Shown here: positions 1 to 64,000 of the stretch, piece after piece
Numbering within the stretch: the first letter of the stretch is position 1
How the letters are laid out: each line of letters starts with the position of its first letter
Notes under the pieces: model-generated
Databases searched by the model: none
Seen by the model: only the letters and a program-made list of their open reading frames with translations
What the model was told of the DNA's origin: nothing
Program-made: the position numbers and the translations under genes
Origin: Acidimicrobiia bacterium
GTDB lineage: Bacteria; Actinomycetota; Acidimicrobiia; IMCC26256; JAMXLJ01
Assembly (NCBI GenBank): GCA_035651955.1
Contig: DASRES010000031.1
Span: 12,184-76,183 of the forward strand
Length of the DNA: 64,000 bases
Direction of reading: 5' to 3'

Positions 1-1
1 G

Positions 2-529
2 TCGGCGACGATGCTCAACGACGCGACGATGGTCCTCGGCGCGCTCGTGGGCGGCGCGGGGACGACGACCGTCGCGTGTCTCGGCGGCGCGCAGGTCGAC
101 CGGTTCGGCAACATCAACTCGACGGTGATCCCGGGCGGCGCCTTCCTGGTGGGGTCGGGAGGCGGCAACGACGTCGCGAGCGTCGCCGCGGAGTCGGTCG
201 TCGTCGCGACGCTGACGCCGCAGCGCACGCCGCCCGAGTGCGGCTACGTGACGTCGCCGGGGCGCACCGTGCGCGCGCTCGCGACCGATCTCGCGCTCCT
301 CGAGAAGCTCGACGACGGCGGCGACGGTGTCGACGGTGCCGAGCTCGTCCTCACGGCGGTCGCCGCGGGAGAGGGGACCGTCGACGAGCGCGTCCAGGCC
401 GCGAAGGCGCAGTGCGGCTGGGACCTCCAGGTCGCGCCCGAGGTACGCGAGCTCCCGCCCGTCACGGCCGAAGAGGTCGCGCGACTGCGCTCATGGGACC
501 CACGCGGCTGGTTCCTTCGGGCTCGTTGA
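2..529 (+). CDS. CoA-transferase subunit B-like protein, C-terminal part (5' end outside window)
   Basis: Frame is open to the window edge. Motifs GGAQVDRFGNINST and GSGGGNDVAS are typical of 3-oxoacid/glutaconate CoA-transferase beta subunits. Stop TGA at 527-529. Confidence 0.7.
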   Translation, partial: SATMLNDATMVLGALVGGAGTTTVACLGGAQVDRFGNINSTVIPGGAFLVGSGGGNDVASVAAESVVVATLTPQRTPPECGYVTSPGRTVRALATDLALLEKLDDGGDGVDGAELVLTAVAAGEGTVDERVQAAKAQCGWDLQVAPEVRELPPVTAEEVARLRSWDPRGWFLRAR

Positions 530-543
530 CACGAGCCCGAAGG
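514..543. terminator. Stem-loop between convergent genes (putative bidirectional terminator)
   Basis: Perfect 12-bp inverted repeat CCTTCGGGCTCG / CGAGCCCGAAGG with 6-nt loop TTGACA that encloses the stop codon of the upstream CDS. No clear U-tract. Confidence 0.5.
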
Positions 544-606
544 TTGCTCGCTGGTCGCGCTCGTACAGCTCGCCGCTCCTGCGGGCTCCTCCGGTCGCCG
601 CCGCTG

Positions 607-2250
607 CTAAACGCGGCGTGATGCGCCGAACAGGTTGCCCTGCGCGAGTGCGACGCCGAGCTCTGCGAGCGCGGCGGCCTCGTGCTCGGTCTCGACGCCC
701 TCGGCGACGAGCCGGCACCCGGTGTACGTGCCGAAGTACCCGAGGCCGGCGACCAGCGCCTGACGGGCCGCGTCGGCGTCGATGTCCCGCACCCAGGTCG
801 CGTCGAGCTTCACGAACGCCGGCCGCAGGTGCAGCACGTGACGCAGGCTCGCGTAGCCCGAGCCGACGTCGTCGACGGCCATGCGGACCTCTCGCCCGAG
901 CGCGCGCACCGACGCGCGGAGCCGGGCATAGTCGTCGACGGGCTCGCGCTCGGTGATCTCGACGACGAGCGGGCGCTCCACGCGTCCGAGCAACGACACG
1001 ACGGCGTCGCCGTCCCCGCACAGCAACGTCGGCGAGACGTTCACCGACAGCCACGTGTCCGCCGGGAGCCGGGCGCTGCGCTCCACGGCGAGCTGCAGCG
1101 TCCCGAGCTCGAGCTCGGTTCCGAGGCCGAGCCGTCGCGCCCGCTCGAACTGCGCGTCGGCGTCGCCGCCGTCGACGAAGCGGGTCAGCGCCTCGAACCC
1201 GACGACCGTCCGGTCGGCCAGCTCGACGACCGGCTGGAACACCGCCTGGAAGGCCCGCTCGGCGATGACGGCCTCCAGCTCGCGGCGCGCATGCCTCTCG
1301 GCGCGCGCGGCGAGTGCTGGACCGAGGATCGTCCCCGCCACCGCTGCGAGCTGCGTGCCGATCGCGAGCCTCGTCAGGTGACCGCGGCGGGTCGCGTCGC
1401 GAGCGGTCCCGAGCACCAGGACGCCGACGACGTCGCCGTGCGCGCGGATCGGTGCGAAGACGGCGGGCGCGCCGGACTCGTCGGGATCGATCGACGCGGG
1501 CGGCGGTCCCGCCCACGCGCTCGAGTCGGTGCGATCGAGCACCTGCCGCGACTCCCGTCGGCCGAGCACGTGGTCGGGAGCGAGCGGCGCGCCCGCGCGG
1601 TCGACGCCCGCGAGCAGACCGAGGCGATCGTCGGGGAGCACCTGGAGCACGGCGACCGCGCCGGTGTCGGGCAGGCGGCGGACGGTGCGGCACACGAACG
1701 CGGCCACGGTCGCCGCGTCGTCACCGGGACGTGCGCGCGTCAGCGCGTCGACGACCAGCGCGTGTGCCGTCCGGTTGCGCTCTACGTGCGAGAGCCACGC
1801 CGAGTGTTGCCGGAGGCGCGCGCGCAGACGGTCGATGACGGCGCGCGGATCGAGCGGACGAACGACGATGTCGTCGGCGGCGCGCGTGGAGATCGTCGGC
1901 GCGTCGAGGTCGGTCAGCAGCACGATGGGCACCGCCCCGCCGTCGTCCGCGGCGCGCACGGCCGTGACGGGATCGTCGGCTGCTTCGTCGTGGAGATCGC
2001 GCGCGATGACGACCGCGTCGGGATCGCGCAACTGGATCGACGCGAGGCACTCCGCGAGCGTCGCCGCCTCGAGCGTGTGCATTCCTTCGGCCTCGAGGAC
2101 CTCCACGAGGACTCGGCGCTCGCCGTCGTCACGATCCGCGACGAGGACCGTCGGCCCGTCCTCGGCGGCCACACACACGGCGTCGTCGGCGTCGCGGCGA
2201 TCGCGCAGCCGCGTCGGGCGCCGCGGCCCGCCGCGGGTCGAGTGCTCCAT
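607..2250 (-). CDS. Receiver (REC)-GAF-EAL domain c-di-GMP phosphodiesterase-type signalling protein
   Basis: ATG at 2250; the upstream part of the 637-aa ORF is Arg/Pro-rich junk. N-terminal receiver-like region (VLVADRDDGERR...IVLLTD), central GAF-like region, C-terminal EAL domain (GFEALTRF, DDVGSGYASL, VAEGVET). Confidence 0.8.
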   Translation of the reverse strand: MEHSTRGGPRRPTRLRDRRDADDAVCVAAEDGPTVLVADRDDGERRVLVEVLEAEGMHTLEAATLAECLASIQLRDPDAVVIARDLHDEAADDPVTAVRAADDGGAVPIVLLTDLDAPTISTRAADDIVVRPLDPRAVIDRLRARLRQHSAWLSHVERNRTAHALVVDALTRARPGDDAATVAAFVCRTVRRLPDTGAVAVLQVLPDDRLGLLAGVDRAGAPLAPDHVLGRRESRQVLDRTDSSAWAGPPPASIDPDESGAPAVFAPIRAHGDVVGVLVLGTARDATRRGHLTRLAIGTQLAAVAGTILGPALAARAERHARRELEAVIAERAFQAVFQPVVELADRTVVGFEALTRFVDGGDADAQFERARRLGLGTELELGTLQLAVERSARLPADTWLSVNVSPTLLCGDGDAVVSLLGRVERPLVVEITEREPVDDYARLRASVRALGREVRMAVDDVGSGYASLRHVLHLRPAFVKLDATWVRDIDADAARQALVAGLGYFGTYTGCRLVAEGVETEHEAAALAELGVALAQGNLFGASRRV

Positions 2251-2401
2251 GTGCAATGGCTCCCTCGGGCCTGACCCCTCCCCGCGCGTCGCGCACGGCC
2301 CGGCTCCGTCGCCGCCGGCGCGAAGGTGATGCTCGTCCGGCGACCGACCCGGGTTGTGTTGTCGGCCGTCGGGGCCCGCGGCTGTAGCGCGCGCCCGGCC
2401 C

Positions 2402-3097
2402 TCAGACGATGGGAGGCCGGAGACGACGGAAGAAGGCGCCCAGCGCGACCAGCGCGACGAAGCCGGCGAGGATCTCGAGCTCGGCCCGGTTGACCCCGGA
2501 GCCGGTCGCCGCCCTGTCACCCGTACGGCGGACCGCCGCCGCGCGGACCTCGACGGACGGACGTGTCGCCGGCGCGGCGCCCGCGGTCGGGGGCGTGGGC
2601 TGCGGGCCCGCCGATGCCGGTGCGGCGGCCGCAGGAACGCCCGCGGTCGACGGCGGCGACGTCGTCGAGGCCGTGGACGTGGTGCTCACCGAAGCCGTGC
2701 TCGGGCCGCTGGCGCCGGCGGGCGCGCGACCCCGGGCGGGCGGCACGACCGTCGCCGGAGCCGGCGGCGGCGTGGCCGTCGACGGTGGGGAACCCGCTCG
2801 CGCGGTGGGCGGTGGTGTCGGGTCCGCGGGCGCGGGGGACGTCGCGGGCGGCCCGGGATCGTGGCCGCGATGCCCGGGCCCGGGGCCGGGATGCGCGGGA
2901 CCGGGGCCCCAGGGTCCGCCCCACGGCGGCCAACCGGGCCCGCCCGGGCCGGGCCGTGCGGTCCACGGAGGCTGCCATGCGGCCTGCGTCGCGGCCGACG
3001 AGGCCGGTGCGGTCGCGAGGCCGACCGCCAGGCCCATCGCCGCTCCCAAACACGCCAAGACGCAACCGTGACGCGCTGCGTGAGCACCCGGACGCAC
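2402..3097 (-). CDS. Secreted Pro/Gly/Thr/Ser-rich low-complexity protein with C-terminal membrane anchor
   Basis: GTG start followed by a signal-peptide-like N-terminus (MRPGAHAARHGCVLACLGAAMGLAVGLATAPA). C-terminal hydrophobic helix plus basic tail (LEILAGFVALVALGAFFRRLRPP). In the last 120 nt the codon-position pattern fits this frame (GC3 about 90%, GC2 low). Confidence 0.5.
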   Translation of the reverse strand: MRPGAHAARHGCVLACLGAAMGLAVGLATAPASSAATQAAWQPPWTARPGPGGPGWPPWGGPWGPGPAHPGPGPGHRGHDPGPPATSPAPADPTPPPTARAGSPPSTATPPPAPATVVPPARGRAPAGASGPSTASVSTTSTASTTSPPSTAGVPAAAAPASAGPQPTPPTAGAAPATRPSVEVRAAAVRRTGDRAATGSGVNRAELEILAGFVALVALGAFFRRLRPPIV

Positions 3098-3145
3098 GGC
3101 CGGTCGCGTACCCGCGCCCCGTGGCAGTGCAAACGCGCGACGTCG

Positions 3146-4291
3146 TCAGCGCCGAAGGATCGCGACGCACGCGTTGGCGCCCCGCCCGACGGTGTGCGCG
3201 AGCCCGACCCGCGCGCCCTGGACCTGGCGCGGTCCGGCGTCCCCGCGCAGCTGACGGACGAGCTCGACGACCTGGCCAAGGGCCGACGCGCCCAGGGGCT
3301 CGCCCTTGGACAGGAGCCCCCCGCTCACGTTGACGGGGAGCCGTCCGCCGCGCTCGGTCGCGCCCGTCTCGACGAGCTCGGCCGACCCGCCCGGCTCGCA
3401 CAGCCCGAGCTCCTCGTACGAGAGGAGCTCGCGGGCGGCGTCGGTGTCCTGGCACTCCACCACGTCGAGATCCGCGGGACCGACGCCGGACTCCTCGTAC
3501 GCGGCGCGCGCGGCCAGCGTCGTCGGCGGCGTGACGTCGTCGGACGCGAGGCCGCTCATCGGCGTCGCCTCGCCGAGCACGCTCCCGGGGATGTGCGAGC
3601 GCAACGCCGCCGCTGCGAGCTCGACGCCGTCACCGTCCCGCGCGCGCCGTAGCACGACCGCGGCCGCGCCCTCGTTCGGCGAGCAGAGCATCCAGAGGTG
3701 CAGCGGCTCGCACACGACGCGCGACGCGAGAACGTCCTCGAGCGCGACCTCCTTGCGGAACATCGCGTCCGGGTTGTCGACGCCGTTCGCTCGGTTCTTC
3801 ACGACGACGCGCGCGAGGTGCTCCTTGGTGACGCCCGACTCGCGCATCAGGCGCTGCGCGCGGAGCGCGAAGTACGCCGGCGTGGCGGCGAGGCCCGCTT
3901 CCTCGCGCCACGGCTCGAAGAACGACGAGCGGATGATGCCCTTCGGCATCTTCTCGAGGCCGAACACGAGCACCGTGTCGTACTGGCCGGCACGGATCGC
4001 ACCGGCGGCGAGCATCATCGCGGCGCCGCCGCTCGCACAGCCGGCCTCGACGTCGACGATCGGCATGCCGGTCATCCCCAGCGCGTCGAGCACCTTGTGA
4101 CCGGCGGCGACACCCGCGTAGACGGCTCCGCAGAATGCGGCCTGGAAACCGCCGCGCTCGACACCGGCGTCGCGCAGCGCGTCGCTGACGGCGCGCACGC
4201 CCATCTCCGTCAGCGAGGCGTCGGGAAAGCGGCCGAACGGATGGATGCCGATGCCCGCGACCGCGACGCGCACCCGGTTCGTGTCGGTCAT
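3146..4291 (-). CDS. Thiolase-like protein (SCP-x / lipid-transfer-protein type)
   Basis: Thiolase fold motifs (VDVEAGCASGGAAMMLAAGAIRAG; C-terminal GLAHTVGRGANACV). ATGA overlap with the stop of the upstream DUF35 gene. Confidence 0.85.
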   Translation of the reverse strand: MTDTNRVRVAVAGIGIHPFGRFPDASLTEMGVRAVSDALRDAGVERGGFQAAFCGAVYAGVAAGHKVLDALGMTGMPIVDVEAGCASGGAAMMLAAGAIRAGQYDTVLVFGLEKMPKGIIRSSFFEPWREEAGLAATPAYFALRAQRLMRESGVTKEHLARVVVKNRANGVDNPDAMFRKEVALEDVLASRVVCEPLHLWMLCSPNEGAAAVVLRRARDGDGVELAAAALRSHIPGSVLGEATPMSGLASDDVTPPTTLAARAAYEESGVGPADLDVVECQDTDAARELLSYEELGLCEPGGSAELVETGATERGGRLPVNVSGGLLSKGEPLGASALGQVVELVRQLRGDAGPRQVQGARVGLAHTVGRGANACVAILRR

Positions 4292-4677
4292 GACGGCGCG
4301 AACTCGTACGTCACGACGGTGTCACCGTCCTCGGTCTCGTGGAGCGGCGCGAGGCGCATCGCCATCGGCAACCCGAACGTGAACCCGTCGACCGGGTGAC
4401 TCAGTCGCGTGATCACACGCAGGCCCTCGGGCAGCTCGACGACTCCGAACCCGAACGGCACGTCGCCGAGGTACCCGGGCGGCGGCGCGTTCACCGCGGT
4501 CCAGCCCCACAACGTGCCGCGGCCGTCGAGCACGACCTCCTCGATCGCATCGTCCGAGCACTGCGAGCACGTGGACGCGCGCGGGAACTGGAACGCGCCG
4601 CAACCGGTGCAGCGGCCGGCCAGGAGCCGGGGTGGGTCGTCGAGCGTGAACAGCCCGTCCCGTACGGGGACCGTCAT
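4288..4677 (-). CDS. DUF35 zinc-ribbon/OB-fold protein (thiolase partner)
   Basis: Four-Cys ribbon CTGCGAFQFPRASTCSQC followed by an OB-fold region. ATG at 4677 lies 1 nt after the stop of the CoA-transferase gene. The rest of the 357-aa ORF is out-of-frame junk. Confidence 0.85.
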   Translation of the reverse strand: MTVPVRDGLFTLDDPPRLLAGRCTGCGAFQFPRASTCSQCSDDAIEEVVLDGRGTLWGWTAVNAPPPGYLGDVPFGFGVVELPEGLRVITRLSHPVDGFTFGLPMAMRLAPLHETEDGDTVVTYEFAPS

Positions 4678-4678
4678 G

Positions 4679-5887
4679 TCAGATGACCCCGTCGCGCTCG
4701 AGCGCGTCGAGCGCGCGGTCGTCGAGGTCGAGCGTCGCGCCGAGCACCTCGCGCGTGTGCTCACCGAGTCGGGGAGCGCCGGCCGGGACGCGCACGGGCT
4801 CGCCGACGAAGCGCGGGAACGGCGCCTGCTGGCGGACGGGACCCGCGACCGGGTCGTCGACCGTGACCAGGTCGCCGCGCTCGGCGAAGTGCGGGTCGAG
4901 GAACATGTCCGCCGCGGTGTACGCCGTCGCGACCGGGACGTCACACGCGACGCACGCGGTCTCGATCTCCTCGGCGCTGTGCATGCTCGTCCACGCGCTG
5001 ACGATGCCGTTGATCTGGTCGCCGTTCGCGGCGCGGTCGGCCAACCGCGTGAAGCGGGGGTCGTCGAGCAGGTCGGGACGGTCCATCGCCTTGCACAGCC
5101 GGCTGAAGTTCGCGTCGCTGCCGGCGACGATGCAGACGTACTTGCCGTCGCCGGTCGGGTAGTTGTCGAGCGGCGCCGAGTTCGCGAGCCGGTTCCCCTC
5201 GCGCGTCCGCACGACCCCGAGCTTGTCGTACGCCGCGAGCGTCCACTCGAGGATGCGCAACGCGGAGCCGTAGAGCGCGGCGTCGATGACCGCGCCGGTG
5301 CCCTTGCGGCGCGCGTCGCGCGCGTACAGCGCCGCGACGGCTGCGTTCGCCGCGAAGACACCGGTCAGGTAGTCCGTGATGGTCACACCGACGCGCACGG
5401 GCGGCCGGTCCGGATAGCCCGTGAGGTGCAGGAGCCCGCCGTAGCCGATGCCGACGCGGTCGAGACCCGGGCGCGACGCGTACGGCCCGTCCTGCCCGAA
5501 GCTGCTGATGCGCACCGTGACGAGCCGCGGGTCGAGGTGACCGGGTGCGATGTGCCACTTCTCGAGCGTGCCGGGCCGGAAGTTCTCGACCATCACGTCC
5601 GCCGTCGCCGCGAGCCGGCGGAACAGGTGCTGGCCCTGCGGGCGGCGCAGGTCGATCGTGACGCTCTTGCGGCCGCGCCCCTCGACGGCCCAGAACAGCG
5701 AGTACTCGGGCTCGCCCGCGTCGCTACCGTCGACGAACGGGCCAATCGTGCGCATGAAGTCGCCCGTCCCCGGCTGCTCGATCTTGACGACGTCCGCGCC
5801 CATCTCACCGAGCAGGCCCGCGCAGAACGGCGCCGCGATGCGCGTCCCGAGGTCGAGCACGAGCAGCCCCTCGAGCGGCCCCGCCAT
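4679..5887 (-). CDS. Family III CoA-transferase (CaiB/BaiF type)
   Basis: N-terminus LLVLDLGTRIAAPFCAGLLGEMGADVVKIE and the overall 402-aa architecture are diagnostic for CaiB/BaiF CoA-transferases. Confidence 0.9.
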   Translation of the reverse strand: MAGPLEGLLVLDLGTRIAAPFCAGLLGEMGADVVKIEQPGTGDFMRTIGPFVDGSDAGEPEYSLFWAVEGRGRKSVTIDLRRPQGQHLFRRLAATADVMVENFRPGTLEKWHIAPGHLDPRLVTVRISSFGQDGPYASRPGLDRVGIGYGGLLHLTGYPDRPPVRVGVTITDYLTGVFAANAAVAALYARDARRKGTGAVIDAALYGSALRILEWTLAAYDKLGVVRTREGNRLANSAPLDNYPTGDGKYVCIVAGSDANFSRLCKAMDRPDLLDDPRFTRLADRAANGDQINGIVSAWTSMHSAEEIETACVACDVPVATAYTAADMFLDPHFAERGDLVTVDDPVAGPVRQQAPFPRFVGEPVRVPAGAPRLGEHTREVLGATLDLDDRALDALERDGVI

Positions 5888-5907
5888 CAGCGCGCTCCCG
5901 AAGCGTC

Positions 5908-5950
5908 CATGCGTCGCTGAACGTCGTACAGCAACGACGAGCGACGCATG
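5908..5950 (-). other. Strong intercistronic stem-loop between the crotonase and CoA-transferase genes
   Basis: CATGCGTCGCT-GAA-CGTCGT-ACAGCA-ACGACG-AGCGACGCATG: 17 paired positions with a 3-nt bulge and 6-nt loop, inside a 76-nt same-strand gap. Confidence 0.5.
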
Positions 5951-5963
5951 AACGTGAGGGTGG

Positions 5964-6785
5964 TCACCGGTCGCCCCGTTGCTCGGCCTTCACGGCGTCC
6001 ATGCCGCCCTGCTTGCGCGCGGTCATCGCGTTCAGGGCGGTCGCGGTGTTGCTCACGAACTGGTGGACCATGAAGTGGTACCGCCACGACTCGCGTTGAC
6101 CCTGGAGGTCGAGCATCCGGTTGATCGAGTCCTTGACGGCCTGCGCGGTCACGGGCGGGACGAGCGCGACCTTGTCGGCCATCTCCCGGGCCGCCGCCGC
6201 GAGCTCGGCGCGCGGCACCACCTTGTTGACGAGCCCGTAGCGCTCGGCGTCGTGCGCGTCGATCGTCTCCGCGCACAGCAGGAACTCCTTGGCCTTGCGG
6301 GGACCCAGCTCCCACGGCTCGACGAGGAGCTCGACGCCGGCACCCGTCATGCGCAGGACCGGGTTCGAGAAGCGCGCGTCGTCGGCCGCGACGATGAGAT
6401 CGCACATGCACGCGAGCATGAGGCCCGCCGCGGAGCACGCGCCCTGGACCGCGGCGATCGTCGGCTTGCGGAAGTCGCGGATCTTCACGCACCGGTCGAA
6501 GTACATGACCTGCTCGTGGCGGAGCTTGCCCTCCGCGGTGTCGCGCATCGCGGACCACGGGTCGCTGCCGGCGAGGATCTGCTTGAGGTCGTGACCGGCC
6601 GAGAAGTGCTTTCCCTCCGCGGCGAGCACGACGACGCGCACGTCGTCGTCGGCGTCCGCGCGGTCGAACGCGGCGTCGAGCTCGTCGAGCATCTGCGTGT
6701 TCTGCGCGTTCGCGACGTCCGGACGGTCGAGCGTGATCGTGCAGACCGCCCCGTCGACGTCGTACCGAATGGTGTCGAACTGCAT
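5964..6785 (-). CDS. Enoyl-CoA hydratase/isomerase (crotonase family)
   Basis: Crotonase motifs (ITLDRPDVANAQN, VRVVVLAAEGKHFSAGHDL). ATG 6785 preferred (MQFDTIRYDVDG); GTG 6806 is the alternative. Confidence 0.85.
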   Translation of the reverse strand: MQFDTIRYDVDGAVCTITLDRPDVANAQNTQMLDELDAAFDRADADDDVRVVVLAAEGKHFSAGHDLKQILAGSDPWSAMRDTAEGKLRHEQVMYFDRCVKIRDFRKPTIAAVQGACSAAGLMLACMCDLIVAADDARFSNPVLRMTGAGVELLVEPWELGPRKAKEFLLCAETIDAHDAERYGLVNKVVPRAELAAAAREMADKVALVPPVTAQAVKDSINRMLDLQGQRESWRYHFMVHQFVSNTATALNAMTARKQGGMDAVKAEQRGDR

Positions 6786-6809
6786 GCGCCGCGCCGTTCC
6801 CTGCACGAG

Positions 6810-6825
6810 CTGACGGAATCGTCAG
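6810..6825. promoter_or_regulatory. Palindrome CTGAC-GGAATC-GTCAG (site 1 of a recurrent motif)
   Basis: Exact CTGAC-N6-GTCAG in the gap between the ACAD stop (6848) and the crotonase start (6785). Confidence 0.55.
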
Positions 6826-6847
6826 CAATGTACCGCCGACATGCGCG

Positions 6848-8020
6848 CTACCGCGGGAGGCCCAGCACGCGTTCGCCGATGACGTTGCGCTGGATCTCGT
6901 TCGTGCCCGCCCAGATCGACGACGCCTGGTAGTACAGCCACGAGCGTTGCCACGCGCCGCCACCCGGGTTGGCGTCCGCACCGCGCCACAACGGGGCCGA
7001 CGGGCCGAGCACGGTCATCACCGTGTCGTGGAGCCGCTTGCTCATCTCACTCCACCAGAGCTTGTTGAGGCTCCCCTGCGGGCCGGGATCCAGTCCCTTC
7101 GACAGGCGCGAGATCGACCGCCAGTTGTGCAGCTGGAACAGGCGCACCTCGACGAACGCCTGCGCGAGCCGCGGTGCGAGGCGCGGGTCGTCGAACGCGC
7201 CGGAGTCGTCCGCGAGCCGCAGCAGCTCGTCGAGCAGCTGGGCGTGGATGACGAGCTGGCGCGGGTTGCTGCCGCGCTCGTGCGACAGCGTCGAGTTCGC
7301 GACCCGCCACCCTTGGTGCTCGGGACCGACGAGACGCTCCCGGGGCACGAACACGTCGTCGAAGAACACCTCGTTGAACTCGGACTCGTCGGTGATCTGG
7401 CGGAGCGGCCGCACGTCGACGCCGGGGGAGCGCATGTCGACGACGAGGTACGAGATGCCCTGCTGCTTCGGCGCGTCCGGGTCGGTGCGAGCCAGGCAGA
7501 CGCCCCAGTCCGCGAACTGCGCGTAGCTCGTCCACACCTTCTGACCCGACAGCACCCAGCCGCCCTCCACGGGTGTCGCGCGTGTCCGCAACGACGCGAG
7601 GTCGCTGCCCGCACCGGGCTCGCTGAAGAGCTGACACCACAGCTCGTCGGCCGACAGGATCCTCGGCAGCCAGCGCGCCTTCTGCTCCGGCGTGCCGTGC
7701 GCGAGCAACGTCGGCCCGACGAGGTTGATGCCGATGCGACCGACGAGCTCCGGCGCGCGTGCGCGCGCGAGCTCCTCGGTCACGAGGTAGTGCTCGACGG
7801 GTCCGAGCCCGCGTCCGCCGAACTCCTCGGGCCACGCGACGCCGACCCACCGTCCGGACGCGAGCTTCGCCTGCCACTCGCGTCCGAACGCGACTTCTTC
7901 GCGCAGGTCGTCGAAGCGGGGCGGGAGCCCCTTGCCGTACTCCCACGGCAGGTTCTCGCGCAGCCACGCGCGCACCTCGTCGCGCAGCGCCGCCTCGCCG
8001 GCCGTCGGCGTGAGGTCCAC
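6848..8020 (-). CDS. Acyl-CoA dehydrogenase
   Basis: ACAD motifs WCQLFSEPGAGSDLASL and GTNEIQRNVIGERVLGLP. GTG start at 8020. Confidence 0.9.
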   Translation of the reverse strand: MDLTPTAGEAALRDEVRAWLRENLPWEYGKGLPPRFDDLREEVAFGREWQAKLASGRWVGVAWPEEFGGRGLGPVEHYLVTEELARARAPELVGRIGINLVGPTLLAHGTPEQKARWLPRILSADELWCQLFSEPGAGSDLASLRTRATPVEGGWVLSGQKVWTSYAQFADWGVCLARTDPDAPKQQGISYLVVDMRSPGVDVRPLRQITDESEFNEVFFDDVFVPRERLVGPEHQGWRVANSTLSHERGSNPRQLVIHAQLLDELLRLADDSGAFDDPRLAPRLAQAFVEVRLFQLHNWRSISRLSKGLDPGPQGSLNKLWWSEMSKRLHDTVMTVLGPSAPLWRGADANPGGGAWQRSWLYYQASSIWAGTNEIQRNVIGERVLGLPR

Positions 8021-8032
8021 CGGCGGCCGGGA

Positions 8033-9322
<1,290 letters not shown>

Positions 9323-9389
9323 GGTTCAGCTCCTCATTCGTATACCGGTCGAATCTACCCACGTTCGGTGGCATCCGGACGCCGGTCGC

Positions 9390-9405
9390 CTGACGCCGGT
9401 GTCAG
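9390..9405. promoter_or_regulatory. Palindrome CTGAC-GCCGGT-GTCAG (site 2)
   Basis: Exact CTGAC-N6-GTCAG in the divergent gltA/ACAD intergenic region. It overlaps two further inverted repeats. Confidence 0.55.
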
Positions 9406-9516
9406 GAGTCGTGACAGACTCCCGGGCTCGCGAGCGCAGCGAGCACGCGGAGCGAGCGGAGCGGATGGAGTGAGCGCAGCGAACGGAAGCAGCGGAGCGG
9501 AAGCGAAGCCGTAGGC

Positions 9517-10608
9517 ATGGACTTCGAGTTGTCGGAGGATCAGCTCGCGCTGCGTGACGGGGCGCGGGAGCTGCTCGACGGGCTCGCGCCGACGTCGCGC
9601 GTGCGCGGCGTCGTCGAGGCGGGCGGCGGCTACGACGCCGAGCTGTGGGCGGCGATGGTCGAGCAGGGCTGGACGGCGCTCGAGCTGCCCGAGTCGTCGG
9701 GTGGGCTCGGGCTCGGGACCGTCGAGACGGCCGTCCTCCTCGAGGAGGTCGGCCGCCACGTCGCTCCCGCGCCGTTCCTCTCGACGGTGCTGGCGCTCGG
9801 CGCGTTGCACCGCGCCGGCCACGACGAGCGCGTCGGCGATCTCCTCGCGACCGGGTCGATCGCGTGCATCGCGTGGAGTGCGGCGCGCGACGCCGTCCGT
9901 GCGGCACGCGATGGTGACGCGTGGGTGCTGAGCGGGCGTCCGGATCCCACGTTGTACGCGCCGTCGGCGTCTCTGGCGGTCGTGTTCGCGCTCGACGGTG
10001 ACGACGTGCCCGGACTGTTCGCCGTCGATCTCGACGCCGTCGACCGTCCCGCACGGGAGCCGGCGATCGACCAGACGCGCGAGCTCGGATGGCTCACCTT
10101 CGACCGGACGCCGGCGGTACGCCTCGGTGGCGCCGACGCCGTCGACACGCTCCTCGACCGCGGCGCGGCCGGCCTCTCCGCCGAGATGCTCGGCAGCGCG
10201 TCACGCGCGCTCGACATGGCGGTCGAGTACGCGAAGGACCGCGTGCAGTTCGGGCGGCCGATCGGCAGCTTCCAGGCCGTCAAGCACCGCTGCGCCGACA
10301 TGCTCGTCGACGTCGAGGGCATGCGCTCAACCGCGTACTGGGCCGCGTGGTGCATCGGCGCGGACGACCCGGACGCGTCCGTGAGCGCGTCGACCGCGAA
10401 GGTGTGGTGCTCCGACGCGGGGAAGCGCGTGATGGCGTCCGCGCTGCAGGTGCACGGCGGCGTCGGGTTCACCTGGGAGCACGACCTGCACCTGTTCCTC
10501 AAGCGCACGCAGCTCGACCAGCTGACCTTCGGCGACGCCGCGTTCCATCGCCGGCGGCTCGCGGCCATGCTCCGGCCGAGGGTCGAGGCCGGCGAGAGCG
10601 TCATCTGA
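9517..10608 (+). CDS. Acyl-CoA dehydrogenase
   Basis: ACAD C-terminal motifs (FQAVKHRCADM, VHGGVGFTWEHDLHL). Confidence 0.9.
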   Translation: MDFELSEDQLALRDGARELLDGLAPTSRVRGVVEAGGGYDAELWAAMVEQGWTALELPESSGGLGLGTVETAVLLEEVGRHVAPAPFLSTVLALGALHRAGHDERVGDLLATGSIACIAWSAARDAVRAARDGDAWVLSGRPDPTLYAPSASLAVVFALDGDDVPGLFAVDLDAVDRPAREPAIDQTRELGWLTFDRTPAVRLGGADAVDTLLDRGAAGLSAEMLGSASRALDMAVEYAKDRVQFGRPIGSFQAVKHRCADMLVDVEGMRSTAYWAAWCIGADDPDASVSASTAKVWCSDAGKRVMASALQVHGGVGFTWEHDLHLFLKRTQLDQLTFGDAAFHRRRLAAMLRPRVEAGESVI

Positions 10609-10624
10609 TCGCACCCACCCTCGT

Positions 10625-10670
10625 GCGTTGGGTCGTTTTGTCGGCATAGCGACGACAAACGACCCAACGC
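10625..10670 (+). repeat. 46-nt hairpin repeat, copy 1 (terminator-like)
   Basis: GCGTTGGGTCGTTTTGTCGGCATAGCGACGACAAACGACCCAACGC: 18-bp stem with one bulge. Starts 16 nt after the ACAD stop, between convergent genes. Near-identical inverted copy at 18976-19021. Confidence 0.7.
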
Positions 10671-10674
10671 AGCG

Positions 10675-12183
<1,509 letters not shown>

Positions 12184-12191
12184 CGGTCGCG

Positions 12192-13409
12192 TCAGCCGAC
12201 GAGCGGGTTGCGCCAGCCCGCGCTCACGGTCGTCGCACCCTTCACGACGTTCGAGCCGATGAAGTTGCGCTGGATCTCGACGGTTCCCGCGCCGATGCAC
12301 AGCCCGCGGATGTCGCGATACGCGCGCTCGACGGGGTACTCGCGGCTGTACCCGTAGCCGCCGAGGAGCTGGATCGCCTCGTCGCACACGAACTTCGCGG
12401 CGAGGTTCGCGGCGGACTTCGCCATCGCGGTCTCGAGCGCCGGCGGAGTGCCGTGTGGTCCGGCGAGGTGCACCGCGCGTTGCAGCAGCAGGCGCGCGCT
12501 CTCGAGCTGCGTCGCCATGTCCGCGAGCTTCCACTGCAGTCCCTGCAGCTTCGCGAGCGGCTGCCCGCCGATCGTCCGCTCGTTCACGTAGCGCACCGCG
12601 TACTCGAACGCGCCTTGCGCGGCACCCAGGCACATCGCCGCGTTGCCGCACCGTTCGTGGTTGATGTGCGAGATCAACGTCTTGAACGCGTCGCTGTTCG
12701 ACGGGTCGCCCGCGAGGAGCACGTCGCCGGGTTCCACGCGCACGCCGTCGAACGCGAGCTCCGCCTCGCTCGTGCCGCGTAGCCCCATCTTCTCGTGCGT
12801 CCCCGCGACGCTGACGCCGTCCGACTCGAGGTCGACGACGACCGCGCCGATGCCCTTCGCGCCCTCGCTGCCCGGGAAGCGGCACCACACGAGGCACGCG
12901 CGGGCCTTGTGGCCGCCCGTCACGTAGTTCTTGTACGCGTCGAGGCGGTAGCCGTCGCCGTCGGGCGTCAGGCGGGCGCGCATGTTCGTGACCGCCGAGC
13001 CCGCCTCGCTCTCGCTGATGCCGATGCAGAACAGCGCCTCGCCCGTCGCGGCCATCGGCAGCCACCGCTCCTTGAGCCCGTCGCTGCCGAGGTGCTCGAT
13101 CGCGCGCGGCGGTCCGTTGAAGATGAGCTGGGCCAGGATGGCGGACGACACGTCGACCCGCGCGAGCTCCTCGAGCACGATCGACGACTCGACGTCGCCC
13201 ATCCCCGCGCCGCCGTAGCGCTCGCCGATCGTGATGCCGAACAGCTCGGCCTTGCGCAGCGCGTCCCAGGACGCCTGCGGGAACTCCTCGGTCTCGTCCC
13301 AGTGACGCGCCATCGGTGCGAGCTCACGCTCCGCGACGTCGCGCGCCAGCTTGCGCAGGGCTTGGCGGTCGTCGTCCTCGGCAAAGGGATCGGTTCCGTG
13401 TGAGGCCAC
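12192..13409 (-). CDS. Acyl-CoA dehydrogenase
   Basis: ACAD motifs (GGYGYSREYPVERAYRDIRGLCIGAGTVEIQRNFIG). GTG 13409 preferred over ATG 13490, which would place the CDS across a conserved intergenic palindrome. Confidence 0.85.
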   Translation of the reverse strand: MASHGTDPFAEDDDRQALRKLARDVAERELAPMARHWDETEEFPQASWDALRKAELFGITIGERYGGAGMGDVESSIVLEELARVDVSSAILAQLIFNGPPRAIEHLGSDGLKERWLPMAATGEALFCIGISESEAGSAVTNMRARLTPDGDGYRLDAYKNYVTGGHKARACLVWCRFPGSEGAKGIGAVVVDLESDGVSVAGTHEKMGLRGTSEAELAFDGVRVEPGDVLLAGDPSNSDAFKTLISHINHERCGNAAMCLGAAQGAFEYAVRYVNERTIGGQPLAKLQGLQWKLADMATQLESARLLLQRAVHLAGPHGTPPALETAMAKSAANLAAKFVCDEAIQLLGGYGYSREYPVERAYRDIRGLCIGAGTVEIQRNFIGSNVVKGATTVSAGWRNPLVG

Positions 13410-13441
13410 GGCTGGTGAGCGTACCCAGCACGGGCTCGAAC

Positions 13442-13457
13442 CTGACGGCCCCGTCAG
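13442..13457. promoter_or_regulatory. Palindrome CTGAC-GGCCCC-GTCAG (site 3)
   Basis: Exact CTGAC-N6-GTCAG in the divergent ACAD/aldehyde dehydrogenase intergenic region. Confidence 0.55.
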
Positions 13458-13579
13458 CACCCGCCCGCCATTCTGGGAAGCGTCAACCACACACTGTGTG
13501 TCTGAGGCTTCACAGAACGCCCGGCCGGGGGCGGCGGTAGATTGACCGGACGGTCGAGTTCGCGAGCGAGGGAGCTCCC

Positions 13580-15001
13580 ATGCAGGATCGCGACAAGCTC
13601 TACATCGACGGGTCGTGGGTGCCCTCCGCGGGCAGCGACACGATCGACGTCATCAACGCGGCCACCGAGGAGGTGATGGGCCGCGTCCCCGACGGGACGC
13701 CGGCCGACGTCGACCAGGCCGTCGCCGCGGCCAGGCGCGCGTTCCCCGCGTGGAGCGCGACACCGGTCGACGAGCGCGCCAAGTACCTGCAGCGCCTGTC
13801 CGAGGGCCTCGGCGCGCGCAGCGACGAGATCGCCGCGACCGTCAGCGGCGAGGTCGGCATGCCGCTGATGTGGTCGAAGATGATCCAGGCCGGCCTGCCC
13901 ACCGCGGTGATGGGCAGCTACGTCGACATCGCGAACAACTTCACGTTCGAGGAGCAGGTCGGCAACTCCCTCGTCGTGCGCGAGCCCGTCGGCGTCGTCG
14001 GCTGCATCACCCCGTGGAACTACCCGCTCCACCAGATCGTCGCGAAGGTCGCGCCCGCGCTCGCCGCCGGCTGCACCGTCGTGTTGAAGCCGAGCGAGGT
14101 CGCGCCGCTGAGCGCGTTCATCCTCGCCGAGATCGTCGACGACGTCGGCCTGCCGCCGGGCGTGTTCAACCTCGTGTGCGGGACCGGCAAGACCGTCGGT
14201 GAGGCGATCGCGTCGCACCCCGACATCGACATGGTGTCGTTCACCGGCTCGACACGCGCGGGCAAGCGCGTCGCCGAGCTCGCGGCGCAGACGGTGAAGC
14301 GCGTCGCGCTCGAGCTCGGCGGGAAGTCGCCGTTCGTGATCCTGCCCGGTGCGGACGTCGACGCCGCGGTCACCGCGGGCATCGGCAGCTGCTACATGAA
14401 CTCGGGCCAGACGTGCATCGCGTGGACGCGGATGCTCGTGCCGCGCGCGCAGCACGACGAGATCGTCGCGAAGGCGAAGGAGATCGCCGAGGGCTTCGCG
14501 CTCGGCGACCCGGCCGACGAGACGCACATGGGCATCGGTCCCGTCATCTCCGACGCGCAACGCAAGCGCGTCCGGAAGTACATCAAGAAGGGGATCGAGG
14601 AGGGCGCGACGCTCGTCACCGGTGGCCCCGAGAAGCCGAGGGGCTTCCGCAAGGGCTACTACGTGAAGCCGACCGTCTTCGCGAACGTGCGCAACGACAT
14701 GACGATCGCGCAGGAGGAGATCTTCGGCCCGGTGCTGTCGATCATCCCCTACGACGACGAGGAGGACGCGATCCGCATTGCCAACGACACCGTCTATGGG
14801 CTGCACGCGGGCGTGTTCGGCCCGGACGACGAGTCCGCGATGCGTGTCGCGCGGCGGTTGCAGGCGGGCCAGGTCGACATCAACGGCCAGAAGTTCAACC
14901 CGCTCGCGCCGTTCGGGGGCTACAAGCAGTCGGGGAGCGGTCGCGAGCTCGGCCAGTACGGGCTCGAGGAGTTCCTCGAGGTGAAGTCGCTGCAGCTCTA
15001 G
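13580..15001 (+). CDS. NAD(P)-dependent aldehyde dehydrogenase
   Basis: [18 protein letters not shown] and the catalytic-Cys motif [13 protein letters not shown] upstream of the ATG. Confidence 0.95.
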
Positions 15002-15025
15002 CAGCGGCACCGCGCGAGCGGCAGC

Positions 15026-16150
15026 GTGCGGACAACGGCACGACTACGCATGGATCGACGCGGTCGCCGCGGCGTCGGGTTCGCCGCCGCGGCGACCGTC
15101 GCGCTCGTTGCCGTGCTCGCGGGTTGCGCGTACACCAACCCGGTCTCCGCACCACCCGATCCGGCCGGCCTGCCCGACCCGTTCGTCGTCCTCGTCAACG
15201 GCGTGTACCACGCGTACACGACGAACGGTCCCGACGTGGACCACCCGACGATGAACATCCAGCACGTCACGTCGACCGACCTCGTGCACTGGAGCGCGCC
15301 GACGGACGTCCTGCCGACGCTGCCGTCGTGGGCGGTCGCCGGGCGGACGTGGGCGCCGAGCGTCCTCGTGCGCGGCGGCGCGTCGCCGACCTACGTCCTG
15401 TACTTCACGGCCCAGCCCGCGGACCGCGCCACGAACGGCACGCACTGCATCGGCACGGCCGTCGCGTCGACACCGGACGGGCCGTTCACGCCGCGTGCGA
15501 CGCCGCTCGTGTGCCAGACGGACCACAACGGTGCGATCGATCCGAGCGCGTTCGTCGATCCCGTGAACGGGCAGGCGTTCCTGTTCTGGAAGAGCGAGGA
15601 CAACCTGTTCGTTCCCGCGCGCCCGACGATCATCTGGGCGCAACCGCTCTCCGCCGACGGACTGTCGTTCGCGAGCGGCTCGGCGCCGTCGGCGGTCATG
15701 ACGGCGTCCTCGAACTGGGAGCACGGTCAGATCGAGGCCCCGGCGATGACGTACGACGCGGCGAGTGGTCGCTACGTCGTCTTCTACGCCGGGCACTACT
15801 GGTACAACGAGCCCGCGTACGGCACCGGGTGGGCGGTCTGCACACGCACCGCGACGGGGTTCGCCGCCGGGTCCTGCACCCGAGGCCAGTCCACGCAGTG
15901 GATCGCGTCGACGGCGCACGCGTGTGCGCCCGCGGGCGTGGAGGTGTTCTCCGACAACGCCGGCTACCGCTGGCTCGCGTACCACGCGTACGTGGGACCG
16001 GCCGATCCGTCGACGGGGAAGTGCACCGGCGCGCGGAAGCTCCGCATCGACAAGCTCTGCTTCGCCAACGGCGTCCCACGGACGAACGCGCCGTCGACGG
16101 GCGCGCAGACCCTCACGCGGACCGCGAACTGCGCGACCGACATCCCGTAG
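15026..16150 (+). CDS. Glycoside hydrolase family 43-like lipoprotein
   Basis: Lipobox LAGC after a basic/hydrophobic leader. GH43 propeller motifs DPFVV, WAPSV, DPSAFVD, IEAPAM. Alternative ATG start at 15050. Confidence 0.8.
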   Translation: MRTTARLRMDRRGRRGVGFAAAATVALVAVLAGCAYTNPVSAPPDPAGLPDPFVVLVNGVYHAYTTNGPDVDHPTMNIQHVTSTDLVHWSAPTDVLPTLPSWAVAGRTWAPSVLVRGGASPTYVLYFTAQPADRATNGTHCIGTAVASTPDGPFTPRATPLVCQTDHNGAIDPSAFVDPVNGQAFLFWKSEDNLFVPARPTIIWAQPLSADGLSFASGSAPSAVMTASSNWEHGQIEAPAMTYDAASGRYVVFYAGHYWYNEPAYGTGWAVCTRTATGFAAGSCTRGQSTQWIASTAHACAPAGVEVFSDNAGYRWLAYHAYVGPADPSTGKCTGARKLRIDKLCFANGVPRTNAPSTGAQTLTRTANCATDIP

Positions 16151-16179
16151 CGGCCTCCGCCGCGCGCGGCCGGCCGAAC

Positions 16180-16195
16180 CTGACTACCGTGTCAG
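16180..16195. promoter_or_regulatory. Palindrome CTGAC-TACCGT-GTCAG (site 4)
   Basis: Exact CTGAC-N6-GTCAG, 39-54 nt upstream of the P450 ATG. Confidence 0.55.
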
Positions 16196-16233
16196 GGTCA
16201 CGCGGATCGTCACGCGCAGGGGGTCCCGCTCCG

Positions 16234-17424
16234 ATGACGTACGACATCGAGACCGAGTACCGCGAGATCGACTTCTTCACGGGGCAGCCGTACGGGATGT
16301 GGGAGCGGGCCCGCTCGGAGTGCCCCGTGATCCGTCACGAGTCGTCTGCGTTCGACCATCGCCCGAACTACCAGATCACCCGCTTCGACGACTGCGAGAA
16401 GGTGCTGCGCGACTGGGAGACGTTCTCGTCGTCGATCAACGGGGAGCAGATCGGTCAGTACATGGGCGAGCTGATCCTCGCGATGAACGGCAAGGAGCAC
16501 CGCCAGTACCGCAACCTCGTCGCCAAGGCGTTCCGCGCGTCGGTGCTGGAGCGCTGGGACGCCGAGCTCGTCGCGCCAGTCGTCAACGAGCTGCTCGACC
16601 GGATCGCGCCACTCGGTCGCGCCGACCTCGTGCGCGACCTGACGACCAAGTACCCGGTCCAGGTGATCTGCGGCATCGTCGGTGTGCCGCTCGCGGACCA
16701 CGAGCAGTTCCACCGGTGGGCCGAGGAGATCAACACGGGACCGCTGCACCCCGACGTCGGCATGGCCGCGTCGCGTGCGATGCGCGCCTACCTCGAGCCG
16801 ATCGTCGAGGACCGGCGGCGCAACCCCGGCGGCGACCTCATCAGCGAGCTCGTGACCGCGGAGATCGACGGCGAGCGTCTCACCGACGAGAAGATCTACG
16901 GGTTCCTCCGCCTGCTCCTGCCCGCGGGTGCGGAGACGACGTTCCGCGTGCTCGGCAACTGCCTCACCGCGCTGCTGACGCACACCGACGTGATGGCGCG
17001 TGTGCGCGACGACCGCGACCTGATCCCCGCGGTCATCGAGGAGACGTTGCGCTGGGAGACGTCCGTGACGATGGTGTCGCGGGTGACGACGCACGACGTC
17101 GAGGTCGCGGGTTGCCCCATCCCGGGCGGGTCGCCCGTCAACGTCGTCACCGCGTCCGCGAACCACGACGAGGACCGTTGGCCGGATGCCGACGAGTGGC
17201 GCATCGACCGCGAGCCGAAGCCGCACCTCGCGTTCGGGACCGGTCCGCACCAGTGCCTCGGGATGCACCTCGCCCGGCTCGAGCTGCGCGTCGCGCTCAA
17301 CGCCGTGCTCGACCGGCTCCCGAACCTCCGGCTCGACCCCGACCGGCCGGCGCCCAGCATCCAGGGCCTCGCGTTCCGCGGTCCGGCGGCGCTCGACGTC
17401 CTGTTCGACCCGGTTCCCGCGTAA
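16234..17424 (+). CDS. Cytochrome P450
   Basis: Haem-thiolate loop FGTGPHQCLGMHLA and ExxR (ETLRWE). ATG 16234 lies within a 1003-aa composite ORF. Confidence 0.95.
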   Translation: MTYDIETEYREIDFFTGQPYGMWERARSECPVIRHESSAFDHRPNYQITRFDDCEKVLRDWETFSSSINGEQIGQYMGELILAMNGKEHRQYRNLVAKAFRASVLERWDAELVAPVVNELLDRIAPLGRADLVRDLTTKYPVQVICGIVGVPLADHEQFHRWAEEINTGPLHPDVGMAASRAMRAYLEPIVEDRRRNPGGDLISELVTAEIDGERLTDEKIYGFLRLLLPAGAETTFRVLGNCLTALLTHTDVMARVRDDRDLIPAVIEETLRWETSVTMVSRVTTHDVEVAGCPIPGGSPVNVVTASANHDEDRWPDADEWRIDREPKPHLAFGTGPHQCLGMHLARLELRVALNAVLDRLPNLRLDPDRPAPSIQGLAFRGPAALDVLFDPVPA

Positions 17425-17433
17425 CGCGCGCGT

Positions 17434-18186
17434 TCAGCCGGCCGGCAGAGCGTTGACGAGCACGGACCCCGCGTGCGAGCGCGCGCGGACGGAGCGCGAA
17501 GCGTTCGGGTCGGTCGCGACGCCGATGCGCACGTCGCCGCCGTCCGTGCGCGCGTCCACGCGGTACGGACCACCGGGCAGCACGACCTCGACCGCGCCCG
17601 CGTTGCTCGTCGCGTCGACGTCGTCGGGCACGCTGGCGAACACCAGCCGGACGTGGCCGGCGTCGGTGTGCGCCTTCACGCACCCGCTCCGCGCGCCGTC
17701 CACCTCGATCGAGCCTGCGTCGCTGTGCAGCTGCAGCGCGCCCGCGCAACCGTTGACCGCGATGCGGCCCGCGTTGCTGGCGAGGTCGACGTCGCCGCGC
17801 ACGCCGTCGACCGCGAGCGGGCCTGCGGCCGTCCGTGCACGGACACCGGTGCCGGCGGGGACGACCAGCTCGTAGTCGATCCACCACCAGCCCTCCAGCG
17901 GGCCGCGCGGTGGGGTGACCGAGATCTGCAGCGTCGTCCCGGCGCGCGTCTCCCGCGTCTGCGGCCGCCGTCGTCCGTAGCGCATGTGCCGATGCACGGT
18001 GAGGCGGGCGCCGTCGTGCGCCACGACGCGGACGCTGCCGGCGTCGATCTCGACGTCGACGTGCTCGATGCCGTCGAACGTCAGCTCGTCGTCGGCGACG
18101 CGCCGTGTGTTGCGCGCGACGACGACCGCGACGAGCGCGCCGGTGAACAGCACGAACACGACGAGCGCCGCGATCGCCGCTGCCAC
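17434..18186 (-). CDS. Membrane-anchored DUF4097-like (putative adhesin fold) protein
   Basis: N-terminal TM helix, then repeated beta-strand units (DAGSVRV, NAGRIAV, DAGSIEV, DAGHVRL, NAGAVEV, HAGSVLV). Confidence 0.7.
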   Translation of the reverse strand: MAAAIAALVVFVLFTGALVAVVVARNTRRVADDELTFDGIEHVDVEIDAGSVRVVAHDGARLTVHRHMRYGRRRPQTRETRAGTTLQISVTPPRGPLEGWWWIDYELVVPAGTGVRARTAAGPLAVDGVRGDVDLASNAGRIAVNGCAGALQLHSDAGSIEVDGARSGCVKAHTDAGHVRLVFASVPDDVDATSNAGAVEVVLPGGPYRVDARTDGGDVRIGVATDPNASRSVRARSHAGSVLVNALPAG

Positions 18187-18219
18187 CTGCCCCGCCCCTG
18201 CCCGCTCCGCCTGCGCCCG

Positions 18220-18942
18220 TCAGGACCCGTCGCCGAACATCGTCAGCCACTGGTCGAGCGTCTTGAGCCGGAACACGTAGTTGCGCCGGCGCGTCTCGCC
18301 CATCGTCGCGGACGGTTCGGGTGAGTAGAGGTGACCGGGGTAGAGGACGGTGTCGTCGGGGATCTTGGCGAGCCGCTGCGTGAGGCTCTCGTACATCTGC
18401 GTCGCGTCGCCGCCGGGCAGATCGGTGCGACCGCAGCCGTCGAGGAAGAGCGTGTCGCCCGCGACGAGCCGGCCGTCGAGCAGGAAGCACTGGCTTCCCG
18501 GCGTGTGGCCGGGCGTGTGCAGGAACGTGATCGGGATCGCGCCGACCTCGAGCACGTCGCCGCCGTCGTGCAGCACGAGGTCGCTGTCGGACGCGCCCGT
18601 CACGCGCTTCACGCCCCACGCCTCGTCCCGCTGGACGTGGACGGGCACGCCGCCGTCGATCGCCAGCAGCTCGCGCACGCCCTGGATCGGGTAGCCCATC
18701 AGGTCGCCGCCGACGTGGTCCGGATGCCAGTGCGTGGCGAGCGCGCCCGTCACGCGCATGCCGTCGCCCCGTACGACGTCGACGAGCTCCGCGACGCCGT
18801 ACGCCGGGTCGACGAGCACCGCGTCGCCCGTCTCGCGGTCGCCGATGACGTACGCGAAGTTGACCATCTGGCGCGCGATCGGGTCGTCGCGCGCGAAGTC
18901 GCGTCCCGCGAGCAGCTGCCGGAAATAGAGACGCTCGGTCAC
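18220..18942 (-). CDS. MBL-fold metallo-hydrolase (glyoxalase II-like)
   Basis: HWHPDHVGG metal-binding motif and TPGHTPGS. GTG start. Confidence 0.85.
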   Translation of the reverse strand: MTERLYFRQLLAGRDFARDDPIARQMVNFAYVIGDRETGDAVLVDPAYGVAELVDVVRGDGMRVTGALATHWHPDHVGGDLMGYPIQGVRELLAIDGGVPVHVQRDEAWGVKRVTGASDSDLVLHDGGDVLEVGAIPITFLHTPGHTPGSQCFLLDGRLVAGDTLFLDGCGRTDLPGGDATQMYESLTQRLAKIPDDTVLYPGHLYSPEPSATMGETRRRNYVFRLKTLDQWLTMFGDGS

Positions 18943-18975
18943 CGAACCGATGCTATCGGCGCCCGCCCGCCGCCT

Positions 18976-19021
18976 CCGTTGGGACGTTTTGTCGTCGCTA
19001 CGCCGAGAAACGTCCCAACGC
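18976..19021 (-). repeat. 46-nt hairpin repeat, copy 2 (inverted orientation)
   Basis: On the minus strand it reads GCGTTGGGACGTTTCTCGGCGTAGCGACGACAAAACGTCCCAACGG. Starts 17 nt after the alcohol dehydrogenase stop. About 40 of 46 positions identical to copy 1 by hand alignment with one gap per arm, with a compensatory T:A to A:T swap in the stem. Confidence 0.7.
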
Positions 19022-19038
19022 GGCTGGGGTTCGGGCAG

Positions 19039-20274
19039 TCACCGGAAGTCGAAGGCGCACTTGATCGCGCCGGTGTCGTGCTGACGGGCGATCGTCGTCC
19101 AGGCGTCGCGCCAGTCGTCGAGGCGGAACGTGTGCGTCAGCATCGCGCTCACGTCGACGCGCCCCGAGCGGACGAGGTCGAGGTAGTGCTCGATCGCGTG
19201 CTTGCGAACGCCTTCCACCTCTTCGACACCGAACGCGTTCGACCCGACGATGCGCGCCTCCTTGAAGTACAGCGGCGACCACTCGAACCGGCCGGGCGCG
19301 TTCACACCGCTCACGACGATCGACCCGCGGGTCGCCATCACGCGCAACGCCAGCTCGATCGTCTTCGGCGAGCCGATCGTGTCGTAGACGACGTCGACGA
19401 ATCCGGGGTGCGTCACCGGCAGGCCCGTCCACGGCGCGCGCAGGACACCGCCCGACCACTCCGCGAGCGCGACGACGACGGCCTCGTCGCCCTGCTCGGA
19501 GTCGACGACGAGCGCGCCGAGCTTCCGCGCGAGCGCCTGTTGCGCGGGATGCCGGACGACCGCGGCGACGTCGACCGTCGGGTACAGCGCGCGCAGGATC
19601 GCGATCGCGGTCGTGCCGAGCGCGCCGCCGCCCCACACGACGGCCTTCCCGCCCGTCGGCGGCGGGTTGCGCACGATCCCGTGCAGCGACACCGCGAACG
19701 GGTCCGCGAGGACGGCGACCTCGTCGGGTACGTCGTCGGGCACGGGGATCGCCATGGAATCGTGCGCGGGGAGCTTCTCGGCGAACCCGCCCGTCGCGTC
19801 GGACGAGTTCCCGGTGTGGATGCCCTGCGCGAGCCGGCCGTCGTGGAAGTGCCAGCACTGCGAGTAGTCGCCCTCCTGGCACGGCGGGCACATCGGCGTG
19901 ATGCCACGCGGCCCGCACGACAGCCAGCAGTTCAGCAACACGCGCTGACCGCGCTCGACGCCGCGCGCCTCCGGTCCCGTCTCGACGACGTCCGCCACGA
20001 CCTCGTGCCCCAGGACTTGGGGGAACGAGATGAACGCGGTCATCGACATGTCGGACGCGTCGCCGCCCGTGTCCATCAGGACCTGCTTCGTGTCGGATCC
20101 GCAGATCCCGGTCATGCGCGTCTGCAGGACGACCCAGTCGGGACCGAGCAGCTGCGGATCGGGGACGTCCTGCAGCGCCATCGGCGTGGCGGCGAGGTTG
20201 CGCAGCAGCGGGTCGGCGTCCGCGGGCGGTGCCTCGACGGGCCCGGGGTCGACGCCGAACACCAGTGCCTTCAT
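19039..20274 (-). CDS. Zinc-dependent alcohol dehydrogenase (MDR family)
   Basis: GICGSD, GHEVV and the Rossmann motif GGGALG. Confidence 0.9.
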   Translation of the reverse strand: MKALVFGVDPGPVEAPPADADPLLRNLAATPMALQDVPDPQLLGPDWVVLQTRMTGICGSDTKQVLMDTGGDASDMSMTAFISFPQVLGHEVVADVVETGPEARGVERGQRVLLNCWLSCGPRGITPMCPPCQEGDYSQCWHFHDGRLAQGIHTGNSSDATGGFAEKLPAHDSMAIPVPDDVPDEVAVLADPFAVSLHGIVRNPPPTGGKAVVWGGGALGTTAIAILRALYPTVDVAAVVRHPAQQALARKLGALVVDSEQGDEAVVVALAEWSGGVLRAPWTGLPVTHPGFVDVVYDTIGSPKTIELALRVMATRGSIVVSGVNAPGRFEWSPLYFKEARIVGSNAFGVEEVEGVRKHAIEHYLDLVRSGRVDVSAMLTHTFRLDDWRDAWTTIARQHDTGAIKCAFDFR

Positions 20275-20294
20275 TCGCTGATCCCCCCCTTTTG

Positions 20295-20310
20295 CTGACA
20301 GCGGCGTCAG
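20295..20310. promoter_or_regulatory. Palindrome CTGAC-AGCGGC-GTCAG (site 5)
   Basis: Exact CTGAC-N6-GTCAG in the divergent region between the alcohol dehydrogenase and the ApbE module. Confidence 0.55.
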
Positions 20311-20393
20311 CCTACCGAACGCTGCACGACGATTTACCTGCTCTTGCAGCCCCGTCGCGCTGCCTCTCAGGCTGCCGGTCGATCCTTGCCGGC

Positions 20394-20720
20394 ATGCAAC
20401 GACACACGACGGCGTCTCGCGACGCCGGCATGCGAAGGGTCCGCCGCACCACGAAGTGGCTCGCCGGTGGTGCCGCCGGCCTGACAGCTCTGTTCACCGC
20501 GTTCACGCTGCCGCACAGGAGCTCGACGACGACAACGTCGAACACGTCGAACGGCTCGACGTCGTCGGGCTCGGTGTCGTCGAGCAGCGGGAGCAGCAAC
20601 AGCAGCAACAGCCGCAGCTCGTCGTCCTCGTCGTCGTCCTCGTCCGACAACGGGCTCTCGTCGAGCAGCGGCGTCTCCTCGTCCTCGCGGCAGCCGGTGA
20701 CGCACTCGGGGGCGTCGTGA
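20394..20720 (+). CDS. Membrane-anchored poly-Ser/Thr low-complexity protein ending in SGAS
   Basis: ATG 20394, or ATG 20430 giving MRRVRRTTKWLAGGAAGLTALFTAFTL. About 65 aa of S/T/N/G follow, and the C-terminus is RQPVTHSGAS. GC3 is near 100% in this frame. The stop overlaps the next start (GTGA). Confidence 0.55.
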   Translation: MQRHTTASRDAGMRRVRRTTKWLAGGAAGLTALFTAFTLPHRSSTTTTSNTSNGSTSSGSVSSSSGSSNSSNSRSSSSSSSSSSDNGLSSSSGVSSSSRQPVTHSGAS

Positions 20721-21652
20721 AGGAGCGGACGGAGTCGGCGAGCTTCCGGGCGCTCGGGACGACCGCGACCGTCGTCGTCGACGGCGGCGACCTCGCCGTC
20801 GCGCGCGAGATCCTCGCGGACGAGGTCGGCGCGCTCGACCGCGCGTGCAGCCGCTTCCGTGACGACTCCGAGCTCAGCGCGGTCAACCGCGCGGCCGGCC
20901 AGCCCGTCGTCGTCGGGCCGATGCTGCTCGGCGCGGTGGAGGTCGCCCTGCGCGCCGCGCGCATGACGGACGGCCGTGTCGATCCCACGGTCGGGCGCGC
21001 GCTGCAGGTCCTCGGCTACGACCGCACCTTCGACGAGCTCCCGTCGGACCGGCCGCGCTCCGTCGTGTGGGCGCGCCGCGTTCCCGGCTGGCAGGCGATC
21101 ACGATCGACCGGCGCGCCCGTACCCTGCGCGTCCCGTCGGGCGTGCAGCTCGACCTCGGCGCGACGGCCAAGGCCTGGGCGGCCGACCGTGCCGCGGCGA
21201 GGATCGCGCTCAAGCTCGAGCGCCCCGTCCTCGTGAGCCTCGGTGGCGACGTGAGCGCGGCCGGTCCCACCCGTCCGGGCGGGTGGCCGGTGCGCGTCAC
21301 CGACGACCACGCCGCGGGCCGCGACGCGCCCGGCGAGACCGTCGACCTCCACGGAGGTGGGCTTGCGACCTCGGGCACGACCGTACGTCGGTGGTCGATG
21401 GGCGGGGAGGAGCACCACCACGTCGTCGACCCGACGACGGGTCGCAGCGCGCGCACGCCGTACCGGACGGTCAGCGTCGCGGCCGGATCGTGCGTCGACG
21501 CCAACGTCGCGACGACCGCCGCGCTCGTCGCCGGCGAGGACGGGCCCGCCTGGGTCGCGCGACACGGGCTCCCCGCCCGCTTCGTCGCGCACGACGGCAC
21601 GGTCACGCGCGTCGGCGGCTGGCCGGAACCGGCATTGCCGGTGGCGTCGTGA
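20717..21652 (+). CDS. apbE: FAD:protein FMN transferase (ApbE family)
   Basis: ApbE motifs FRALGTTATVVV and LDLGATAKAWAAD. GTG start overlaps the upstream stop. No signal peptide with this start. Confidence 0.85.
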   Translation: MKERTESASFRALGTTATVVVDGGDLAVAREILADEVGALDRACSRFRDDSELSAVNRAAGQPVVVGPMLLGAVEVALRAARMTDGRVDPTVGRALQVLGYDRTFDELPSDRPRSVVWARRVPGWQAITIDRRARTLRVPSGVQLDLGATAKAWAADRAAARIALKLERPVLVSLGGDVSAAGPTRPGGWPVRVTDDHAAGRDAPGETVDLHGGGLATSGTTVRRWSMGGEEHHHVVDPTTGRSARTPYRTVSVAAGSCVDANVATTAALVAGEDGPAWVARHGLPARFVAHDGTVTRVGGWPEPALPVAS

Positions 21653-22410
21653 GCACCGTGCTCGCGGCAACTGCCGGTTCGCCGCTCTGGTACTTCGCGC
21701 GCGCGACCGGGATGGTCGCGCTCGTCCTGCTCACCGTCACGGTGGTGCTCGGCGTGGTCACGAGCGTCCGCTGGAGCTCGCGCCGCTGGCCGCGGTTCGT
21801 CGTGGAGTACGTCCACCGCGACGTCACGCTGCTCGTGATGACCTTCATCGTGCTGCACGTGGCGACGGTCGTCCTCGACGGCTACGCGCCGATCGGATGG
21901 GCGGCCGCGGTCGTGCCGTTCTCGTCGCCGTACCGCGCGCTCTGGCTCGGTCTGGGCGCGGTCGCGTTCGACCTGCTGCTCGCAGTCGGCGCGACGAGCT
22001 GGTTGCGCCACCGCGTCGGCTTCCGCGTCTGGCGCTTCGTGCACTGGTTCGCGTACGGCGCGTGGGGCTTCTCCGTCGTGCACGGCCTCGCGACCGGCAC
22101 CGACACCCAACGGGGTTGGGCGCTCTTCGTGAACGCGGCATGCGTCGCGGCCGTCCTCGCCGCGGTCTGGTGGCGGCTGGCCGTCGGCTGGCGCGAGGAC
22201 CGGGCGGGGATCAGGACGGCGCTCCTCGGTATGACGTTCGTCCTGCCGCTCGCGCTGCTCGGGTGGCTGCGCGCCGGCCCGCTCGCGACGGGATGGGCGC
22301 GGCGGTCGGGAACGCCGGCGAGCGTGCTCGAGAAGACGACGCAGGGGCAGACGACGACATCGACGACCAACGCCCCGGTGAACGAGGACGACGGAGGATT
22401 CGAGCGATGA
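21649..22410 (+). CDS. Ferric-reductase-like transmembrane di-haem protein (MsrQ/YedZ-like)
   Basis: About six hydrophobic helices with two His pairs spaced 13-14 residues apart (HRDVTLLVMTFIVLH, HWFAYGAWGFSVVH). GTGA overlap with the apbE stop. Confidence 0.8.
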   Translation: MSTVLAATAGSPLWYFARATGMVALVLLTVTVVLGVVTSVRWSSRRWPRFVVEYVHRDVTLLVMTFIVLHVATVVLDGYAPIGWAAAVVPFSSPYRALWLGLGAVAFDLLLAVGATSWLRHRVGFRVWRFVHWFAYGAWGFSVVHGLATGTDTQRGWALFVNAACVAAVLAAVWWRLAVGWREDRAGIRTALLGMTFVLPLALLGWLRAGPLATGWARRSGTPASVLEKTTQGQTTTSTTNAPVNEDDGGFER

Positions 22411-23717
22411 CCGCGGTCCAGGACGAACGGCTGCGCGGCGGGTACGCGCCCGACGGGCTGCCGCGGCTGCTCGTCGGCGAACGCGACGGCACCGGAAGCC
22501 TCGAGGAGCACCTGCGCGTGCACGGTGCGCTCCCGCCGCGGATCGACCCGAGGTCGATGCTCGACGAGCTCGACCGCTCGGGCCTCGCGGGCCGTGGCGG
22601 CGCGTCGTTCCCGACCGCGAGGAAGTGGCGCGCGGTCGCGGACCGACGGGGCCGTGCCGTGGTCGTCGCGAACGGGTGCGAGGGCGAGCCGGCGAGCCAG
22701 AAGGACGCGCTGCTGCTCGCCCGCTTCCCGCACCTCGTGCTGGACGGGCTCGCCGTCGCGGCCGCGACCGTCGGCGCGCGCGACGCGGTGCTCGCCGTCG
22801 AGCGGACGCGGCCCGAGCTCGTGACCGCCGTGACCCGCGCGATCTCCGAGCGCGCGGCGACCGGCCGTGACCGCGTCGTGCCGCGCGTCGTCGGTGTCCC
22901 GGCCCGGTACGTCGCGGGCGAGGAGTCCGCGCTCGTCCACTGGTTGAACGGTGGCGACGCCAAGCCGACCAACGTCCCGCCCCGCCCGTTCGAGCGCGGT
23001 GTGTCCGGCCGGCCCACGCTCGTGCAGAACGTCGAGACGCTCGCGCACGTCGCGCTCGTCGCGCGTCATGGCGGCGACTGGTTCCGCGCGGTCGGCACGC
23101 CCGCCGAGCCGGGGTCGATCCTCGTGACGATCTCGGGCGCGGTCGCGTCTCCGGGCGTCTGCGAGGTCGAGCTCGGCACACCGCTCGGGCACGTGATCTC
23201 GCGCGCGGGTGGCGCGACCTCGCCCTTGTCGGCCGTCCTCGTCGGCGGGTACTTCGGCACCTGGCTGCCGGCGACGTCGCTCGACGAGGCCGTTCTCGCG
23301 AACACGGAGCTGCGCGCCCGCGGCGGGGGGATCGGCTGCGGCGTCGTCGTCGCGCTCCCCGGGACGGCGTGCGGGCTCGTCGAAGCCGCGCGCGTGGCGC
23401 GCTACCTTGCCGACGAGACGGCGGGCCAGTGTGGTCCCTGCGTCAACGGGCTCGCCGCGGTCGCGGGTGCGGTCGAGGAGATCGCGTATCGGAAGGCGAC
23501 GCCTGAGCGGGTGCGGCAGATCGACCGTTGGACGCGGATGATCGCGGACCGCGGCGCGTGCCATCACCCCGACGGTGCGATCCGCTTCGTGCGCAGCGCC
23601 CTCGACGCGTTCCGCGACGAGCTCGACATGCACGCCCGCGGCCGTTGCACCGGCTCGGCCACAGCGCCGGTGCTGCCCGTGCCGTCCGGGCAGTCGCGCG
23701 ACCGGGGTTGGAGGTGA
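22407..23717 (+). CDS. NuoF-like NAD(P)H-binding flavoprotein with 4Fe-4S site
   Basis: GRGGASFPTARKW (NADH/FMN site of the complex I 51-kDa family), ANGCEGEPASQKD, ETAGQCGPCVNG plus CHHPDG (Fe-S cysteines). ATGA overlap with the upstream stop. Confidence 0.85.
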   Translation: MTAVQDERLRGGYAPDGLPRLLVGERDGTGSLEEHLRVHGALPPRIDPRSMLDELDRSGLAGRGGASFPTARKWRAVADRRGRAVVVANGCEGEPASQKDALLLARFPHLVLDGLAVAAATVGARDAVLAVERTRPELVTAVTRAISERAATGRDRVVPRVVGVPARYVAGEESALVHWLNGGDAKPTNVPPRPFERGVSGRPTLVQNVETLAHVALVARHGGDWFRAVGTPAEPGSILVTISGAVASPGVCEVELGTPLGHVISRAGGATSPLSAVLVGGYFGTWLPATSLDEAVLANTELRARGGGIGCGVVVALPGTACGLVEAARVARYLADETAGQCGPCVNGLAAVAGAVEEIAYRKATPERVRQIDRWTRMIADRGACHHPDGAIRFVRSALDAFRDELDMHARGRCTGSATAPVLPVPSGQSRDRGWR

Positions 23718-23932
23718 GCACGTCGATGGCTCGCACGCTGCGCCTCGAGGTCGACATCATCCGCTGCGACGGGCACGGCATCTGTGCCGAGATGTTCCCC
23801 GAGCGCGTCTCCCTCGACGACTGGGGGTACCCGATCGTCGACGGTGCCGAGATCCCGCAGCGCTGCCTCGCCGACGCCCGCCGGGCGGTCCACGCGTGCC
23901 CGGCGCTCGCCCTCCGCCTGGTCGAGGAGTAG
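23714..23932 (+). CDS. Small ferredoxin
   Basis: CDGHGICAEMFPE ... ACPALA single-cluster ferredoxin pattern. GTG 23714 overlaps the upstream stop (GTGA); ATG 23726 is the alternative. Confidence 0.75.
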   Translation: MSTSMARTLRLEVDIIRCDGHGICAEMFPERVSLDDWGYPIVDGAEIPQRCLADARRAVHACPALALRLVEE

Positions 23933-23997
23933 CGGGACGAAGGGAGGAACGGGAACGTTTCCTCAACTCGGGCCCCGAACCGGCCGAGTAGTCGTCC

Positions 23998-25437
23998 GTG
24001 GCCGAACCCATGCGGACGCCGCCGACGCCCACGCCGTCGGTCATCGAGCTGGTCGACCCGGCCGGCAACCCGTACCTGCAGGGCGTCTTCGCGCCCGTCG
24101 CCGAGGAGCTCGACGCGGACGCGCTCCAGGTCGAGGGGCACGTCCCCACCGAGCTGCGCGGGAGCTATCTGCGCAACGGCCCCAACCCGCAGTTCACGCC
24201 CCTCGGCAGCTACACGTATCCCTTCGACGGCGACGGCATGATCCACATGGTCACGTTCGAGGGGGGTCACGTCCGCTACCGCAACCGGTGGGTGGCGACC
24301 CGCGGGCTCGTCGCCGAGCGCCGCGCCGGGCACGCCCTGTACGGCGGCACGTTCACGCCGATCGTGCCCGACCCCGCCCGCATCGGCCCCGACGGCGACC
24401 CCAACCCGTTCAAGAACTGGGCGAACACCAACGTCGTCCGCCACTGCGGGAAGGTGCTCGCGCTGTACGAGGGCGGCCTGCCCTACGAGCTGACGCCCGC
24501 CCTCGAGACGGTCGGCGAGGTCGACTACGAGGGCCTGCTCCCCACCGCGATGTGCGCGCACCCGAAGCTCGACCCGATCTGGGACGAGCTGTGCTTCTTC
24601 CGCTACGACGTCGTGCCCCCGTACCTCGTGTACGGCGTCGTCGGGCCCAAGGGGCGCATCACGCGCACCGAGCCGATCGACCTGCCCGACCCGGTGATGA
24701 TCCACGACTTCGTCGTCACCGATCAGCACGTCGTCTTCTTCGACAGCCCCGCGGTGTTCGACCTCGACGCCATGACGCACGGTGGCCCCGTCCTGGCGTG
24801 GCGCGAGAACCGCGGGACGCGCATCGGCGTGATGAACCGTGAGGGCGACCCGCGCGTCGTGTGGATCCCGGTCGAGGACTGCTACGCGATGCACTTCCTC
24901 AACGGCTACACGGAGGGCGAGACCGTCGTCGTCGACTACGTGTACCGCCGCCGGCTCGACCTGGTCGGCTCGTCGCCGGACAACGCGCCCCGCATGCACC
25001 GCGCCGTGATCGACCTGAGCCGACGCTCCGTGCGCGACGAGCTCGTCGACCACCGCACCGTGGAGTTCCCGCGCATCGACGATCGCCGCACCGGGTTGCA
25101 CCACCGTGTCGGCTACGCAGCCGCCGTGACGCATCCCGACGGCGTGAAGGGCGGGTCGTTCGACACGATCGTCCGCTACGACGTCGACAGCGGCACGTCG
25201 TCCGAGCACCGGTTCCCGCCCGGCGTCGTCGTGGGCGAGCCCGTCTTCGCGCCCCGGCCCGGCGGCTGGGACGAGGACGACGGCTGGCTGCTCGTGTTCG
25301 CGTACGACCTCGCGCGTGACCGCAGCGACCTCGTGATCCTCGACGCCGCGCGCGTGGCGTCGTCGCCGGTGGCCGTCGTGCACCTGCCGGCACGCGTTCC
25401 CGCCGGTCTGCACGGCAACTGGTTCCCCGCGGAGTAG
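23998..25437 (+). CDS. Carotenoid/apocarotenoid cleavage dioxygenase family protein
   Basis: LRNGPNPQF, conserved His contexts (HMVTFEGG, CAHPKLDP, IHDFVVT, AMHFLNGY) and C-terminal GLHGNWFP. Confidence 0.9.
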   Translation: MAEPMRTPPTPTPSVIELVDPAGNPYLQGVFAPVAEELDADALQVEGHVPTELRGSYLRNGPNPQFTPLGSYTYPFDGDGMIHMVTFEGGHVRYRNRWVATRGLVAERRAGHALYGGTFTPIVPDPARIGPDGDPNPFKNWANTNVVRHCGKVLALYEGGLPYELTPALETVGEVDYEGLLPTAMCAHPKLDPIWDELCFFRYDVVPPYLVYGVVGPKGRITRTEPIDLPDPVMIHDFVVTDQHVVFFDSPAVFDLDAMTHGGPVLAWRENRGTRIGVMNREGDPRVVWIPVEDCYAMHFLNGYTEGETVVVDYVYRRRLDLVGSSPDNAPRMHRAVIDLSRRSVRDELVDHRTVEFPRIDDRRTGLHHRVGYAAAVTHPDGVKGGSFDTIVRYDVDSGTSSEHRFPPGVVVGEPVFAPRPGGWDEDDGWLLVFAYDLARDRSDLVILDAARVASSPVAVVHLPARVPAGLHGNWFPAE

Positions 25438-25493
25438 GGCGACCCGTCTCGCGCGGCTGGCGGCGGCGCGGGAGGGGGCGCGACGCTGCCCCG

Positions 25494-26705
25494 GTGGCCG
25501 CCGCGGCCCCCGTCGACGAAGACCGCTCCACCCGCGCGCACGCGACTGCGGCCGTGCTCGGCTACCAGCCCGCGCTCGACGGCATCCGCGCGGTCGCGAT
25601 CGTCATGGTCCTGCTGTTCCACACGATCTACCGCAACAAGGCGCTCTTCGCCGGCGGGTACCTGGGCGTCGACGCGTTCTTCGTGCTCAGCGGGTTCCTG
25701 ATCACGACGTTGCTGCTGCAGGAGGCGCGCCGCTGGCGCCACGTGAGCCTGCGGAGGTTCTACGTGCGTCGCGCGCTGCGCCTGCTGCCGCTCGCCGGCG
25801 CGCTCGCGCTCACCGGTGCGCTCGTGAACCTGACGACGAGCCGCGGCTTCGCGGAACGCCCGTGGCCGGAGGGCGTCGCCAGCGTCCTCTTCTACTTCGC
25901 GAACTGGATGCACCTCTGGCAGCCCAGCGCGCTCGGGTTCATGGGCCACGCCTGGTCACTCGCGATCGAGGAGCAGTTCTACCTGCTGTGGCCGCCCTTG
26001 CTCGTGCTCCTGCTGTGGCGCCGCGTCGGGCGGTGGCCCCTCCTCCTCATCGCGGTCGCGCTCGCGTGCGGGTCCGCGGCGCTGCGCGCGTACCGCTGGT
26101 ACACCGTGACGCACCCTGGGCACGCCATGACCGCGTCCGCGTTCGGGCGGTTCGTCCTGGGCCAGCGGGAGTTCAAGGCCGGCGACCACATCTACTACTC
26201 GTCGTTCACACACGCCGACGGGCTGCTGATCGGCTGCGCGCTCGCCGTGCTCCTCGTCTCGTTCCCGAGCCTGCATCGCGTCGTGCCCCGCTTCGGTGTC
26301 GCCATCGCGACGGCCGGTGTCGTCGCGGCAGGCGTCGTCGTGGCGAAGGCCGGCCCCGCGGGCATCGGGTCGTTCCTGTCCTACTGGGGACTGCCCGTGT
26401 TCGAGCTCGGCGTCGCCGCGGTCACGGCGGCCGTCGTCCTGCGACCCCGTCTGCTGCTCGGCCGCGCGCTCGGGAACCCGGTCGCGGTGTGGGTCGGCCG
26501 GCGGTCGTACGGGCTGTACGTCATCCACGGCGCGGTGTTCACGCTGCTGGCCCACGTCTTCCACACCGACGGCGTGCTCATCCCGGCGATGTGGGGGCTC
26601 ACGTTCGCGTTGGCCGCGCTGTCGTTCCGGTTCCTGGAGACGCCGATCCTGCGCCTGAAGGACCGGTTCTCGACCCGCCCCGTCACGCCGTCCCTCGCGA
26701 CCTGA
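25494..26705 (+). CDS. Acyltransferase family 3 membrane protein (paralog A)
   Basis: LDGIRAVAIVMVLLFH, GVDAFFVLSGFLIT, WSLAIEEQFYLLWP; multi-pass membrane protein. Confidence 0.85.
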   Translation: MAAAAPVDEDRSTRAHATAAVLGYQPALDGIRAVAIVMVLLFHTIYRNKALFAGGYLGVDAFFVLSGFLITTLLLQEARRWRHVSLRRFYVRRALRLLPLAGALALTGALVNLTTSRGFAERPWPEGVASVLFYFANWMHLWQPSALGFMGHAWSLAIEEQFYLLWPPLLVLLLWRRVGRWPLLLIAVALACGSAALRAYRWYTVTHPGHAMTASAFGRFVLGQREFKAGDHIYYSSFTHADGLLIGCALAVLLVSFPSLHRVVPRFGVAIATAGVVAAGVVVAKAGPAGIGSFLSYWGLPVFELGVAAVTAAVVLRPRLLLGRALGNPVAVWVGRRSYGLYVIHGAVFTLLAHVFHTDGVLIPAMWGLTFALAALSFRFLETPILRLKDRFSTRPVTPSLAT

Positions 26706-26722
26706 GCGACCGAGCCCGTCGG

Positions 26723-27541
26723 TCAGGCGCCGCTTCCGCTCGCCTCGCGGCTCGCTCGCTCCATGGCGGCCATGCCCGCGAGGAAGCCGTCGGGGTCGTT
26801 CGTCTTGCCGATGACGATGTCGCGCTGCGCGAGGCCGCCGGGGAACTCGGGCGGGGCGAAGTACTCGAACCCGTCGTCCTCGATCGCGGCGACGATGCTC
26901 GCGGCGCACTCGTCGGCCGGGACGAACGGCCCGTCGTAGAGCGCGGGGTCGTTGCCGGGCTGGTCCCAGATCTCGGTGGCGATCGGCCCCGGGAGGACGA
27001 GCTTCACGTCGACGCCCGTGCCGTCGAGATCGATGCGCATCACCTCGCTCCAGCCGCACAACGCGAACTTCGACGCGCAGTACGCAGCCTCGTGCGCGAT
27101 GCCGATCCGGCCGCCCATGCTCGACACGTTGACGACGAGGCCGCGGCCGCGGTCGAGCATGCGGGGGAGCACCGCGAGCGTCATCGCGACGGGCGAGCGG
27201 AAGTTCACCTGCATCACCGTGTCGACCTGGTCGAGGTCGAGACGGGGGACCGGTGTGCGCTTCGGGATGGCGGCGTTGTTGACGAGGCAGTCGAGCCCGC
27301 CGAACGCGTCCCACGCCTCGAGGACGACCTGCTGCGCGCGCTCGACGTCGCCGAGATCCGCGGCCCAGGAGGTGGAACCGGGCGTGTGCGCGCGGCACTG
27401 CTCGACGACCTGCTCGAGCCGTTCGGCGCGGCGCGCGACGACGCCGACCGTCGCACCCTTGGCGGCCAGCTGCGGTGCGAGCGCGGCGCCGATGCCCGAC
27501 GACGCGCCCGTCACGAGGAACCTCGCCCCGTCGATCTGCAT
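26723..27541 (-). CDS. Short-chain dehydrogenase/reductase
   Basis: TGASSGIGAALA cofactor motif and catalytic YCASKFAL (YxxxK). Confidence 0.9.
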   Translation of the reverse strand: MQIDGARFLVTGASSGIGAALAPQLAAKGATVGVVARRAERLEQVVEQCRAHTPGSTSWAADLGDVERAQQVVLEAWDAFGGLDCLVNNAAIPKRTPVPRLDLDQVDTVMQVNFRSPVAMTLAVLPRMLDRGRGLVVNVSSMGGRIGIAHEAAYCASKFALCGWSEVMRIDLDGTGVDVKLVLPGPIATEIWDQPGNDPALYDGPFVPADECAASIVAAIEDDGFEYFAPPEFPGGLAQRDIVIGKTNDPDGFLAGMAAMERASREASGSGA

Positions 27542-27550
27542 GCCCGCATC

Positions 27551-27566
27551 ATGACACCGGCGTCAG
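27551..27566. promoter_or_regulatory. Variant palindrome ATGAC-ACCGGC-GTCAG (site 6, one mismatch)
   Basis: TGAC-N6-GTCA core kept. Lies 10-25 nt upstream of the SDR ATG in a divergent intergenic region. Confidence 0.4.
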
Positions 27567-27618
27567 GTCGGCGCCTCCGGCCTGAACGCGCGCACGCGTC
27601 GATCGCGGCGCTCGCGGC

Positions 27619-28848
27619 GTGCGAGGCTGGCGGCGGATGTCCCGGGACGTGCACGACGGGTCGCGCGACGCGGTCGACCGGAGGACGCGCGCGTCCGTGC
27701 TCGGCTACCAGCCCGCGCTGGACGGCATCCGGTGCATCGCCATCCTCATGGTGCTCGTCTTCCACACCGACTGGCACGGCAAGACGCTCTTCCAGGCGGG
27801 ATATCTCGGGGTCGACCTCTTCTTCGTGCTGAGCGGGTTCCTGATCACGGTGCTCCTGCTGCAGGAGGCCAGGAGGTGGCGCCGGATCAGCCTCCGGAAC
27901 TTCTACGTGCGGCGCGCGCTGCGGCTCCTCCCCCTCGCGGGGCTGCTCGCGCTCGTGGGCGCGATCGTGAACCGCACGACGTCGGTCGGCTTCGCCGGGC
28001 GGCCCGAGTGGCAGGGCGTCGCCAGCGTCGCGCTCTACTTCGCGAACTGGATGCACCTGTGGCGACCGAACGCGCTCGGGTTCATGGGCCACGCGTGGTC
28101 GCTCGCGATCGAGGAGCAGTTCTACCTGCTCTGGCCGCCCGTGCTCGTGCTCCTGCTCTGGCGGCGCGCGTCACGGTGGATCCTGCTCGCCGTCCCCGTC
28201 GCGCTCGCGCTCGGCTCGGCCGGGTACCGGGCCTACCAGTGGTACGCGGTGAACCACTTCCCGGCGAGGATCCGCGGATTCCTGCCCGCGATGCTCGTCC
28301 AGAACGGCAAGGAGTTCCACGTCTCGGAGCGCATCTACTACAGCTCCGTCACCCACGCGGACGGGCTGCTGATCGGCTGCGCGCTCGCGGTGCTGCTCGT
28401 CTCGTTCCCGGTCGTGCTCCGGGTCACGCCGAAGGTCGCCGCTCTCGCCGCCGGAGCGGGCACGATCGCGATCCTGCTCGTGATCCACGGCGCGAACGCG
28501 CAGCCGCGCACGATCTTCCTCCCGGAGTGGGGCCTGCTCGTGTTCGAGGTCGCGGCTGCCGCCATCACCGGCGCGCTCGTCCTGCACCCGGGCATCCGGA
28601 TGGCACGGGTCCTGTCACACCGCGCCGCGGTCTGGGTCGGGCGCCGGTCCTACGGCGTCTACGTCATCCACGGCGTCGTGTTCTCGCTGCTGAGCCACGT
28701 GATCACCCACGAGTCGGTCCTCGTCCCGACGATGTGGGCGGTCACGTTCGCGCTCGCCGCGCTCTCGTACCGCTACGTCGAAGGTCCGATCCTCCGCCTC
28801 AAGGATCGGTTCTCGTCGCCGCGTGTGTCACCGTCGCTCGCGACGTAG
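27619..28848 (+). CDS. Acyltransferase family 3 membrane protein (paralog B)
   Basis: Same motifs as paralog A, with long near-identical stretches (e.g. VLGYQPALDGIR, FYVRRALRLLPLAG, FMGHAWSLAIEEQFYLLWPP, C-terminal PSLAT). ATG 27637 is an alternative start. Confidence 0.85.
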   Translation: MRGWRRMSRDVHDGSRDAVDRRTRASVLGYQPALDGIRCIAILMVLVFHTDWHGKTLFQAGYLGVDLFFVLSGFLITVLLLQEARRWRRISLRNFYVRRALRLLPLAGLLALVGAIVNRTTSVGFAGRPEWQGVASVALYFANWMHLWRPNALGFMGHAWSLAIEEQFYLLWPPVLVLLLWRRASRWILLAVPVALALGSAGYRAYQWYAVNHFPARIRGFLPAMLVQNGKEFHVSERIYYSSVTHADGLLIGCALAVLLVSFPVVLRVTPKVAALAAGAGTIAILLVIHGANAQPRTIFLPEWGLLVFEVAAAAITGALVLHPGIRMARVLSHRAAVWVGRRSYGVYVIHGVVFSLLSHVITHESVLVPTMWAVTFALAALSYRYVEGPILRLKDRFSSPRVSPSLAT

Positions 28849-28862
28849 GCACGACCGCTGGC

Positions 28863-30596
28863 TCACTGCCCGGCCTTGTTCTTCGCCAGGCCCTGGAGGA
28901 AGCGGCGCAGGAGGTCGTTGCGGTAGGTGACGGTGACGCCCGTGGGGAGCTCGGGTTGGAAGGCGCGCAGGTTCCGGTCGAGCTCCTGCCCGAGCCGCGG
29001 GTTCGGCGCGTAGAACTCGAGCCGCTTGTCGAAGCCGCTGACGTTCTTCTCGTCGAGTCGCCACTCGGCCACGAAGTACCAGCTCCGCGGCGTGTGGAAC
29101 AGCGTGGTCTCGGGATACATCCCGATCGCGACGACGTGCGCGTCGTCGACGAACTGCGCGTTGTCGGCCGTCGTCAGGCGACCGTTGCGCTGCCTCAGCA
29201 GCGCGGTGACCTGGTGGCTCCCGAGTCCGAGGAGGTCGAGGAGCCCACCCTTGTGGAACAGCGACACGTACCCGAGCTCGCCCGTGGCGACCGTCCGACC
29301 CGCGTAGTACTTCTCGAAGAAGCGGGCCATCTGGTAGCGCTGCTTGTACGTGTTGTTGCTCGCGAGCGGCACGTCGACCACGAGACCGATCTGCACGGTG
29401 AACAGCGCCGCCATCACGAGCGCCATGACGAGCGCGGCGGCGGTGTCGAGCCGCGGCGGGACGAGCTCGCTCGAGATCCGCAGCGTGATGAACAATCCCG
29501 CGATGATCAGGTACTCCTCGTAGCGCCCGTAGAACCCGAACTGGCCGTACGCCGCGTGGAGCAGCACGAGCACCACGTACGCGGCGGCCATGGTGAACGT
29601 CGGCCGCATCGGTCCGACGATCGACGCGACCGCGTACGCGAACGCGACGACGAGGAACAGGCTGATTAGCGGCTGGTGCTGGATCTCCTGGAGCAGCCCG
29701 ACGAGGTCCGGTGCGAGGCTCACGTGCTGATCGGCGACGGACTTCGCGACGATCGAGTTCGGCAGGAAGCTCTGGCCCATCGCCCTGTTGACGAAGCCGT
29801 ACACGACGATCGGCAGCCCGGACGCGATCGCGATCAACGCGGACGTGCGCACGCTGGACACCGCGTTCCACCGGGGCGGTGTGTCGTCGCGCTCGCGCCC
29901 GAGCGCGGTCGCGACGAGGATCGCCACGACGCAACCGACGGCGAGGAACGCCGTCTCGTAGCGGACGGCCGTGCCGGCGAAGAACAGCGCGAGCAGGGGC
30001 CACGTGTTGCGAACGGTGAGCTCTCGTCGCTCGAGCCGATGGAGGACGACGAGGATCTCGACGACGATCGCCGCGTGCAGCGTGTGCTCCATCCCGATCA
30101 TCGCGAGCGCGGGGATGTACAGCGCGAACACCGTGGTGAAGAGGATGAGGACGACGCCGACCCAGTTGCGGCGCACGCGCGCGAGGAAGCCCTGCTCGGA
30201 CGCGAACAACCAGAGCAGCCAGGCGGCCGCCGCCATGTTCAGCAGGAGCGGGAGGACGTTCAACGCGAACGGCACGACGCGCGTGAGCACGGCGAGCACC
30301 AACGTCCACGCCGGCGACGAGGACGCCGACTCGTACACCCCGGTGGTGACGCCCCACGTCCCGTGGAGCGCGAGCTGCTTCGCCATGCTCATGTGGATGG
30401 CCGGGTCGTCGAGCACATAGACGAGATGGCCGTGGTTGCGCACCAGGGATGCGAGGACGGCCACGACCGTCGCGACGAACGCGGTCACGGCCATGAGCAC
30501 GAACAGCGGGACCGTCGACGCCGCCCGCCCGCCGTCCGGCGTCTCGACCTCGGGCTCCGCCGGGCCCGTCGGCGCCGCTTCCTCGACCTGCACCAC
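28863..30596 (-). CDS. Large polytopic membrane protein, GT-C-like glycosyltransferase candidate
   Basis: 577 aa with about 12 or more hydrophobic helices, an acidic DD motif in the first loop (YVLDDPAIHMSMAKQL) and a soluble C-terminal domain of about 150 aa. Lies directly downstream of the dprE2-HAD genes. Confidence 0.55.
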   Translation of the reverse strand: MVQVEEAAPTGPAEPEVETPDGGRAASTVPLFVLMAVTAFVATVVAVLASLVRNHGHLVYVLDDPAIHMSMAKQLALHGTWGVTTGVYESASSSPAWTLVLAVLTRVVPFALNVLPLLLNMAAAAWLLWLFASEQGFLARVRRNWVGVVLILFTTVFALYIPALAMIGMEHTLHAAIVVEILVVLHRLERRELTVRNTWPLLALFFAGTAVRYETAFLAVGCVVAILVATALGRERDDTPPRWNAVSSVRTSALIAIASGLPIVVYGFVNRAMGQSFLPNSIVAKSVADQHVSLAPDLVGLLQEIQHQPLISLFLVVAFAYAVASIVGPMRPTFTMAAAYVVLVLLHAAYGQFGFYGRYEEYLIIAGLFITLRISSELVPPRLDTAAALVMALVMAALFTVQIGLVVDVPLASNNTYKQRYQMARFFEKYYAGRTVATGELGYVSLFHKGGLLDLLGLGSHQVTALLRQRNGRLTTADNAQFVDDAHVVAIGMYPETTLFHTPRSWYFVAEWRLDEKNVSGFDKRLEFYAPNPRLGQELDRNLRAFQPELPTGVTVTYRNDLLRRFLQGLAKNKAGQ

Positions 30597-30634
30597 GAAC
30601 CTCCGGGGGCTTCTCTCGGGCGTTCCGGGGGGCC

Positions 30635-31282
30635 TCAGCGTCGCGCGTGGCGCGCGCCGGGTCCTACGCGATGCGACCGATCGGCCCGGGCGAGGAGCTC
30701 GTCGTCACCCGAGCTGTCCCCGTAGGCCCACAGCACGCACGCCGAGCCGCCGAGCCACGCGTCGAGCCGGGCGACCTTCTCCGGACCGCGGCAGTTCAGC
30801 CCGGCGAGGCGGCCGGTCAGGCGGCCGTCCGGCCCGACCTCGAGCGTCGTGGCCAGCACGACGTCGAAGCCGAGCTGCGGCGCGAGCGGGTCGAGGTACG
30901 TCGTGAGCGAGGCCGAGACGAGGACGAGCTCGTGGCCCTCGTCGCGGTGCCAGCGGACGCGGTCGAGGACGTCGGTCCGCAGGCGCCGCCGGTCGCCCGC
31001 GAGCCGGTCGGCGAACGCGCAGCCCGCGGTGGCGAGCTCGGCCGCGTCACGGCCCGCGACGACGCGTTCGAGCAGCGCGACCTTGGCGTCGTCGCGCGAC
31101 CCTCGTCCGCCGAGCGCGAGCGCGAGCTGCGGCCCGACCGCGGCGAGCGCGGCCGCGACGCGAGCCCGACCGCACGCGTACGCGAGGAACGGGACGAGCG
31201 TGTCGCGACGCGTGATGGTGCCGTCGAAGTCGAAGGCCGCGACGACGCGCGTGACGCCGTCTCCCGTCACGTCGGCCGTCAT
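30635..31282 (-). CDS. HAD-IB family phosphatase
   Basis: DFDGTIT (DxDxT) and the distal YGDSSGD motif. The start ATG shares its A with the dprE2 stop (TGATG). Confidence 0.8.
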   Translation of the reverse strand: MTADVTGDGVTRVVAAFDFDGTITRRDTLVPFLAYACGRARVAAALAAVGPQLALALGGRGSRDDAKVALLERVVAGRDAAELATAGCAFADRLAGDRRRLRTDVLDRVRWHRDEGHELVLVSASLTTYLDPLAPQLGFDVVLATTLEVGPDGRLTGRLAGLNCRGPEKVARLDAWLGGSACVLWAYGDSSGDDELLARADRSHRVGPGARHARR

Positions 31283-32046
31283 CAGATCGGCAGGCGGCGG
31301 AACACCGGGCGGGGGAGATGACGCAGGCCCGACATCACCCACCGCAGCGCGGGCGGGACCCAGACCGTCGTCGCGCCCGACGCGAGGCCGTCGACGATCG
31401 CGTCGGCCACCGCCTCCGCGGTCGTGGAGAGCGGCGCGGGCTTCATGCCGTCGGTCATCTTCGTCGTGACGAACCCGGGTCGGACGACGAGCACGTTCGC
31501 GCCCGACCCGACCATGCTGTCTGCGAGACCCTGCGCGAACGTGTCGAGCCCGGCCTTCGACGACCCGTACACGAAGTTCGACCTGCGGGCGCGCTCGCCT
31601 GCGACGGACGACAGCACCACGAGCGTTCCGTGGCCCTGGTCCCGCAGCGCGTTCGCGACCGGGACCATCACGGAGACCGCGCCGAGGAAGTTCGTCGTCA
31701 CGATCTGCAGCGCGTGGCGCGCGTCGCGCTCGGCCTGCTCCTGCTCGCCGAGGATCCCGAACGCGACGATCACGACGTCGAGATCCGGGTAGCGGCTGAA
31801 CGCCTCGCGCACGAAGTGCTCGTGCGACGTGAGGTCCCGCGCGTCGAAGGCGACGACGTCGACCCTCGGCTCGCCCGGCAGCGCGCGCAGCTCCTTGGCC
31901 CGGGCCTCCATGCCCTCCGGGTCGCGGCCCGCGAGCACGACGGTGCGGCAGCGCGCCTCGATCAGCTTCCGCGCGGTCGCGAGCCCGATGTCGGACCCGC
32001 CGCCGAGCACGAGCACGGACTGCACCGCACCGAGTGCGTCCTTCAT
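31282..32046 (-). CDS. dprE2: Decaprenylphospho-2-keto-ribose reductase (DprE2-type SDR)
   Basis: 254-aa SDR (LVLGGGSDIGLA, YGSSKAGLD), with length and sequence pattern as in Rv3791. Adjacent to dprE1 and ubiA. Confidence 0.85.
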   Translation of the reverse strand: MKDALGAVQSVLVLGGGSDIGLATARKLIEARCRTVVLAGRDPEGMEARAKELRALPGEPRVDVVAFDARDLTSHEHFVREAFSRYPDLDVVIVAFGILGEQEQAERDARHALQIVTTNFLGAVSVMVPVANALRDQGHGTLVVLSSVAGERARRSNFVYGSSKAGLDTFAQGLADSMVGSGANVLVVRPGFVTTKMTDGMKPAPLSTTAEAVADAIVDGLASGATTVWVPPALRWVMSGLRHLPRPVFRRLPI

Positions 32047-32145
32047 GTCTTCTCGCTCACTCCCTGCGGCTCGCGATACCCGAGCCGCGGCCGTTCGTTC
32101 GCTGGCGAGCTCCCGACGCTTGCTGCGCTCGCTCTGGTCGCCGCA

Positions 32146-33513
32146 TCACAACGCGAGGCGTCGCGCGAGGTCGGACTGGAAGACGTGGTCGGGGTCGAGC
32201 TTCGCCCGCACCTCCCGCCACTCGTCGAGGCGAGGGTACATGCGGCCCAGCAGCTCGGGTCGCACCCGGGAGTCCTTCGCCAAGTAGACGCGGCCGCCCG
32301 CCTCGACGACGAGGTCGTCCAGCCCGTCGAGCAGCGCGCCGAGACCGGGATCGCCCGCGGGGATGTCGAGCGCGAGCGTCCACCCGGGCGCGGGGAACGA
32401 CAACGGGCCGGGGTCGGCAGGACCGAACCGCTTGAGCACCGCGAGGAACGACGCCGCGCCGGCGGCGCTGAGGCGCTCGACGGCCATGCGCACGGCGTCC
32501 TCGGCGCCGAAGGGGACGACGAACTGGTACTGGAGGAACCCCGTCGACCCGTACATCCGGTTCCAGCCGTCGACCATGTCGAGCGGGTGGAAGAAGCCGC
32601 TGATGGTCTCGATGCCGCCGCGCTCCTCGCGCGGTGCCTTGCGGAACCAGACCTCGTTGAACGCGCGCATCGTCAACGGGTTCACGAGCCCGCGCGGCAC
32701 CCAGGGCGGGGTGGTGACGAGCATGCGCGGGTCGAACGCGCGCGCGGTCGCGCGCTGCTTCGGTGCGAGGTCGTCGAGGCGCGCGTGGTCGCCGCGCGTG
32801 AGCACGGAGCGGCCGAGCGACTTGCCGCGCGCGAGACAGTCGATCCACGCGACCGAGTACCGGTACTCGTGGTCACGGGCGGCCATGCGGCTCATGAGGT
32901 CGTCGAGGTCGCTGCACCGCTCGGTGTCGACGCGGATGCGCGAGGTCTCGATCGGGAGCAACCGGAACGTCGCGTCGAGGACGACGCCGGTGAGACCCAT
33001 CCCGCCCGCGGTCGCCCAGAAGATCTCCGGCTGACGGTCGGGACCGACGACGAGCCGCTCGCCGCTCGCCGTCTGCAACGTGATCTCCGTGACGTGCGTG
33101 CAGAAGCTGCCCTCGGTGTGGTGGTTCTTGCCGTGGATGTCGGCCGCGACGGCACCGCCGACGGTCACGTAGCGCGTGCCCGGCGTGACGGGGACGAACC
33201 ACCCGAGCGGCACGAGCCGCCGCATGAGCTCGTCGAGGCTGGTGCCCGCGCTCGCCCTGACGACGCCGTGGTCGAGGTCGAGCGCGCGGACGCCGTGCAG
33301 GCCCGTGAGGTCGAGCACGTCCCCGCCGGCGTTCTGCGCGGCGTCGCCGTAGCTCCGACCGAGGCCGCGGGCGATCGTGCCGCGCTCGGGTGCGGCCTCG
33401 ATGGCGTGCGCGACGGCGTCGTCCGAGCGCGGCCGGCGGACGCGCGCGCCGCTCGGCGCCGTTCGTCCCCACCCGGTCAGGACCTCGGTCGTCGCGCGCA
33501 CGTCAGGCGACAT
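32146..33513 (-). CDS. dprE1: Decaprenylphosphoryl-beta-D-ribose oxidase (DprE1-type FAD oxidoreductase)
   Basis: FAD-binding region ARGLGRSYGD and C-terminal LSFPAPGWTLALDIP ... VYLAKDSR, as in Rv3790. The start overlaps the ubiA stop by 11 nt. Confidence 0.9.
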   Translation of the reverse strand: MSPDVRATTEVLTGWGRTAPSGARVRRPRSDDAVAHAIEAAPERGTIARGLGRSYGDAAQNAGGDVLDLTGLHGVRALDLDHGVVRASAGTSLDELMRRLVPLGWFVPVTPGTRYVTVGGAVAADIHGKNHHTEGSFCTHVTEITLQTASGERLVVGPDRQPEIFWATAGGMGLTGVVLDATFRLLPIETSRIRVDTERCSDLDDLMSRMAARDHEYRYSVAWIDCLARGKSLGRSVLTRGDHARLDDLAPKQRATARAFDPRMLVTTPPWVPRGLVNPLTMRAFNEVWFRKAPREERGGIETISGFFHPLDMVDGWNRMYGSTGFLQYQFVVPFGAEDAVRMAVERLSAAGAASFLAVLKRFGPADPGPLSFPAPGWTLALDIPAGDPGLGALLDGLDDLVVEAGGRVYLAKDSRVRPELLGRMYPRLDEWREVRAKLDPDHVFQSDLARRLAL

Positions 33514-34468
33514 AGATCCCGATCGCGACGACGATCACCCACGCGAGCCCCATGAGCTGGAGCGCGCGGTCGCCGAGGACGATCTCCTCCGGCGCGGCGC
33601 CGCCACCCGACTCGAGCACGAGCGCGTACCGCAGCACGCCGAGGACGAACGGCACGATCGACAGCTCGAACCACGGCACTCCCGCGTGACCGCGTGCGCG
33701 CTCGAACGCCCACAGGCAGTACGCCACCATCGTGACCGCCGAGCTCACCGCGGTGACGTGACCGAGGTACGCGGTCGTGTACTGCGCGAGCGTGCTGCGC
33801 ACGTCCGCACGCGACGCACCGAGCTCGCGGTGCTCCGCCAGGCGCTTCCCGGCCACGACGAACAGCGACCCGAACGACGCGACGATGAAGAACCAGTTCG
33901 AGATCGGGACGTCGACGGCGACGGCGCCCGCGATCATGCGGAGCACGAAGCCCGCCGCGACCATGCCGAGGTCGAGCACGGCGACGTGCTTCAGCCACAT
34001 GCTGTAGCTCGTCGTCATCATCACGTAGCACGCGATCACGACGGGGAGCCGCCAGTCGGCCGCGAAGCCGACGCCCACGGCCGCGACGATCAGGACCGCG
34101 CCCACGACCTTGGCCGTCGTCACGCCGACGAGACCGGCGGCGACAGGGCGGCGCCGCTTCGTCGGGTGCCGGCGGTCGGCCTCGACGTCGAACGCGTCGT
34201 TCAGGAAGTAGGTGCCGGCCGCGCCGAGCGTGAACGCGGCGAACGCGATGAACGTGTCGAGCAGCGCGTGGCCGTGGGACAGCACACCGGCCGCGCCCGG
34301 CGCCGCGGCGACGAGCACGTTCTTGACCCACTGGCGTGGCCGGGCGGTGCGCAGCAGCGCCAGGGCGCGCGACGGCCGGCGCGGCATGGCGTCACCGTTG
34401 AGCGACAGCCGCGGCAGCGAGCTGACGCGCTCGGACGCCCCGAGCTCGGTCCCGGTCTCCTCCGGCAT
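33503..34468 (-). CDS. ubiA: Decaprenyl-phosphate phosphoribosyltransferase (UbiA family)
   Basis: RPRQWVKNVLV and NDAFDVEADRRHPTKRRRP motifs as in Rv3806c; multi-pass membrane protein. ATG 34468 preferred, ATG 34387 alternative. Confidence 0.85.
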   Translation of the reverse strand: MPEETGTELGASERVSSLPRLSLNGDAMPRRPSRALALLRTARPRQWVKNVLVAAAPGAAGVLSHGHALLDTFIAFAAFTLGAAGTYFLNDAFDVEADRRHPTKRRRPVAAGLVGVTTAKVVGAVLIVAAVGVGFAADWRLPVVIACYVMMTTSYSMWLKHVAVLDLGMVAAGFVLRMIAGAVAVDVPISNWFFIVASFGSLFVVAGKRLAEHRELGASRADVRSTLAQYTTAYLGHVTAVSSAVTMVAYCLWAFERARGHAGVPWFELSIVPFVLGVLRYALVLESGGGAAPEEIVLGDRALQLMGLAWVIVVAIGIYVA

Positions 34469-34524
34469 CGTGTCCGTTCTGCGCGCTGTCCGCGCGGGTG
34501 CGTTCTGCGGCGGAGCCCCAGACT

Positions 34525-35844
34525 CTATCTTTCGGCCCACCCGCTTTCGGCCCGCCCGCCGGCAGATCCGCCGCCGCCCGGGCCCCCCGTGCCCTCGAGC
34601 CGGGCGCGCGACTCCGCCGCCGCCCACGAGAAGATGCCCTTCGACATCGTCGACGCCTCGACCTCTGCCCGCCGCGCGAACACGTCGGCCCGGACGCCGT
34701 GGACGCCCGCGTCGTCCGGTGCGGCGGCCGCGGCCCACTCCGCGAGGTGCCCGGCGAGCCGGAGGTCACCCGCGGCTGCGAGCTGTGCGGCCCGTTCCGC
34801 GAGGCGTGCGGCACCACCCGCGAGCCGCGCGACCTCGGTCGCGACGGCGCGGTCGGGCGCGGGCTTGAGACGGGCGGGGTTCCCGTCGTACCAACCGCCG
34901 TAGAGCCGCCAGACGTTGTGGACCACGAACTCCGGCTCGTCGTAGATCGGTCGCAGGTACGGGCGTTCGAGGAGCTCGGGCGGTGCCTTCACCGTGTGGA
35001 CGATGTCGTCGAGGCGCGCGCCCTCGTTCATGAGCACGAGCGTCTGGTCGTGCAGCGACTCGAGCAACGACGCGGTGTCGTCGAGCGCGCGTTGCACGCG
35101 GTCCGCGCCGACGATCGGGAGGCCGTGGCCCGGCAGCAGCAGCTCCGGGCTCAGCGCCGCCATCTCGCGGAGCGCACGAGCCCAGTCGAGCGGGTACCGC
35201 TGCACCTTCTGCGGGTTGCCGCAGTTCGGCGAGGCCCAGATGAACAGGTCGCCGGTGAGCAGCGTGCGCCGGTCCGGAGCCCAGACCCACGTGTGGTCGT
35301 CGGTCTCGCCACGCGCGTGGTGCAGCTCGAACCGCTCGCCGCCGAGCTCGAGCGTCAGCGCGTCGCGATACGTCTCGTCCGGATAGCGGTACTCCGTCGG
35401 CCACGAGAAGCCGGCGGCCTGGAACTGCCGGGCGTTGATGATGCCGTTGTATCCCGCAGTCGCGACGTAGCGCGCGAACCGGTCGGCGATCGCCTCGTGC
35501 GCGATCACGCGCGGCGGTGCGCTCCCGTCGTGTCGCGCGTCGGCCTCGTAGCGCTCGACGCCGAAGCAGTGGTCGATGTGCCCGTGCGTGAACACGATCG
35601 TGTGGACGGGCGCACGGCTCCACGCGCGCAGCACGTCGTGCACGCGCTCGGACATGAACGTGCTGCTCGTGTCGACGACGAGGAGCCCGTCGTCGGTCGT
35701 GAGCGCGCTCGAGTTCGAGAACGCGGCGACGAACGCCCCGCCGTCGAGCTCCGCGAGCTCGCCGAAGAGCCGGAACGGGTGGTGCGCGGCGATGTCGAGG
35801 TCGCCGGTGAAGAGCTTGTCCGCGATGTCCAGGAGCTCCGTCAT
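34525..35844 (-). CDS. MBL-fold hydrolase with alkyl-sulfatase-type dimerisation region
   Basis: HGHIDH metal motif and a downstream region resembling SdsA1/BDS1-type alkyl sulfatases, but with no SCP2-like C-terminal domain. Only the last 439 codons of a 1460-aa composite ORF. Confidence 0.8.
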   Translation of the reverse strand: MTELLDIADKLFTGDLDIAAHHPFRLFGELAELDGGAFVAAFSNSSALTTDDGLLVVDTSSTFMSERVHDVLRAWSRAPVHTIVFTHGHIDHCFGVERYEADARHDGSAPPRVIAHEAIADRFARYVATAGYNGIINARQFQAAGFSWPTEYRYPDETYRDALTLELGGERFELHHARGETDDHTWVWAPDRRTLLTGDLFIWASPNCGNPQKVQRYPLDWARALREMAALSPELLLPGHGLPIVGADRVQRALDDTASLLESLHDQTLVLMNEGARLDDIVHTVKAPPELLERPYLRPIYDEPEFVVHNVWRLYGGWYDGNPARLKPAPDRAVATEVARLAGGAARLAERAAQLAAAGDLRLAGHLAEWAAAAAPDDAGVHGVRADVFARRAEVEASTMSKGIFSWAAAESRARLEGTGGPGGGGSAGGRAESGWAER

Positions 35845-35871
35845 GCGCCGAGTCTCGCAGCGTTCGTTACG

Positions 35872-36519
35872 GTGCCGCCCGTGGTCCGTGCCCGTCGAGA
35901 GCTGGTCGAGGCGAGCGAGGAGCTCGCGCGACGCGACCCGGCGTTCGCGCCCGTCGTCGAGGCCGTCGGTCCGTGCACGCTGCGCAGCCGGCGTCCGCCG
36001 ACGACCGACTTCGGACAGCTCGCCGCGTCGATCGTCTACCAGCAGCTCGCGGGGAAGGCCGCGGCCGCGATCCATGCGCGCTTCACGGCGCTGTTCGACG
36101 GGCCGCCGACCGCGGACGCCGTCCTGGCGCTGCCGGTCGACGCGTTGCGCGCCGCGGGTCTGTCCGGCGCGAAGACGGCGTCGATACGCGATCTCGCCGA
36201 GAAGGTCCGCGCCGGCGTCGTCGAGCTCGACCGCATCGGCCGCCTCGGCGACGACGACGTCGTGCGCGAGCTGACGAGCGTGCGCGGGATCGGCCGCTGG
36301 ACGGCGGAGATGTTCCTGATGTTCCAGCTCGGACGGGTCGACGTGTGGCCCGTCGACGACTACGGCGTGCGCAAGGGCTACGCGCAGCTGCACTCGCTCG
36401 ACCCCCTGCCGAAGCCGCGCGAGCTGGATGAGATGGGAGAGCGCTACCGCCCGTTCCGGTCGGTCGCGGCCTGGTACTGCTGGCGGGCGGTCGACACGGT
36501 GACCCCGGACGCGTCGTGA
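35872..36519 (+). CDS. DNA-3-methyladenine glycosylase II-like (HhH-GPD) protein
   Basis: HhH-GPD motif LTSVRGIGRWTAEMFLMF ... VWPVDDYGVRKG. Start uncertain (GTG 35872 or 35881). Confidence 0.8.
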   Translation: MPPVVRARRELVEASEELARRDPAFAPVVEAVGPCTLRSRRPPTTDFGQLAASIVYQQLAGKAAAAIHARFTALFDGPPTADAVLALPVDALRAAGLSGAKTASIRDLAEKVRAGVVELDRIGRLGDDDVVRELTSVRGIGRWTAEMFLMFQLGRVDVWPVDDYGVRKGYAQLHSLDPLPKPRELDEMGERYRPFRSVAAWYCWRAVDTVTPDAS

Positions 36520-36523
36520 GCGC

Positions 36524-36561
36524 GCGTCGGAACCGGGCCTCGCAGGACCCGGTTCCGACGC
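36524..36561 (+). terminator. Stem-loop after the glycosylase gene
   Basis: 14-bp perfect stem GCGTCGGAACCGGG / CCCGGTTCCGACGC with a 10-nt loop, starting 5 nt after the stop. No U-tract. Confidence 0.5.
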
Positions 36562-36699
36562 CCCTGTCCGGTCTCGCGCGGCCGCGGCGCATGGCTCGCG
36601 GCGGCGCGTCCGCCGGTTTCGTCTCTCCTCGGCAGATCGGGCCCGTTCCTGCAGCATTCGCGGCGGATTCGTCGCGGTTCGGGGCGGTAGCGTGCCGCG

Positions 36700-37818
36700 G
36701 TGGCGCTCGACCCCGCGAACCTCGAGGCCGCCGGGCTCTACGACCCGGACGCGCCGAACGCGGCCGGCCGGCTCGCGCTGCTGGAGTGGATCGGCGAGCA
36801 GGGCATCACGATCGAGGAGATGCGGGCGGCGGTCGCCGAGCGCGGCAGCCTGACGGGGCTCGTCGGCGACCGCGTCGTACGCCCCGGCGCGCGCCTGACG
36901 GTCGCCGAGGCGGCACAGCGCAGCGGCAACACCGTCGACGAGATCCAGCGCATCGTGCAGGCGAGCGGATCGCCGCCGGTCCCCGACGGCGTGGGCGCGT
37001 TCACCGAGGCGGACGTCGACTCGTTCTTCGTGTTCCGCGTCGCCGCCGAGATGTTCGGGTGGCCGGCGACGCTGCAGTTCACCCGGGTGATGGGCGCGTC
37101 GCTCGCGCGCATCGCCGAGGCCGCGGTGTCCCTGTTCCAGGTGAACGTCGAGTCCCGGCTCGTCGACGCGTCCGCCGGGGAGCTGGCCCTCGCGCAGGCC
37201 AACCTCGACGCGACGCGCGGGTTGGACGGCGTGTCGCTCGTGCTCGACTCGCTGTTCCGCCAGCAGGTCGAGCACGCGATCGAACGGTCGCGCGTGGCGC
37301 GCGGCGGGGAGTCGCTCGGGACCGCGCGGATCGCGGTCGGCTTCGTCGACCTCGTCGGGTTCACGCCCCTCTCGCTGGAGCTCGACGCGCCCGGGCTCGC
37401 CGCGCTCGTCGAGGACTTCGAGGCGCGTGCCGCGGACGTCGTCGTGGCGCACCGCGGCCGGGTGGTGAAGCTCATCGGCGACGAGATCATGTTCGCCGCG
37501 GTCGACGCCGCGACCGCCTGCGAGATCGCGCTCGCGCTCGTCGACGAGTTCCGCGACACGGACGGCGTCACGCCACGCGGCGGGCTCGGCTACGGCGTCG
37601 TCGTCACACGGGGCGGCGACTACTACGGCCCGGTCGTGAACGTCGCGGCCCGGGTCGCGCAGCTCGCCGTCCCGGACGAGATCCTCGTCACCGCGGACGT
37701 CGCGCGGGCGGCCGGGCCGTCGTTCTGCTTCGAGCCGGCCGGTCGTCGCATGCTGAAGGGGTTCGACGGCCCCGTGCAGCTCTTCGTCGTCGAGCGAGTG
37801 CCGGCGACGCGCCGCTAG
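36700..37818 (+). CDS. Class III adenylate/guanylate cyclase domain protein
   Basis: Catalytic domain motifs VGFVDLVGFT, LIGDEIMF, GPVVNVAARV. An in-frame stop 12 nt upstream fixes GTG 36700 as the first possible start. Confidence 0.85.
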   Translation: MALDPANLEAAGLYDPDAPNAAGRLALLEWIGEQGITIEEMRAAVAERGSLTGLVGDRVVRPGARLTVAEAAQRSGNTVDEIQRIVQASGSPPVPDGVGAFTEADVDSFFVFRVAAEMFGWPATLQFTRVMGASLARIAEAAVSLFQVNVESRLVDASAGELALAQANLDATRGLDGVSLVLDSLFRQQVEHAIERSRVARGGESLGTARIAVGFVDLVGFTPLSLELDAPGLAALVEDFEARAADVVVAHRGRVVKLIGDEIMFAAVDAATACEIALALVDEFRDTDGVTPRGGLGYGVVVTRGGDYYGPVVNVAARVAQLAVPDEILVTADVARAAGPSFCFEPAGRRMLKGFDGPVQLFVVERVPATRR

Positions 37819-37830
37819 CCTCTCACGTTC

Positions 37831-39033
37831 ATGCCCGCGCACGACTGGGGTCGCGCGAAGCCCCTCGACGACATCGCGGGTGACGTCGCGATCGCGGGCA
37901 TCGGCGAGACCGCGTACACGAAGGCGTCGGGCCGCACCGCGAAGGAGATCGGCGCGGAGGCGGCCGAGCGCGCGATCGCCGACGCGGGGCTCGATCCCGC
38001 GGACGTCGACGGGCTCACGTACTCGGGCGCGTTCGCGGACTTCGACGTCGCCGCCTTCCACGAGCACTTCGGCACGAGTCACGACATGTGGTCGTCGCCG
38101 TGGGGCGGCGGCATGACGTGGGCCGGGACCGCGCCCTACCTCGCGGCGAGGGCGATCCGCGACGGGCGTGCCCGGCACATCCTCAACGTGTTCCCGGTCG
38201 CGTGGGCGACGCAACGCTCGTCGATGACGGGCGGGCCGGGGGAGACGCACGCGACGCAGCCGCTCAAGCAGAACCTCGAGGTGCCCTTCGGCTGGTTCCC
38301 GCAGCCCGTCTACTTCGCCACGATCGCGCGCCGGCACATGCTCGAGTTCGGCACGACGCCCGAGCAGCTCGGCGCGATCGCGGTCGCGGCACGCCGCCAC
38401 GCGAACCTCAACCCGGACGCCGTGATGCACGGGCGCCCGATGACGATCGACGCCTACCTGTCCTCGCCCCTCCTGGCCGATCCGCTCCGGCTGCTCGATT
38501 GCTGCCTCATCTCCGACGGCGGCGCCGCGTTCCTCACGACGTCGACCGAGCGCGCGCGCGACCTGCGGCAGCCGCCGGTGATCGTCGCCGGGGTCGCGGA
38601 GGCCGAGCTCACGGGACGGAACGCGCACTGGAGCCAGCAGCGCGAGCTCACGTCGACACCGCAGGTGTTCTCCGCACCGGCCGCGTTCGCGATGGCGGGC
38701 ATCACGCCGTCCGACGTCGACGTGCTCACGGTCTACGACCCCTTCACGATCGTGTCGCTCATGCAGATCGAGGACATGGGGTTCTGCGAGAAGGGGGAGG
38801 GAGGCGCGTTCGTCGACGGTGACACGCTCTTCCACGACGCCGGGAGGCTGCCGTTCAACACGCACGGCGGGCTGCTGAGCCACGCGTACGTGCTGGGCAT
38901 CGCCCACGTCGTCGAGGTCGTGAAGCAGCTCCGCGGGACCGCCGCCGCGCAGGTTCCCGGTGCCGAGGTCGGCGTCTACGGCGGCTACACCGGCGCGACG
39001 ACGTCCACGCTCGTGTTGCGGAAGGACGTGTGA
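37831..39033 (+). CDS. Thiolase-like protein (SCP-x / lipid-transfer-protein type)
   Basis: Thiolase-like N- and C-terminal halves (VAIAGIGETAYTK, NTHGGLLSHAYVLGIAHVVE). Confidence 0.85.
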   Translation: MPAHDWGRAKPLDDIAGDVAIAGIGETAYTKASGRTAKEIGAEAAERAIADAGLDPADVDGLTYSGAFADFDVAAFHEHFGTSHDMWSSPWGGGMTWAGTAPYLAARAIRDGRARHILNVFPVAWATQRSSMTGGPGETHATQPLKQNLEVPFGWFPQPVYFATIARRHMLEFGTTPEQLGAIAVAARRHANLNPDAVMHGRPMTIDAYLSSPLLADPLRLLDCCLISDGGAAFLTTSTERARDLRQPPVIVAGVAEAELTGRNAHWSQQRELTSTPQVFSAPAAFAMAGITPSDVDVLTVYDPFTIVSLMQIEDMGFCEKGEGGAFVDGDTLFHDAGRLPFNTHGGLLSHAYVLGIAHVVEVVKQLRGTAAAQVPGAEVGVYGGYTGATTSTLVLRKDV

Positions 39034-39473
39034 TGGCGATCAAGCGCGCCGACTTCCCGTTGCCCGACCTCACCGACGAGCGGACCGCCCCGTTCTTCGC
39101 CGGCGCCGCGCGCGGCGAGCTGGTCATCCCGCGCTGCGAGGCGTGCGGCACACTCGCGTGGTATCCGATGCCGGCCTGCGACGTCTGCGGCGGCCCGTCG
39201 TTCACGTGGACGGCCGTGAGCGGACGCGGCCGGCTGTTCTCCTGGACCGTGGTCGAGCGTGCCTTCCTTCCCGCGTTCGAGGACCGCGTGCCGTTCGTCT
39301 CCGGTCTCGTCGCGCTCGACGACGACCCCAGGGTGCGGATCGTGTCGTACGTCGTCGACTGCGAAGCCGACATGCTCACCGGCGACATGCCGGTCGTCGC
39401 GACGTTCCGCCCGTTGCGGTTCCGGACGGTTCCTGACCGCGAGGTGGTCGTCCCGATGTTCGTGCCGGCGTGA
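39030..39473 (+). CDS. DUF35 zinc-ribbon/OB-fold protein (thiolase partner)
   Basis: CEACGTLAWYPMPACDVCG ribbon plus OB fold. GTGA overlap with the thiolase stop (ATG 39033 alternative). Confidence 0.85.
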   Translation: MMAIKRADFPLPDLTDERTAPFFAGAARGELVIPRCEACGTLAWYPMPACDVCGGPSFTWTAVSGRGRLFSWTVVERAFLPAFEDRVPFVSGLVALDDDPRVRIVSYVVDCEADMLTGDMPVVATFRPLRFRTVPDREVVVPMFVPA

Positions 39474-39516
39474 TCGGCGCGCGGCGCGCGCGTACGCTGC
39501 GCGCGGGAGGTGCGGC

Positions 39517-40530
39517 ATGAACACGACGGGCAGGGCCGACAGGCGCGTCCTCGCGGTGGTCGCCGCGGTCGCGGTCGTCGTCGTCAGCGCGCTGGCGAGC
39601 GCGGGTCCCGCGTTCGCGGAGCACGACCGGCGGCCATCCGGTCCGCCGTACGCGGTCGGGTCGCGCACGACGACGTTCGTCGACACGACGCGCGCGACGC
39701 CGCCGAACGGCACGTACCCGGGGGCGCCGACGCGCACGTTGCCGACGCTCGTCCTCTACCCGGCCGTCGGTGACGCGAGCAACGGCATCGTGCCGGGCGC
39801 GACGCCGGTCCACCACGGTGACGGCTTCCCGCTCATCGTCTTCTCGCACGGGTTCACCGCGGACGGCTCCGTCTACGCGTCGCTCGCCGCCCAGTTCGTG
39901 CGGGCGGGGTACGTCGTCGCGTTGCCGACGTTCCCGCTCTCGAACGGGCAGGCGCCCGGCGGTCCGACGATCCGCGACTACGTCAACCAGCCTGGCGACG
40001 TGAGCTTCGTCATCACGCAGATGCTGCGGCTCGACGACACGAAGGGCGACCCGTTGCGCCACGTGATCGACGACGACGAGATCGGTGTCGCCGGGCACTC
40101 GCTCGGTGCGATCACGACGCTCGGCGTGGCCGCGAACACGTGCTGCCAGGACCGTCGCATCGACGCAGCCGTGTCGTTCTCGGGCCTGGAGCTGTTCCCG
40201 AACGGCAGGTGGTTCGCGCAGCCGACGCCGCCGCTCATGCTCGTCCACGGCAACGCCGACAAGCTCGTCCCGTACGGCGGCAGCGTGAAGGTCTACTCGC
40301 AGGCTCCGCCGCCGAAGGTCTTCTTGACGCTCGTCGGCGCGCCGCACACGCCATTCTTCGCGCAGTGGCTCGCGCCCACCGTCAAGACGGTCGTCGACTT
40401 CTTCGACGCCTACCTCGAGCACGACCACCGCGCGCTCGAGCGCATCGCGCGCGACGGGAATGTTCCGGGCGTGTCGTTCGTGCAGGAGGACCTCTGCGGC
40501 AGCCACGCGCACTGCCGCGACGCAGCCTGA
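39517..40530 (+). CDS. Secreted alpha/beta hydrolase (lipase/esterase-like)
   Basis: Signal peptide ending SAGPAFA-EH, oxyanion FSHGF and nucleophile elbow GHSLG. GGGAGG upstream of the ATG. Confidence 0.8.
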   Translation: MNTTGRADRRVLAVVAAVAVVVVSALASAGPAFAEHDRRPSGPPYAVGSRTTTFVDTTRATPPNGTYPGAPTRTLPTLVLYPAVGDASNGIVPGATPVHHGDGFPLIVFSHGFTADGSVYASLAAQFVRAGYVVALPTFPLSNGQAPGGPTIRDYVNQPGDVSFVITQMLRLDDTKGDPLRHVIDDDEIGVAGHSLGAITTLGVAANTCCQDRRIDAAVSFSGLELFPNGRWFAQPTPPLMLVHGNADKLVPYGGSVKVYSQAPPPKVFLTLVGAPHTPFFAQWLAPTVKTVVDFFDAYLEHDHRALERIARDGNVPGVSFVQEDLCGSHAHCRDAA

Positions 40531-40546
40531 CGCCCAGCGCTTCAGA

Positions 40547-40927
40547 TCAGGACCACGGCGTCGTCGGGCGCGCCTGGAGCTCGCCGTCGACGAGGACGTC
40601 GACGCGCTCGTCGAAGAACGCCACGTGGCCCCGGATCGGTTCGGCCTCGGGGATGGGCTCCTCGTACGACCACGCGACGTCGACGACCGCGTCGCCGTCC
40701 GAGCCGACCGTCCAGTACGAGGCCGCGCCCTTGAACGGGCAGGTCGTCGACGTCTCGGTCGGCGACAGGTCGACGAGCACGTCGTCACGCGGGATGTAGT
40801 AACGGGGTGGGAGGCCCGTCTCCTGGAGGATCTTCGGCCGCCGCGTGCTCGCGACGGTGTTGCCCGCGACGCGCACCTCGACGTGGATGTCCCCGTCGCG
40901 GATCTCGATGCGGTGTCCCTTGCTCAT
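40547..40927 (-). CDS. DUF427 domain protein
   Basis: 126 aa with the PRYYIPRDDV and CPFKGAASYW motifs typical of DUF427. Confidence 0.8.
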   Translation of the reverse strand: MSKGHRIEIRDGDIHVEVRVAGNTVASTRRPKILQETGLPPRYYIPRDDVLVDLSPTETSTTCPFKGAASYWTVGSDGDAVVDVAWSYEEPIPEAEPIRGHVAFFDERVDVLVDGELQARPTTPWS

Positions 40928-40968
40928 GCCCGCATCCAACCCCCCCGCCACGCGGCTGCATTCCCTCA

Positions 40969-42681
40969 TTAGTAGTTGCCCCAGTCGGGGTCGGGCTCGC
41001 CGGTGTCGTACGCGAGGCGGAGGTTGTCGAGCCACGCGACGCTCTCGGAGAGCCCACCCGGGCGGTTGCGCGCGAGCCACAGCTCGCGGTGCCGATCGAC
41101 GATCACGTCGAGCTCCTTGGCGAGCTCCCGCCGGAGCGACGCCGGAACCGAGCGCAATGTCCCGTCGCCCTCGAGGCGCGCCTGCGCGTCGCGGCACGCG
41201 AGCGACACCAATGCGATCGCGTTCTCCAGCTCGTCGTGCACGAGCGCGCCGTCGGCTCGTTGCGGGCGGGCACGGTCGACGAGCGCGCCCAGCTCCGCCA
41301 GCCGTTCCTCGGCGGCCGCGAACTCCTCGCGACGTGCACCGGCGGTGAACTCCGCGCCGACGACGGTCTGCGGGTAGTACAGGTGTACGACGAAGGGCGC
41401 GAGGTTCGGGAAGTCGCCCGTCACGAGCGAGTGGACCTCCCCGAGGTCGAGCAGTGCGCGTCCCAGCTCGCCGCCGTGGTCCGCGAACACGTGTGTGTCG
41501 AGCGCGGGCGCGAGGTCGAGGTCGCGGTTCGTGTCGAGACACCAGCTCACCGCGGCACCGAACGCGAGGCCGGGCTCCATGACCGGCGCGTACTGCAGGT
41601 GACCGAGATCGCCCCAGTCGGTGTTGAGGACGCCCGCCGCGCCGTGCGCGAGCCCCGCCTCCATCGCCTCGACGCAGTTGGCCCGCATGTTGGCGGTGCG
41701 CCCGAGAATGCTCACCCAGCTCGACGTTCCGGGGCACACCCAGAACGGCACCCCGGCGGCCTCGTACCCGGCGCAACGGTCGTCGAACGGGTGCCCGGCG
41801 TCGTAACCCCACTCGCACACCGTGACGCCACCCGGTACGTGCGCGACGCGCTCGGGCGCCCCGGCGACGACGTCACCCCACATGAGGACCTCGTAGCCGG
41901 TCAGCTCGGGCAGCTCGCGCAGTGCACGGATCCACCCGAGGTAGTCGGGGAGCCGCTCGGGCGGCATCTCCCACGGCTCGTCCATGCCGACGTGCACGCG
42001 CCGGCTGTCGAACTCCGGCAGCAGCATGTCGAGCAGCTCCCGGACGAGGCGCAGCGACCCCGGCTTCGACGGGTCGATCGTGGTGGGCGGCATCAGCCGG
42101 CCCTTCCAGGTGGTCCATCCGTCGGGTGCCATCGCGAGCGGGCGGTACCGGTCGTGGCGCAGCCAGCGCTCCATGTGCCCGAACGTGTTCTGGTTCGGCA
42201 CGAGCTCGACGTGACGGTCGCGGCAGAAGCGGTCGAGATGGCGGACGTCCTCCGCGGTGTAGGGCGACGCGTCGCGCCACACCTCCTCGTGTCCTGGGTA
42301 CGCGTACGTGTGCTCCATGTAGAGCTGCAGCTGGTTCACCTTCCACGACGCGAGCCGTTCGACGAGCTCCTCGAGCGTCGCGAGCGTCGGGACCTTGTCT
42401 CGCGAGACGTCGAGCATCACGCCGCGCACCGGGAGGTCCGGCCAGTCGCGGATCGTGCACGCGGGGAGCGATGCGCCCTCGGTCGCGACGAGCTGCGCGA
42501 GCGTGCGGTGCGCGTAGAACACGCCGGCGGGATCGGCCGCGAGGACCTGTACCCGGTGGTCGCCGATCCTGAGCTCGTAACCCTCGGGCGGGAGCGAGTC
42601 GTCGACGTGAACCTCCGGTTCCAAGACCGGGACGCGACCGTGACCGGGCGTGACGTGACGGGGCCGGGGAAGGAGGTTCAC
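40969..42681 (-). CDS. Glycoside hydrolase family 20 (beta-N-acetylhexosaminidase-like)
   Basis: GVMLDVSRD, NTFGHMERW and the catalytic HVGMDEPWE (D-E pair). GTG 42681 gives N-terminus MNLLPRPRHV. Confidence 0.85.
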   Translation of the reverse strand: MNLLPRPRHVTPGHGRVPVLEPEVHVDDSLPPEGYELRIGDHRVQVLAADPAGVFYAHRTLAQLVATEGASLPACTIRDWPDLPVRGVMLDVSRDKVPTLATLEELVERLASWKVNQLQLYMEHTYAYPGHEEVWRDASPYTAEDVRHLDRFCRDRHVELVPNQNTFGHMERWLRHDRYRPLAMAPDGWTTWKGRLMPPTTIDPSKPGSLRLVRELLDMLLPEFDSRRVHVGMDEPWEMPPERLPDYLGWIRALRELPELTGYEVLMWGDVVAGAPERVAHVPGGVTVCEWGYDAGHPFDDRCAGYEAAGVPFWVCPGTSSWVSILGRTANMRANCVEAMEAGLAHGAAGVLNTDWGDLGHLQYAPVMEPGLAFGAAVSWCLDTNRDLDLAPALDTHVFADHGGELGRALLDLGEVHSLVTGDFPNLAPFVVHLYYPQTVVGAEFTAGARREEFAAAEERLAELGALVDRARPQRADGALVHDELENAIALVSLACRDAQARLEGDGTLRSVPASLRRELAKELDVIVDRHRELWLARNRPGGLSESVAWLDNLRLAYDTGEPDPDWGNY

Positions 42682-42813
42682 GGCACCATCATGGCGTTCG
42701 GTTCGGGTGTCGATGCTGTAAGCTGACGCAACTCTGCACAGGGCCAGCGTCGTCCCGGGCAGGTCCCCCCGTTGGATGCGCCGCACCACGGCGTGTTCGC
42801 CCGGAGCTACGTC

Positions 42814-45800
42814 ATGACGACCGGCAGGACCCAGGGTCTCTACGACCCCTCGTTCGAGCACGACGCGTGCGGCGTCGCGTTCGTCGTCGACATGAAGGGG
42901 CGGCCGACGCACGCGATCGTCGAGCAGGGCATCCGCGCGCTCTGCCATCTCGAGCACCGCGGCGCGGTCGGCGCGGAGGTCAACACCGGCGACGGCGCCG
43001 GGATCCTGCTCCAGGTCCCGGACCGCTTCCTGCGCGACGTCGTCGACTTCGAGCTCCCGGCCCCGGGCGAGTACGCGACCGGCATCGCGTTCGTCCCCGC
43101 GCAGACGGCCGACGTCGGCGAGACCGAGGCCGCGTTCGAGCGCCTGGCCGAGGAAGAGGGGTTGCGCGTGCTCGGCTGGCGTGCGGTTCCCGTCGACGAC
43201 TCGATGATCGGCTCGTCGTCGAAGGACGTCGAGCCCACATTCCGGCAGGTCTTCGTCGCCGGCGCGGCGTCGGATCGCGGCCCTGGCCTCGCCGGGATGG
43301 ACCTCGAACGGCGCGCGTTCGTGCTCCGGAAGCGGGCCGAGCACGAGACGGACGTCTACTTCCCGAGCCTCTCCGCGCGGACGCTCGTCTACAAGGGGAT
43401 GCTCACGGCGCCGCAGCTGCGCGACTTCTACCCCGACCTCGCCGACGAGCGGGTCGAGAGCGCGCTCGCGCTCGTCCACTCACGCTTCTCGACGAACACG
43501 TTCCCCGCGTGGCCGCTTGCGCACCCGTACCGCTACATCGCGCACAACGGCGAGATCAACACGCTCAAGGGCAACCGCAACTGGATGCGCGCCCGCGAGT
43601 CGCTGCTGCACTCCGACCTGATCCCCGGTGATCTTTCGCGTGCGTACCCGATCTGCACACCGGCCGCGAGCGACTCCGCCAGCTTCGACGAGGTGCTCGA
43701 GCTGCTCCACCTGGGCGGCCGCTCGCTCCCGCACGCGGTGCTGATGATGATCCCGGAGGCCTGGGAGAACCACCAGGCGATGGGCGACGAGAAGCGCGCC
43801 TTCTACTCGTTCCACGCGTCGGTCATGGAGCCCTGGGACGGTCCCGCGTCGATCGCGTTCACCGACGGCACGGTCATCGGCGCGGTGCTCGACCGTAACG
43901 GCCTGCGTCCGTCGCGCTACTGGGTGACGTCCGACGACCTCGTGATCATGGCGTCGGAGGTGGGCGTGCTCGACGTCGACCCCGCGACCGTCGTGCGCAA
44001 GGGCCGGCTCGAGCCGGGCCGCATGTTCCTGGTCGACACCGCCCAGGGCCGCATCGTCGAGGACGACGAGATCAAGGCGCAGCTCGCCGCGCAGCACCCG
44101 TACGGCGAGTGGCTCGACAAGGGTCTCGTCCATCTCGACGATCTCGCGCCGCGCACCACGCTCACGCCGATGCACGCGTCGGCGGTGCGCCAGCAGCGGC
44201 TGCACGGCTACACGCAGGAGGAGCTCCGGATCCTCGTCGCGCCGATGGCGCGCACCGGTGGCGAGGCGCTCGGCTCGATGGGCAACGACACGCCGATCGC
44301 GGTGCTGTCCAGCCGGCCGCGCATGCTGTTCGACTACTTCACGCAGCTGTTCGCGCAGGTGACGAACCCCCCACTCGACGCGATGCGCGAGGAGCTCGTC
44401 ACGTCGCTCCGCCAGACGATCGGTCCCGAGTCGAACCTCCTCGAGCCCGGGCCCGAGAGCTGCCGGCAGATCGTGCTGCCCCACCCCGTCATCGACGACG
44501 AGGACCTCGCCAAGCTCCGCTACATCGACGAGGACGGCGACGACATCGGCTTCAAGGCCGTCACCGTCGACGCGCTCTACCCGGTCGTCGGCGGCGGCGA
44601 CGCGCTCCACCGCGCGATCGAGCGGATCCGGCGGCAGGTGAGCGACGCGATCGCGGGCGGCGCGAACCTCGTCATCCTCTCGGACCGCTACGCGACCGAG
44701 GAGCTGGCGCCGATCCCGTCGCTCCTCATCACGTCGGCGGTGCACCACCACCTGATCCGCGAGAAGACGCGCACGCGCGTCGGCCTCGTGGTCGAGGCGG
44801 GCGACGCGCGCGAGGTCCACCATCTCGCGCTGCTCATCGGGTACGGCGCGAGCGCGGTGAACCCGTGGTTGGTGTTCGCGTCGCTCGACGACCTGATCCG
44901 CGAGGGTCACCTGCAGGGCGTGAACCGGCGGAAGGCGATCAAGAACTACATCAAGGCCGCCGGCAAGGGGATCCTCAAGATCATGTCGAAGATGGGGATC
45001 TCGACGGTCGCGTCCTACACGGGCGCGCAGGTCTTCGAGGCGGTCGGCCTCGGCGACGAGCTCGTCGAGGAGTACTTCACCGGCACGACGAGCCGTCTCG
45101 GCGGCATCGACCTCGACGTGATCGCGGCGGAGGTCGCGGCGCGCCACGCGCTCGCGTACCCGGCCCGTCCCGAGGAGCTCGCGCACCGTGAGCTCGAGGT
45201 CGGCGGCGAGTACCAGTGGCGGCGCGAGGGCGAGTACCACCTCTTCAACCCGGACACCGTGTTCCGGCTGCAGCACTCGACGCGCACGAAGCGCTACGAG
45301 ATCTTCAAGGAGTACACGCGTCTCGTCGACGAGCAGTCGAAGCAGCTCGCGACGCTGCGCGGTCTCTTCGAGCTCAAGCTCGGCGAGCGGCCGCCCGTCC
45401 CGATCGACGAGGTCGAGCCGGTCTCCGAGATCGTCAAGCGCTTCTCGACGGGTGCGATGAGCTACGGCTCGATCTCGCAGGAGGCGCACGAGACGCTCGC
45501 GATCGCGATGAACCGCCTCGGCGGCAAGTCGAACACGGGCGAGGGCGGCGAGGACGCCGACCGGTTCGTGCCCGACCCGAACGGCGACCTCCGTCGCTCG
45601 GCGATCAAGCAGGTCGCGTCGGGCCGCTTCGGCGTGACGAGCGAGTACCTCGTCAACGCGGACGACCTGCAGATCAAGATGGCGCAGGGCGCGAAGCCGG
45701 GCGAGGGTGGGCAGCTGCCCGGGCACAAGGTCTACCCGTGGATCGCGAAGACGCGGCACTCGACGCCGGGCGTCGGGCTCATCTCGCCGCCGCCGCACCA

Positions 45801-47358
45801 CGACATCTACTCGATCGAGGACCTGAAGCAGCTCATCCACGACCTCAAGAACGCGAACCCGCGCGCGCGGGTCCACGTGAAGCTCGTCGCCGAGGTGGGT
45901 GTCGGGACGGTCGCGGCCGGCGTCGCGAAGGCGCACGCCGACGTCGTGCTGATCTCCGGTCAGGACGGCGGCACCGGCGCGTCACCGCTCACGTCGATCA
46001 AGCACGCCGGCGCGCCATGGGAGCTCGGGCTCGCGGAGACGCAACAGACGCTGTTGCTCAACGGGCTGCGCGACCGGATCGTCGTCCAGACCGACGGTCA
46101 GCTGAAGACCGGTCGCGACGTCGTGGTCGCCGCGCTGCTCGGCGCGGAGGAGTTCGGCTTCGCGACCGCGCCGCTCGTCGTGAGCGGCTGCGTGATGATG
46201 CGCGTCTGTCACCTCGACACCTGCCCAGTCGGGATCGCGACGCAGAACCCGGAGTTGCGCAAGAAGTTCAGCGGCAAGCCCGAGTTCGTCGTGAACTTCT
46301 TCGAGTTCGTCGCGCAGGAGGTGCGCGAGCTGCTCGCGCAGCTCGGGTTCCGCAGCGTCGCCGAGGCGGTCGGGCACGCGGAGATGCTCGACGTGCGGAA
46401 GGCCGTCGATCACTGGAAGGCGTCCGGGCTCGACCTCACGCCGATCCTGTACGTCCCCGAGTACGACCCGGCCCAGGACCGGTACTGCACGAAGAGCCAG
46501 GACCACGGGCTCGACAAGGCGCTCGACAACACGCTGATCCAGCTGTGCGAGGGCGCGCTCGAGGACGGCCAGCCCGTCTCGCTCGAGCTGCCGATCCGCA
46601 ACGTCAACCGCACGGTCGGGACGATGCTCGGCTACGAGCTGACGAAGCGCTACGGCGGCGACGGGCTCCCCGACGACACCATCCAGGTGCACTTCACGGG
46701 GTCGGCGGGGCAGAGCTTCGGCGCGTTCGTGCCGCGTGGCATCACGTTGCGGCTCGAAGGCGACGCCAACGACTACACGGGCAAGGGCCTGTCGGGCGGG
46801 CGGATCGTCGTCTTCCCGCCGAAGGAGTCCGCGTTCGTCGCCGAGCACAACATCATCGCCGGGAACGTCGTGCTCTACGGCGCGACCGGCGGCGAGGCGT
46901 TCTTCCGCGGCGTCGTGGGCGAGCGGTTCTGCGTCCGCAACTCGGGGGCGACCGCAGTCGTCGAGGGGGTCGGCGACCACGGGTGCGAGTACATGACGGG
47001 TGGTCGCGTCGTCGTGCTCGGTTCGACCGGTCGGAACTTCGGTGCCGGCATGTCGGGCGGGATCGCGTACGTGTACGACCCCGACGGCGACTTCTACACG
47101 CGGCTGAATCGCGAGATGGTCGACCTCGAGCAGCTCGACGAGGACGACCAGGAGTGGTTGCGCGAGATCGTGCGCCGGCACCACGAGGAGACCGGCTCCG
47201 CGGTCGCGCGCCGCATGCTCGAGTCGTGGCGCCACGAGGTGCAGCGCTTCGCGAAGGTCATGCCGACCGACTACAAGCGCGTCCTCGAAGCCGCCCGCAT
47301 CGCCGAGGAGCGCGGCCTGTCCGTCGACGAAGCCGTCATGAGCGCGGCCCACGGCTAG
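42814..47358 (+). CDS. gltB: Glutamate synthase large subunit
   Basis: Ntn amidotransferase Cys ([10 protein letters not shown]) plus central, FMN and C-terminal GXGXG domains across about 1514 aa. Confidence 0.95.
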
Positions 47359-47430
47359 CGCGATCTCTCATTGAGAGAAATCGGTTGCTGGGCGGTACTC
47401 AGGTTTCAATGAAACGAGCGAGAAGACAGC

Positions 47431-48879
47431 GTGGGTGAGGTCACGGGGTTCATGAAATACCGGCGGGAGACGCCGAAGCGGCGCCCGGTCGAGCTGCGCG
47501 TGCGCGACTGGCACGAGGTGTACGAGCCGTTCCCCGCCGAGCGCCTGCAGACGCAGGCCGCGCGCTGCATGGACTGCGGCATCCCGTTCTGCCACCAGGG
47601 CTGCCCGCTCGGGAACCTGATCCCGGAGTGGAACGACCTCGTGTACCGCGACGACTGGCGCGAGGCGAGCGAACGACTCCACGCGACGAACAACTTCCCG
47701 GAGTTCACGGGCCGGCTGTGCCCCGCGCCGTGTGAGGCCTCGTGCGTCCTCGGCATCAACGAGGACCCGGTCACGATCAAGCAGGTCGAGGTCACGATCG
47801 CGGAGCGCGCCTGGGAGGAGGGCTGGCTCCCGCCGGTGACGCCGACGGTCAAGACGGGTCGGCGCGTCGCCGTCGTCGGCTCCGGTCCCGCGGGGCTCGC
47901 CGCCGCGCAGCAATTGACGCGCGCGGGTCACGACGTCGTCGTGTTCGAGCGCGCGGACCGCATCGGCGGGCTGCTGCGCTACGGCATCCCCGAGTTCAAG
48001 ATGGAGAAGCGGTTCCTCGACCGCCGCCTCGACCAGATGCGCGCCGAGGGCACCGAGTTCCGTGTGAACGCGAATGTCGGTGTCGACGTCGCGGTCGACG
48101 AGCTGCGCGCGTCGTTCGACGCAATCGTGCTCGCGGGCGGCGCGACGCAGTGGCGCGACCTCCCGATCCCGGGACGTGACCTTGCGGGGATCCACCAGGC
48201 GATGGAGTACCTCCCGTGGGGCAATCGCGTGCAGGAGGGCGACATCACCGAGGCGCCGATCACCGCGCACGGCAAGCGAGTGGTGATCATCGGCGGCGGT
48301 GACACGGGCGCGGACTGCCTCGGCACGGCGATCCGGCAGGGCGCGACGTCGGTGCACCAGTTCGAGATCATGCCCCGCCCTCCCGACGAGCGGGACCCGA
48401 GCACACCGTGGCCGATGTGGCCGCTCATGTTCCGGACGTCGTCCGCGCACGAGGAGGGCGTCGAGCGCGTCTTCTCGGTGAACACCGAGTGCTTCGTCGG
48501 TGACGACGACGGGCGCGTCCGCGCGTTGCGCGCCCACGAGGTGCAGCGCGTGGCCCACGACGGGCGCACCGCGTTCGAGAAGATCGAGGGCACGGACTTC
48601 GAGCTGCCGTGCGAGCTCGTCCTCCTCGCCCTCGGGTTCACCGGGCCGCAGCGGGGCGGGATGCTCGAGCAGCTCGGCGTCGACCTGGACGCCCGCGGCA
48701 ACGTGGCCCGGGACGAGCACTGGGCGACGAACGTCGACGGCGTGTTCGTGTGCGGCGACATGGGCCGGGGCCAGAGTCTCATCGTGTGGGCAATCGCCGA
48801 GGGGCGCTCGTGCGCGGCCGCCGTCGACCGCTGGCTCGCGGGCGAGTCTGCGCTGCCCGCGCCGGTGACGGCAGTCTGA
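47431..48879 (+). CDS. gltD: Glutamate synthase small subunit
   Basis: GFMKYRRETPKRRPV N-terminus, Fe-S cysteines (CMDCGIPFC, CPAPCEASC) and FAD/NAD motif VAVVGSGPAGLAAA. Confidence 0.95.
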   Translation: MGEVTGFMKYRRETPKRRPVELRVRDWHEVYEPFPAERLQTQAARCMDCGIPFCHQGCPLGNLIPEWNDLVYRDDWREASERLHATNNFPEFTGRLCPAPCEASCVLGINEDPVTIKQVEVTIAERAWEEGWLPPVTPTVKTGRRVAVVGSGPAGLAAAQQLTRAGHDVVVFERADRIGGLLRYGIPEFKMEKRFLDRRLDQMRAEGTEFRVNANVGVDVAVDELRASFDAIVLAGGATQWRDLPIPGRDLAGIHQAMEYLPWGNRVQEGDITEAPITAHGKRVVIIGGGDTGADCLGTAIRQGATSVHQFEIMPRPPDERDPSTPWPMWPLMFRTSSAHEEGVERVFSVNTECFVGDDDGRVRALRAHEVQRVAHDGRTAFEKIEGTDFELPCELVLLALGFTGPQRGGMLEQLGVDLDARGNVARDEHWATNVDGVFVCGDMGRGQSLIVWAIAEGRSCAAAVDRWLAGESALPAPVTAV

Positions 48880-48975
48880 CGGCCCGACCCGTCGGCGGGC
48901 GCGGATGCCTTGGTCACCAAGTGACGCGCGGGTAACGTTCGCACGAACGGCCGCAGCCTCCGGCGGCCGGCACCC

Positions 48976-49218
48976 TTGGGGGGTAACGAGCACGTGGTCG
49001 GGTTGCTGATGCTCGGCTTGGGCGGCGCCGTCGCGATCCTCGGGATGCTGCTGGGATTCTTCGCGGTGTCGGCCGTCGACCCGCCGCTCGGTCGCGACAC
49101 GTCGCGCGACTCCTCGCACCGTGTCCGGGCGACGCCGCTCCCAGCCCGCAGCCGCGGGCCGCTCGCCGCGAGCCCGCAGAAGACGAACCGCGTTCGCCCC
49201 GCCTGCCGCGCGCGCTGA
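48976..49218 (+). CDS. Small hypothetical membrane protein
   Basis: Very high GC3. One hydrophobic helix (VVGLLMLGLGGAVAILGMLLGFFAVSAV) then a basic tail. Start ambiguous (TTG 48976, GTG 48994, ATG 49009). Confidence 0.35.
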   Translation: MGGNEHVVGLLMLGLGGAVAILGMLLGFFAVSAVDPPLGRDTSRDSSHRVRATPLPARSRGPLAASPQKTNRVRPACRAR

Positions 49219-49221
49219 GGC

Positions 49222-51444
49222 CTAGCGGGCGGCGACCGTCTCGGGCACCGGGACGGGCTCCGGGGTCGCGGGCCGCGGACCCTCCCCACCTTCGAGCGCG
49301 ATGCGCGGCAGCACGCGGTCGAGCCAGCTCGGCAGCCACCAGTTGGCTCGCCCGAGGAGTTCCATCGCGGCCGGGACGAGCACCATGCGCACGATCGACG
49401 CGTCGACGAGCACCGCGACGGCGAGCCCGACGCCGAACATCTGCACGACGACGGCGGGTGTCGCGACGAAGCTGAGGAACACGCTGATCATGATCAGCGC
49501 GGCCGACGTGATGACGCGCGCCGTGGTTGCCAGGCCGGACACCACGGCGGCGCGCGTCTGGCCGGTCCGTTCGTACTCCTCGCGGATCCGGGTGAGCAGG
49601 AAGACCTGGTAGTCCATCGAGAGGCCGAAGAGGATGGCGAACATCATCATCGGCACGAACGACACGATCGGCACGGTGCTGTGCAGGCCGAGCAGCTCCT
49701 TGCCCCACCCGAACTGGAACACCGCGACGACGACGCCGTACGCCGCGCCGATCGACAGCAGGTTCATGACGCCCGCGGTCAACGGGATCACGACCGACCG
49801 GAACGCGGCCATGAGCAAGAGGAACGAGAGCCCGACGACGGCGAGGATGAACCACGGCAGCCGCGCCGCGATGCGGTCGCCGAGGTCGACGTACGCGGCC
49901 GTGACGCCGCCGACGTAGACCTTCGCGCCGGTCTTCGCGACGACGGGCGGCAGCACGTCGTGCCGCAGCGTCGACACGAGTGACGCCGTCGCCGCGGAGT
50001 CGGGGCGCGACGACGGCTCGACGGTGACGACGGCCGCGTCGTGGTCCGGGCTGATCTGGGGCGGTGCGACCGCGGCGACGCCGGGCACGCCCTTCACCGC
50101 GTCGACGACGGCGTTCGCCGGTGTCGTGTCGCCGGGGCGGGGGAGCGCGATCGCGAGCACGAGCGGTCCGTTCACACCCGGGCCGAAGCCGTCGGCGAGG
50201 AGGTCGTACGCCTTGCGCTGGGTGGACGACGCCGGCGCGCTCCCGTCGTCGGTCTGGCCGAGCCGCATCTGCGTCACCGGGTACGCGAGCGTCAGCAGCA
50301 CCGCGAGGCTCACGCCCGCGAGCGGCCACGGGTGACGGGCCACGAACTGCGCCCAGCGCGCGAACCCGTGCGCGTGCGAGCCGGTGCCCTCACGGGGGAT
50401 CGACGACCGGATGCCGGGCACGCGCAGGCGGTCGATGCCGCGGCCGACGAGCCCGAGCAGGGCCGGCAGCAGCGTCAGCGCGGCGGCGATCATCACCGCG
50501 ACGACGATCGCCGCGGTGTAGCCGAGCACCGCGACGTACGGGATGCCGGACAGCTGCAGCCCGCAGATCGCGAGCACGACGGTGGTGCCCGCGAACAACA
50601 CCGCCTGACCGGCGGTCGCGATGGCGCGACCGACTGCGGCGTCGACGTCGAGCCCCGTCGCGAGCGACTCGCGGTATCGCGTGACGACGAACAGCGAGTA
50701 GTCGATACCGACACCGAGGCCGATCATCGTCCCCATCTCGGGCGCGACCGTCCCGACGTCGGTGACCGACGCGAGCAACGTGATGAGCGAGAGCCCGATC
50801 GCGAGACCGAACAGCGCGGTCCCGATGGGGAGCCCCATCGCGATCACGGAGCCGAACGCGAACAGCAGGATGACGATCGCGACGAGCAGGCCGATCGCGT
50901 CACCGTTGCCGTGCGCGGACTGGTTCCCGTAGTCGACGACGGTGCCGCCGAGCTGCACGTCGAGCCCCGCGGCGCGCGCTGGCGCGGTGGCGGCTTGCAG
51001 GTCTCGGAACGCGACGGTGCCGAGCTGCTCCGCGCTGCGGTCGTACTGCACGCGTGCGAACGCGATGCGGCCGTCCTTCGAGACGAGCGCGGCCGCGAGC
51101 GGACCCTCGGGCGCGACGACGGACGAGACGTGTGGCAGCTTCTGCAGCTTCGCGACGGTGGCCGCGATCCCGGCGGACGGCGCCGCGGCGCGCACGGTGC
51201 CGGTCTCCGTGGCGAACACGACCGTCGCGCTGTCGCCCGCCTGCGCGGGGAAGCGCTCCCGCAGGAGGTCGAGCGCGTGCTGCGACTCGGCGCCGGGGAT
51301 GGAGTAGACGTCGACGGGACGTCCATCCGAGGCCGATGCCGCGACGACGACCACCACGGCCGCGAGGAGCCACGCGGCGATGACGAACCAGTGGCGGCGG
51401 GCCGCGGCGCGACCGAGCCGATCCAGCCTTGACACGGGGCCCAC
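49222..51444 (-). CDS. MMPL family (RND superfamily) transporter
   Basis: 740 aa with two 6-TM bundles separated by soluble loops, typical MMPL organisation and N-terminus. Confidence 0.9.
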   Translation of the reverse strand: MGPVSRLDRLGRAAARRHWFVIAAWLLAAVVVVVAASASDGRPVDVYSIPGAESQHALDLLRERFPAQAGDSATVVFATETGTVRAAAPSAGIAATVAKLQKLPHVSSVVAPEGPLAAALVSKDGRIAFARVQYDRSAEQLGTVAFRDLQAATAPARAAGLDVQLGGTVVDYGNQSAHGNGDAIGLLVAIVILLFAFGSVIAMGLPIGTALFGLAIGLSLITLLASVTDVGTVAPEMGTMIGLGVGIDYSLFVVTRYRESLATGLDVDAAVGRAIATAGQAVLFAGTTVVLAICGLQLSGIPYVAVLGYTAAIVVAVMIAAALTLLPALLGLVGRGIDRLRVPGIRSSIPREGTGSHAHGFARWAQFVARHPWPLAGVSLAVLLTLAYPVTQMRLGQTDDGSAPASSTQRKAYDLLADGFGPGVNGPLVLAIALPRPGDTTPANAVVDAVKGVPGVAAVAPPQISPDHDAAVVTVEPSSRPDSAATASLVSTLRHDVLPPVVAKTGAKVYVGGVTAAYVDLGDRIAARLPWFILAVVGLSFLLLMAAFRSVVIPLTAGVMNLLSIGAAYGVVVAVFQFGWGKELLGLHSTVPIVSFVPMMMFAILFGLSMDYQVFLLTRIREEYERTGQTRAAVVSGLATTARVITSAALIMISVFLSFVATPAVVVQMFGVGLAVAVLVDASIVRMVLVPAAMELLGRANWWLPSWLDRVLPRIALEGGEGPRPATPEPVPVPETVAAR

Positions 51445-51530
51445 CCTCCCGGGAGCCGAACGGGGAACAACGGTAGATCGGCTCGTGGAGGGCTGTGCTG
51501 AACACCCACCACGCTCCGTAGGCTCGACCC

Positions 51531-52157
51531 GTGCACGAGCTGACGCCTGAGGAGGTGCGCGTTCTCGGTTGTCTGGTCGAGAAGCAGCGCACCGTTCCCG
51601 ACACGTATCCGTTGAGCCTCAACGCGCTGCGTAGCGCGTGCAACCAGACGACGAACCGTGACCCGGTCGCGTCGTACGACGAGGCGACGATCGAGGCCGC
51701 GCTCGACCGTCTGCGTGACCGCGGCCTGTCGCGGCGCGGTGTCACATCGGGCAGTCGCGTCATCAAGTACTGGCAGCTGCTCGACGAGTCGCTCGGTCTC
51801 GACGACGCGCAGACGGCGTTGCTCGCCGTGCTCATGCTGCGCGGCCCCCAGACGCCGGGAGAGCTCAAGGGGCGCGCCGACCGGCTGCACCACTTCGAGG
51901 CGCTCGACGACGTCGTCGCGACGCTCGACGCGCTCGCGGCGCGCGACGAGCCGCTCGTTGCCCGTCTCGCCCGTGAGCCCGGTCAGAAGGAGACGCGGTA
52001 CGCCCAGCTGCTCGGCACCGACGCACCCGCGTCGCCGGCGCCCGTCGCGGATCCCGCCGAACGCGAGCGGGACGGACTCGCCGAGCTACGGGCCGAGATC
52101 GGTGAGCTCCGCGCCGAGGTTCGGGCGCTGCGGGAGCGGGTCGACCGCCTAGGGTGA
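51531..52157 (+). CDS. YceH/DUF480 family protein
   Basis: LTPEEVRVLGCLVEKQRTVPDTYPLSLNAL N-terminus characteristic of DUF480. GTG start. Confidence 0.85.
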   Translation: MHELTPEEVRVLGCLVEKQRTVPDTYPLSLNALRSACNQTTNRDPVASYDEATIEAALDRLRDRGLSRRGVTSGSRVIKYWQLLDESLGLDDAQTALLAVLMLRGPQTPGELKGRADRLHHFEALDDVVATLDALAARDEPLVARLAREPGQKETRYAQLLGTDAPASPAPVADPAERERDGLAELRAEIGELRAEVRALRERVDRLG

Positions 52158-52162
52158 ACGCG

Positions 52163-52516
52163 ATGGAGAAGTTGCTCGTCTACTTCAATCCCGGCTGAGG
52201 CCAGGCGCGCGGCGCAGTGGACATCCTGCGCGAGCGAGGCGTCGAGTTCGACGTCGTCGAGTACCTGAAGACCCCGCCGGATCGCGTCACGCTGGAACGA
52301 ATCCTCGACCACATCCCCGACCCGCCGGCCGATCTCGTCCGCAAGGACAAGCGGTTCAAGGAGCTCGGGCTGGACGAGGCCGACTACCGGACCCGGAAGC
52401 AGGTCGTCGACGTGCTGCTCGCGCACCCCGAGCTCATGCAGCGACCTGTCGTGTTCCGCGGCGAGCGTGCGATCATCGCCCGCCCGTCCGACAAGGTGCT
52501 GGAACTGCTCGATTGA
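52163..52516 (+). CDS. ArsC (Grx-type arsenate reductase)/Spx-family protein with in-frame TGA at the catalytic Cys position (candidate selenocysteine, or pseudogene)
   Basis: ATG 52163 gives MEKLLVYFNPG-TGA(52196-52198)-GQARGAVDILRERG... This aligns with the ArsC pattern YHNPxCxxSR. The downstream RK.., NRP-like (MQRPVV) and RPS motifs are retained. The ORF track only shows the part from GTG 52217. Confidence 0.5.
52206..52236 (+). other. Hairpin downstream of the in-frame TGA (candidate bacterial SECIS-like element)
   Basis: Upper stem GCGCAG/CTGCGC (52212-52217 / 52226-52231) with 8-nt loop TGGACATC, and a lower stem with one mismatch and one bulge. The upper stem begins 13 nt after the TGA. 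Confidence 0.3.
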
Positions 52517-52537
52517 GCGAGACGAAGAGGAGCCTCG

Positions 52538-53806
52538 ATGGCTGTGCTCACGGCTGAGCTCGTTCGTGAAGAGGTGCGGGCGTGGCTCGCCGAGAACTGG
52601 GACCCCGACCTCACGCTGGCGCAGTGGTGGGACCGGCTCGCGGAGTCGGGCTGGGCGGTGCCGACCTGGCCGGAGGAGTGGTACGGCAAGGGCTTCACCC
52701 GCGACCTCGCGGCCGCGGTGTCCGAGGAGATCGCGGCTGCGGGCGCGGTCGGGCCGCCGTCGGGGCTCGGGATCCTGCTCGCGGGGCCGACGATCATCAC
52801 GCACGGCACCGACGAGCAGAAGCGCCGGTACCTGAAGCCGATCATCAACGGCCAGGAGGCGTGGTGCCAGCTGTTCAGCGAGCCGGGCGCGGGATCCGAC
52901 CTCGCCGGTCTCCAGACGCGCGCCGAGCGCGACGGCGACGAGTGGGTCGTCAACGGGCAGAAGGTCTGGACGTCGGGCGGCCAGCTCGCGGACCTCGGCA
53001 TGCTCGTCGCGCGCACCGACTGGGACGTGCCGAAGCACAAGGGGCTGACGTACTTCGCGCTCCCGATGGACCAGCCCGGCGTCGAGGTCAGGCCGTTGCG
53101 CGAGATGACGGGGCGCGCGCTGTTCTCCGAGGTGTTCTTCACCGATGCCCGTGTGTCCGACGACGCGCGCATCGGTGAGCTGAACGGCGGCTGGGCCGTC
53201 GCGAACACGACGCTCGCGAACGAGCGCGCGGGCCTCGGGAGCGGAGGCAGCGGCGCGCTCGGCGGCGCGTTCCCGGGACGCAAGGCCGGCTTCCTCGACC
53301 GGCGTGCCGGCGATCTCGCGGGTGGCGCGCCGCGCGGTGGTGGGGCCGGTGCAAACGTCGGGTCGACGCGCAGCGGGAAGCTCTTCATGCAGCTCGCAAA
53401 GGAGCTCGGGCGCGACCGCGATCCCGTCGTCCGCCAGAACCTCGCGCAGCTCTACACGTTGAACGAGATCGGTCGCATGACCGCGTTGCGCACGAAGGCC
53501 GCGCGTGCAGCCGGGCGCGGTCCAGGGCCGGAGGCGAACACCGCGAAGCTGATGATGAGCCGGATCACGCGGCTGTCGCGCGAGGTCGGTCTCGAGATCC
53601 TCGGGCCGTGGGGGACGCTGATGGGTCCCGACACGCCGGGCGGCGGCGCGATCCAGGAGATGGCGCTCTTCTCGCCCGCGCCGTCGATCTACGGCGGCAG
53701 CGACGAGATCCAGAAGAACATCATCGGCGAGCGTGTGCTCGGTCTCCCGAAGGAGCCTGACCCGTACCGCGGCCAACCGTTCCGCGAGGTGCCGCGGAAC
53801 GGTTGA
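52538..53806 (+). CDS. Acyl-CoA dehydrogenase
   Basis: WCQLFSEPGAGSDLAGL and GGSDEIQKNIIGERVLGLP, the same subfamily pattern as the ACAD at 6848-8020. Confidence 0.9.
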   Translation: MAVLTAELVREEVRAWLAENWDPDLTLAQWWDRLAESGWAVPTWPEEWYGKGFTRDLAAAVSEEIAAAGAVGPPSGLGILLAGPTIITHGTDEQKRRYLKPIINGQEAWCQLFSEPGAGSDLAGLQTRAERDGDEWVVNGQKVWTSGGQLADLGMLVARTDWDVPKHKGLTYFALPMDQPGVEVRPLREMTGRALFSEVFFTDARVSDDARIGELNGGWAVANTTLANERAGLGSGGSGALGGAFPGRKAGFLDRRAGDLAGGAPRGGGAGANVGSTRSGKLFMQLAKELGRDRDPVVRQNLAQLYTLNEIGRMTALRTKAARAAGRGPGPEANTAKLMMSRITRLSREVGLEILGPWGTLMGPDTPGGGAIQEMALFSPAPSIYGGSDEIQKNIIGERVLGLPKEPDPYRGQPFREVPRNG

Positions 53807-53819
53807 GGCAGGCGTCGCC

Positions 53820-54266
53820 GTGCCGCCACGACCACGCGCGCAGCGGAAGGCGGACGCGCTCGAGAAGCTCGCGCACGACGAGGACGCGTGGGTCGCGACC
53901 GCGTCGCCCGCGGGCGTCGCGCATCTCGTACCACTGTCGTTCGTGTGGGACGGCGAGCGCGTCGTGATAGCGACCGAAGCGACGAGCGTCACCGCGCGCA
54001 ACGTCGTGGCGTCAGGACGTGCTCGTCTCGGGCTCGGTCCGACGCGTGACGTCGTGGTCGTCGACACCGAGGTCGAGGTCGTCGGCGCGACCGAGGTCGG
54101 CGACGCGCACGCGCAGCTGTTCGCCGAGCGGCTGGGCTGGGATCCGCGCCCGTACGGCGGCGGCTGGGTGTACCTGCTGATGCGCCCGGTGCGCGTCCTC
54201 GCGTGGCGTGAGGCAGACGAGCTGGAGGGCCGCGTCGTCATGCGCGACGGCACCTGGGTGGAGTGA
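53820..54266 (+). CDS. Pyridoxamine 5'-phosphate oxidase-like (split-barrel flavin/deazaflavin-binding) protein
   Basis: About 148 aa. The pattern VATASPAGVAHLVPLSFVWDGERVVIAT resembles PPOX-class proteins. GTG 53820 start. Confidence 0.6.
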   Translation: MPPRPRAQRKADALEKLAHDEDAWVATASPAGVAHLVPLSFVWDGERVVIATEATSVTARNVVASGRARLGLGPTRDVVVVDTEVEVVGATEVGDAHAQLFAERLGWDPRPYGGGWVYLLMRPVRVLAWREADELEGRVVMRDGTWVE

Positions 54267-54307
54267 CGCGCCGCACCCGCGCGCCGGCGGTCCCGCGGGA
54301 CCGCCTG

Positions 54308-54832
54308 TCAGGCCGAACTCTGGGATCTGCCCGGTGTTCTGTACCGTTCATACCCCAAAGGTCGCTCGTACTGGACGATGCGATCGCCTGTTTCGGTGTC
54401 CTGCTCCTGTCCCGACCGCACGAAGCCTCGGCTCTCGTACAGCCGTTGCGCGCGTTCGTTGTCGATCCCCGTCCACAGCTCGATCGACTCGTAGCGGCGT
54501 GCGCAGGCCTCGTCGAGCAGCCCATCCAGCACGCGGGCACCGATGCCCGTGCCCCATCGGTCCGGCGTGACGAACACCATCTCGACGTGGCAGCGGCCGG
54601 GGACGACGGGTCCGCTGCCGTCACCGTCGCGTGTGTGCATCGCGAGCGCCATGCCGACCACGCGATCGTCCTCGGCAACCACGAGGAAGCTGTCCGGGCG
54701 AGAGAAGTCGTCGCGAGCGCGACGCTCCCGGTCGGCCGACGTCACGACCCCGGCGTCTCGCGCCTCGCGAGACGCCTTCCACACCGCGATCGCGGCGTCC
54801 GTGTCGTCGGCGTCTCCGAGGCGAACTCGCAC
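54308..54832 (-). CDS. GNAT family N-acetyltransferase
   Basis: Acetyl-CoA binding region VTPDRWGTGIGARVLDGLLDEA and RLYESRGF. Confidence 0.85.
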   Translation of the reverse strand: MRVRLGDADDTDAAIAVWKASREARDAGVVTSADRERRARDDFSRPDSFLVVAEDDRVVGMALAMHTRDGDGSGPVVPGRCHVEMVFVTPDRWGTGIGARVLDGLLDEACARRYESIELWTGIDNERAQRLYESRGFVRSGQEQDTETGDRIVQYERPLGYERYRTPGRSQSSA

Positions 54833-54881
54833 GCAACGCGAACGCTACGGCGACGGGACGCGGCGCTTCACCCGATTTCGC

Positions 54882-55433
54882 TCACCACGCCTTCCGGCCG
54901 AGGAACGCCAGAACCTTCGTCTGCTCGTCGCAGCCTGCCGGCGGGTCGAGCGCCGGGCCGCACACACCCTCGCCGCGCAGCGCGTCACCGAAGCCCGCGG
55001 TCGCGTCCTCGACGCGCCGGATCTCGTCGGGAGCGATGGTCTCGTCCTGACCGGTCGCGTGCGCGAGGTCCCATCGGTGCACGACGAGGTCGAAGTTGAT
55101 GAAGCGGTCGATCGACTCCGCGAACGTCATCGTCCCGAACACGCCCTCGAACGTGACGTTCGCGCGCTCCGGGTCGTCGAGGTCCGCCTGCACGACCTTG
55201 CGCGACGCGTCGAACGCGGCAGCCGGGTCGTCGTCCACGGACGGCACCTCGGGCATCTCGCGTCCGACCAGGCGCAGGAAGATCGCCGGCGTCTCGACCA
55301 CGTGCCGCACCACGTCGCGCGCGGTCCATCCTTCGCACGGCGACGGGGCGGTCCACCGGTCGTCGGGAACGCCGGCGATCGTTGTCGCGAACTCGCCGGC
55401 CAGGCGTGCGTAGCGCTCCGAGATCTCGTTCAT
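54882..55433 (-). CDS. DinB/mycothiol-maleylpyruvate-isomerase N-terminal-like (TIGR03086-type) protein
   Basis: ERYARLAGEFATTIAGVPDDRWTAPSPCEGWTARDVVRHV N-terminus typical of this actinobacterial family. ATG 55433. Confidence 0.8.
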   Translation of the reverse strand: MNEISERYARLAGEFATTIAGVPDDRWTAPSPCEGWTARDVVRHVVETPAIFLRLVGREMPEVPSVDDDPAAAFDASRKVVQADLDDPERANVTFEGVFGTMTFAESIDRFINFDLVVHRWDLAHATGQDETIAPDEIRRVEDATAGFGDALRGEGVCGPALDPPAGCDEQTKVLAFLGRKAW

Positions 55434-55506
55434 GCGCCCACGATCGCGTACTGGCCCACGTGCCATCTTGAAGAAACACGACATCGGCTCCGATACGGTC
55501 CACGAC

Positions 55507-56319
55507 GTGGTGCGACCGGTCGACGAGGACGCGCGCGGGATCATCGCCCCCGCTGCAGGTCTGCAACGGTTCCGGCTCGACCGGTATCCGCCGCGCCCGC
55601 CCGTCGCCCGCTTCGTCGACCGCTACTGGGTCCCGACGTGGGATCTCCCGCCCGGTGAGTCGTATACCCAGCGGGTCTTCGCGCACCCGGTCGTCAACGT
55701 CGTCTTCGAGCCCGATGTGGCGCTCGTCCACGGTGTGACGACCCGGGTCACGGAACGGCGGCTGGAGGGGACGGGGAGCGCGTTCGGCGTGATGTTCCGG
55801 CCCGCGGGCTTCCGCCCGTTTCTCGACGGCCCGATGTCGGAGTTACGCGACCGCTCGGTGCCTGTCGCGGAGGTGTTCGGGGCCGCGGGCGACGAGCTCG
55901 TGGAAGCCGTCCGCAACGAGACGACGAACGAGTCGCGCGTCGCGGTGATCGATCGGTTCCTTGCTGCGCGCGCTCCCGAGGCGCGCCAACCGTCGGAGGA
56001 CATGACGGCGCTCGTCGAGCGAGTCGCGGCCGACCCCACGTACGCGCGCGTCGAGAAGCTCGCGCGCGACGTCGGCATCGGCGTCCGGCAGCTGCAACGG
56101 CGCTTCGCCGATGAGGTCGGGGTGAGCCCGAAGGCGGTCGTGCGCCGGTACCGGCTGTACGAGGCGGCGGAGCGCGTGCGTGACGGCGCGGACGTCGACT
56201 GGGCCCAGGTCGCGGCCGAGCTCGGCTACTCGGACCAGGCGCATCTCATCCGGGACTTCGCCGCCGCGATCGGCACGACACCGGAGCGCTACGCACGAGC
56301 GAACCGGACGAGCCGATAG
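55507..56319 (+). CDS. AraC-family transcriptional regulator
   Basis: C-terminal double HTH (LARDVGIGVRQLQRRFADEVGVSPKAVVRRYRL ... AELGYSDQAHLIRDFAAAIGTTPERY). Start uncertain (GTG 55507 here; the ORF is open from 55432). Confidence 0.75.
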   Translation: MVRPVDEDARGIIAPAAGLQRFRLDRYPPRPPVARFVDRYWVPTWDLPPGESYTQRVFAHPVVNVVFEPDVALVHGVTTRVTERRLEGTGSAFGVMFRPAGFRPFLDGPMSELRDRSVPVAEVFGAAGDELVEAVRNETTNESRVAVIDRFLAARAPEARQPSEDMTALVERVAADPTYARVEKLARDVGIGVRQLQRRFADEVGVSPKAVVRRYRLYEAAERVRDGADVDWAQVAAELGYSDQAHLIRDFAAAIGTTPERYARANRTSR

Positions 56320-56727
56320 CTAGCCGGACGCGGTGTTGCCGAGCGCGTCCAGCATCGCGGGCGTGTCGATGAAGAACTCCGCCTTCGTCACGCGGCCGTC
56401 GTCGACCGTCCAGACGTGGCACTCCGGGAGGTCGAACGACACTCCGGTCGCGCGCACGGTTCCGACCGTGCGGCCGTACTGCACGACGCGGTTCCCCGCC
56501 TGGAACATCGCGTGCGGTGTGACGGCGGAGTCGATGGTGCCGACGAGCGCGATCGCGAACTGGGCGAGCCCGTCCGCGCCGACGTGGTGCCCACCCCACG
56601 GCAGCGCGTCGTCCTGGATCACGACGACGTCCGGATCGCACAGTGCGACGACGCGGTCGAGGTCCTTCGCCCCGAGCGCGGCGTAGACCTCTCTCACGAT
56701 TTCGAGCGGCGTGCGGATGTCGCTCAT
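56320..56727 (-). CDS. SnoaL-like / NTF2-fold protein
   Basis: 135 aa with the N-terminal pattern VREVYAALGAKDLDRVVALCDPDVV typical of SnoaL-like polyketide cyclase/ketosteroid-isomerase folds. Confidence 0.8.
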   Translation of the reverse strand: MSDIRTPLEIVREVYAALGAKDLDRVVALCDPDVVVIQDDALPWGGHHVGADGLAQFAIALVGTIDSAVTPHAMFQAGNRVVQYGRTVGTVRATGVSFDLPECHVWTVDDGRVTKAEFFIDTPAMLDALGNTASG

Positions 56728-56739
56728 GAGCGAAGGACG

Positions 56740-57834
56740 TTACGCGTCGGGGACGACGACGCCGTGGACGGGCGGCGGCACATCGGTCTCGCCGGCCATC
56801 GCCTGCAGGAGCGTCTCGGTCTCGCCCAGCGACGCGACGCGCCGGGGGAGGGTGTCGAACGGGTAGCGCCGCGAGGCGAGCACGTCGAGCGCCTGCGCGT
56901 ACGCGGGGGCGTCGACGCCGAGCGCGCCCACGAGGCGCAGCTCCTTGTACACGACGTGGTCGGGATGGAAGCCGGGCGTCTCCGCGACGCCGCGCGTCCC
57001 GGCGACGACCACCGTCCCGCCCGGCCGCGCGAGTGCGACCGCCTGCGCGAGCGCCTCGGGTGCCTTGGCGGTGACGTCGACGACGACGTCGGCGAGACAC
57101 CCCGCGCCGTCGCGCAACACGTCGACGGGGTCGTCGCTCGTGACGTCGCACACGGCGTCCGCGCCGAACTGCGACGCGATCGCCAACCGGGGCGCGTCGC
57201 GCGGACCGACGCCCGTGACCATGACGAACCCCGCACCCGCGTCCTTCGCGGCCGCGGTCGCGCACAACCCGCGGATCCCGGGCCCGAGCACGGCGACGAC
57301 GTCGCCTTCACGCGTCCCGGGCACCGTCACCGCCCATCGGATCCCGGCGCCGAGAGGGTTGAACACGGTGGCCGTGACCGGATCGAGATTGCCCGGCACG
57401 CGGTGCAGCATCGTGTCGCGCGAGAGGTACTGATGTCCGGCGTAGCCGCCCCACAACCCGGGCGCGCGCTCGACCGATGTCGCGCCGTACATGTCGCGCA
57501 GCCCATGACGGATGCAGCGGCGGTACTCGCCGGCCCGGCACGGCGCGCACTCGCGACACGACTGGAACACCTCGACCGCGATCCGGTCGCCCGGTTCGAC
57601 GCCCCACCGCCGCGCCGCCATGTCGCCGATCGCCGTGACCGTCCCGACGGTCTCGTGTCCCGGCACGAACGCGAACGGGAGCGGCAGCGTCCCCGTGTAC
57701 TGCTCGTGGTCCGTCCCGCACAGCCCGCACGCCTCGACCCGCACGACGGCGTCGTCCTCGCCGACGTCCGGCACCCGCAGCCGCCGGCGTTCCAGCCGCC
57801 GGGGAGCGACGAGCACGAGCGCGTCGGTGTCCAT
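56740..57834 (-). CDS. Zinc-dependent alcohol dehydrogenase (MDR family)
   Basis: ACGLCGTDHE and GHETVG zinc-ligand motifs. Confidence 0.9.
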   Translation of the reverse strand: MDTDALVLVAPRRLERRRLRVPDVGEDDAVVRVEACGLCGTDHEQYTGTLPLPFAFVPGHETVGTVTAIGDMAARRWGVEPGDRIAVEVFQSCRECAPCRAGEYRRCIRHGLRDMYGATSVERAPGLWGGYAGHQYLSRDTMLHRVPGNLDPVTATVFNPLGAGIRWAVTVPGTREGDVVAVLGPGIRGLCATAAAKDAGAGFVMVTGVGPRDAPRLAIASQFGADAVCDVTSDDPVDVLRDGAGCLADVVVDVTAKAPEALAQAVALARPGGTVVVAGTRGVAETPGFHPDHVVYKELRLVGALGVDAPAYAQALDVLASRRYPFDTLPRRVASLGETETLLQAMAGETDVPPPVHGVVVPDA

Positions 57835-57949
57835 CGCACGGCATTCTCGCCTGGCGGCGCGTCAGCCGGCCCCACCTCTTTGCAAGGAGAGCAGCTGCCC
57901 GAGCCGCGGGCATTCCGTCGGGTTCCTCCCACGACGTAGCCTTCCGGCC

Positions 57950-58537
57950 GTGTTCGCCGAGTTGCTCGGGACGCCGGGCGTCGAGGAGCGCGTCGAGCTG
58001 CGCTCGCGAGTGGGCTTCATGGCGCTCCACGGCGGCAGCCTCGAACGCCGGACGGCCGAGGTCGCGGCGCTCGCGGCGACGTGCGCGGGCGCGTCGCTCT
58101 ACGCGGTCCTGCAGCCGGAGGACCTGCGCTGGCACCTTCCCTCGCATCTCGCGGACCCGGCCGAGTCGGACGCGCTGCGCGCGTTCCTCGCACACTGTGA
58201 CGTGGTGTTCTCGCTCCACGGTCACGGCCGCGACGGCTACTGGACGACGCTGCTCGTCGGCGGCACCGACCGCGCGCTCGCCGCGACCGTGGCGACCGCG
58301 CTGCGCGCGGCGCTCCCCGAGTACGACATCGTCGACGACGTCGCGACGATCCCGGTCGCGCTGCGCGGGCTTCACCCCGCCAACCCCGTGAACCTCGCCC
58401 GGCGTGGCGTGCAGATCGAGCTCCCGCCGCGGGTGCGCGGCCTCGGTCCGCGATGGCGTCATCTTGCCGACGGCGAGCTCGCGCCACCGACGCGCGCGCT
58501 CGTCGACACCCTCGCGACGCTGGCGCGCGCGTCGTGA
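57950..58537 (+). CDS. Poly-gamma-glutamate hydrolase-like (DUF867) protein
   Basis: FMALHGGSLERRT, SLHGHGRD, NPVNLARRGVQIELP pattern of the PghP/DUF867 family. GTG 57950. Confidence 0.75.
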   Translation: MFAELLGTPGVEERVELRSRVGFMALHGGSLERRTAEVAALAATCAGASLYAVLQPEDLRWHLPSHLADPAESDALRAFLAHCDVVFSLHGHGRDGYWTTLLVGGTDRALAATVATALRAALPEYDIVDDVATIPVALRGLHPANPVNLARRGVQIELPPRVRGLGPRWRHLADGELAPPTRALVDTLATLARAS

Positions 58538-59244
58538 GCGACCGCGTCTTCACGCAAGACGTCACGGTCCGGCTCGGCGACGTCGGGCGCGACGGCCGTC
58601 TCCGCCTCGCGCCGTTGGCGCGCCATCACCAGGACATCGCCTACGACGACATCTCAGACGCCGGCTTCGGTCGCAGCGGCGCGTGGGTGCTGCGCCGGAT
58701 CGACCTCGACGTCCGTGCGCTCCCACGCTTCCTCGAGAACGTGCGCATGGAGACGCGGGGAACCGGTCTCGGGCCCCGCTGGGCCGAACGTGTGACGACG
58801 TTGCGCGGCGACCGCGGCGCGCACGTGGTGTCACGCGCGGTGTGGATCTTCGTCGACCCGCGGACCGGTCGGCCCGCGCGTCTGCCCGACGGGTTCGACG
58901 CGTGGTTCCCGCACCCCGACGGCGCGCCACGCGTCAGCACACACCTGATCCACCCACCCGCGCCGGCCGACGCCACAGCGCGCGTCTGGACGACCCGCGC
59001 GTCGGACTTCGACCTGATGGGTCACATGAACAACGCGGCTTACTGGGAGCCCGTCGACGAGCTCCTCGCCGCGGGTGAGCGCGGTGCAGTGCGGTGCGCG
59101 CAGCTCGAGTACCACACCCCGATCAACCCGCACGACGAGGTCGCGGTCGTGGTCGCGCCCGCGCGCGGCGACGAGCCGCTCACCGTCTGGATCCGGGTCG
59201 ACGGCGAGACGCGCGCGTCCGCACGCGTCTGGTTCACGTCCTAG
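58534..59244 (+). CDS. Acyl-ACP thioesterase-like (double hotdog) protein
   Basis: Two hotdog halves, the second with DFDLMGHMNNAAYWEP. The GTG start overlaps the upstream stop (GTGA). Confidence 0.75.
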   Translation: MSDRVFTQDVTVRLGDVGRDGRLRLAPLARHHQDIAYDDISDAGFGRSGAWVLRRIDLDVRALPRFLENVRMETRGTGLGPRWAERVTTLRGDRGAHVVSRAVWIFVDPRTGRPARLPDGFDAWFPHPDGAPRVSTHLIHPPAPADATARVWTTRASDFDLMGHMNNAAYWEPVDELLAAGERGAVRCAQLEYHTPINPHDEVAVVVAPARGDEPLTVWIRVDGETRASARVWFTS

Positions 59245-59444
59245 CGCTCGTCGGGCTCGTCGACCTCGACCTGGGCGCCCTCCCGCGAGCGCTCCTCCTC
59301 CATGAGCTCCAGCTCGTACGCCTCGCGGCGCGTCGTCTCGTCCGGGTTGTCCTCGCGCGCTTCCTCGACGAGCTCGTCGATGCGCTCGTTCGGGCGAGCG
59401 CCGGCGTCGTCACGGGCGCGACGGGAGCGCCGGAAGATCCTCAC
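59241..59444 (-). CDS. Small highly charged hypothetical protein
   Basis: 67 aa from GTG 59444, which overlaps the carboxylesterase stop (GTGA). High GC3. Basic N-terminus and acidic C-terminus. GTG 59459 is an alternative start. Confidence 0.4.
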   Translation of the reverse strand: MRIFRRSRRARDDAGARPNERIDELVEEAREDNPDETTRREAYELELMEEERSREGAQVEVDEPDER

Positions 59445-61027
59445 CCGACGCCGTCCCACAGCCGGCGCTCGTCACCGGCCGGGTCCGCGACGACGCGCTC
59501 GCCCTCGCCGTCGAACACGACGACACGACGCGACTCGAGGTCGTACTCGGGCCATCCGGGCTCGCCGGTGCGCGCGAACTCGATCCAGTGTCGGTGCATC
59601 CTGGTCGCGAGCGCCTGGCGCTCGGGGCCGTCACCCGTCAGGATCCCGACGCCGTTCTGGTCGAGCGCGTCCCACACGAAGGGCAGCTCGAGGGCGTGCG
59701 CGGACCGCAGCGCGCCGCCGAACGCGGGCGTCTCCCACGCGAACAGGTACATGTGCACCGGCCGGCCCGCGCGCACTTCGGCCTCCGCGAGGCGGATCGC
59801 CGGGATGCGGAACACCCGGTCGCTCTCGAGCGCGATCAGCGCGTCGCCCAGCGGCGCGCCGAGACGGTTCGACGTGTACAGCCGGGCCGCCTCCTCGCCT
59901 CGTTCGCCGAGCGCGCCGACCGCCCGCTTGGTGAGCGACGCCTCGTCGAGCGACGCGAGCGACGGGTCGAGGAGCAGGAAGAGCGTCATCTCGTGGGCGT
60001 TGGTCCCGATCAGCAGCGGGACGTCACCCGCGTCACCGGCGGCGATCTCCTCGAGCGGCGGGCGTGGGATGTGGAGCCCGTCGACGACGGGGACGAACGG
60101 GAGCTGCGTGCGCGCTTCCTCGTCGTACAGGCGGGACTGGGCGTCGACGACGGCCTGCGCGGGGATCGTCTCGATCTCGTCGACGCGCGACGGGTCGAGG
60201 TCGAGCTTCGCGAGCAGTCGCTCGGCGATGCGCGTCGCGCGAGCCTCGTCGGCGACGAAGGATGCCGACCCGCTCTGTACGATGGCGCGCGCGAACAGTC
60301 CCTGCGCGGCCGGCATGCCGAGCAGTGTGCCGACGCTCATCCCGCCCGCCGACTCGCCGAACACAGTCACGCGGGACGGGTCGCCACCGAAGTTCTCGAT
60401 GTTGTCGCGCACCCACTCCAGCGCGGCGATCTGGTCGAGCAGGCCGCAGTTGCCCGCGTCGGCGAACCGGTCGCGGTCGAACGGCGCGAGGTGCAGGAAG
60501 CCGAGCGCGCCCAGCCGGTAGTTGATCGTCACGACGACGAGGTCGCCGTGCTGGGCGAAGCGCGTGCCGTCGTACCACGGCGTCGAGCCGCTGCCGTTGA
60601 CGAACGCGCCGCCGTGGATCCAGACCATGACCGGCCGGCGCGCGTCGTCGAGGCCGGGCGTCCAGACATTGAGCGTCAGGCAGTCCTCGTCCCAGTGCGG
60701 GCTCGGGGCGCCGAGCATCGCCTCGAACGGCGAGGGCGGCTGCGGCGCGACCGGTCCGGCGTCGAGGCACTCGCGCACGTCGGTCCAGGGATCAGGTGGC
60801 TGGGGCGCGCGGTAGCGGCGCGGTCCGGTGGGCGGCGCCGCGTACGGGATGCCCCGGAACACGTGCACGCCGTTGCCGTCGGCTCCCTCTGGCCGGGCCG
60901 TCCCGCGCGTCCGCGCACGGCCCGGCTCCGTCCGCACGTCTCTGAACGTGCCGCTGACCTTGCCGGAACGGGTGTCGACGGTCGCGTCGGTCACGAGACC
61001 TCCCGGGTGCACGGGGGACGGTTGCAC
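59441..61027 (-). CDS. Carboxylesterase type B (para-nitrobenzyl esterase-like)
   Basis: FRGIPYAAPP, nucleophile GESAGG, conserved acidic and His regions. Confidence 0.9.
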   Translation of the reverse strand: MQPSPVHPGGLVTDATVDTRSGKVSGTFRDVRTEPGRARTRGTARPEGADGNGVHVFRGIPYAAPPTGPRRYRAPQPPDPWTDVRECLDAGPVAPQPPSPFEAMLGAPSPHWDEDCLTLNVWTPGLDDARRPVMVWIHGGAFVNGSGSTPWYDGTRFAQHGDLVVVTINYRLGALGFLHLAPFDRDRFADAGNCGLLDQIAALEWVRDNIENFGGDPSRVTVFGESAGGMSVGTLLGMPAAQGLFARAIVQSGSASFVADEARATRIAERLLAKLDLDPSRVDEIETIPAQAVVDAQSRLYDEEARTQLPFVPVVDGLHIPRPPLEEIAAGDAGDVPLLIGTNAHEMTLFLLLDPSLASLDEASLTKRAVGALGERGEEAARLYTSNRLGAPLGDALIALESDRVFRIPAIRLAEAEVRAGRPVHMYLFAWETPAFGGALRSAHALELPFVWDALDQNGVGILTGDGPERQALATRMHRHWIEFARTGEPGWPEYDLESRRVVVFDGEGERVVADPAGDERRLWDGVG

Positions 61028-61040
61028 GGTGCGTGCATTT

Positions 61041-61781
61041 CTACCGCGCGCCGCTCGCCACCAACGCCGCGCCGATGATCCCCGCGTCGTTGCGCAGCGA
61101 CGCCGGGACGACCTCCGCCTGGGTCGACAGGAGATGCAGGAACTTGTCGCTCCGCTTGCTGACGCCGCCGCCGAGGATGAACAGCTGGGGGCTGAGCAGG
61201 CGTTCGATCGTCGCCAGCACCTCGTTCAGACGTTGCGCCCAGTGGTGCCAGCCGAGGTCCTCGTCGTCGCGCGTGCGGTCCGACGCGCGCTCCTCGGCCG
61301 ACTTCCCGCGGATCTCGAGGTGGCCGAGCTCGGTGTTCGGCACCAGGTGCCCGTCGATGAACACCGCGGAGCCGATCCCGGTGCCGAGTGTGAGGACCAC
61401 GACCGTCCCGTCCCGATCGCGCCCCGCGCCGTAACGCACCTCGGCGAGGCCGGCGGCGTCGGCGTCGTTGATCACGACGGCGTCGCGCCCCGTCTGCTGG
61501 GAGAGCAACGCGTGCACGTCGGTCCCGATCCACGCGTGGTCGACGTTCGCGGCCGTGCGTGCGACGCCATTGACGACGACGGCCGGGAAGGTGCACCCGA
61601 ACGGTCCGTCGGTCTCGAAGGACGACACGACCTTCGCGACGACCTCCGCGACCGGCCCGGGCGGCGCGCCCTCGGGCGTCGGGATGCGCACGCGGTCGAC
61701 GGCGAAGCGGCCCTGTTCGAGGTCGACGGGCGCGCCCTTGATCCCGCTGCCGCCGATGTCGATGCCGAGGACGGTCTGCAT
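61041..61781 (-). CDS. ppgK: Polyphosphate/ATP glucokinase (ROK family)
   Basis: GIDIGGSGIKGA and LTLGTGIGSA, 246 aa as in actinobacterial PpgK. ATG 61781 lies within a longer spurious ORF. Confidence 0.85.
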   Translation of the reverse strand: MQTVLGIDIGGSGIKGAPVDLEQGRFAVDRVRIPTPEGAPPGPVAEVVAKVVSSFETDGPFGCTFPAVVVNGVARTAANVDHAWIGTDVHALLSQQTGRDAVVINDADAAGLAEVRYGAGRDRDGTVVVLTLGTGIGSAVFIDGHLVPNTELGHLEIRGKSAEERASDRTRDDEDLGWHHWAQRLNEVLATIERLLSPQLFILGGGVSKRSDKFLHLLSTQAEVVPASLRNDAGIIGAALVASGAR

Positions 61782-62067
61782 GGCGTCAGTCTGACCCACA
61801 ACGACCGGATGCCGAGACGCACGCCGACCCGCCGCTCCCGCGACTGCCCGAGGATCGCGTCGAGTTCCTCGACCACCGCGACGGCGTGATCGAGTACAGG
61901 CTCCCGTTGCGGCGCGACGTCGCGCGCGTCGTGCGCCGGCACCGGCCGATCGTGCGCCCGGCCTTGCCGGGGAAGGGAAGGTAGCCCTAACCTCCCGCCC
62001 TCGAATCGGTGCAGGGCCAGGCAGGGCGCGGGTGGGCCCCTGTCGTGCAGTGCAGGGGAGCGGCGGG

Positions 62068-63303
62068 ATGCGGGCGGAACGTACGACACGGCGGTTGGGC
62101 GCGGTGCTCGCGCTCGGGGCGATCATCGCGGCGGGCTGCGGCGCATCGCCGCGGGGCGGCGCGGCCCGGGCCCCGGCCCACGACGGGCACGCAGCGCACG
62201 CGGGGCACGCGACACCGACGACCACGGCAGCCGCATCTTCCGACGAGGCCGACGAGCGCGCGTTCGCGGCGCTGCACGGCAAGGTCCGCGTGCACTACAT
62301 CGCGGCCGATCCCGTCGCCTGGGACTACGCGCCGAGCGGCAAGAACCTCGTGACGGGCAAGCCGCTCGGCGAGCCGGAGGCGACCTGGGACGAGCGCGGG
62401 CCGACGACGATCGGCCACGTGTACATGAAGTCGATCTACCGCGAGTACACGGACGCGACGTTCACGAAGCTCGCGCCCGTCGCTCCCGAGTGGCAGCACC
62501 TCGGTGACCTCGGGCCGGTGCTGCACGCCGAGGTCGGCGACACGCTGAAGATCGTGTTCAGGAACAACACGCCGTTCCCGGCGAGCATGCACGCGCACGG
62601 CGTCTACTACGAGAAGGACTCCGAAGGCGCGCCGTACGACGACGGCACGTCGGGTGCCGACAAGGCCGACGACAGCGTCGCGACGGGCGGCACGCACACG
62701 TACGTGTGGCAGGTGCGCGAGCGCTCGGGTCCCGGTCCCGCCGACCCGAGCTCGATCATGTGGATGTACCACTCGCACAGCGACGAGGGCCCGGACGTCT
62801 ACGCGGGCTTGATGGGCGCCATCATCGTCACCCGCAAGGGCATGGCCCGCGCCGACGGCTCACCGCGCGACGTCGACCGTGAGCTCGTCGTGAACTTCGA
62901 GGTCGACGACGAGAACGACAGCCCGTGGATCGACACCAACATCCAGAAGTACACGCTCGACCCATCCGCGGTGGACAAGCAGTCGGACGAGTTCCACGAG
63001 AGCAACCTGATGCACTCGATCAACGGGTACGACTTCGGGAACCTGCCCGGTCTCACCATGAAGCGAGGCCAGCGCGTCCGCTGGTACGTCATGGGCATGG
63101 GGACCGAGGTCGACCTCCACACACCGCACTGGCACGGCAACGACGTCACGTCGATGGGCATGCGCGTCGACGTCGTGAACCTCCTGCCCGCATCGATGGT
63201 CGTCGCCGACATGCGCCCCGACAACCAGGGGACGTGGCTGTTCCACTGCCACGTCAACGACCACCTCGTCGCGGGGATGGAGGCGCTCTACAAGGTCACG
63301 TGA
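62068..63303 (+). CDS. Multicopper oxidase lipoprotein
   Basis: Lipobox AAGC. Copper-ligand motifs HAHGV, HSHSDE, HTPHWHG, HCHVNDH. GGGGAG upstream of ATG 62068. Confidence 0.85.
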   Translation: MRAERTTRRLGAVLALGAIIAAGCGASPRGGAARAPAHDGHAAHAGHATPTTTAAASSDEADERAFAALHGKVRVHYIAADPVAWDYAPSGKNLVTGKPLGEPEATWDERGPTTIGHVYMKSIYREYTDATFTKLAPVAPEWQHLGDLGPVLHAEVGDTLKIVFRNNTPFPASMHAHGVYYEKDSEGAPYDDGTSGADKADDSVATGGTHTYVWQVRERSGPGPADPSSIMWMYHSHSDEGPDVYAGLMGAIIVTRKGMARADGSPRDVDRELVVNFEVDDENDSPWIDTNIQKYTLDPSAVDKQSDEFHESNLMHSINGYDFGNLPGLTMKRGQRVRWYVMGMGTEVDLHTPHWHGNDVTSMGMRVDVVNLLPASMVVADMRPDNQGTWLFHCHVNDHLVAGMEALYKVT

Positions 63304-64000
63304 GGTGGTCCCACACCATCGGGCTCGTCGCGTCGCGGCGGCCGTCGCCCCTCGCCGCGATCGCGTCGAGCATCTCGGCGGGGCTGTGCTTGTCGATGTG
63401 CCCGATCAGCCCGTTGTAGACGCCGTACCCGCACAGCTCGCGCAGGCGGGGTGAGAAGCGCGCCGCGATCTCCCGGGGGATGCCGAGCTGTTGGTTCTCC
63501 TGCTGGCGGATCCAGCCCGCGCAGTAGTTCATCGCGATGCCGACCCGACGATCGTCGGTGCTGTTCGCGCCGCCGCCGTGCCAGAGGCTGCCGTGCCACA
63601 CGAGGACGCTGCCGCGCGGCATCTCGGCCGCGACGCTCTCGTACGGCCGGCCGTAGTCGGGTGAGTGGTCCGCGAGGTGCGAGCCCGGGATCACGCGCGT
63701 CGCGCCGTTCGCCTCGGTGAAGTCCGTGAGCGCCCACATCGTGTTGCACACCGTCGGCGCGTGCGGCTTGGCCAGCGGGATGAGCTGGTCGTCGGCGTGG
63801 ATCGGCTGCGCGACCTCGCCGGGGCAGATCGCGATCGACGACAGCGACGACACCAGGCAGCCGCGGTCGAGCACCCCCTCGACGATCGGCAGCACGTTCG
63901 GGTGCACCGGGATGCGTTCGTAGCACTCGCCGAACGCGAGGAGGTTGTAGATGCGGACGGTCTTCGCGCCCTCGAAGCTGTTCGCGGACGGCGTGACGTC
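63296..64000 (-). CDS. Phytanoyl-CoA dioxygenase (PhyH) family protein, N-terminus outside window
   Basis: Fe(II)/2OG facial triad context (IHADD ... WHGSLWHGGGAN). The frame stays open to the window end. The 3' end overlaps the convergent multicopper oxidase gene by 8 nt. Confidence 0.8.
   Translation of the reverse strand, partial: DVTPSANSFEGAKTVRIYNLLAFGECYERIPVHPNVLPIVEGVLDRGCLVSSLSSIAICPGEVAQPIHADDQLIPLAKPHAPTVCNTMWALTDFTEANGATRVIPGSHLADHSPDYGRPYESVAAEMPRGSVLVWHGSLWHGGGANSTDDRRVGIAMNYCAGWIRQQENQQLGIPREIAARFSPRLRELCGYGVYNGLIGHIDKHSPAEMLDAIAARGDGRRDATSPMVWDHLT

Follow-up and report, generated by a model that had tools for sequence, protein, structure and literature searches.

ORF1, a small tailed protein encoded directly before ApbE in an Acidimicrobiia operon, is a probable flavinylation target without a domain of its own and not described before

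In the window, i.e. the whole stretch of 64,000 nucleotides of Acidimicrobiia DNA that was analysed, positions 20394-23932 hold five same-strand genes in the order ORF1, ApbE, haem protein, NuoF-like protein and ferredoxin. Both the five open reading frames and their order, as proposed by a first-pass annotation of this DNA, could be confirmed in the sequence. The features considered here are the following:

20394..20720, + strand: ORF1, candidate domain-less ApbE substrate (108 aa, putative anchor and disordered tail; GC3, family conservation, AF2)
20418..20459, + strand: basic N-terminal motif R9-D10-A-G-M-R-R-V-R-R-T-T-K-W22 of ORF1 (two family alignments)
20457..20510, + strand: hydrophobic helix W22-L39 of ORF1, WLAGGAAGLTALFTAFTL (hydropathy; AF2 helix)
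20511..20705, + strand: low-complexity Ser/Thr/Asn/Gly linker P40-H104 of ORF1 (direct reading)
20706..20717, + strand: S105-G106-A107-S108 of ORF1 and stop codon (family logo; matches the ApbE target core)
20717..21652, + strand: ApbE, FAD:protein FMN transferase (311 aa; PF02424, 6.8e-53)
21649..22410, + strand: ferric-reductase/MsrQ-like membrane protein (253 aa; PF01794, 7.7e-8)
22407..23717, + strand: NuoF-like NAD(P)H-binding FMN/Fe-S protein (436 aa; PF01512, PF10531, PF10589)
23714..23932, + strand: small single-cluster ferredoxin (PF13459, 3.9e-11)

Consecutive genes overlap by 4 nt, read as GTGA 20717-20720, GTGA 21649-21652, ATGA 22407-22410 and GTGA 23714-23717. All four sequences are present as previously described, but the fourth overlap hinges on the start chosen for the ferredoxin, either GTG 23714 or ATG 23726. 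The latter, with GGAGG 8-12 nt upstream, is equally good and would turn the overlap into an 8-nt gap. GC3 in the ORF1 frame amounts to 0.92, in line with 0.93-0.96 for its neighbours, compared to 0.40 and 0.77 in the remaining two frames, and ORF1 is therefore coding. Its start at ATG 20394, also taken from the first-pass annotation, was retained, since the family-conserved R9 and D10 are encoded upstream of 20430; ATG 20430 was rejected as a start, as it would exclude both residues.

The N-terminus of ORF1 follows the family consensus RDxxLRRhxRxTRW, in which R is invariant and D is found in at least 90% of the aligned sequences. The adjoining helix W22-L39, which we propose to be a membrane anchor or uncleaved signal, is the stretch of highest hydropathy in every family member, with only moderate hydrophobicity in the window (mean Kyte-Doolittle 1.26). 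Family tails span 31-151 aa (S 21%, A 17%, P 13%, T 12%, G 11%) and are nearly devoid of hydrophobic and charged residues; the AF2 model of ORF1 displays one helix (residues 4-37) and otherwise coil, at a mean pLDDT of 55. Lys and Arg together average 5.0 in the N-flank of the helix versus 1.7 in the C-flank, the N-flank being richer in 65/67 sequences and the C-flank in 0/67, and by the positive-inside rule the tail is predicted to face outward in these 65. In many relatives the helix closes with an A-x-A-like end ahead of FPGK (e.g. ...VAASA/FPGKT, ...AAHA/FPGR), which could indicate a cleaved signal instead of an anchor, and in Solirubrobacterales a Lys/Arg-rich stretch directly follows the helix. 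ORF1 showed no match to Pfam (best E = 0.51), no Pfam or NCBIfam model covers its family, and we found no published description of it.

The C-terminus of ORF1 reads ...RQPVTHSGAS-stop, confirming the terminal SGAS noted previously, and [ST]GA[ST] is the core of the ApbE target (PMC8238504, PMC12052999). At 72 of 83 related loci, an ORF ending in [ST]G[GAVS][ST] adjoins ApbE (65/69 among loci also having Fre and NuoF), at a spacing of -19 to +29 nt relative to the estimated ApbE start. These small ORFs begin with a basic N-terminus bearing the invariant Arg-Asp, continue through a single hydrophobic helix and a low-complexity tail, and stop directly after the terminal motif. Since none of the 1373 other ORFs in the same loci (GC3 > 0.85, >= 60 aa) ends in [ST]G[GA][ST], chance is excluded. 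Across 69 family sequences, S (66) or T (3) occupies the final position and G (55), A (13) or V (1) position -1; position -2 is G without exception, and position -3 holds S (65) or T (4), giving the family C-terminus h-h-[ST]-G-[GA]-[ST]-COOH. At -6, where the canonical motif has Asp, the window shows Val and the family Pro, Val or Ala, and at -1 most members carry Gly where Ala would be canonical. To our knowledge, Gly at this position is not documented as an ApbE substrate variant.

Conservation of the terminal motif in orthologs, which had been named as a check, holds far beyond close orthologs. A profile of the N-terminus only retrieved 74 small hypothetical proteins, and nearly all of the 60 inspected end in QVTSGAS or VVSGGS; two retrieved proteins checked in their contigs display 4-nt overlaps, followed by ApbE-Ferric_reduct-NuoF-Fer4_15. 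An exhaustive profile search yielded 141 clusters, with the terminal motif in 95 of 138 new cluster representatives, and dozens of soil Actinomycetota and their relatives show the same gene order. One sub-branch ends in ...SPSPGGGG or SHSGG, without the motif. Five further residues succeed the motif in P0209, and L031 has one internal and one terminal copy; both would count for motif-based recognition.

The membrane protein matches PF01794 with 32.9 bits (cutoff 28) and contains the His pairs H55/H69 and H131/H144, which would be enough for two bis-His haems. None of the four His varies among 27 sequences, and neither do D76, P89, Y94, R95 and W98 of the outer loop; beyond the core, the protein continues with an additional sixth helix and ends in a short tail rich in Thr. 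In the NuoF-like protein, Complex1_51K (1.3e-35), SLBB (2e-8) and NADH_4Fe-4S (2.1e-18) were detected; TIGR01959 is matched at 1e-64, yet far below the model cutoff. Conservation across 65 orthologs extends to its residues C322, C342, C345, C385, C414 and H409, and likewise to the 3-Cys pattern C-x2-H-x2-C...C-P of the ferredoxin (Fer4_15). The profile searches suggested by the first-pass annotation matched ApbE, Ferric_reduct, Complex1_51K and NADH_4Fe-4S and gave nothing for ORF1. That annotation had recognised no FMN_bind domain, and none was detected in any of the five proteins at E <= 1. Within +-6 kb of 80 related loci, we found no D-x-x-[ST]-G-A-[ST] protein beyond three chance matches.

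The ApbE domain PF02424 covers residues 13-287, solved ApbE relatives match with E down to 3e-27, and the motifs invariant across 28 relatives are all present; the enzyme looks active and cytoplasmic. Ahead of the conserved F-x-ALGT, the frame is interrupted by a stop at a distance of 6-25 codons in at least 12 loci, and ApbE, judging from these reading frames, has no room for a signal peptide, a feature the first-pass annotation had overlooked. Without a signal peptide on ApbE, FMN transfer should take place in the cytoplasm, and an extracytoplasmic tail would need an added step, namely export after cytoplasmic flavinylation. Cytosolic ApbEs are documented (PMC12052999).

We propose, with a probability of roughly 0.6, that ORF1 is a member of an undescribed family of domain-less ApbE substrates, which is flavinylated, exported and accepts electrons outside. 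The translationally coupled ApbE would move FMN from FAD to the last Ser/Thr (S108 in the window, as a phosphoester) in the cytoplasm; the unfolded tail, already carrying its flavin, would then pass through the membrane, and the N-terminal helix would remain as anchor beside the haem protein. The electron path we infer would lead from NAD(P)H via FMN and the Fe-S cluster of the NuoF-like protein to the small ferredoxin, from there to the inner and then the outer haem b of the MsrQ-like protein, and via the tethered FMN outside to an external acceptor; the operon contains no conserved gene for such an acceptor. The signal-less ApbE and an outward tail are in tension, and we know of no precedent for the export of a pre-flavinylated tail. 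An FMN without protein pocket would additionally behave like free flavin and auto-oxidise in air, which counts against the proposal. The same holds for the missing Asp, the prevalence of Gly at -1, the modest hydrophobicity of the helix, its A-x-A-like end in many relatives and the sub-branch that lacks the motif. In favour of its feasibility, flavin tags of seven residues on disordered N or C termini were fully flavinylated, and exchange of their Asp for Ala had only a minor effect (PMC12052999, PMC9400968). The earlier interpretation, a flavin on a flexible extracytoplasmic tail reduced via the transmembrane haems, is supported, as each of its computational refutation tests was run and none refuted it.

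It is unlikely that the tail is flavinylated but kept in the cytoplasm, its FMN being placed between the ferredoxin/NuoF-like protein and the inner haem, i.e. at the inner face in the role of FAD in NOX/STEAP and of FMN in MsrQ. This arrangement would let the signal-less ApbE, FAD and substrate share one compartment and would pose no export problem; ferric-reductase-domain proteins usually receive electrons from a flavin at the cytoplasmic face, and the Lys/Arg-rich stretch after the helix in Solirubrobacterales would also fit. However, with the N-terminus inside in 65/67 sequences, the positive-inside rule puts the tail outside unless the helix is non-spanning, an extra cytoplasmic flavin looks redundant since ferredoxin can reduce haem directly, and the flavinylated partner of published MsrQ-like systems is extracytosolic (PMC8238504).

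We consider it quite unlikely that ORF1 is not flavinylated and instead serves the haem protein as a small membrane subunit or in its assembly, with ApbE serving a substrate elsewhere or flavin trafficking, or acting as FAD pyrophosphatase. The missing motif Asp and Gly for Ala in most members would agree with this, as would seven loci with a related ApbE but without ORF1 and Fre, and some ApbE relatives, such as Treponema Ftp, are reported to hydrolyse FAD rather than to transfer FMN (PMC4767422). An unmodified ORF1 would nevertheless leave unexplained why -3, -2 and 0 match the ApbE core in 69/69 sequences, why the end is fixed behind a tail of freely varying length and sequence, and why its place is constantly directly before ApbE; moreover, no second motif carrier is found nearby.

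Removal of the helix by signal peptidase after export, which would render the flavinylated peptide a diffusible or wall-retained shuttle, appears highly unlikely: the A-x-A-like ends of the hydrophobic segment before FPGK in many relatives would allow it, but the window sequence …FTAFTLPHRSS lacks such a site, and a disposable signal peptide would not normally have so long and conserved a basic N-region, with its invariant Arg-Asp. That ORF1 and ApbE constitute one protein (programmed frameshift or annotation split), with ORF1 as anchor/linker of an exported ApbE, is hardly credible. In its favour, the ApbE frame of the window continues without a stop through ORF1, a 398-aa 'ApbE' (P0001) starting at GTG 20456 is listed in the source database, and N-terminus::ApbE fusions make up 5/138 family representatives. 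Against it, the stop after the motif is kept in 72 loci, spacing to ApbE varies from -19 to +29 nt with differing relative frames, the ApbE frame is closed 6-25 codons before the domain in at least 12 loci, and by GC3 the frame that codes over the overlap is that of ORF1 and not that of ApbE. Such fusions, to which the first-pass annotation had drawn attention, are rare among the gene calls and do not refute its idea; the linkers inspected (e.g. in P0224) read like out-of-frame translation, and the fusions were therefore taken as frameshift artefacts.

In support of the proposal, the class of system is known: the ORF1 operon resembles the MsrQ-like apbE clusters (Meheust et al. 2021, eLife, PMC8238504), which occur mostly in Actinobacteria, combine a PF01794 two-haem protein with apbE, and feature a proposed flow from NAD(P)H via haems to a flavinylated acceptor, usually an extracytosolic FMN-binding domain. 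In 31 of them a NuoF-like (PF10589) cytosolic donor replaces the fused NAD-binding domain, as in the ORF1 system. In contrast to these clusters, the ORF1 system comprises no FMN_bind, DUF2271 or DUF3570, the motif of its candidate substrate forms the extreme end of a disordered tail, its ApbE is signal-less and a dedicated ferredoxin is part of the operon. With the Flavin-tag (Tong et al. 2021; PMC9400968; PMC12052999), an NqrC-derived laboratory construct (F1 = GVDGLSGATLTS; minimal D-x-x-[ST]-G-A-[ST]) flavinylated in vivo in E. coli by truncated signal-less ApbE, ORF1 shares a short motif on an unstructured terminus without flavin-binding fold. The ORF1 family, however, is natural, lacks the Asp, mostly carries Gly at -1 and has the proposed modified residue as its last one; if flavinylated, it would be the natural counterpart of the engineered tag.

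Motif-like sequences on unstructured C-terminal extensions have likewise been proposed as flavinylation sites of ApbE-associated FMN_red proteins, mostly from Firmicutes (Huang et al. 2024, mSystems, PMC11334425), where the extension is attached to a folded flavoprotein and its tethered FMN enters that protein's own flavin pocket, while ORF1 has no folded domain (AF2: one helix only). Listeria PplA/FmnB (cited in PMC12052999, PMC9973259) also employs a surface-anchored flavinylated protein in a monoderm, passing electrons from a membrane module to external acceptors. Unlike ORF1, PplA has folded FMN_bind domains modified outside by an exported ApbE-like enzyme, with flavin supplied via an ECF transporter and a quinone-linked NDH-2 as donor, not a NuoF/ferredoxin/haem chain. 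The ApbE acting on the NADH:fumarate reductase of Klebsiella pneumoniae is signal-less and cytoplasmic as well, but it modifies a soluble enzyme of the cytoplasm that contains FMN_bind, in a system without membrane haem protein or anchored tail (PMC12052999).

No copper-type regulator is found within the 64 kb of the window. Many relatives have CopRS/CusRS-like two-component systems or RicR-like copper repressors on the flanks of the operon, the assignments being best matches below curated cutoffs. Similarly, the MsrQ-family cytochrome operon of E. coli, MsrPQ, adjoins a CusRS/HprRS-type two-component system and responds with HprSR and CusSR to copper and oxidants (PMC9302797), whereas the ORF1 system has no MsrP molybdoenzyme partner and no evident quinone link. 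The presence of such regulators next to the operon in relatives hints at a role of the operon in copper or oxidative stress of the cell envelope.

Within the window, the first-pass annotation had proposed that ApbE places FMN on the terminal Ser of a small, anchored, Ser-rich protein of 108 aa (ORF1, ending HSGAS), with electrons arriving via a NuoF-like protein, a ferredoxin and haems. The underlying observation was confirmed, and its interpretation survived all computational tests proposed beforehand. The following five genes were obtained:

20394–20720, plus strand: ORF1 (window sequence and ORF listing of 20200–24100)
20717–21652, plus strand: ApbE (Pfam ApbE PF02424, 6.8e-53)
21649–22410, plus strand: Fre, a ferric-reductase-like membrane protein (Pfam Ferric_reduct, 7.7e-8, above cutoff)
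22407–23717, plus strand: NuoF-like protein (Pfam PF01512, Complex1_51K; PF10531, SLBB; PF10589, NADH_4Fe-4S)
23714–23932, plus strand: small ferredoxin, Fdx (Pfam Fer4_15, 3.9e-11)

The Pfam profiles ApbE, Ferric_reduct, Complex1_51K and NADH_4Fe-4S each matched the operon protein in which they had been expected. ORF1 is without a Pfam match, and NCBIfam, consistent with Pfam overall, offers no family for ORF1 or Fre; an FMN_bind domain, which had not been recognised by eye, gave no match in any of the five proteins (Pfam, NCBIfam, E ≤ 1). All four claimed 4-nt overlaps (GTGA, GTGA, ATGA and GTGA) are found at their positions, the last being the least certain given an alternative ferredoxin start at ATG 23726, which has GGAGG 8–12 nt upstream and replaces the overlap by a gap of 8 nt. 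The GC content of third codon positions (GC3) of ORF1 amounts to 0.92 in its own frame vs 0.40 and 0.77 in the other two and is thus similar to that of its neighbours (0.93–0.96), from which we consider ORF1 to be coding. Its start was set to ATG 20394 because of an invariant Arg-Asp in the related proteins described below. Scanning 20200–24100 for promoter and terminator consensus elements found none, an outcome expected at 72% GC.

The genes next to the operon are unrelated to it: upstream lies a Zn-dependent alcohol dehydrogenase gene in divergent orientation, downstream one for an RPE65-type carotenoid oxygenase. The closest ApbE relative (87% identity, on a 4.5-Mb metagenome contig) is accompanied by all the other genes of the five and by matching neighbours, and the small ORF there ends QQPVTHSGAS. 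Synteny with this relative extends over 14413–20274 and 23998–28848, except for the acyltransferases, which are not demonstrated as common since the relative carries another gene after the SDR; these flanks have no evident tie to the five-gene operon:

ends 17424: cytochrome P450 (FGTGPHQCLG haem motif)
17434–18186, minus strand: DUF4097-like gene
18220–18942, minus strand: MBL-fold hydrolase
19039–20274, minus strand: Zn-dependent alcohol dehydrogenase
23998–25437: RPE65 carotenoid oxygenase
25494–26705 and 27619–28848: two paralogous acyltransferase-3-like membrane proteins
26723–27541, minus strand: SDR

A motif-ending ORF next to ApbE is also found at larger evolutionary distance. In an Actinomycetes MAG, the ApbE gene (63% identity) is preceded by a dissimilar-looking 105-aa ORF ending VTSGGS. 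From an ApbE-alignment scan with one genome per species we obtained 80 loci (numbered L0xx; individual database proteins are numbered P0xxx) from Acidimicrobiia, Thermoleophilia (Solirubrobacterales, Gaiellales), Actinomycetes (Streptosporangiaceae, Pseudonocardiaceae, Dermatophilaceae), Dormibacterota and Chloroflexota, about 65 of which keep the order ApbE-Fre-NuoF-Fdx. In 72 of 83 distinct loci, [ST]G[GAVS][ST] forms the C-terminus of an ORF whose 3′ end lies −19 to +29 nt from the start of ApbE; where Fre and NuoF are also present, such an ORF was observed in 65 of 69 loci, with two further ones ending SAAS or SSGS. As a control, none of 1373 other coding-like ORFs of the same loci terminates in [ST]G[GA][ST]. 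The terminal motif pointed out in the window is thereby conserved in orthologs, since positions −3, −2 and 0 are constant across 69 sequences while the upstream residues drift.

C-terminal residues of the small protein (n = 69; position 0 is the last residue, negative positions are counted backwards)
Position 0: S 66, T 3
Position −1: G 55, A 13, V 1
Position −2: G 69
Position −3: S 65, T 4
Position −4: V 32, T 17, S 8
Position −5: V 36, A 22
Position −6: V 20, P 16, A 10; Val in the window
Position −7: P 34

The same ending was recovered by a profile of 45 N-terminal columns, which contained nothing from the C-terminus. It retrieved 74 proteins of ~80 aa, all unnamed or 'hypothetical'; among the 60 that were read, the full-length ones end QVTSGAS, VVSGAS or VVSGGS, and two that were checked in their contigs show a 4-nt overlap followed by ApbE, Ferric_reduct, NuoF-like and Fer4_15 genes. 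When 1.84 billion cluster representatives were searched exhaustively with a profile, 141 clusters were obtained. The terminal motif is present in 95 of 138 new representatives and four more end SGSS, the remainder being mostly truncated or frameshifted calls. One database protein (P0209) continues for five residues past the motif and one locus (L031) has an internal and a terminal copy, endings that would fit recognition of the motif and not of the free carboxylate.

Further variation was observed within the family. A sub-branch (P0294, P0300, P0313, P0320, P0331) shares the N-terminal motif and helix and ends ...SPSPGGGG, ...SHSGG, ...SPTGG or ...SHGGG. At L018, L037 and several long-read loci of the MFD series of MAGs, the small gene is split by frameshifts, so that its N-terminal part and ...VVSGG[ST] are read in different frames, which probably reflects homopolymer errors in the repetitive linker and not pseudogenes. 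Seven loci (L012, L015, L017, L034 from Streptosporangiaceae, L042, L075, L076) encode a closely related ApbE (52–59% identity) without small ORF, Fre, NuoF-like gene or ferredoxin, and no informative partner was found there; they have the appearance of remnants, or of another use of the same ApbE clade. At L034, a RicR-like gene still adjoins ApbE despite the missing operon partners.

In high-GC genomes, annotation of the small gene goes wrong systematically: it is swallowed by an over-extended ApbE, swapped for an antisense ORF or called 'hypothetical'. For the window, the source protein database lists ApbE as a protein of 398 aa (P0001, 20456–21652, plus strand) that starts at GTG 20456 and reads through the Ser-rich ORF1 in an incorrect frame. 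For the closest relative, two gene callers disagree: one covers the small gene with an antisense ORF of 112 aa, the other calls it correctly. A genuine ORF1-ApbE fusion or programmed frameshift is rejected because spacing and frame vary, in-frame stops occur and GC3 speaks against it. Fused orthologs, which had been raised as a possibility, do occur as N-terminus::ApbE calls in 5 of 138 representatives, but we take these as artefacts, because the linkers in those inspected read as out-of-frame translation of the normal tail.

Members of the family begin with a basic segment with invariant Arg and near-invariant Asp (consensus RDxxLRRhxRxTRW), followed by one Ala/Gly-rich hydrophobic helix, often with P-G-[KRH] directly behind it. 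The conserved RR and subsequent h-[ST]-R lie ~7 residues ahead of the hydrophobic core and fit poorly to the twin-arginine (Tat) consensus S/T-R-R-x-F-L-K. The tails comprise 31–151 residues (median 70; S 21%, A 17%, P 13%, T 12%, G 11%) with hardly any hydrophobic or charged ones, and in 23 of 69 members, the window's not among them, contain a short LQPPxQAP-like motif. AlphaFold2 with the family alignment gave a single helix for ORF1 (residues 4–37) and coil elsewhere, at a mean pLDDT of 55. Neither ORF1 nor 24 family members matched known substrate domains (FMN_bind PF04205, DUF2271, DUF3570, NqrB/RnfD) or any other Pfam or NCBIfam family at E ≤ 1, and no earlier account of the small protein turned up in literature searches.

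ApbE attaches FMN to the last Ser/Thr of D-x-x-[ST]-G-A-[ST] (PMC12052999, PMC9400968), and in the window S105-G-A-S108 corresponds to the core [ST]-G-A-[ST], with the candidate modified Ser last. The usual Asp is indeed lacking, as had been noted, both in the window and in the family (position −6). A flavin tag can be as short as seven residues, performs best when placed at a protein terminus and still functions without the Asp (PMC12052999, PMC9400968), for which exchange to Ala was reported to have minor effects only (PMC12052999). The [ST]GA[ST] criterion also served to recognise DUF2271 and DUF3570 as substrates (PMC8238504). A canonical substrate hidden nearby is rejected as an alternative: the pattern D..[ST]GA[ST] gave three chance matches only in all coding-like ORFs of the 80 loci and the whole window, one being glutamate synthase (window 42727–47358). 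SGAS also held as the sole candidate, as neither the operon nor the ±6 kb around the 80 loci contains another motif carrier, and in the same range no extracytosolic FMN-binding-domain acceptor was found. Since SGAS equals the target core, positions −3, −2 and 0 are fixed amid drift and no other carrier is nearby, the best reading of these sequences is that the small protein acts as ApbE substrate within a chain from NAD(P)H to the outside, to which we assign a probability of roughly 60%.

Related systems are known. In MsrQ-like clusters with apbE, 31 of which have a NuoF-like gene, the donor is a fused PF00175 domain or a NuoF-like PF10589 gene and the outer acceptor an FMN-binding-domain protein (PMC8238504). 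The operon resembles these clusters in its PF01794 gene beside apbE and in the NuoF-like PF10589 gene as cytosolic NAD(P)H donor, but differs in that the tail stands in place of the outer FMN-binding-domain protein. Likewise, known substrates carry the motif embedded in FMN_bind, DUF2271, DUF3570 or NqrB/RnfD, whereas in ORF1 it follows a predicted helix plus coil without domain match. The novelty therefore lies in a conserved family of domain-less, C-terminally tagged candidate substrates together with a signal-less ApbE, within otherwise known ApbE/MsrQ-like systems.

Fre contains five core helices and a sixth one; two transmembrane helices bear the His pairs H55/H69 and H131/H144, spaced by 13 and 12 residues. 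All four His are invariant in 27 sequences and would be enough for two bis-His haems. A conserved loop (D76, P89, Y94, R95, W98) is placed outside by the charged loops and the positive-inside rule. About 40% of orthologous Fre proteins (L007, L010 at 1412–2500, L014, L016, L018–L020, L023, L033, L038 and others) carry a beta-rich domain of ~120 aa behind the sixth helix and the conserved motif GWA[RK]RAGTPxxLL. In the corresponding stretch (22200–22407), the window's Fre keeps helix and motif (GWARRSGTPASVLE) and has only a 30-aa Thr-rich tail. The extra domain has no Pfam match and no significant PDB sequence match (best 0.019, to a PKD-like domain); a cryptic flavin-binding domain is thereby rejected. 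The domain is absent from the window's Fre. By the positive-inside rule it would be extracellular and could there dock the flavinylated tail.

With 218.5 bits vs a cutoff of 558.65 for TIGR01959, the fourth protein is to be classed as NuoF-like and not as NuoF, with the NADH/FMN fold kept. Compared to the canonical NuoF pattern C-x2-C-x2-C, part of the four-Cys N3 cluster motif, the window has Ala (AGQCGPC) in place of the first cluster Cys. C322, C342, C345, C385, C414 and H409 are conserved, and C322 could be a substitute cluster ligand. The conservation of C322, C414 and H409 in 65 orthologs (residues 322–414) suggests that the cluster is ligated differently or that there is a further metal site. 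The ferredoxin displays a 3-Cys pattern, C-x2-H-x2-C...C-P. Taking the parts of the operon and the published MsrQ-like model into account, we infer that electrons would pass from NAD(P)H via the NuoF-like protein, the ferredoxin and two successive haems to the tethered FMN.

The window's ApbE looks like a normal family member. Its Pfam match covers residues 13–287 (profile positions 1–264 of 266), thirteen solved relatives were matched (best 1vrm, 3e-27), and the motifs LDLGATAKA, ATSG, HHxVDPxTG and CVDANxAxT, to which we assume FAD/metal active-site roles, are invariant or nearly so in 28 relatives. An N-terminal lipoprotein or secretion signal is typical of ApbEs, though not universal. Here such a signal is missing, the domain beginning at residue 13, and in at least 12 related loci an in-frame stop lies 6–25 codons ahead of the conserved F-x-ALGT. 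This leaves no room for a signal peptide, and the enzyme should therefore be cytoplasmic, as is documented for Klebsiella ApbE (PMC12052999), to which the window's enzyme is likened by prediction.

For the small protein, the segment ahead of the anchor carries on average 5.0 K+R vs 1.7 behind the helix and is the richer one in 65 of 67 sequences, which predicts an orientation with the N-terminus inside and the tail outside. The simplest way to reconcile this with a cytoplasmic enzyme is that the signal-less ApbE would flavinylate the tail in the cytoplasm, and the tail would then be exported unfolded with FMN attached. This sequence of events could explain why a signal-less ApbE and a domain-less substrate occur together, but we hold it only tentatively, as export of a flavinylated tail has no citable precedent. 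The main rival is a tail that remains inside and serves the inner haem; it dispenses with such an export, while the charge distribution around the anchor points to a tail outside. Returning to modification followed by export, the disappearance of the folded FMN-binding domain and that of the signal peptide of ApbE would belong together as a single change, because only an unfolded substrate could cross the membrane after cytoplasmic modification, and the need to export FAD would be removed. FMN would be esterified to the C-terminal Ser/Thr as sole functional group of an anchored, disordered protein, resulting, in monoderm soil bacteria, in an extracellular flavin on a leash, fed from NAD(P)H by the NuoF-like protein, the ferredoxin and the two-haem chain. 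Such a natural 'flavin tag', comprising all of these features, is conceivable, though we would put the odds somewhat against it.

To our knowledge, all ApbE substrates described so far carry the motif within a folded domain in which the flavin is held. Should flavinylation of the small protein prove true, it would constitute a class of substrates that is new and lacks a domain, present in many uncultured lineages from soil (Solirubrobacterales, Gaiellales, Acidimicrobiia, Streptosporangiaceae, Pseudonocardiaceae and Dormibacterota), give the engineered Flavin-tag a natural precedent and raise the concrete question of how a cofactor-bearing unfolded tail gets across the membrane. A published census from 2021 still contained ~4% of genomes with an 'orphan' apbE (PMC8238504), implying that some ApbE substrates are still to be identified. 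The same census left out ApbE and FMN_bind genes without signal peptides (PMC8238504), which likely explains why the family went unnoticed. A profile for the small protein would correct many annotations.

Clustering of flanking ORFs revealed no conserved acceptor gene beside the operon and gave only regulators and a protein with about four predicted TM segments. ORF clustering placed an OmpR-type response regulator and a HAMP histidine kinase near the operon in 34 loci and tblastn in 46–49, mostly in divergent orientation and often upstream; their best NCBIfam matches are heavy-metal subfamilies (Czc/Sil/Cop; CztRS/SilRS/CopRS), below the curated cutoffs. A CsoR-family gene flanks the operon in nine loci, divergently upstream in those of Streptosporangiaceae type, with the copper repressor RicR as best NCBIfam match (5.5e-43, 145 bits vs a cutoff of 175). 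The window itself contains neither an OmpR/HAMP-type pair nor a CsoR/RicR-like regulator within its 64 kb. In E. coli, hprRS lies beside the MsrQ operon (msrPQ), which copper induces via CusSR (PMC9302797), and the family operon likewise lies beside a two-component pair, although not in the window. With the flanking copper-type regulators and this E. coli precedent, a role of the family in copper or oxidant stress at the envelope appears plausible by analogy, and the regulators offer a starting condition for physiology work. The flanking genes are located as follows:

OmpR-type regulator/HAMP kinase pair: L003, 3159–5302, minus strand; L039, 3151–5450, minus strand; L072, L024 and about 30 further loci
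CsoR-family gene: L086–L088, about 4300–4800, minus strand; L028, L063, L066, L080, L049, L034
Four-TM, His-containing protein: L021, 51–803; L030, 2879–3511; L065, 2978–3568; L067; L068; L069; L085, 4309–4971

The last of these, found in 7 loci, comprises roughly 200 aa with conserved His (…HKASF.VW…H.L) and has no Pfam match; it could be another membrane cytochrome.

Follow-up and report, generated by a model that had tools for sequence, protein, structure and literature searches.

The locus described here raises the question of whether a UGA in the middle of a small reading frame is a stop, a mistake or a selenocysteine (Sec) codon and, if it encodes Sec, which part of the mRNA could cause it to be read that way. 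The locus was found in a stretch of 64,000 nucleotides from an Acidimicrobiia bacterium with a G+C content of 71.9%, which we call the window throughout. An ATG at position 52163 of the forward strand opens a frame that translates as MEKLLVYFNPG, reaches TGA at 52196-52198 and continues as GQARGAVDILRERGVEFDVV... until it closes with LELLD and the true stop, again a TGA, at 52517-52519. If the internal UGA (52196..52198, + strand) is read as selenocysteine, the gene (52163..52519, + strand) comprises 117 codons with Sec as codon 12. All that a sequence-only reading of the window had said about the start, the TGA and the continuing frame was found to be correct upon translation. The gene is located downstream of a DUF480 (YceH-like) gene (51531..52157, + strand; Pfam PF04337, E=4.9e-58) that ends with TGA 52155-52157. 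Only 5 nt lie between this end and the ATG at 52163, and both genes are probably co-transcribed. Gene callers use GTG 52217..52219 (+ strand) as start instead and thus deliver a product of 99 aa without the catalytic residue. In line with this, the nearest database proteins, P0001 among them, are 90-93% identical, all 99 aa long and all start after the TGA. The GTG start is an annotation artefact.

The family assignment of the 117-residue product was addressed by profile and alignment comparisons, for which Cys was put in at residue 12 when Pfam and TIGR00014 scores were computed. On the Pfam model ArsC (PF03960, ArsC/Spx/MgsR superfamily), where the cutoff is 24 bits, the protein scored 41.4 bits (E=1.8e-10, residues 7-114). 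Against the NCBIfam model TIGR00014, 'arsenate reductase (glutaredoxin)', it reached 98.8 bits, which is under the equivalog cutoff of 106.05. When R773 ArsC (1I9D/1JZW) was aligned with phmmer, its Cys12 coincided with the TGA and Arg60, Arg94 and Arg107 were found to be kept, while the nucleophile at position 12 and the three arginines are all invariant in an alignment of full-length homologs. Thus, the placement of the TGA on the catalytic Cys12 with three intact arginines, as proposed previously, is confirmed by both alignments. Judged by these residues, the active-site constellation is that of the Grx-coupled ArsC type. 'Arsenate reductase' would be a function assigned at the level of the family only, and a Pfam scan that covered the window's 40 main predicted genes revealed no ars genes.

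The most trivial explanation would be a sequencing or assembly error that turned TGC or TGT into TGA, or a general reassignment or readthrough of UGA in this organism. Beyond its prior plausibility nothing speaks for such a scenario. The site is identical in contigs of the runs X1, X4 and X6, which represent three independent studies, namely one mine metagenome (24x) and two soil metagenomes (11x and 13x). Furthermore, the identical gene is found in the same gene order on a contig of the JGI metagenome 3300027773. In the diverged orthologs L001-L012, codon 12 is likewise TGA throughout, and the peptide upstream of it is the same in all of them, with synonymous changes only (TTG>CTG, AAT>AAC). 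A general reassignment is contradicted by the window itself, as UGA terminates the ArsC gene, the DUF480 gene and most other genes of the window. Since ArsC and DUF480 both stop at TGA, any recoding of codon 12 must be local. Consequently, we regard error or reassignment as hardly conceivable. In the region that corresponds to window position 52224, the soil metagenome of run X6 yielded in addition a second TGA-form ArsC (…GGC TGA GGC CAG TCC CGC GGC GTG CAG GAG…), so that several Sec-ArsC lineages coexist in that soil.

A true TGA could still be the mark of a pseudogene, or the cell might produce just the 99-aa protein, N-terminally truncated, that databases annotate from GTG 52217. This is exactly what gene callers give, and no Sec machinery was found in the window (see below). 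However, comparison of the window gene with its orthologs L001 and L003 gave a dN/dS of 0.085-0.10 at a dS of ~0.3, so that a ratio of ~0.09 holds across the whole frame. The 11 codons before the TGA show two synonymous and no non-synonymous changes. The motif YxNPG in front of the TGA is invariant in 114 distinct sequences, and the 99-aa product would lack both strand 1 and the nucleophile. Moreover, an RNA structure that is specific for the TGA forms is maintained downstream of the codon, as detailed below. Stops or frameshifts elsewhere in the homologs would point to decay as well, but each of the at least ~145 TGA-form genes contains one in-frame stop and no second stop or frameshift was found among those listed. 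The gene is thus intact, as the sequence-only reading had suspected from its preserved motifs, and under purifying selection, and both the pseudogene and the truncated product appear very improbable. A deviation at the other end of the gene was observed in L001 and L002 (L001:10001-10342), where the ArsC stop is lost and the protein is extended by 14 residues (…LELLDQPDEEKPCDGCADR), overlapping the start of the next gene.

If the TGA encodes Sec, the same column should hold Cys in other members of the family. In the 80 genomes representing species in which a close homolog occurs, we found TGA at codon 12 in 36 cases (L001-L012 and the window included), TGC in 41 and TGT in one. The column thus alternates between 36 TGA and 42 TGC/TGT codons. 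Taking the matches of a TGA-form-specific DNA pattern (at least 120) together with the loci found earlier, at least ~145 TGA-form genes are known to us, 114 of them distinct, each with an intact frame of ~117 codons and the motif always NPG-U-G[KQ][SA]RG. Their hosts are labelled as Acidimicrobiia/Acidimicrobiales (including complete chromosomes, Ca. Microthrix and Ca. Poriferisocius), Binatia, Pseudomonadales/Gammaproteobacteria, Myxococcota, Verrucomicrobiales and others. Some labels are implausible: L195 (CAMBEL010000001.1) and L067/L150/L160/L178 carry TGA-form ArsC under names such as 'Bifidobacterium breve' or 'uncultured Enterobacteriaceae', yet the sequences themselves are of the kind usual in Acidimicrobiia or Binatia, and the record titles are probably mislabelled. 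The complete Binatia chromosome OX638322.1 comprises two TGA-form copies that encode an identical protein (L077/L126 and L082/L151, at about 5.14 Mb and about 0.086 Mb) and lie ~124 kb apart across the origin; they reflect either a duplication or a repeat introduced by the assembly.

Selenoproteins of this kind have been reported before. 'Arsenate reductase' (COG1393, UxxS) was described, with 14 sequences, as a new family predicted in the Sargasso Sea selenoproteome (Zhang, Fomenko and Gladyshev 2005, PMC1088965), and a 2026 review lists an 'arsenate reductase' selenoprotein family under TIGR00014 (PMC13188914). The statement of the sequence-only reading that ArsC-like selenoproteins occur in metagenomic surveys was therefore right. 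As the family has been recognized since 2005, the window gene adds a member to it and does not found a new one. Taken together, the alternation of Sec and Cys, a TGA and a preceding peptide that are both conserved across lineages, purifying selection, independent data sets and published precedent all support the proposal of a Grx-type ArsC with Sec in place of Cys12. We conclude that 52163-52519 is very likely a genuine selenocysteine-encoding gene of the ArsC family, a family that is already catalogued.

The gene order MMPL/DUF480/ArsC/ACAD, in which ACAD stands for acyl-CoA dehydrogenase, is kept in L001-L012 and L335. We considered DUF480 as a general functional partner of ArsC and rejected the idea, as it is adjacent in only 13 of the 145 listed TGA loci and in 7 of the 42 Cys loci. 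The DUF480-ArsC synteny is lineage-specific. Downstream of the acyl-CoA dehydrogenase, L001 (a 4.53-Mb contig) carries integrase, resolvase, AAA_25 and HTH genes at 11671-20342, and PNPOx, MDMPI and AraC-type genes occupy the matching position of the window; the block of L001 is probably a mobile-element insertion. Other parts of the window, 3146-13649 and 37819-39033, are rich in genes of fatty-acid and CoA metabolism. In total the window contains four acyl-CoA dehydrogenases (the one next to ArsC included), two thiolase-like genes, an enoyl-CoA hydratase and a family III CoA-transferase. The large and small subunits of glutamate synthase are encoded at 42727-48879.

Sec has to be made and decoded by a dedicated machinery. 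Neither SelA, SelB nor SelD was found in the 64-kb window by a Pfam scan of its 40 main predicted genes and by tblastn with E. coli probes, and tRNA genes, tRNA-Sec (selC) included, were absent from it as well. The earlier remark that no Sec machinery is visible in the window therefore held in Pfam, tblastn, tRNA and Rfam scans. The same was true for 1.8 Mb of flanking DNA around ArsC loci (tblastn, ARAGORN), and the 4,533,987-bp contig of the nearest relative (L001) yielded no SelD among the best 120 matches to an Acidimicrobiales SelD seed. Comparison of contigs of the runs X1, X4, X6 and X7 with Acidimicrobiales selD/selA loci by their depth profiles returned hundreds of fragments that could not be assigned; one X1 contig with a coverage of 25.8x vs 24.2x for the window is suggestive at most. 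An exact match to the window was not found among the species genomes. As a control of the probes, selA, selB and tRNA-Sec frequently turned up alongside the 120 listed selD loci that a DNA pattern had retrieved. In the Acidimicrobiales locus L267, selD adjoins selA, and the Acidimicrobiales MAG of L241 possesses a Sec-type selD with TGA at the catalytic codon. Of Sec-type selD loci, 39 among the 120 listed belong to Acidimicrobiia, and selA/B/C/D were reported from all 84 genomes of Actinomarina (bioRxiv 10.64898/2026.04.03.716425). In the MAG JAQWTI01 (Acidimicrobiales bacterium cluster2_bin.79), a TGA-form ArsC (L098) occurs together with a Sec-type selD (L376). Sec decoding thus takes place in the class Acidimicrobiia and in one MAG with a TGA-form ArsC.

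These observations also bear on the idea that recoding of the UGA does depend on SECIS and SelB but inserts cysteine, delivered by a Cys-charged tRNA that resembles tRNA(Sec), which would leave the protein free of selenium. According to the citing text in PMC8762117, such systems are described in some bacteria (Mukai 2016, PMC4833512; Vargas-Rodriguez 2018, PMC6103700). However, selD is common in Acidimicrobiia, often in its Sec form, and selA occurs as well. Furthermore, the Sec-type selD in the MAG with the TGA-form ArsC itself requires true Sec decoding. Cysteine could also be encoded directly, as 42 homologs do. Recoding to Cys thus seems quite unlikely, only slightly less so than a pseudogene, and we continue with selenocysteine as the probable product of codon 12.

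As to the structure that directs the decoding, the sequence-only reading had pointed to a GCGCAG/CUGCGC hairpin 13 nt past the TGA, which is indeed present in the MFE fold. This hairpin 1 (52206..52236, + strand) consists of an upper stem (52212-52217 / 52226-52231), an 8-nt loop (52218-52225, UGGACAUC) and a weak lower stem (52206-52208 / 52234-52236, + strand) that lacks covariation support. The bSECIS model demands a loop of 3-9 nt, a stem of 4-16 bp, a G within the first two loop bases, a distance of 16-37 nt from the UGA and an MFE <= -7.5. Formally hairpin 1 agrees with it, given its 8-nt loop, 6-bp stem, G at loop position 2 and 19-nt spacing, and the zone +5..+39 has an MFE of -15.2. 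Compared to dinucleotide shuffles the region is unremarkable (z=0.16 and 0.02). However, such shuffles do not discriminate at 72% GC, and we used permutation of synonymous codons within each gene instead. By this measure, the zone +5..+39 of the window obtained z=-1.69. The 114 distinct TGA forms gave a mean z of -1.60 with 98% below 0, while the 42 Cys forms gave a mean of 0.00 with 48% below 0, and in two control zones TGA and Cys forms did not differ. The structure at this position is therefore under selection that is specific for the TGA forms. A hairpin occurs there in every lineage, and its loop lies 16-24 nt from the UGA in 84 of 91 cases. The loop G, in contrast, is found in 43/91 only, and loop sequence and register vary. 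As far as the alignments tell, hairpin 1 is selected for structure only, not for sequence. A longer lower stem that would extend hairpin 1 right up to hairpin 2 (from +8/+40 inward) is conceivable but not claimed here, as covariation does not support it: its bases are fixed by the protein and present in Cys forms as well, and its third-position pair is unsupported.

The element that is conserved in sequence follows directly downstream. Over most of the gene, the third codon positions of the 114 TGA forms show an entropy of ~1.3-1.9 bits, while codons 27-29 drop to 0.07 bits. These codons belong to hairpin 2 (52238..52255, + strand), with a stem at 52238-52244 / 52249-52255 and the tetraloop A-GU-U at 52245-52248. 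Its 12-mer CGUCGAGUUCGA (C-GUC-GAG-UUC-GA; +42..+53; window 52240-52251), which occurs a single time in the window, is found in 107 of the 114 TGA forms, and the remaining 7 possess the variant GUCGCGUGCGA (GUC-GCG-UGC-GA). In Cys forms, residues 28-29 are among the most variable of the protein. Thus, it is the RNA that is constrained, and this constraint is linked to the TGA. Consistently, the sole consensus helix that RNAalifold detects in the 100 nt after the UGA is formed by +41-46 / +51-56, with the tetraloop at +47-50. All six pairs of this helix are present in 111/114 TGA forms vs 14/42 Cys forms, and GU at +48/+49 in 113/114 vs 3/42. At the outer positions of the loop, 107 sequences have A-U and 7 have C-G. 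Among 96 distinct sequences, 98% of cells are paired, compared to 8-63% if the partners are slid. There are 17 double-change cells vs 2.4 +/- 1.3 in shuffles (0/500 reach 17), and some of these double changes alter amino acids on both arms. Like hairpin 1, hairpin 2 is thus under TGA-form-specific selection. Two Cys-form genes keep the 12-mer (GUCGAGUUCGA) nevertheless: L047 (JAXDLK010000040.1, codon at 5035; TGT) and L069 (JACZXC010000043.1; TGC). In L047 it stands in the TGA-form context NPG-C-GQARG and the local fold is the strongest of all (z=-3.3). From their sequences, both appear to have switched from Sec to Cys recently and to retain a fossil SECIS.

With a loop that begins 46 nt past the UGA, hairpin 2 lies outside the range of 16-37 nt, while it agrees with the bSECIS model otherwise. 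Rfam gave no SECIS or tRNA-Sec match in the window, either at gathering thresholds or at E<=10, as expected for SECIS elements because those of bacteria are poorly represented there. In E. coli, GU in the apical loop (G23/U24 of fdhF) is the determinant for SelB (PMC8659212). The conserved GU of the tetraloop suggests that hairpin 2 is probably the SelB-binding part of the SECIS. Of the earlier proposal that hairpin 1 is the SECIS, the formal fit to the bSECIS model therefore stood, whereas the conserved loop G is missing and the sequence-conserved element turned out to be 52238-52255, immediately beyond the end coordinate (52236) given in that proposal.

Based on these results, we favour the following scenario. 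In an uncultured Acidimicrobiia bacterium of 72% GC from soil or a mine, UGA codon 12 is very likely decoded as Sec, replacing the nucleophilic Cys12 and yielding a Grx-type thiol/selenol reductase of 117 residues. As the same mRNA also carries an ordinary UGA stop, recoding must be local and depend on a signal. This signal may be a bipartite structure in the downstream coding sequence, composed of hairpin 1 (+8..+38) and, directly thereafter, hairpin 2 (+40..+57). The former is kept in structure and free in sequence, and the latter is almost invariant across phyla, the outer bases of its N-GU-N tetraloop showing covariation (A-U/C-G). SelB with GTP and Sec-tRNA(Sec) would bind hairpin 2 at its GU loop. 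By folding, hairpin 1 could take up ~30 nt and offset the linear distance of 46 nt, which would bring the SelB site near its canonical distance from the UGA in the A-site. Counting against such a spacer, its lower stem, which a spacer would favour, has no covariation support. We therefore propose only tentatively, rating it somewhat below an even chance, that ArsC selenoprotein mRNAs possess a distinct bipartite class of bacterial SECIS with a spacer hairpin and a SelB-binding N-GU-N hairpin whose loop lies 46 nt from the UGA.

Alternatively, hairpin 1 with its canonical spacing might itself be the SECIS that SelB binds, and hairpin 2 might serve otherwise, for instance in ribosome pausing, enhancement of recoding or stabilisation of the mRNA. 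All formal bSECIS criteria apply to hairpin 1 in the window, and its zone is selected for structure in TGA forms only. Its stem GCGCAG/CUGCGC is, in addition, the same as that of a GU-loop hairpin in the selD of L241. However, its loop G is not conserved, its loop sequence and register vary and RNAalifold finds no consensus helix there. The invariant GU and the covarying closing pair, which match the known SelB determinant, are in hairpin 2. This assignment of roles is thus rather unlikely in our estimation. The selD just mentioned is an observation in its own right: located on contig JAWKIL010000004.1 (L241:350-1390, - strand), it contains an in-frame TGA (FSHGAG-U-GCKL) followed by two tandem hairpins (+8..+26, then GGCGCAG-GUG-CUGCGCC), the second with a GU loop. 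This arrangement appears analogous to that of ArsC, and gene calling would truncate this selD too.

The results have consequences beyond the locus. In public protein collections, the close relatives are all annotated as a 99-aa 'arsenate reductase' without active site, while the correct product would be a 117-aa selenoprotein, and the same mis-annotation affects well over a hundred species genomes. Tools of the bSECISearch type would pick the wrong hairpin, as 46 nt is beyond the range of 16-37 nt. A conserved SECIS determinant outside the consensus spacing would be a clean, testable case and could improve selenoprotein gene finders. The bipartite SECIS would be conserved from Acidimicrobiia to Binatia and Gammaproteobacteria; if true, it would travel together with the gene and be recognized by SelB proteins that have diverged. 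Finally, a selenium-dependent reductase of the ArsC type in abundant soil and mine Acidimicrobiia would bear on the redox cycling of selenium and, with arsenate as candidate substrate, of arsenic.

Compared to known systems, the window protein aligns with R773 / E. coli ArsC over residues 2-116, with Cys12, Arg60, Arg94 and Arg107 all matched. It differs by Sec instead of Cys12, the relationship is distant (64.8 bits), the TIGR00014 equivalog cutoff is not reached and neither arsR, arsB nor ACR3 adjoins the gene. E. coli YfgD, an uncharacterised 'putative oxidoreductase', shares 36% identity over 113 residues, an N-terminal motif of the N-P-x-C-x-K-x-R type and the organization as a stand-alone gene that is not part of an ars operon. 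However, YfgD contains Cys, and no functional assignment follows from it. As the identity to YfgD is about as high as that to proven ArsC, arsenate is uncertain as the substrate. Another selenoprotein family with an ArsC-like fold, the 'arsenate reductase-like protein' NF041106, is characterized by UxxC, in contrast to UxxA/UxxS here, and an NCBIfam scan of the window protein gave no match to it at E<=0.01.

With the SECIS of E. coli fdhF and the bSECIS consensus, the window shares an in-frame stem-loop 3' of the UGA whose apical loop is small, has G then U at positions 2-3 and sits on a G-C-rich stem. In contrast to them, its GU loop begins 46 nt past the UGA, compared to 16-37 nt in the model and about 20 nt in fdhF. 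A bulged U is not evident, and the canonical position is taken by another hairpin, which is conserved in structure. With the 'arsenate reductase' family of the Sargasso Sea, the window gene shares the ArsC fold, Sec in place of the N-terminal catalytic Cys, widespread Cys homologs and a stem-loop after the UGA, and that family, too, is known from sequence alone. The invariant GU-tetraloop hairpin 46 nt downstream is absent from the portions of PMC1088965 and PMC13188914 that are accessible as text. Furthermore, the window gene originates from high-GC soil or mine Acidimicrobiia and not from marine plankton, and instead of UxxS it has U-G-Q-A with Ala at +3, while most of its relatives here possess U-G-K/Q-S. 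To this known family our analysis adds a corrected gene model and a conserved GU-tetraloop hairpin with non-canonical spacing.
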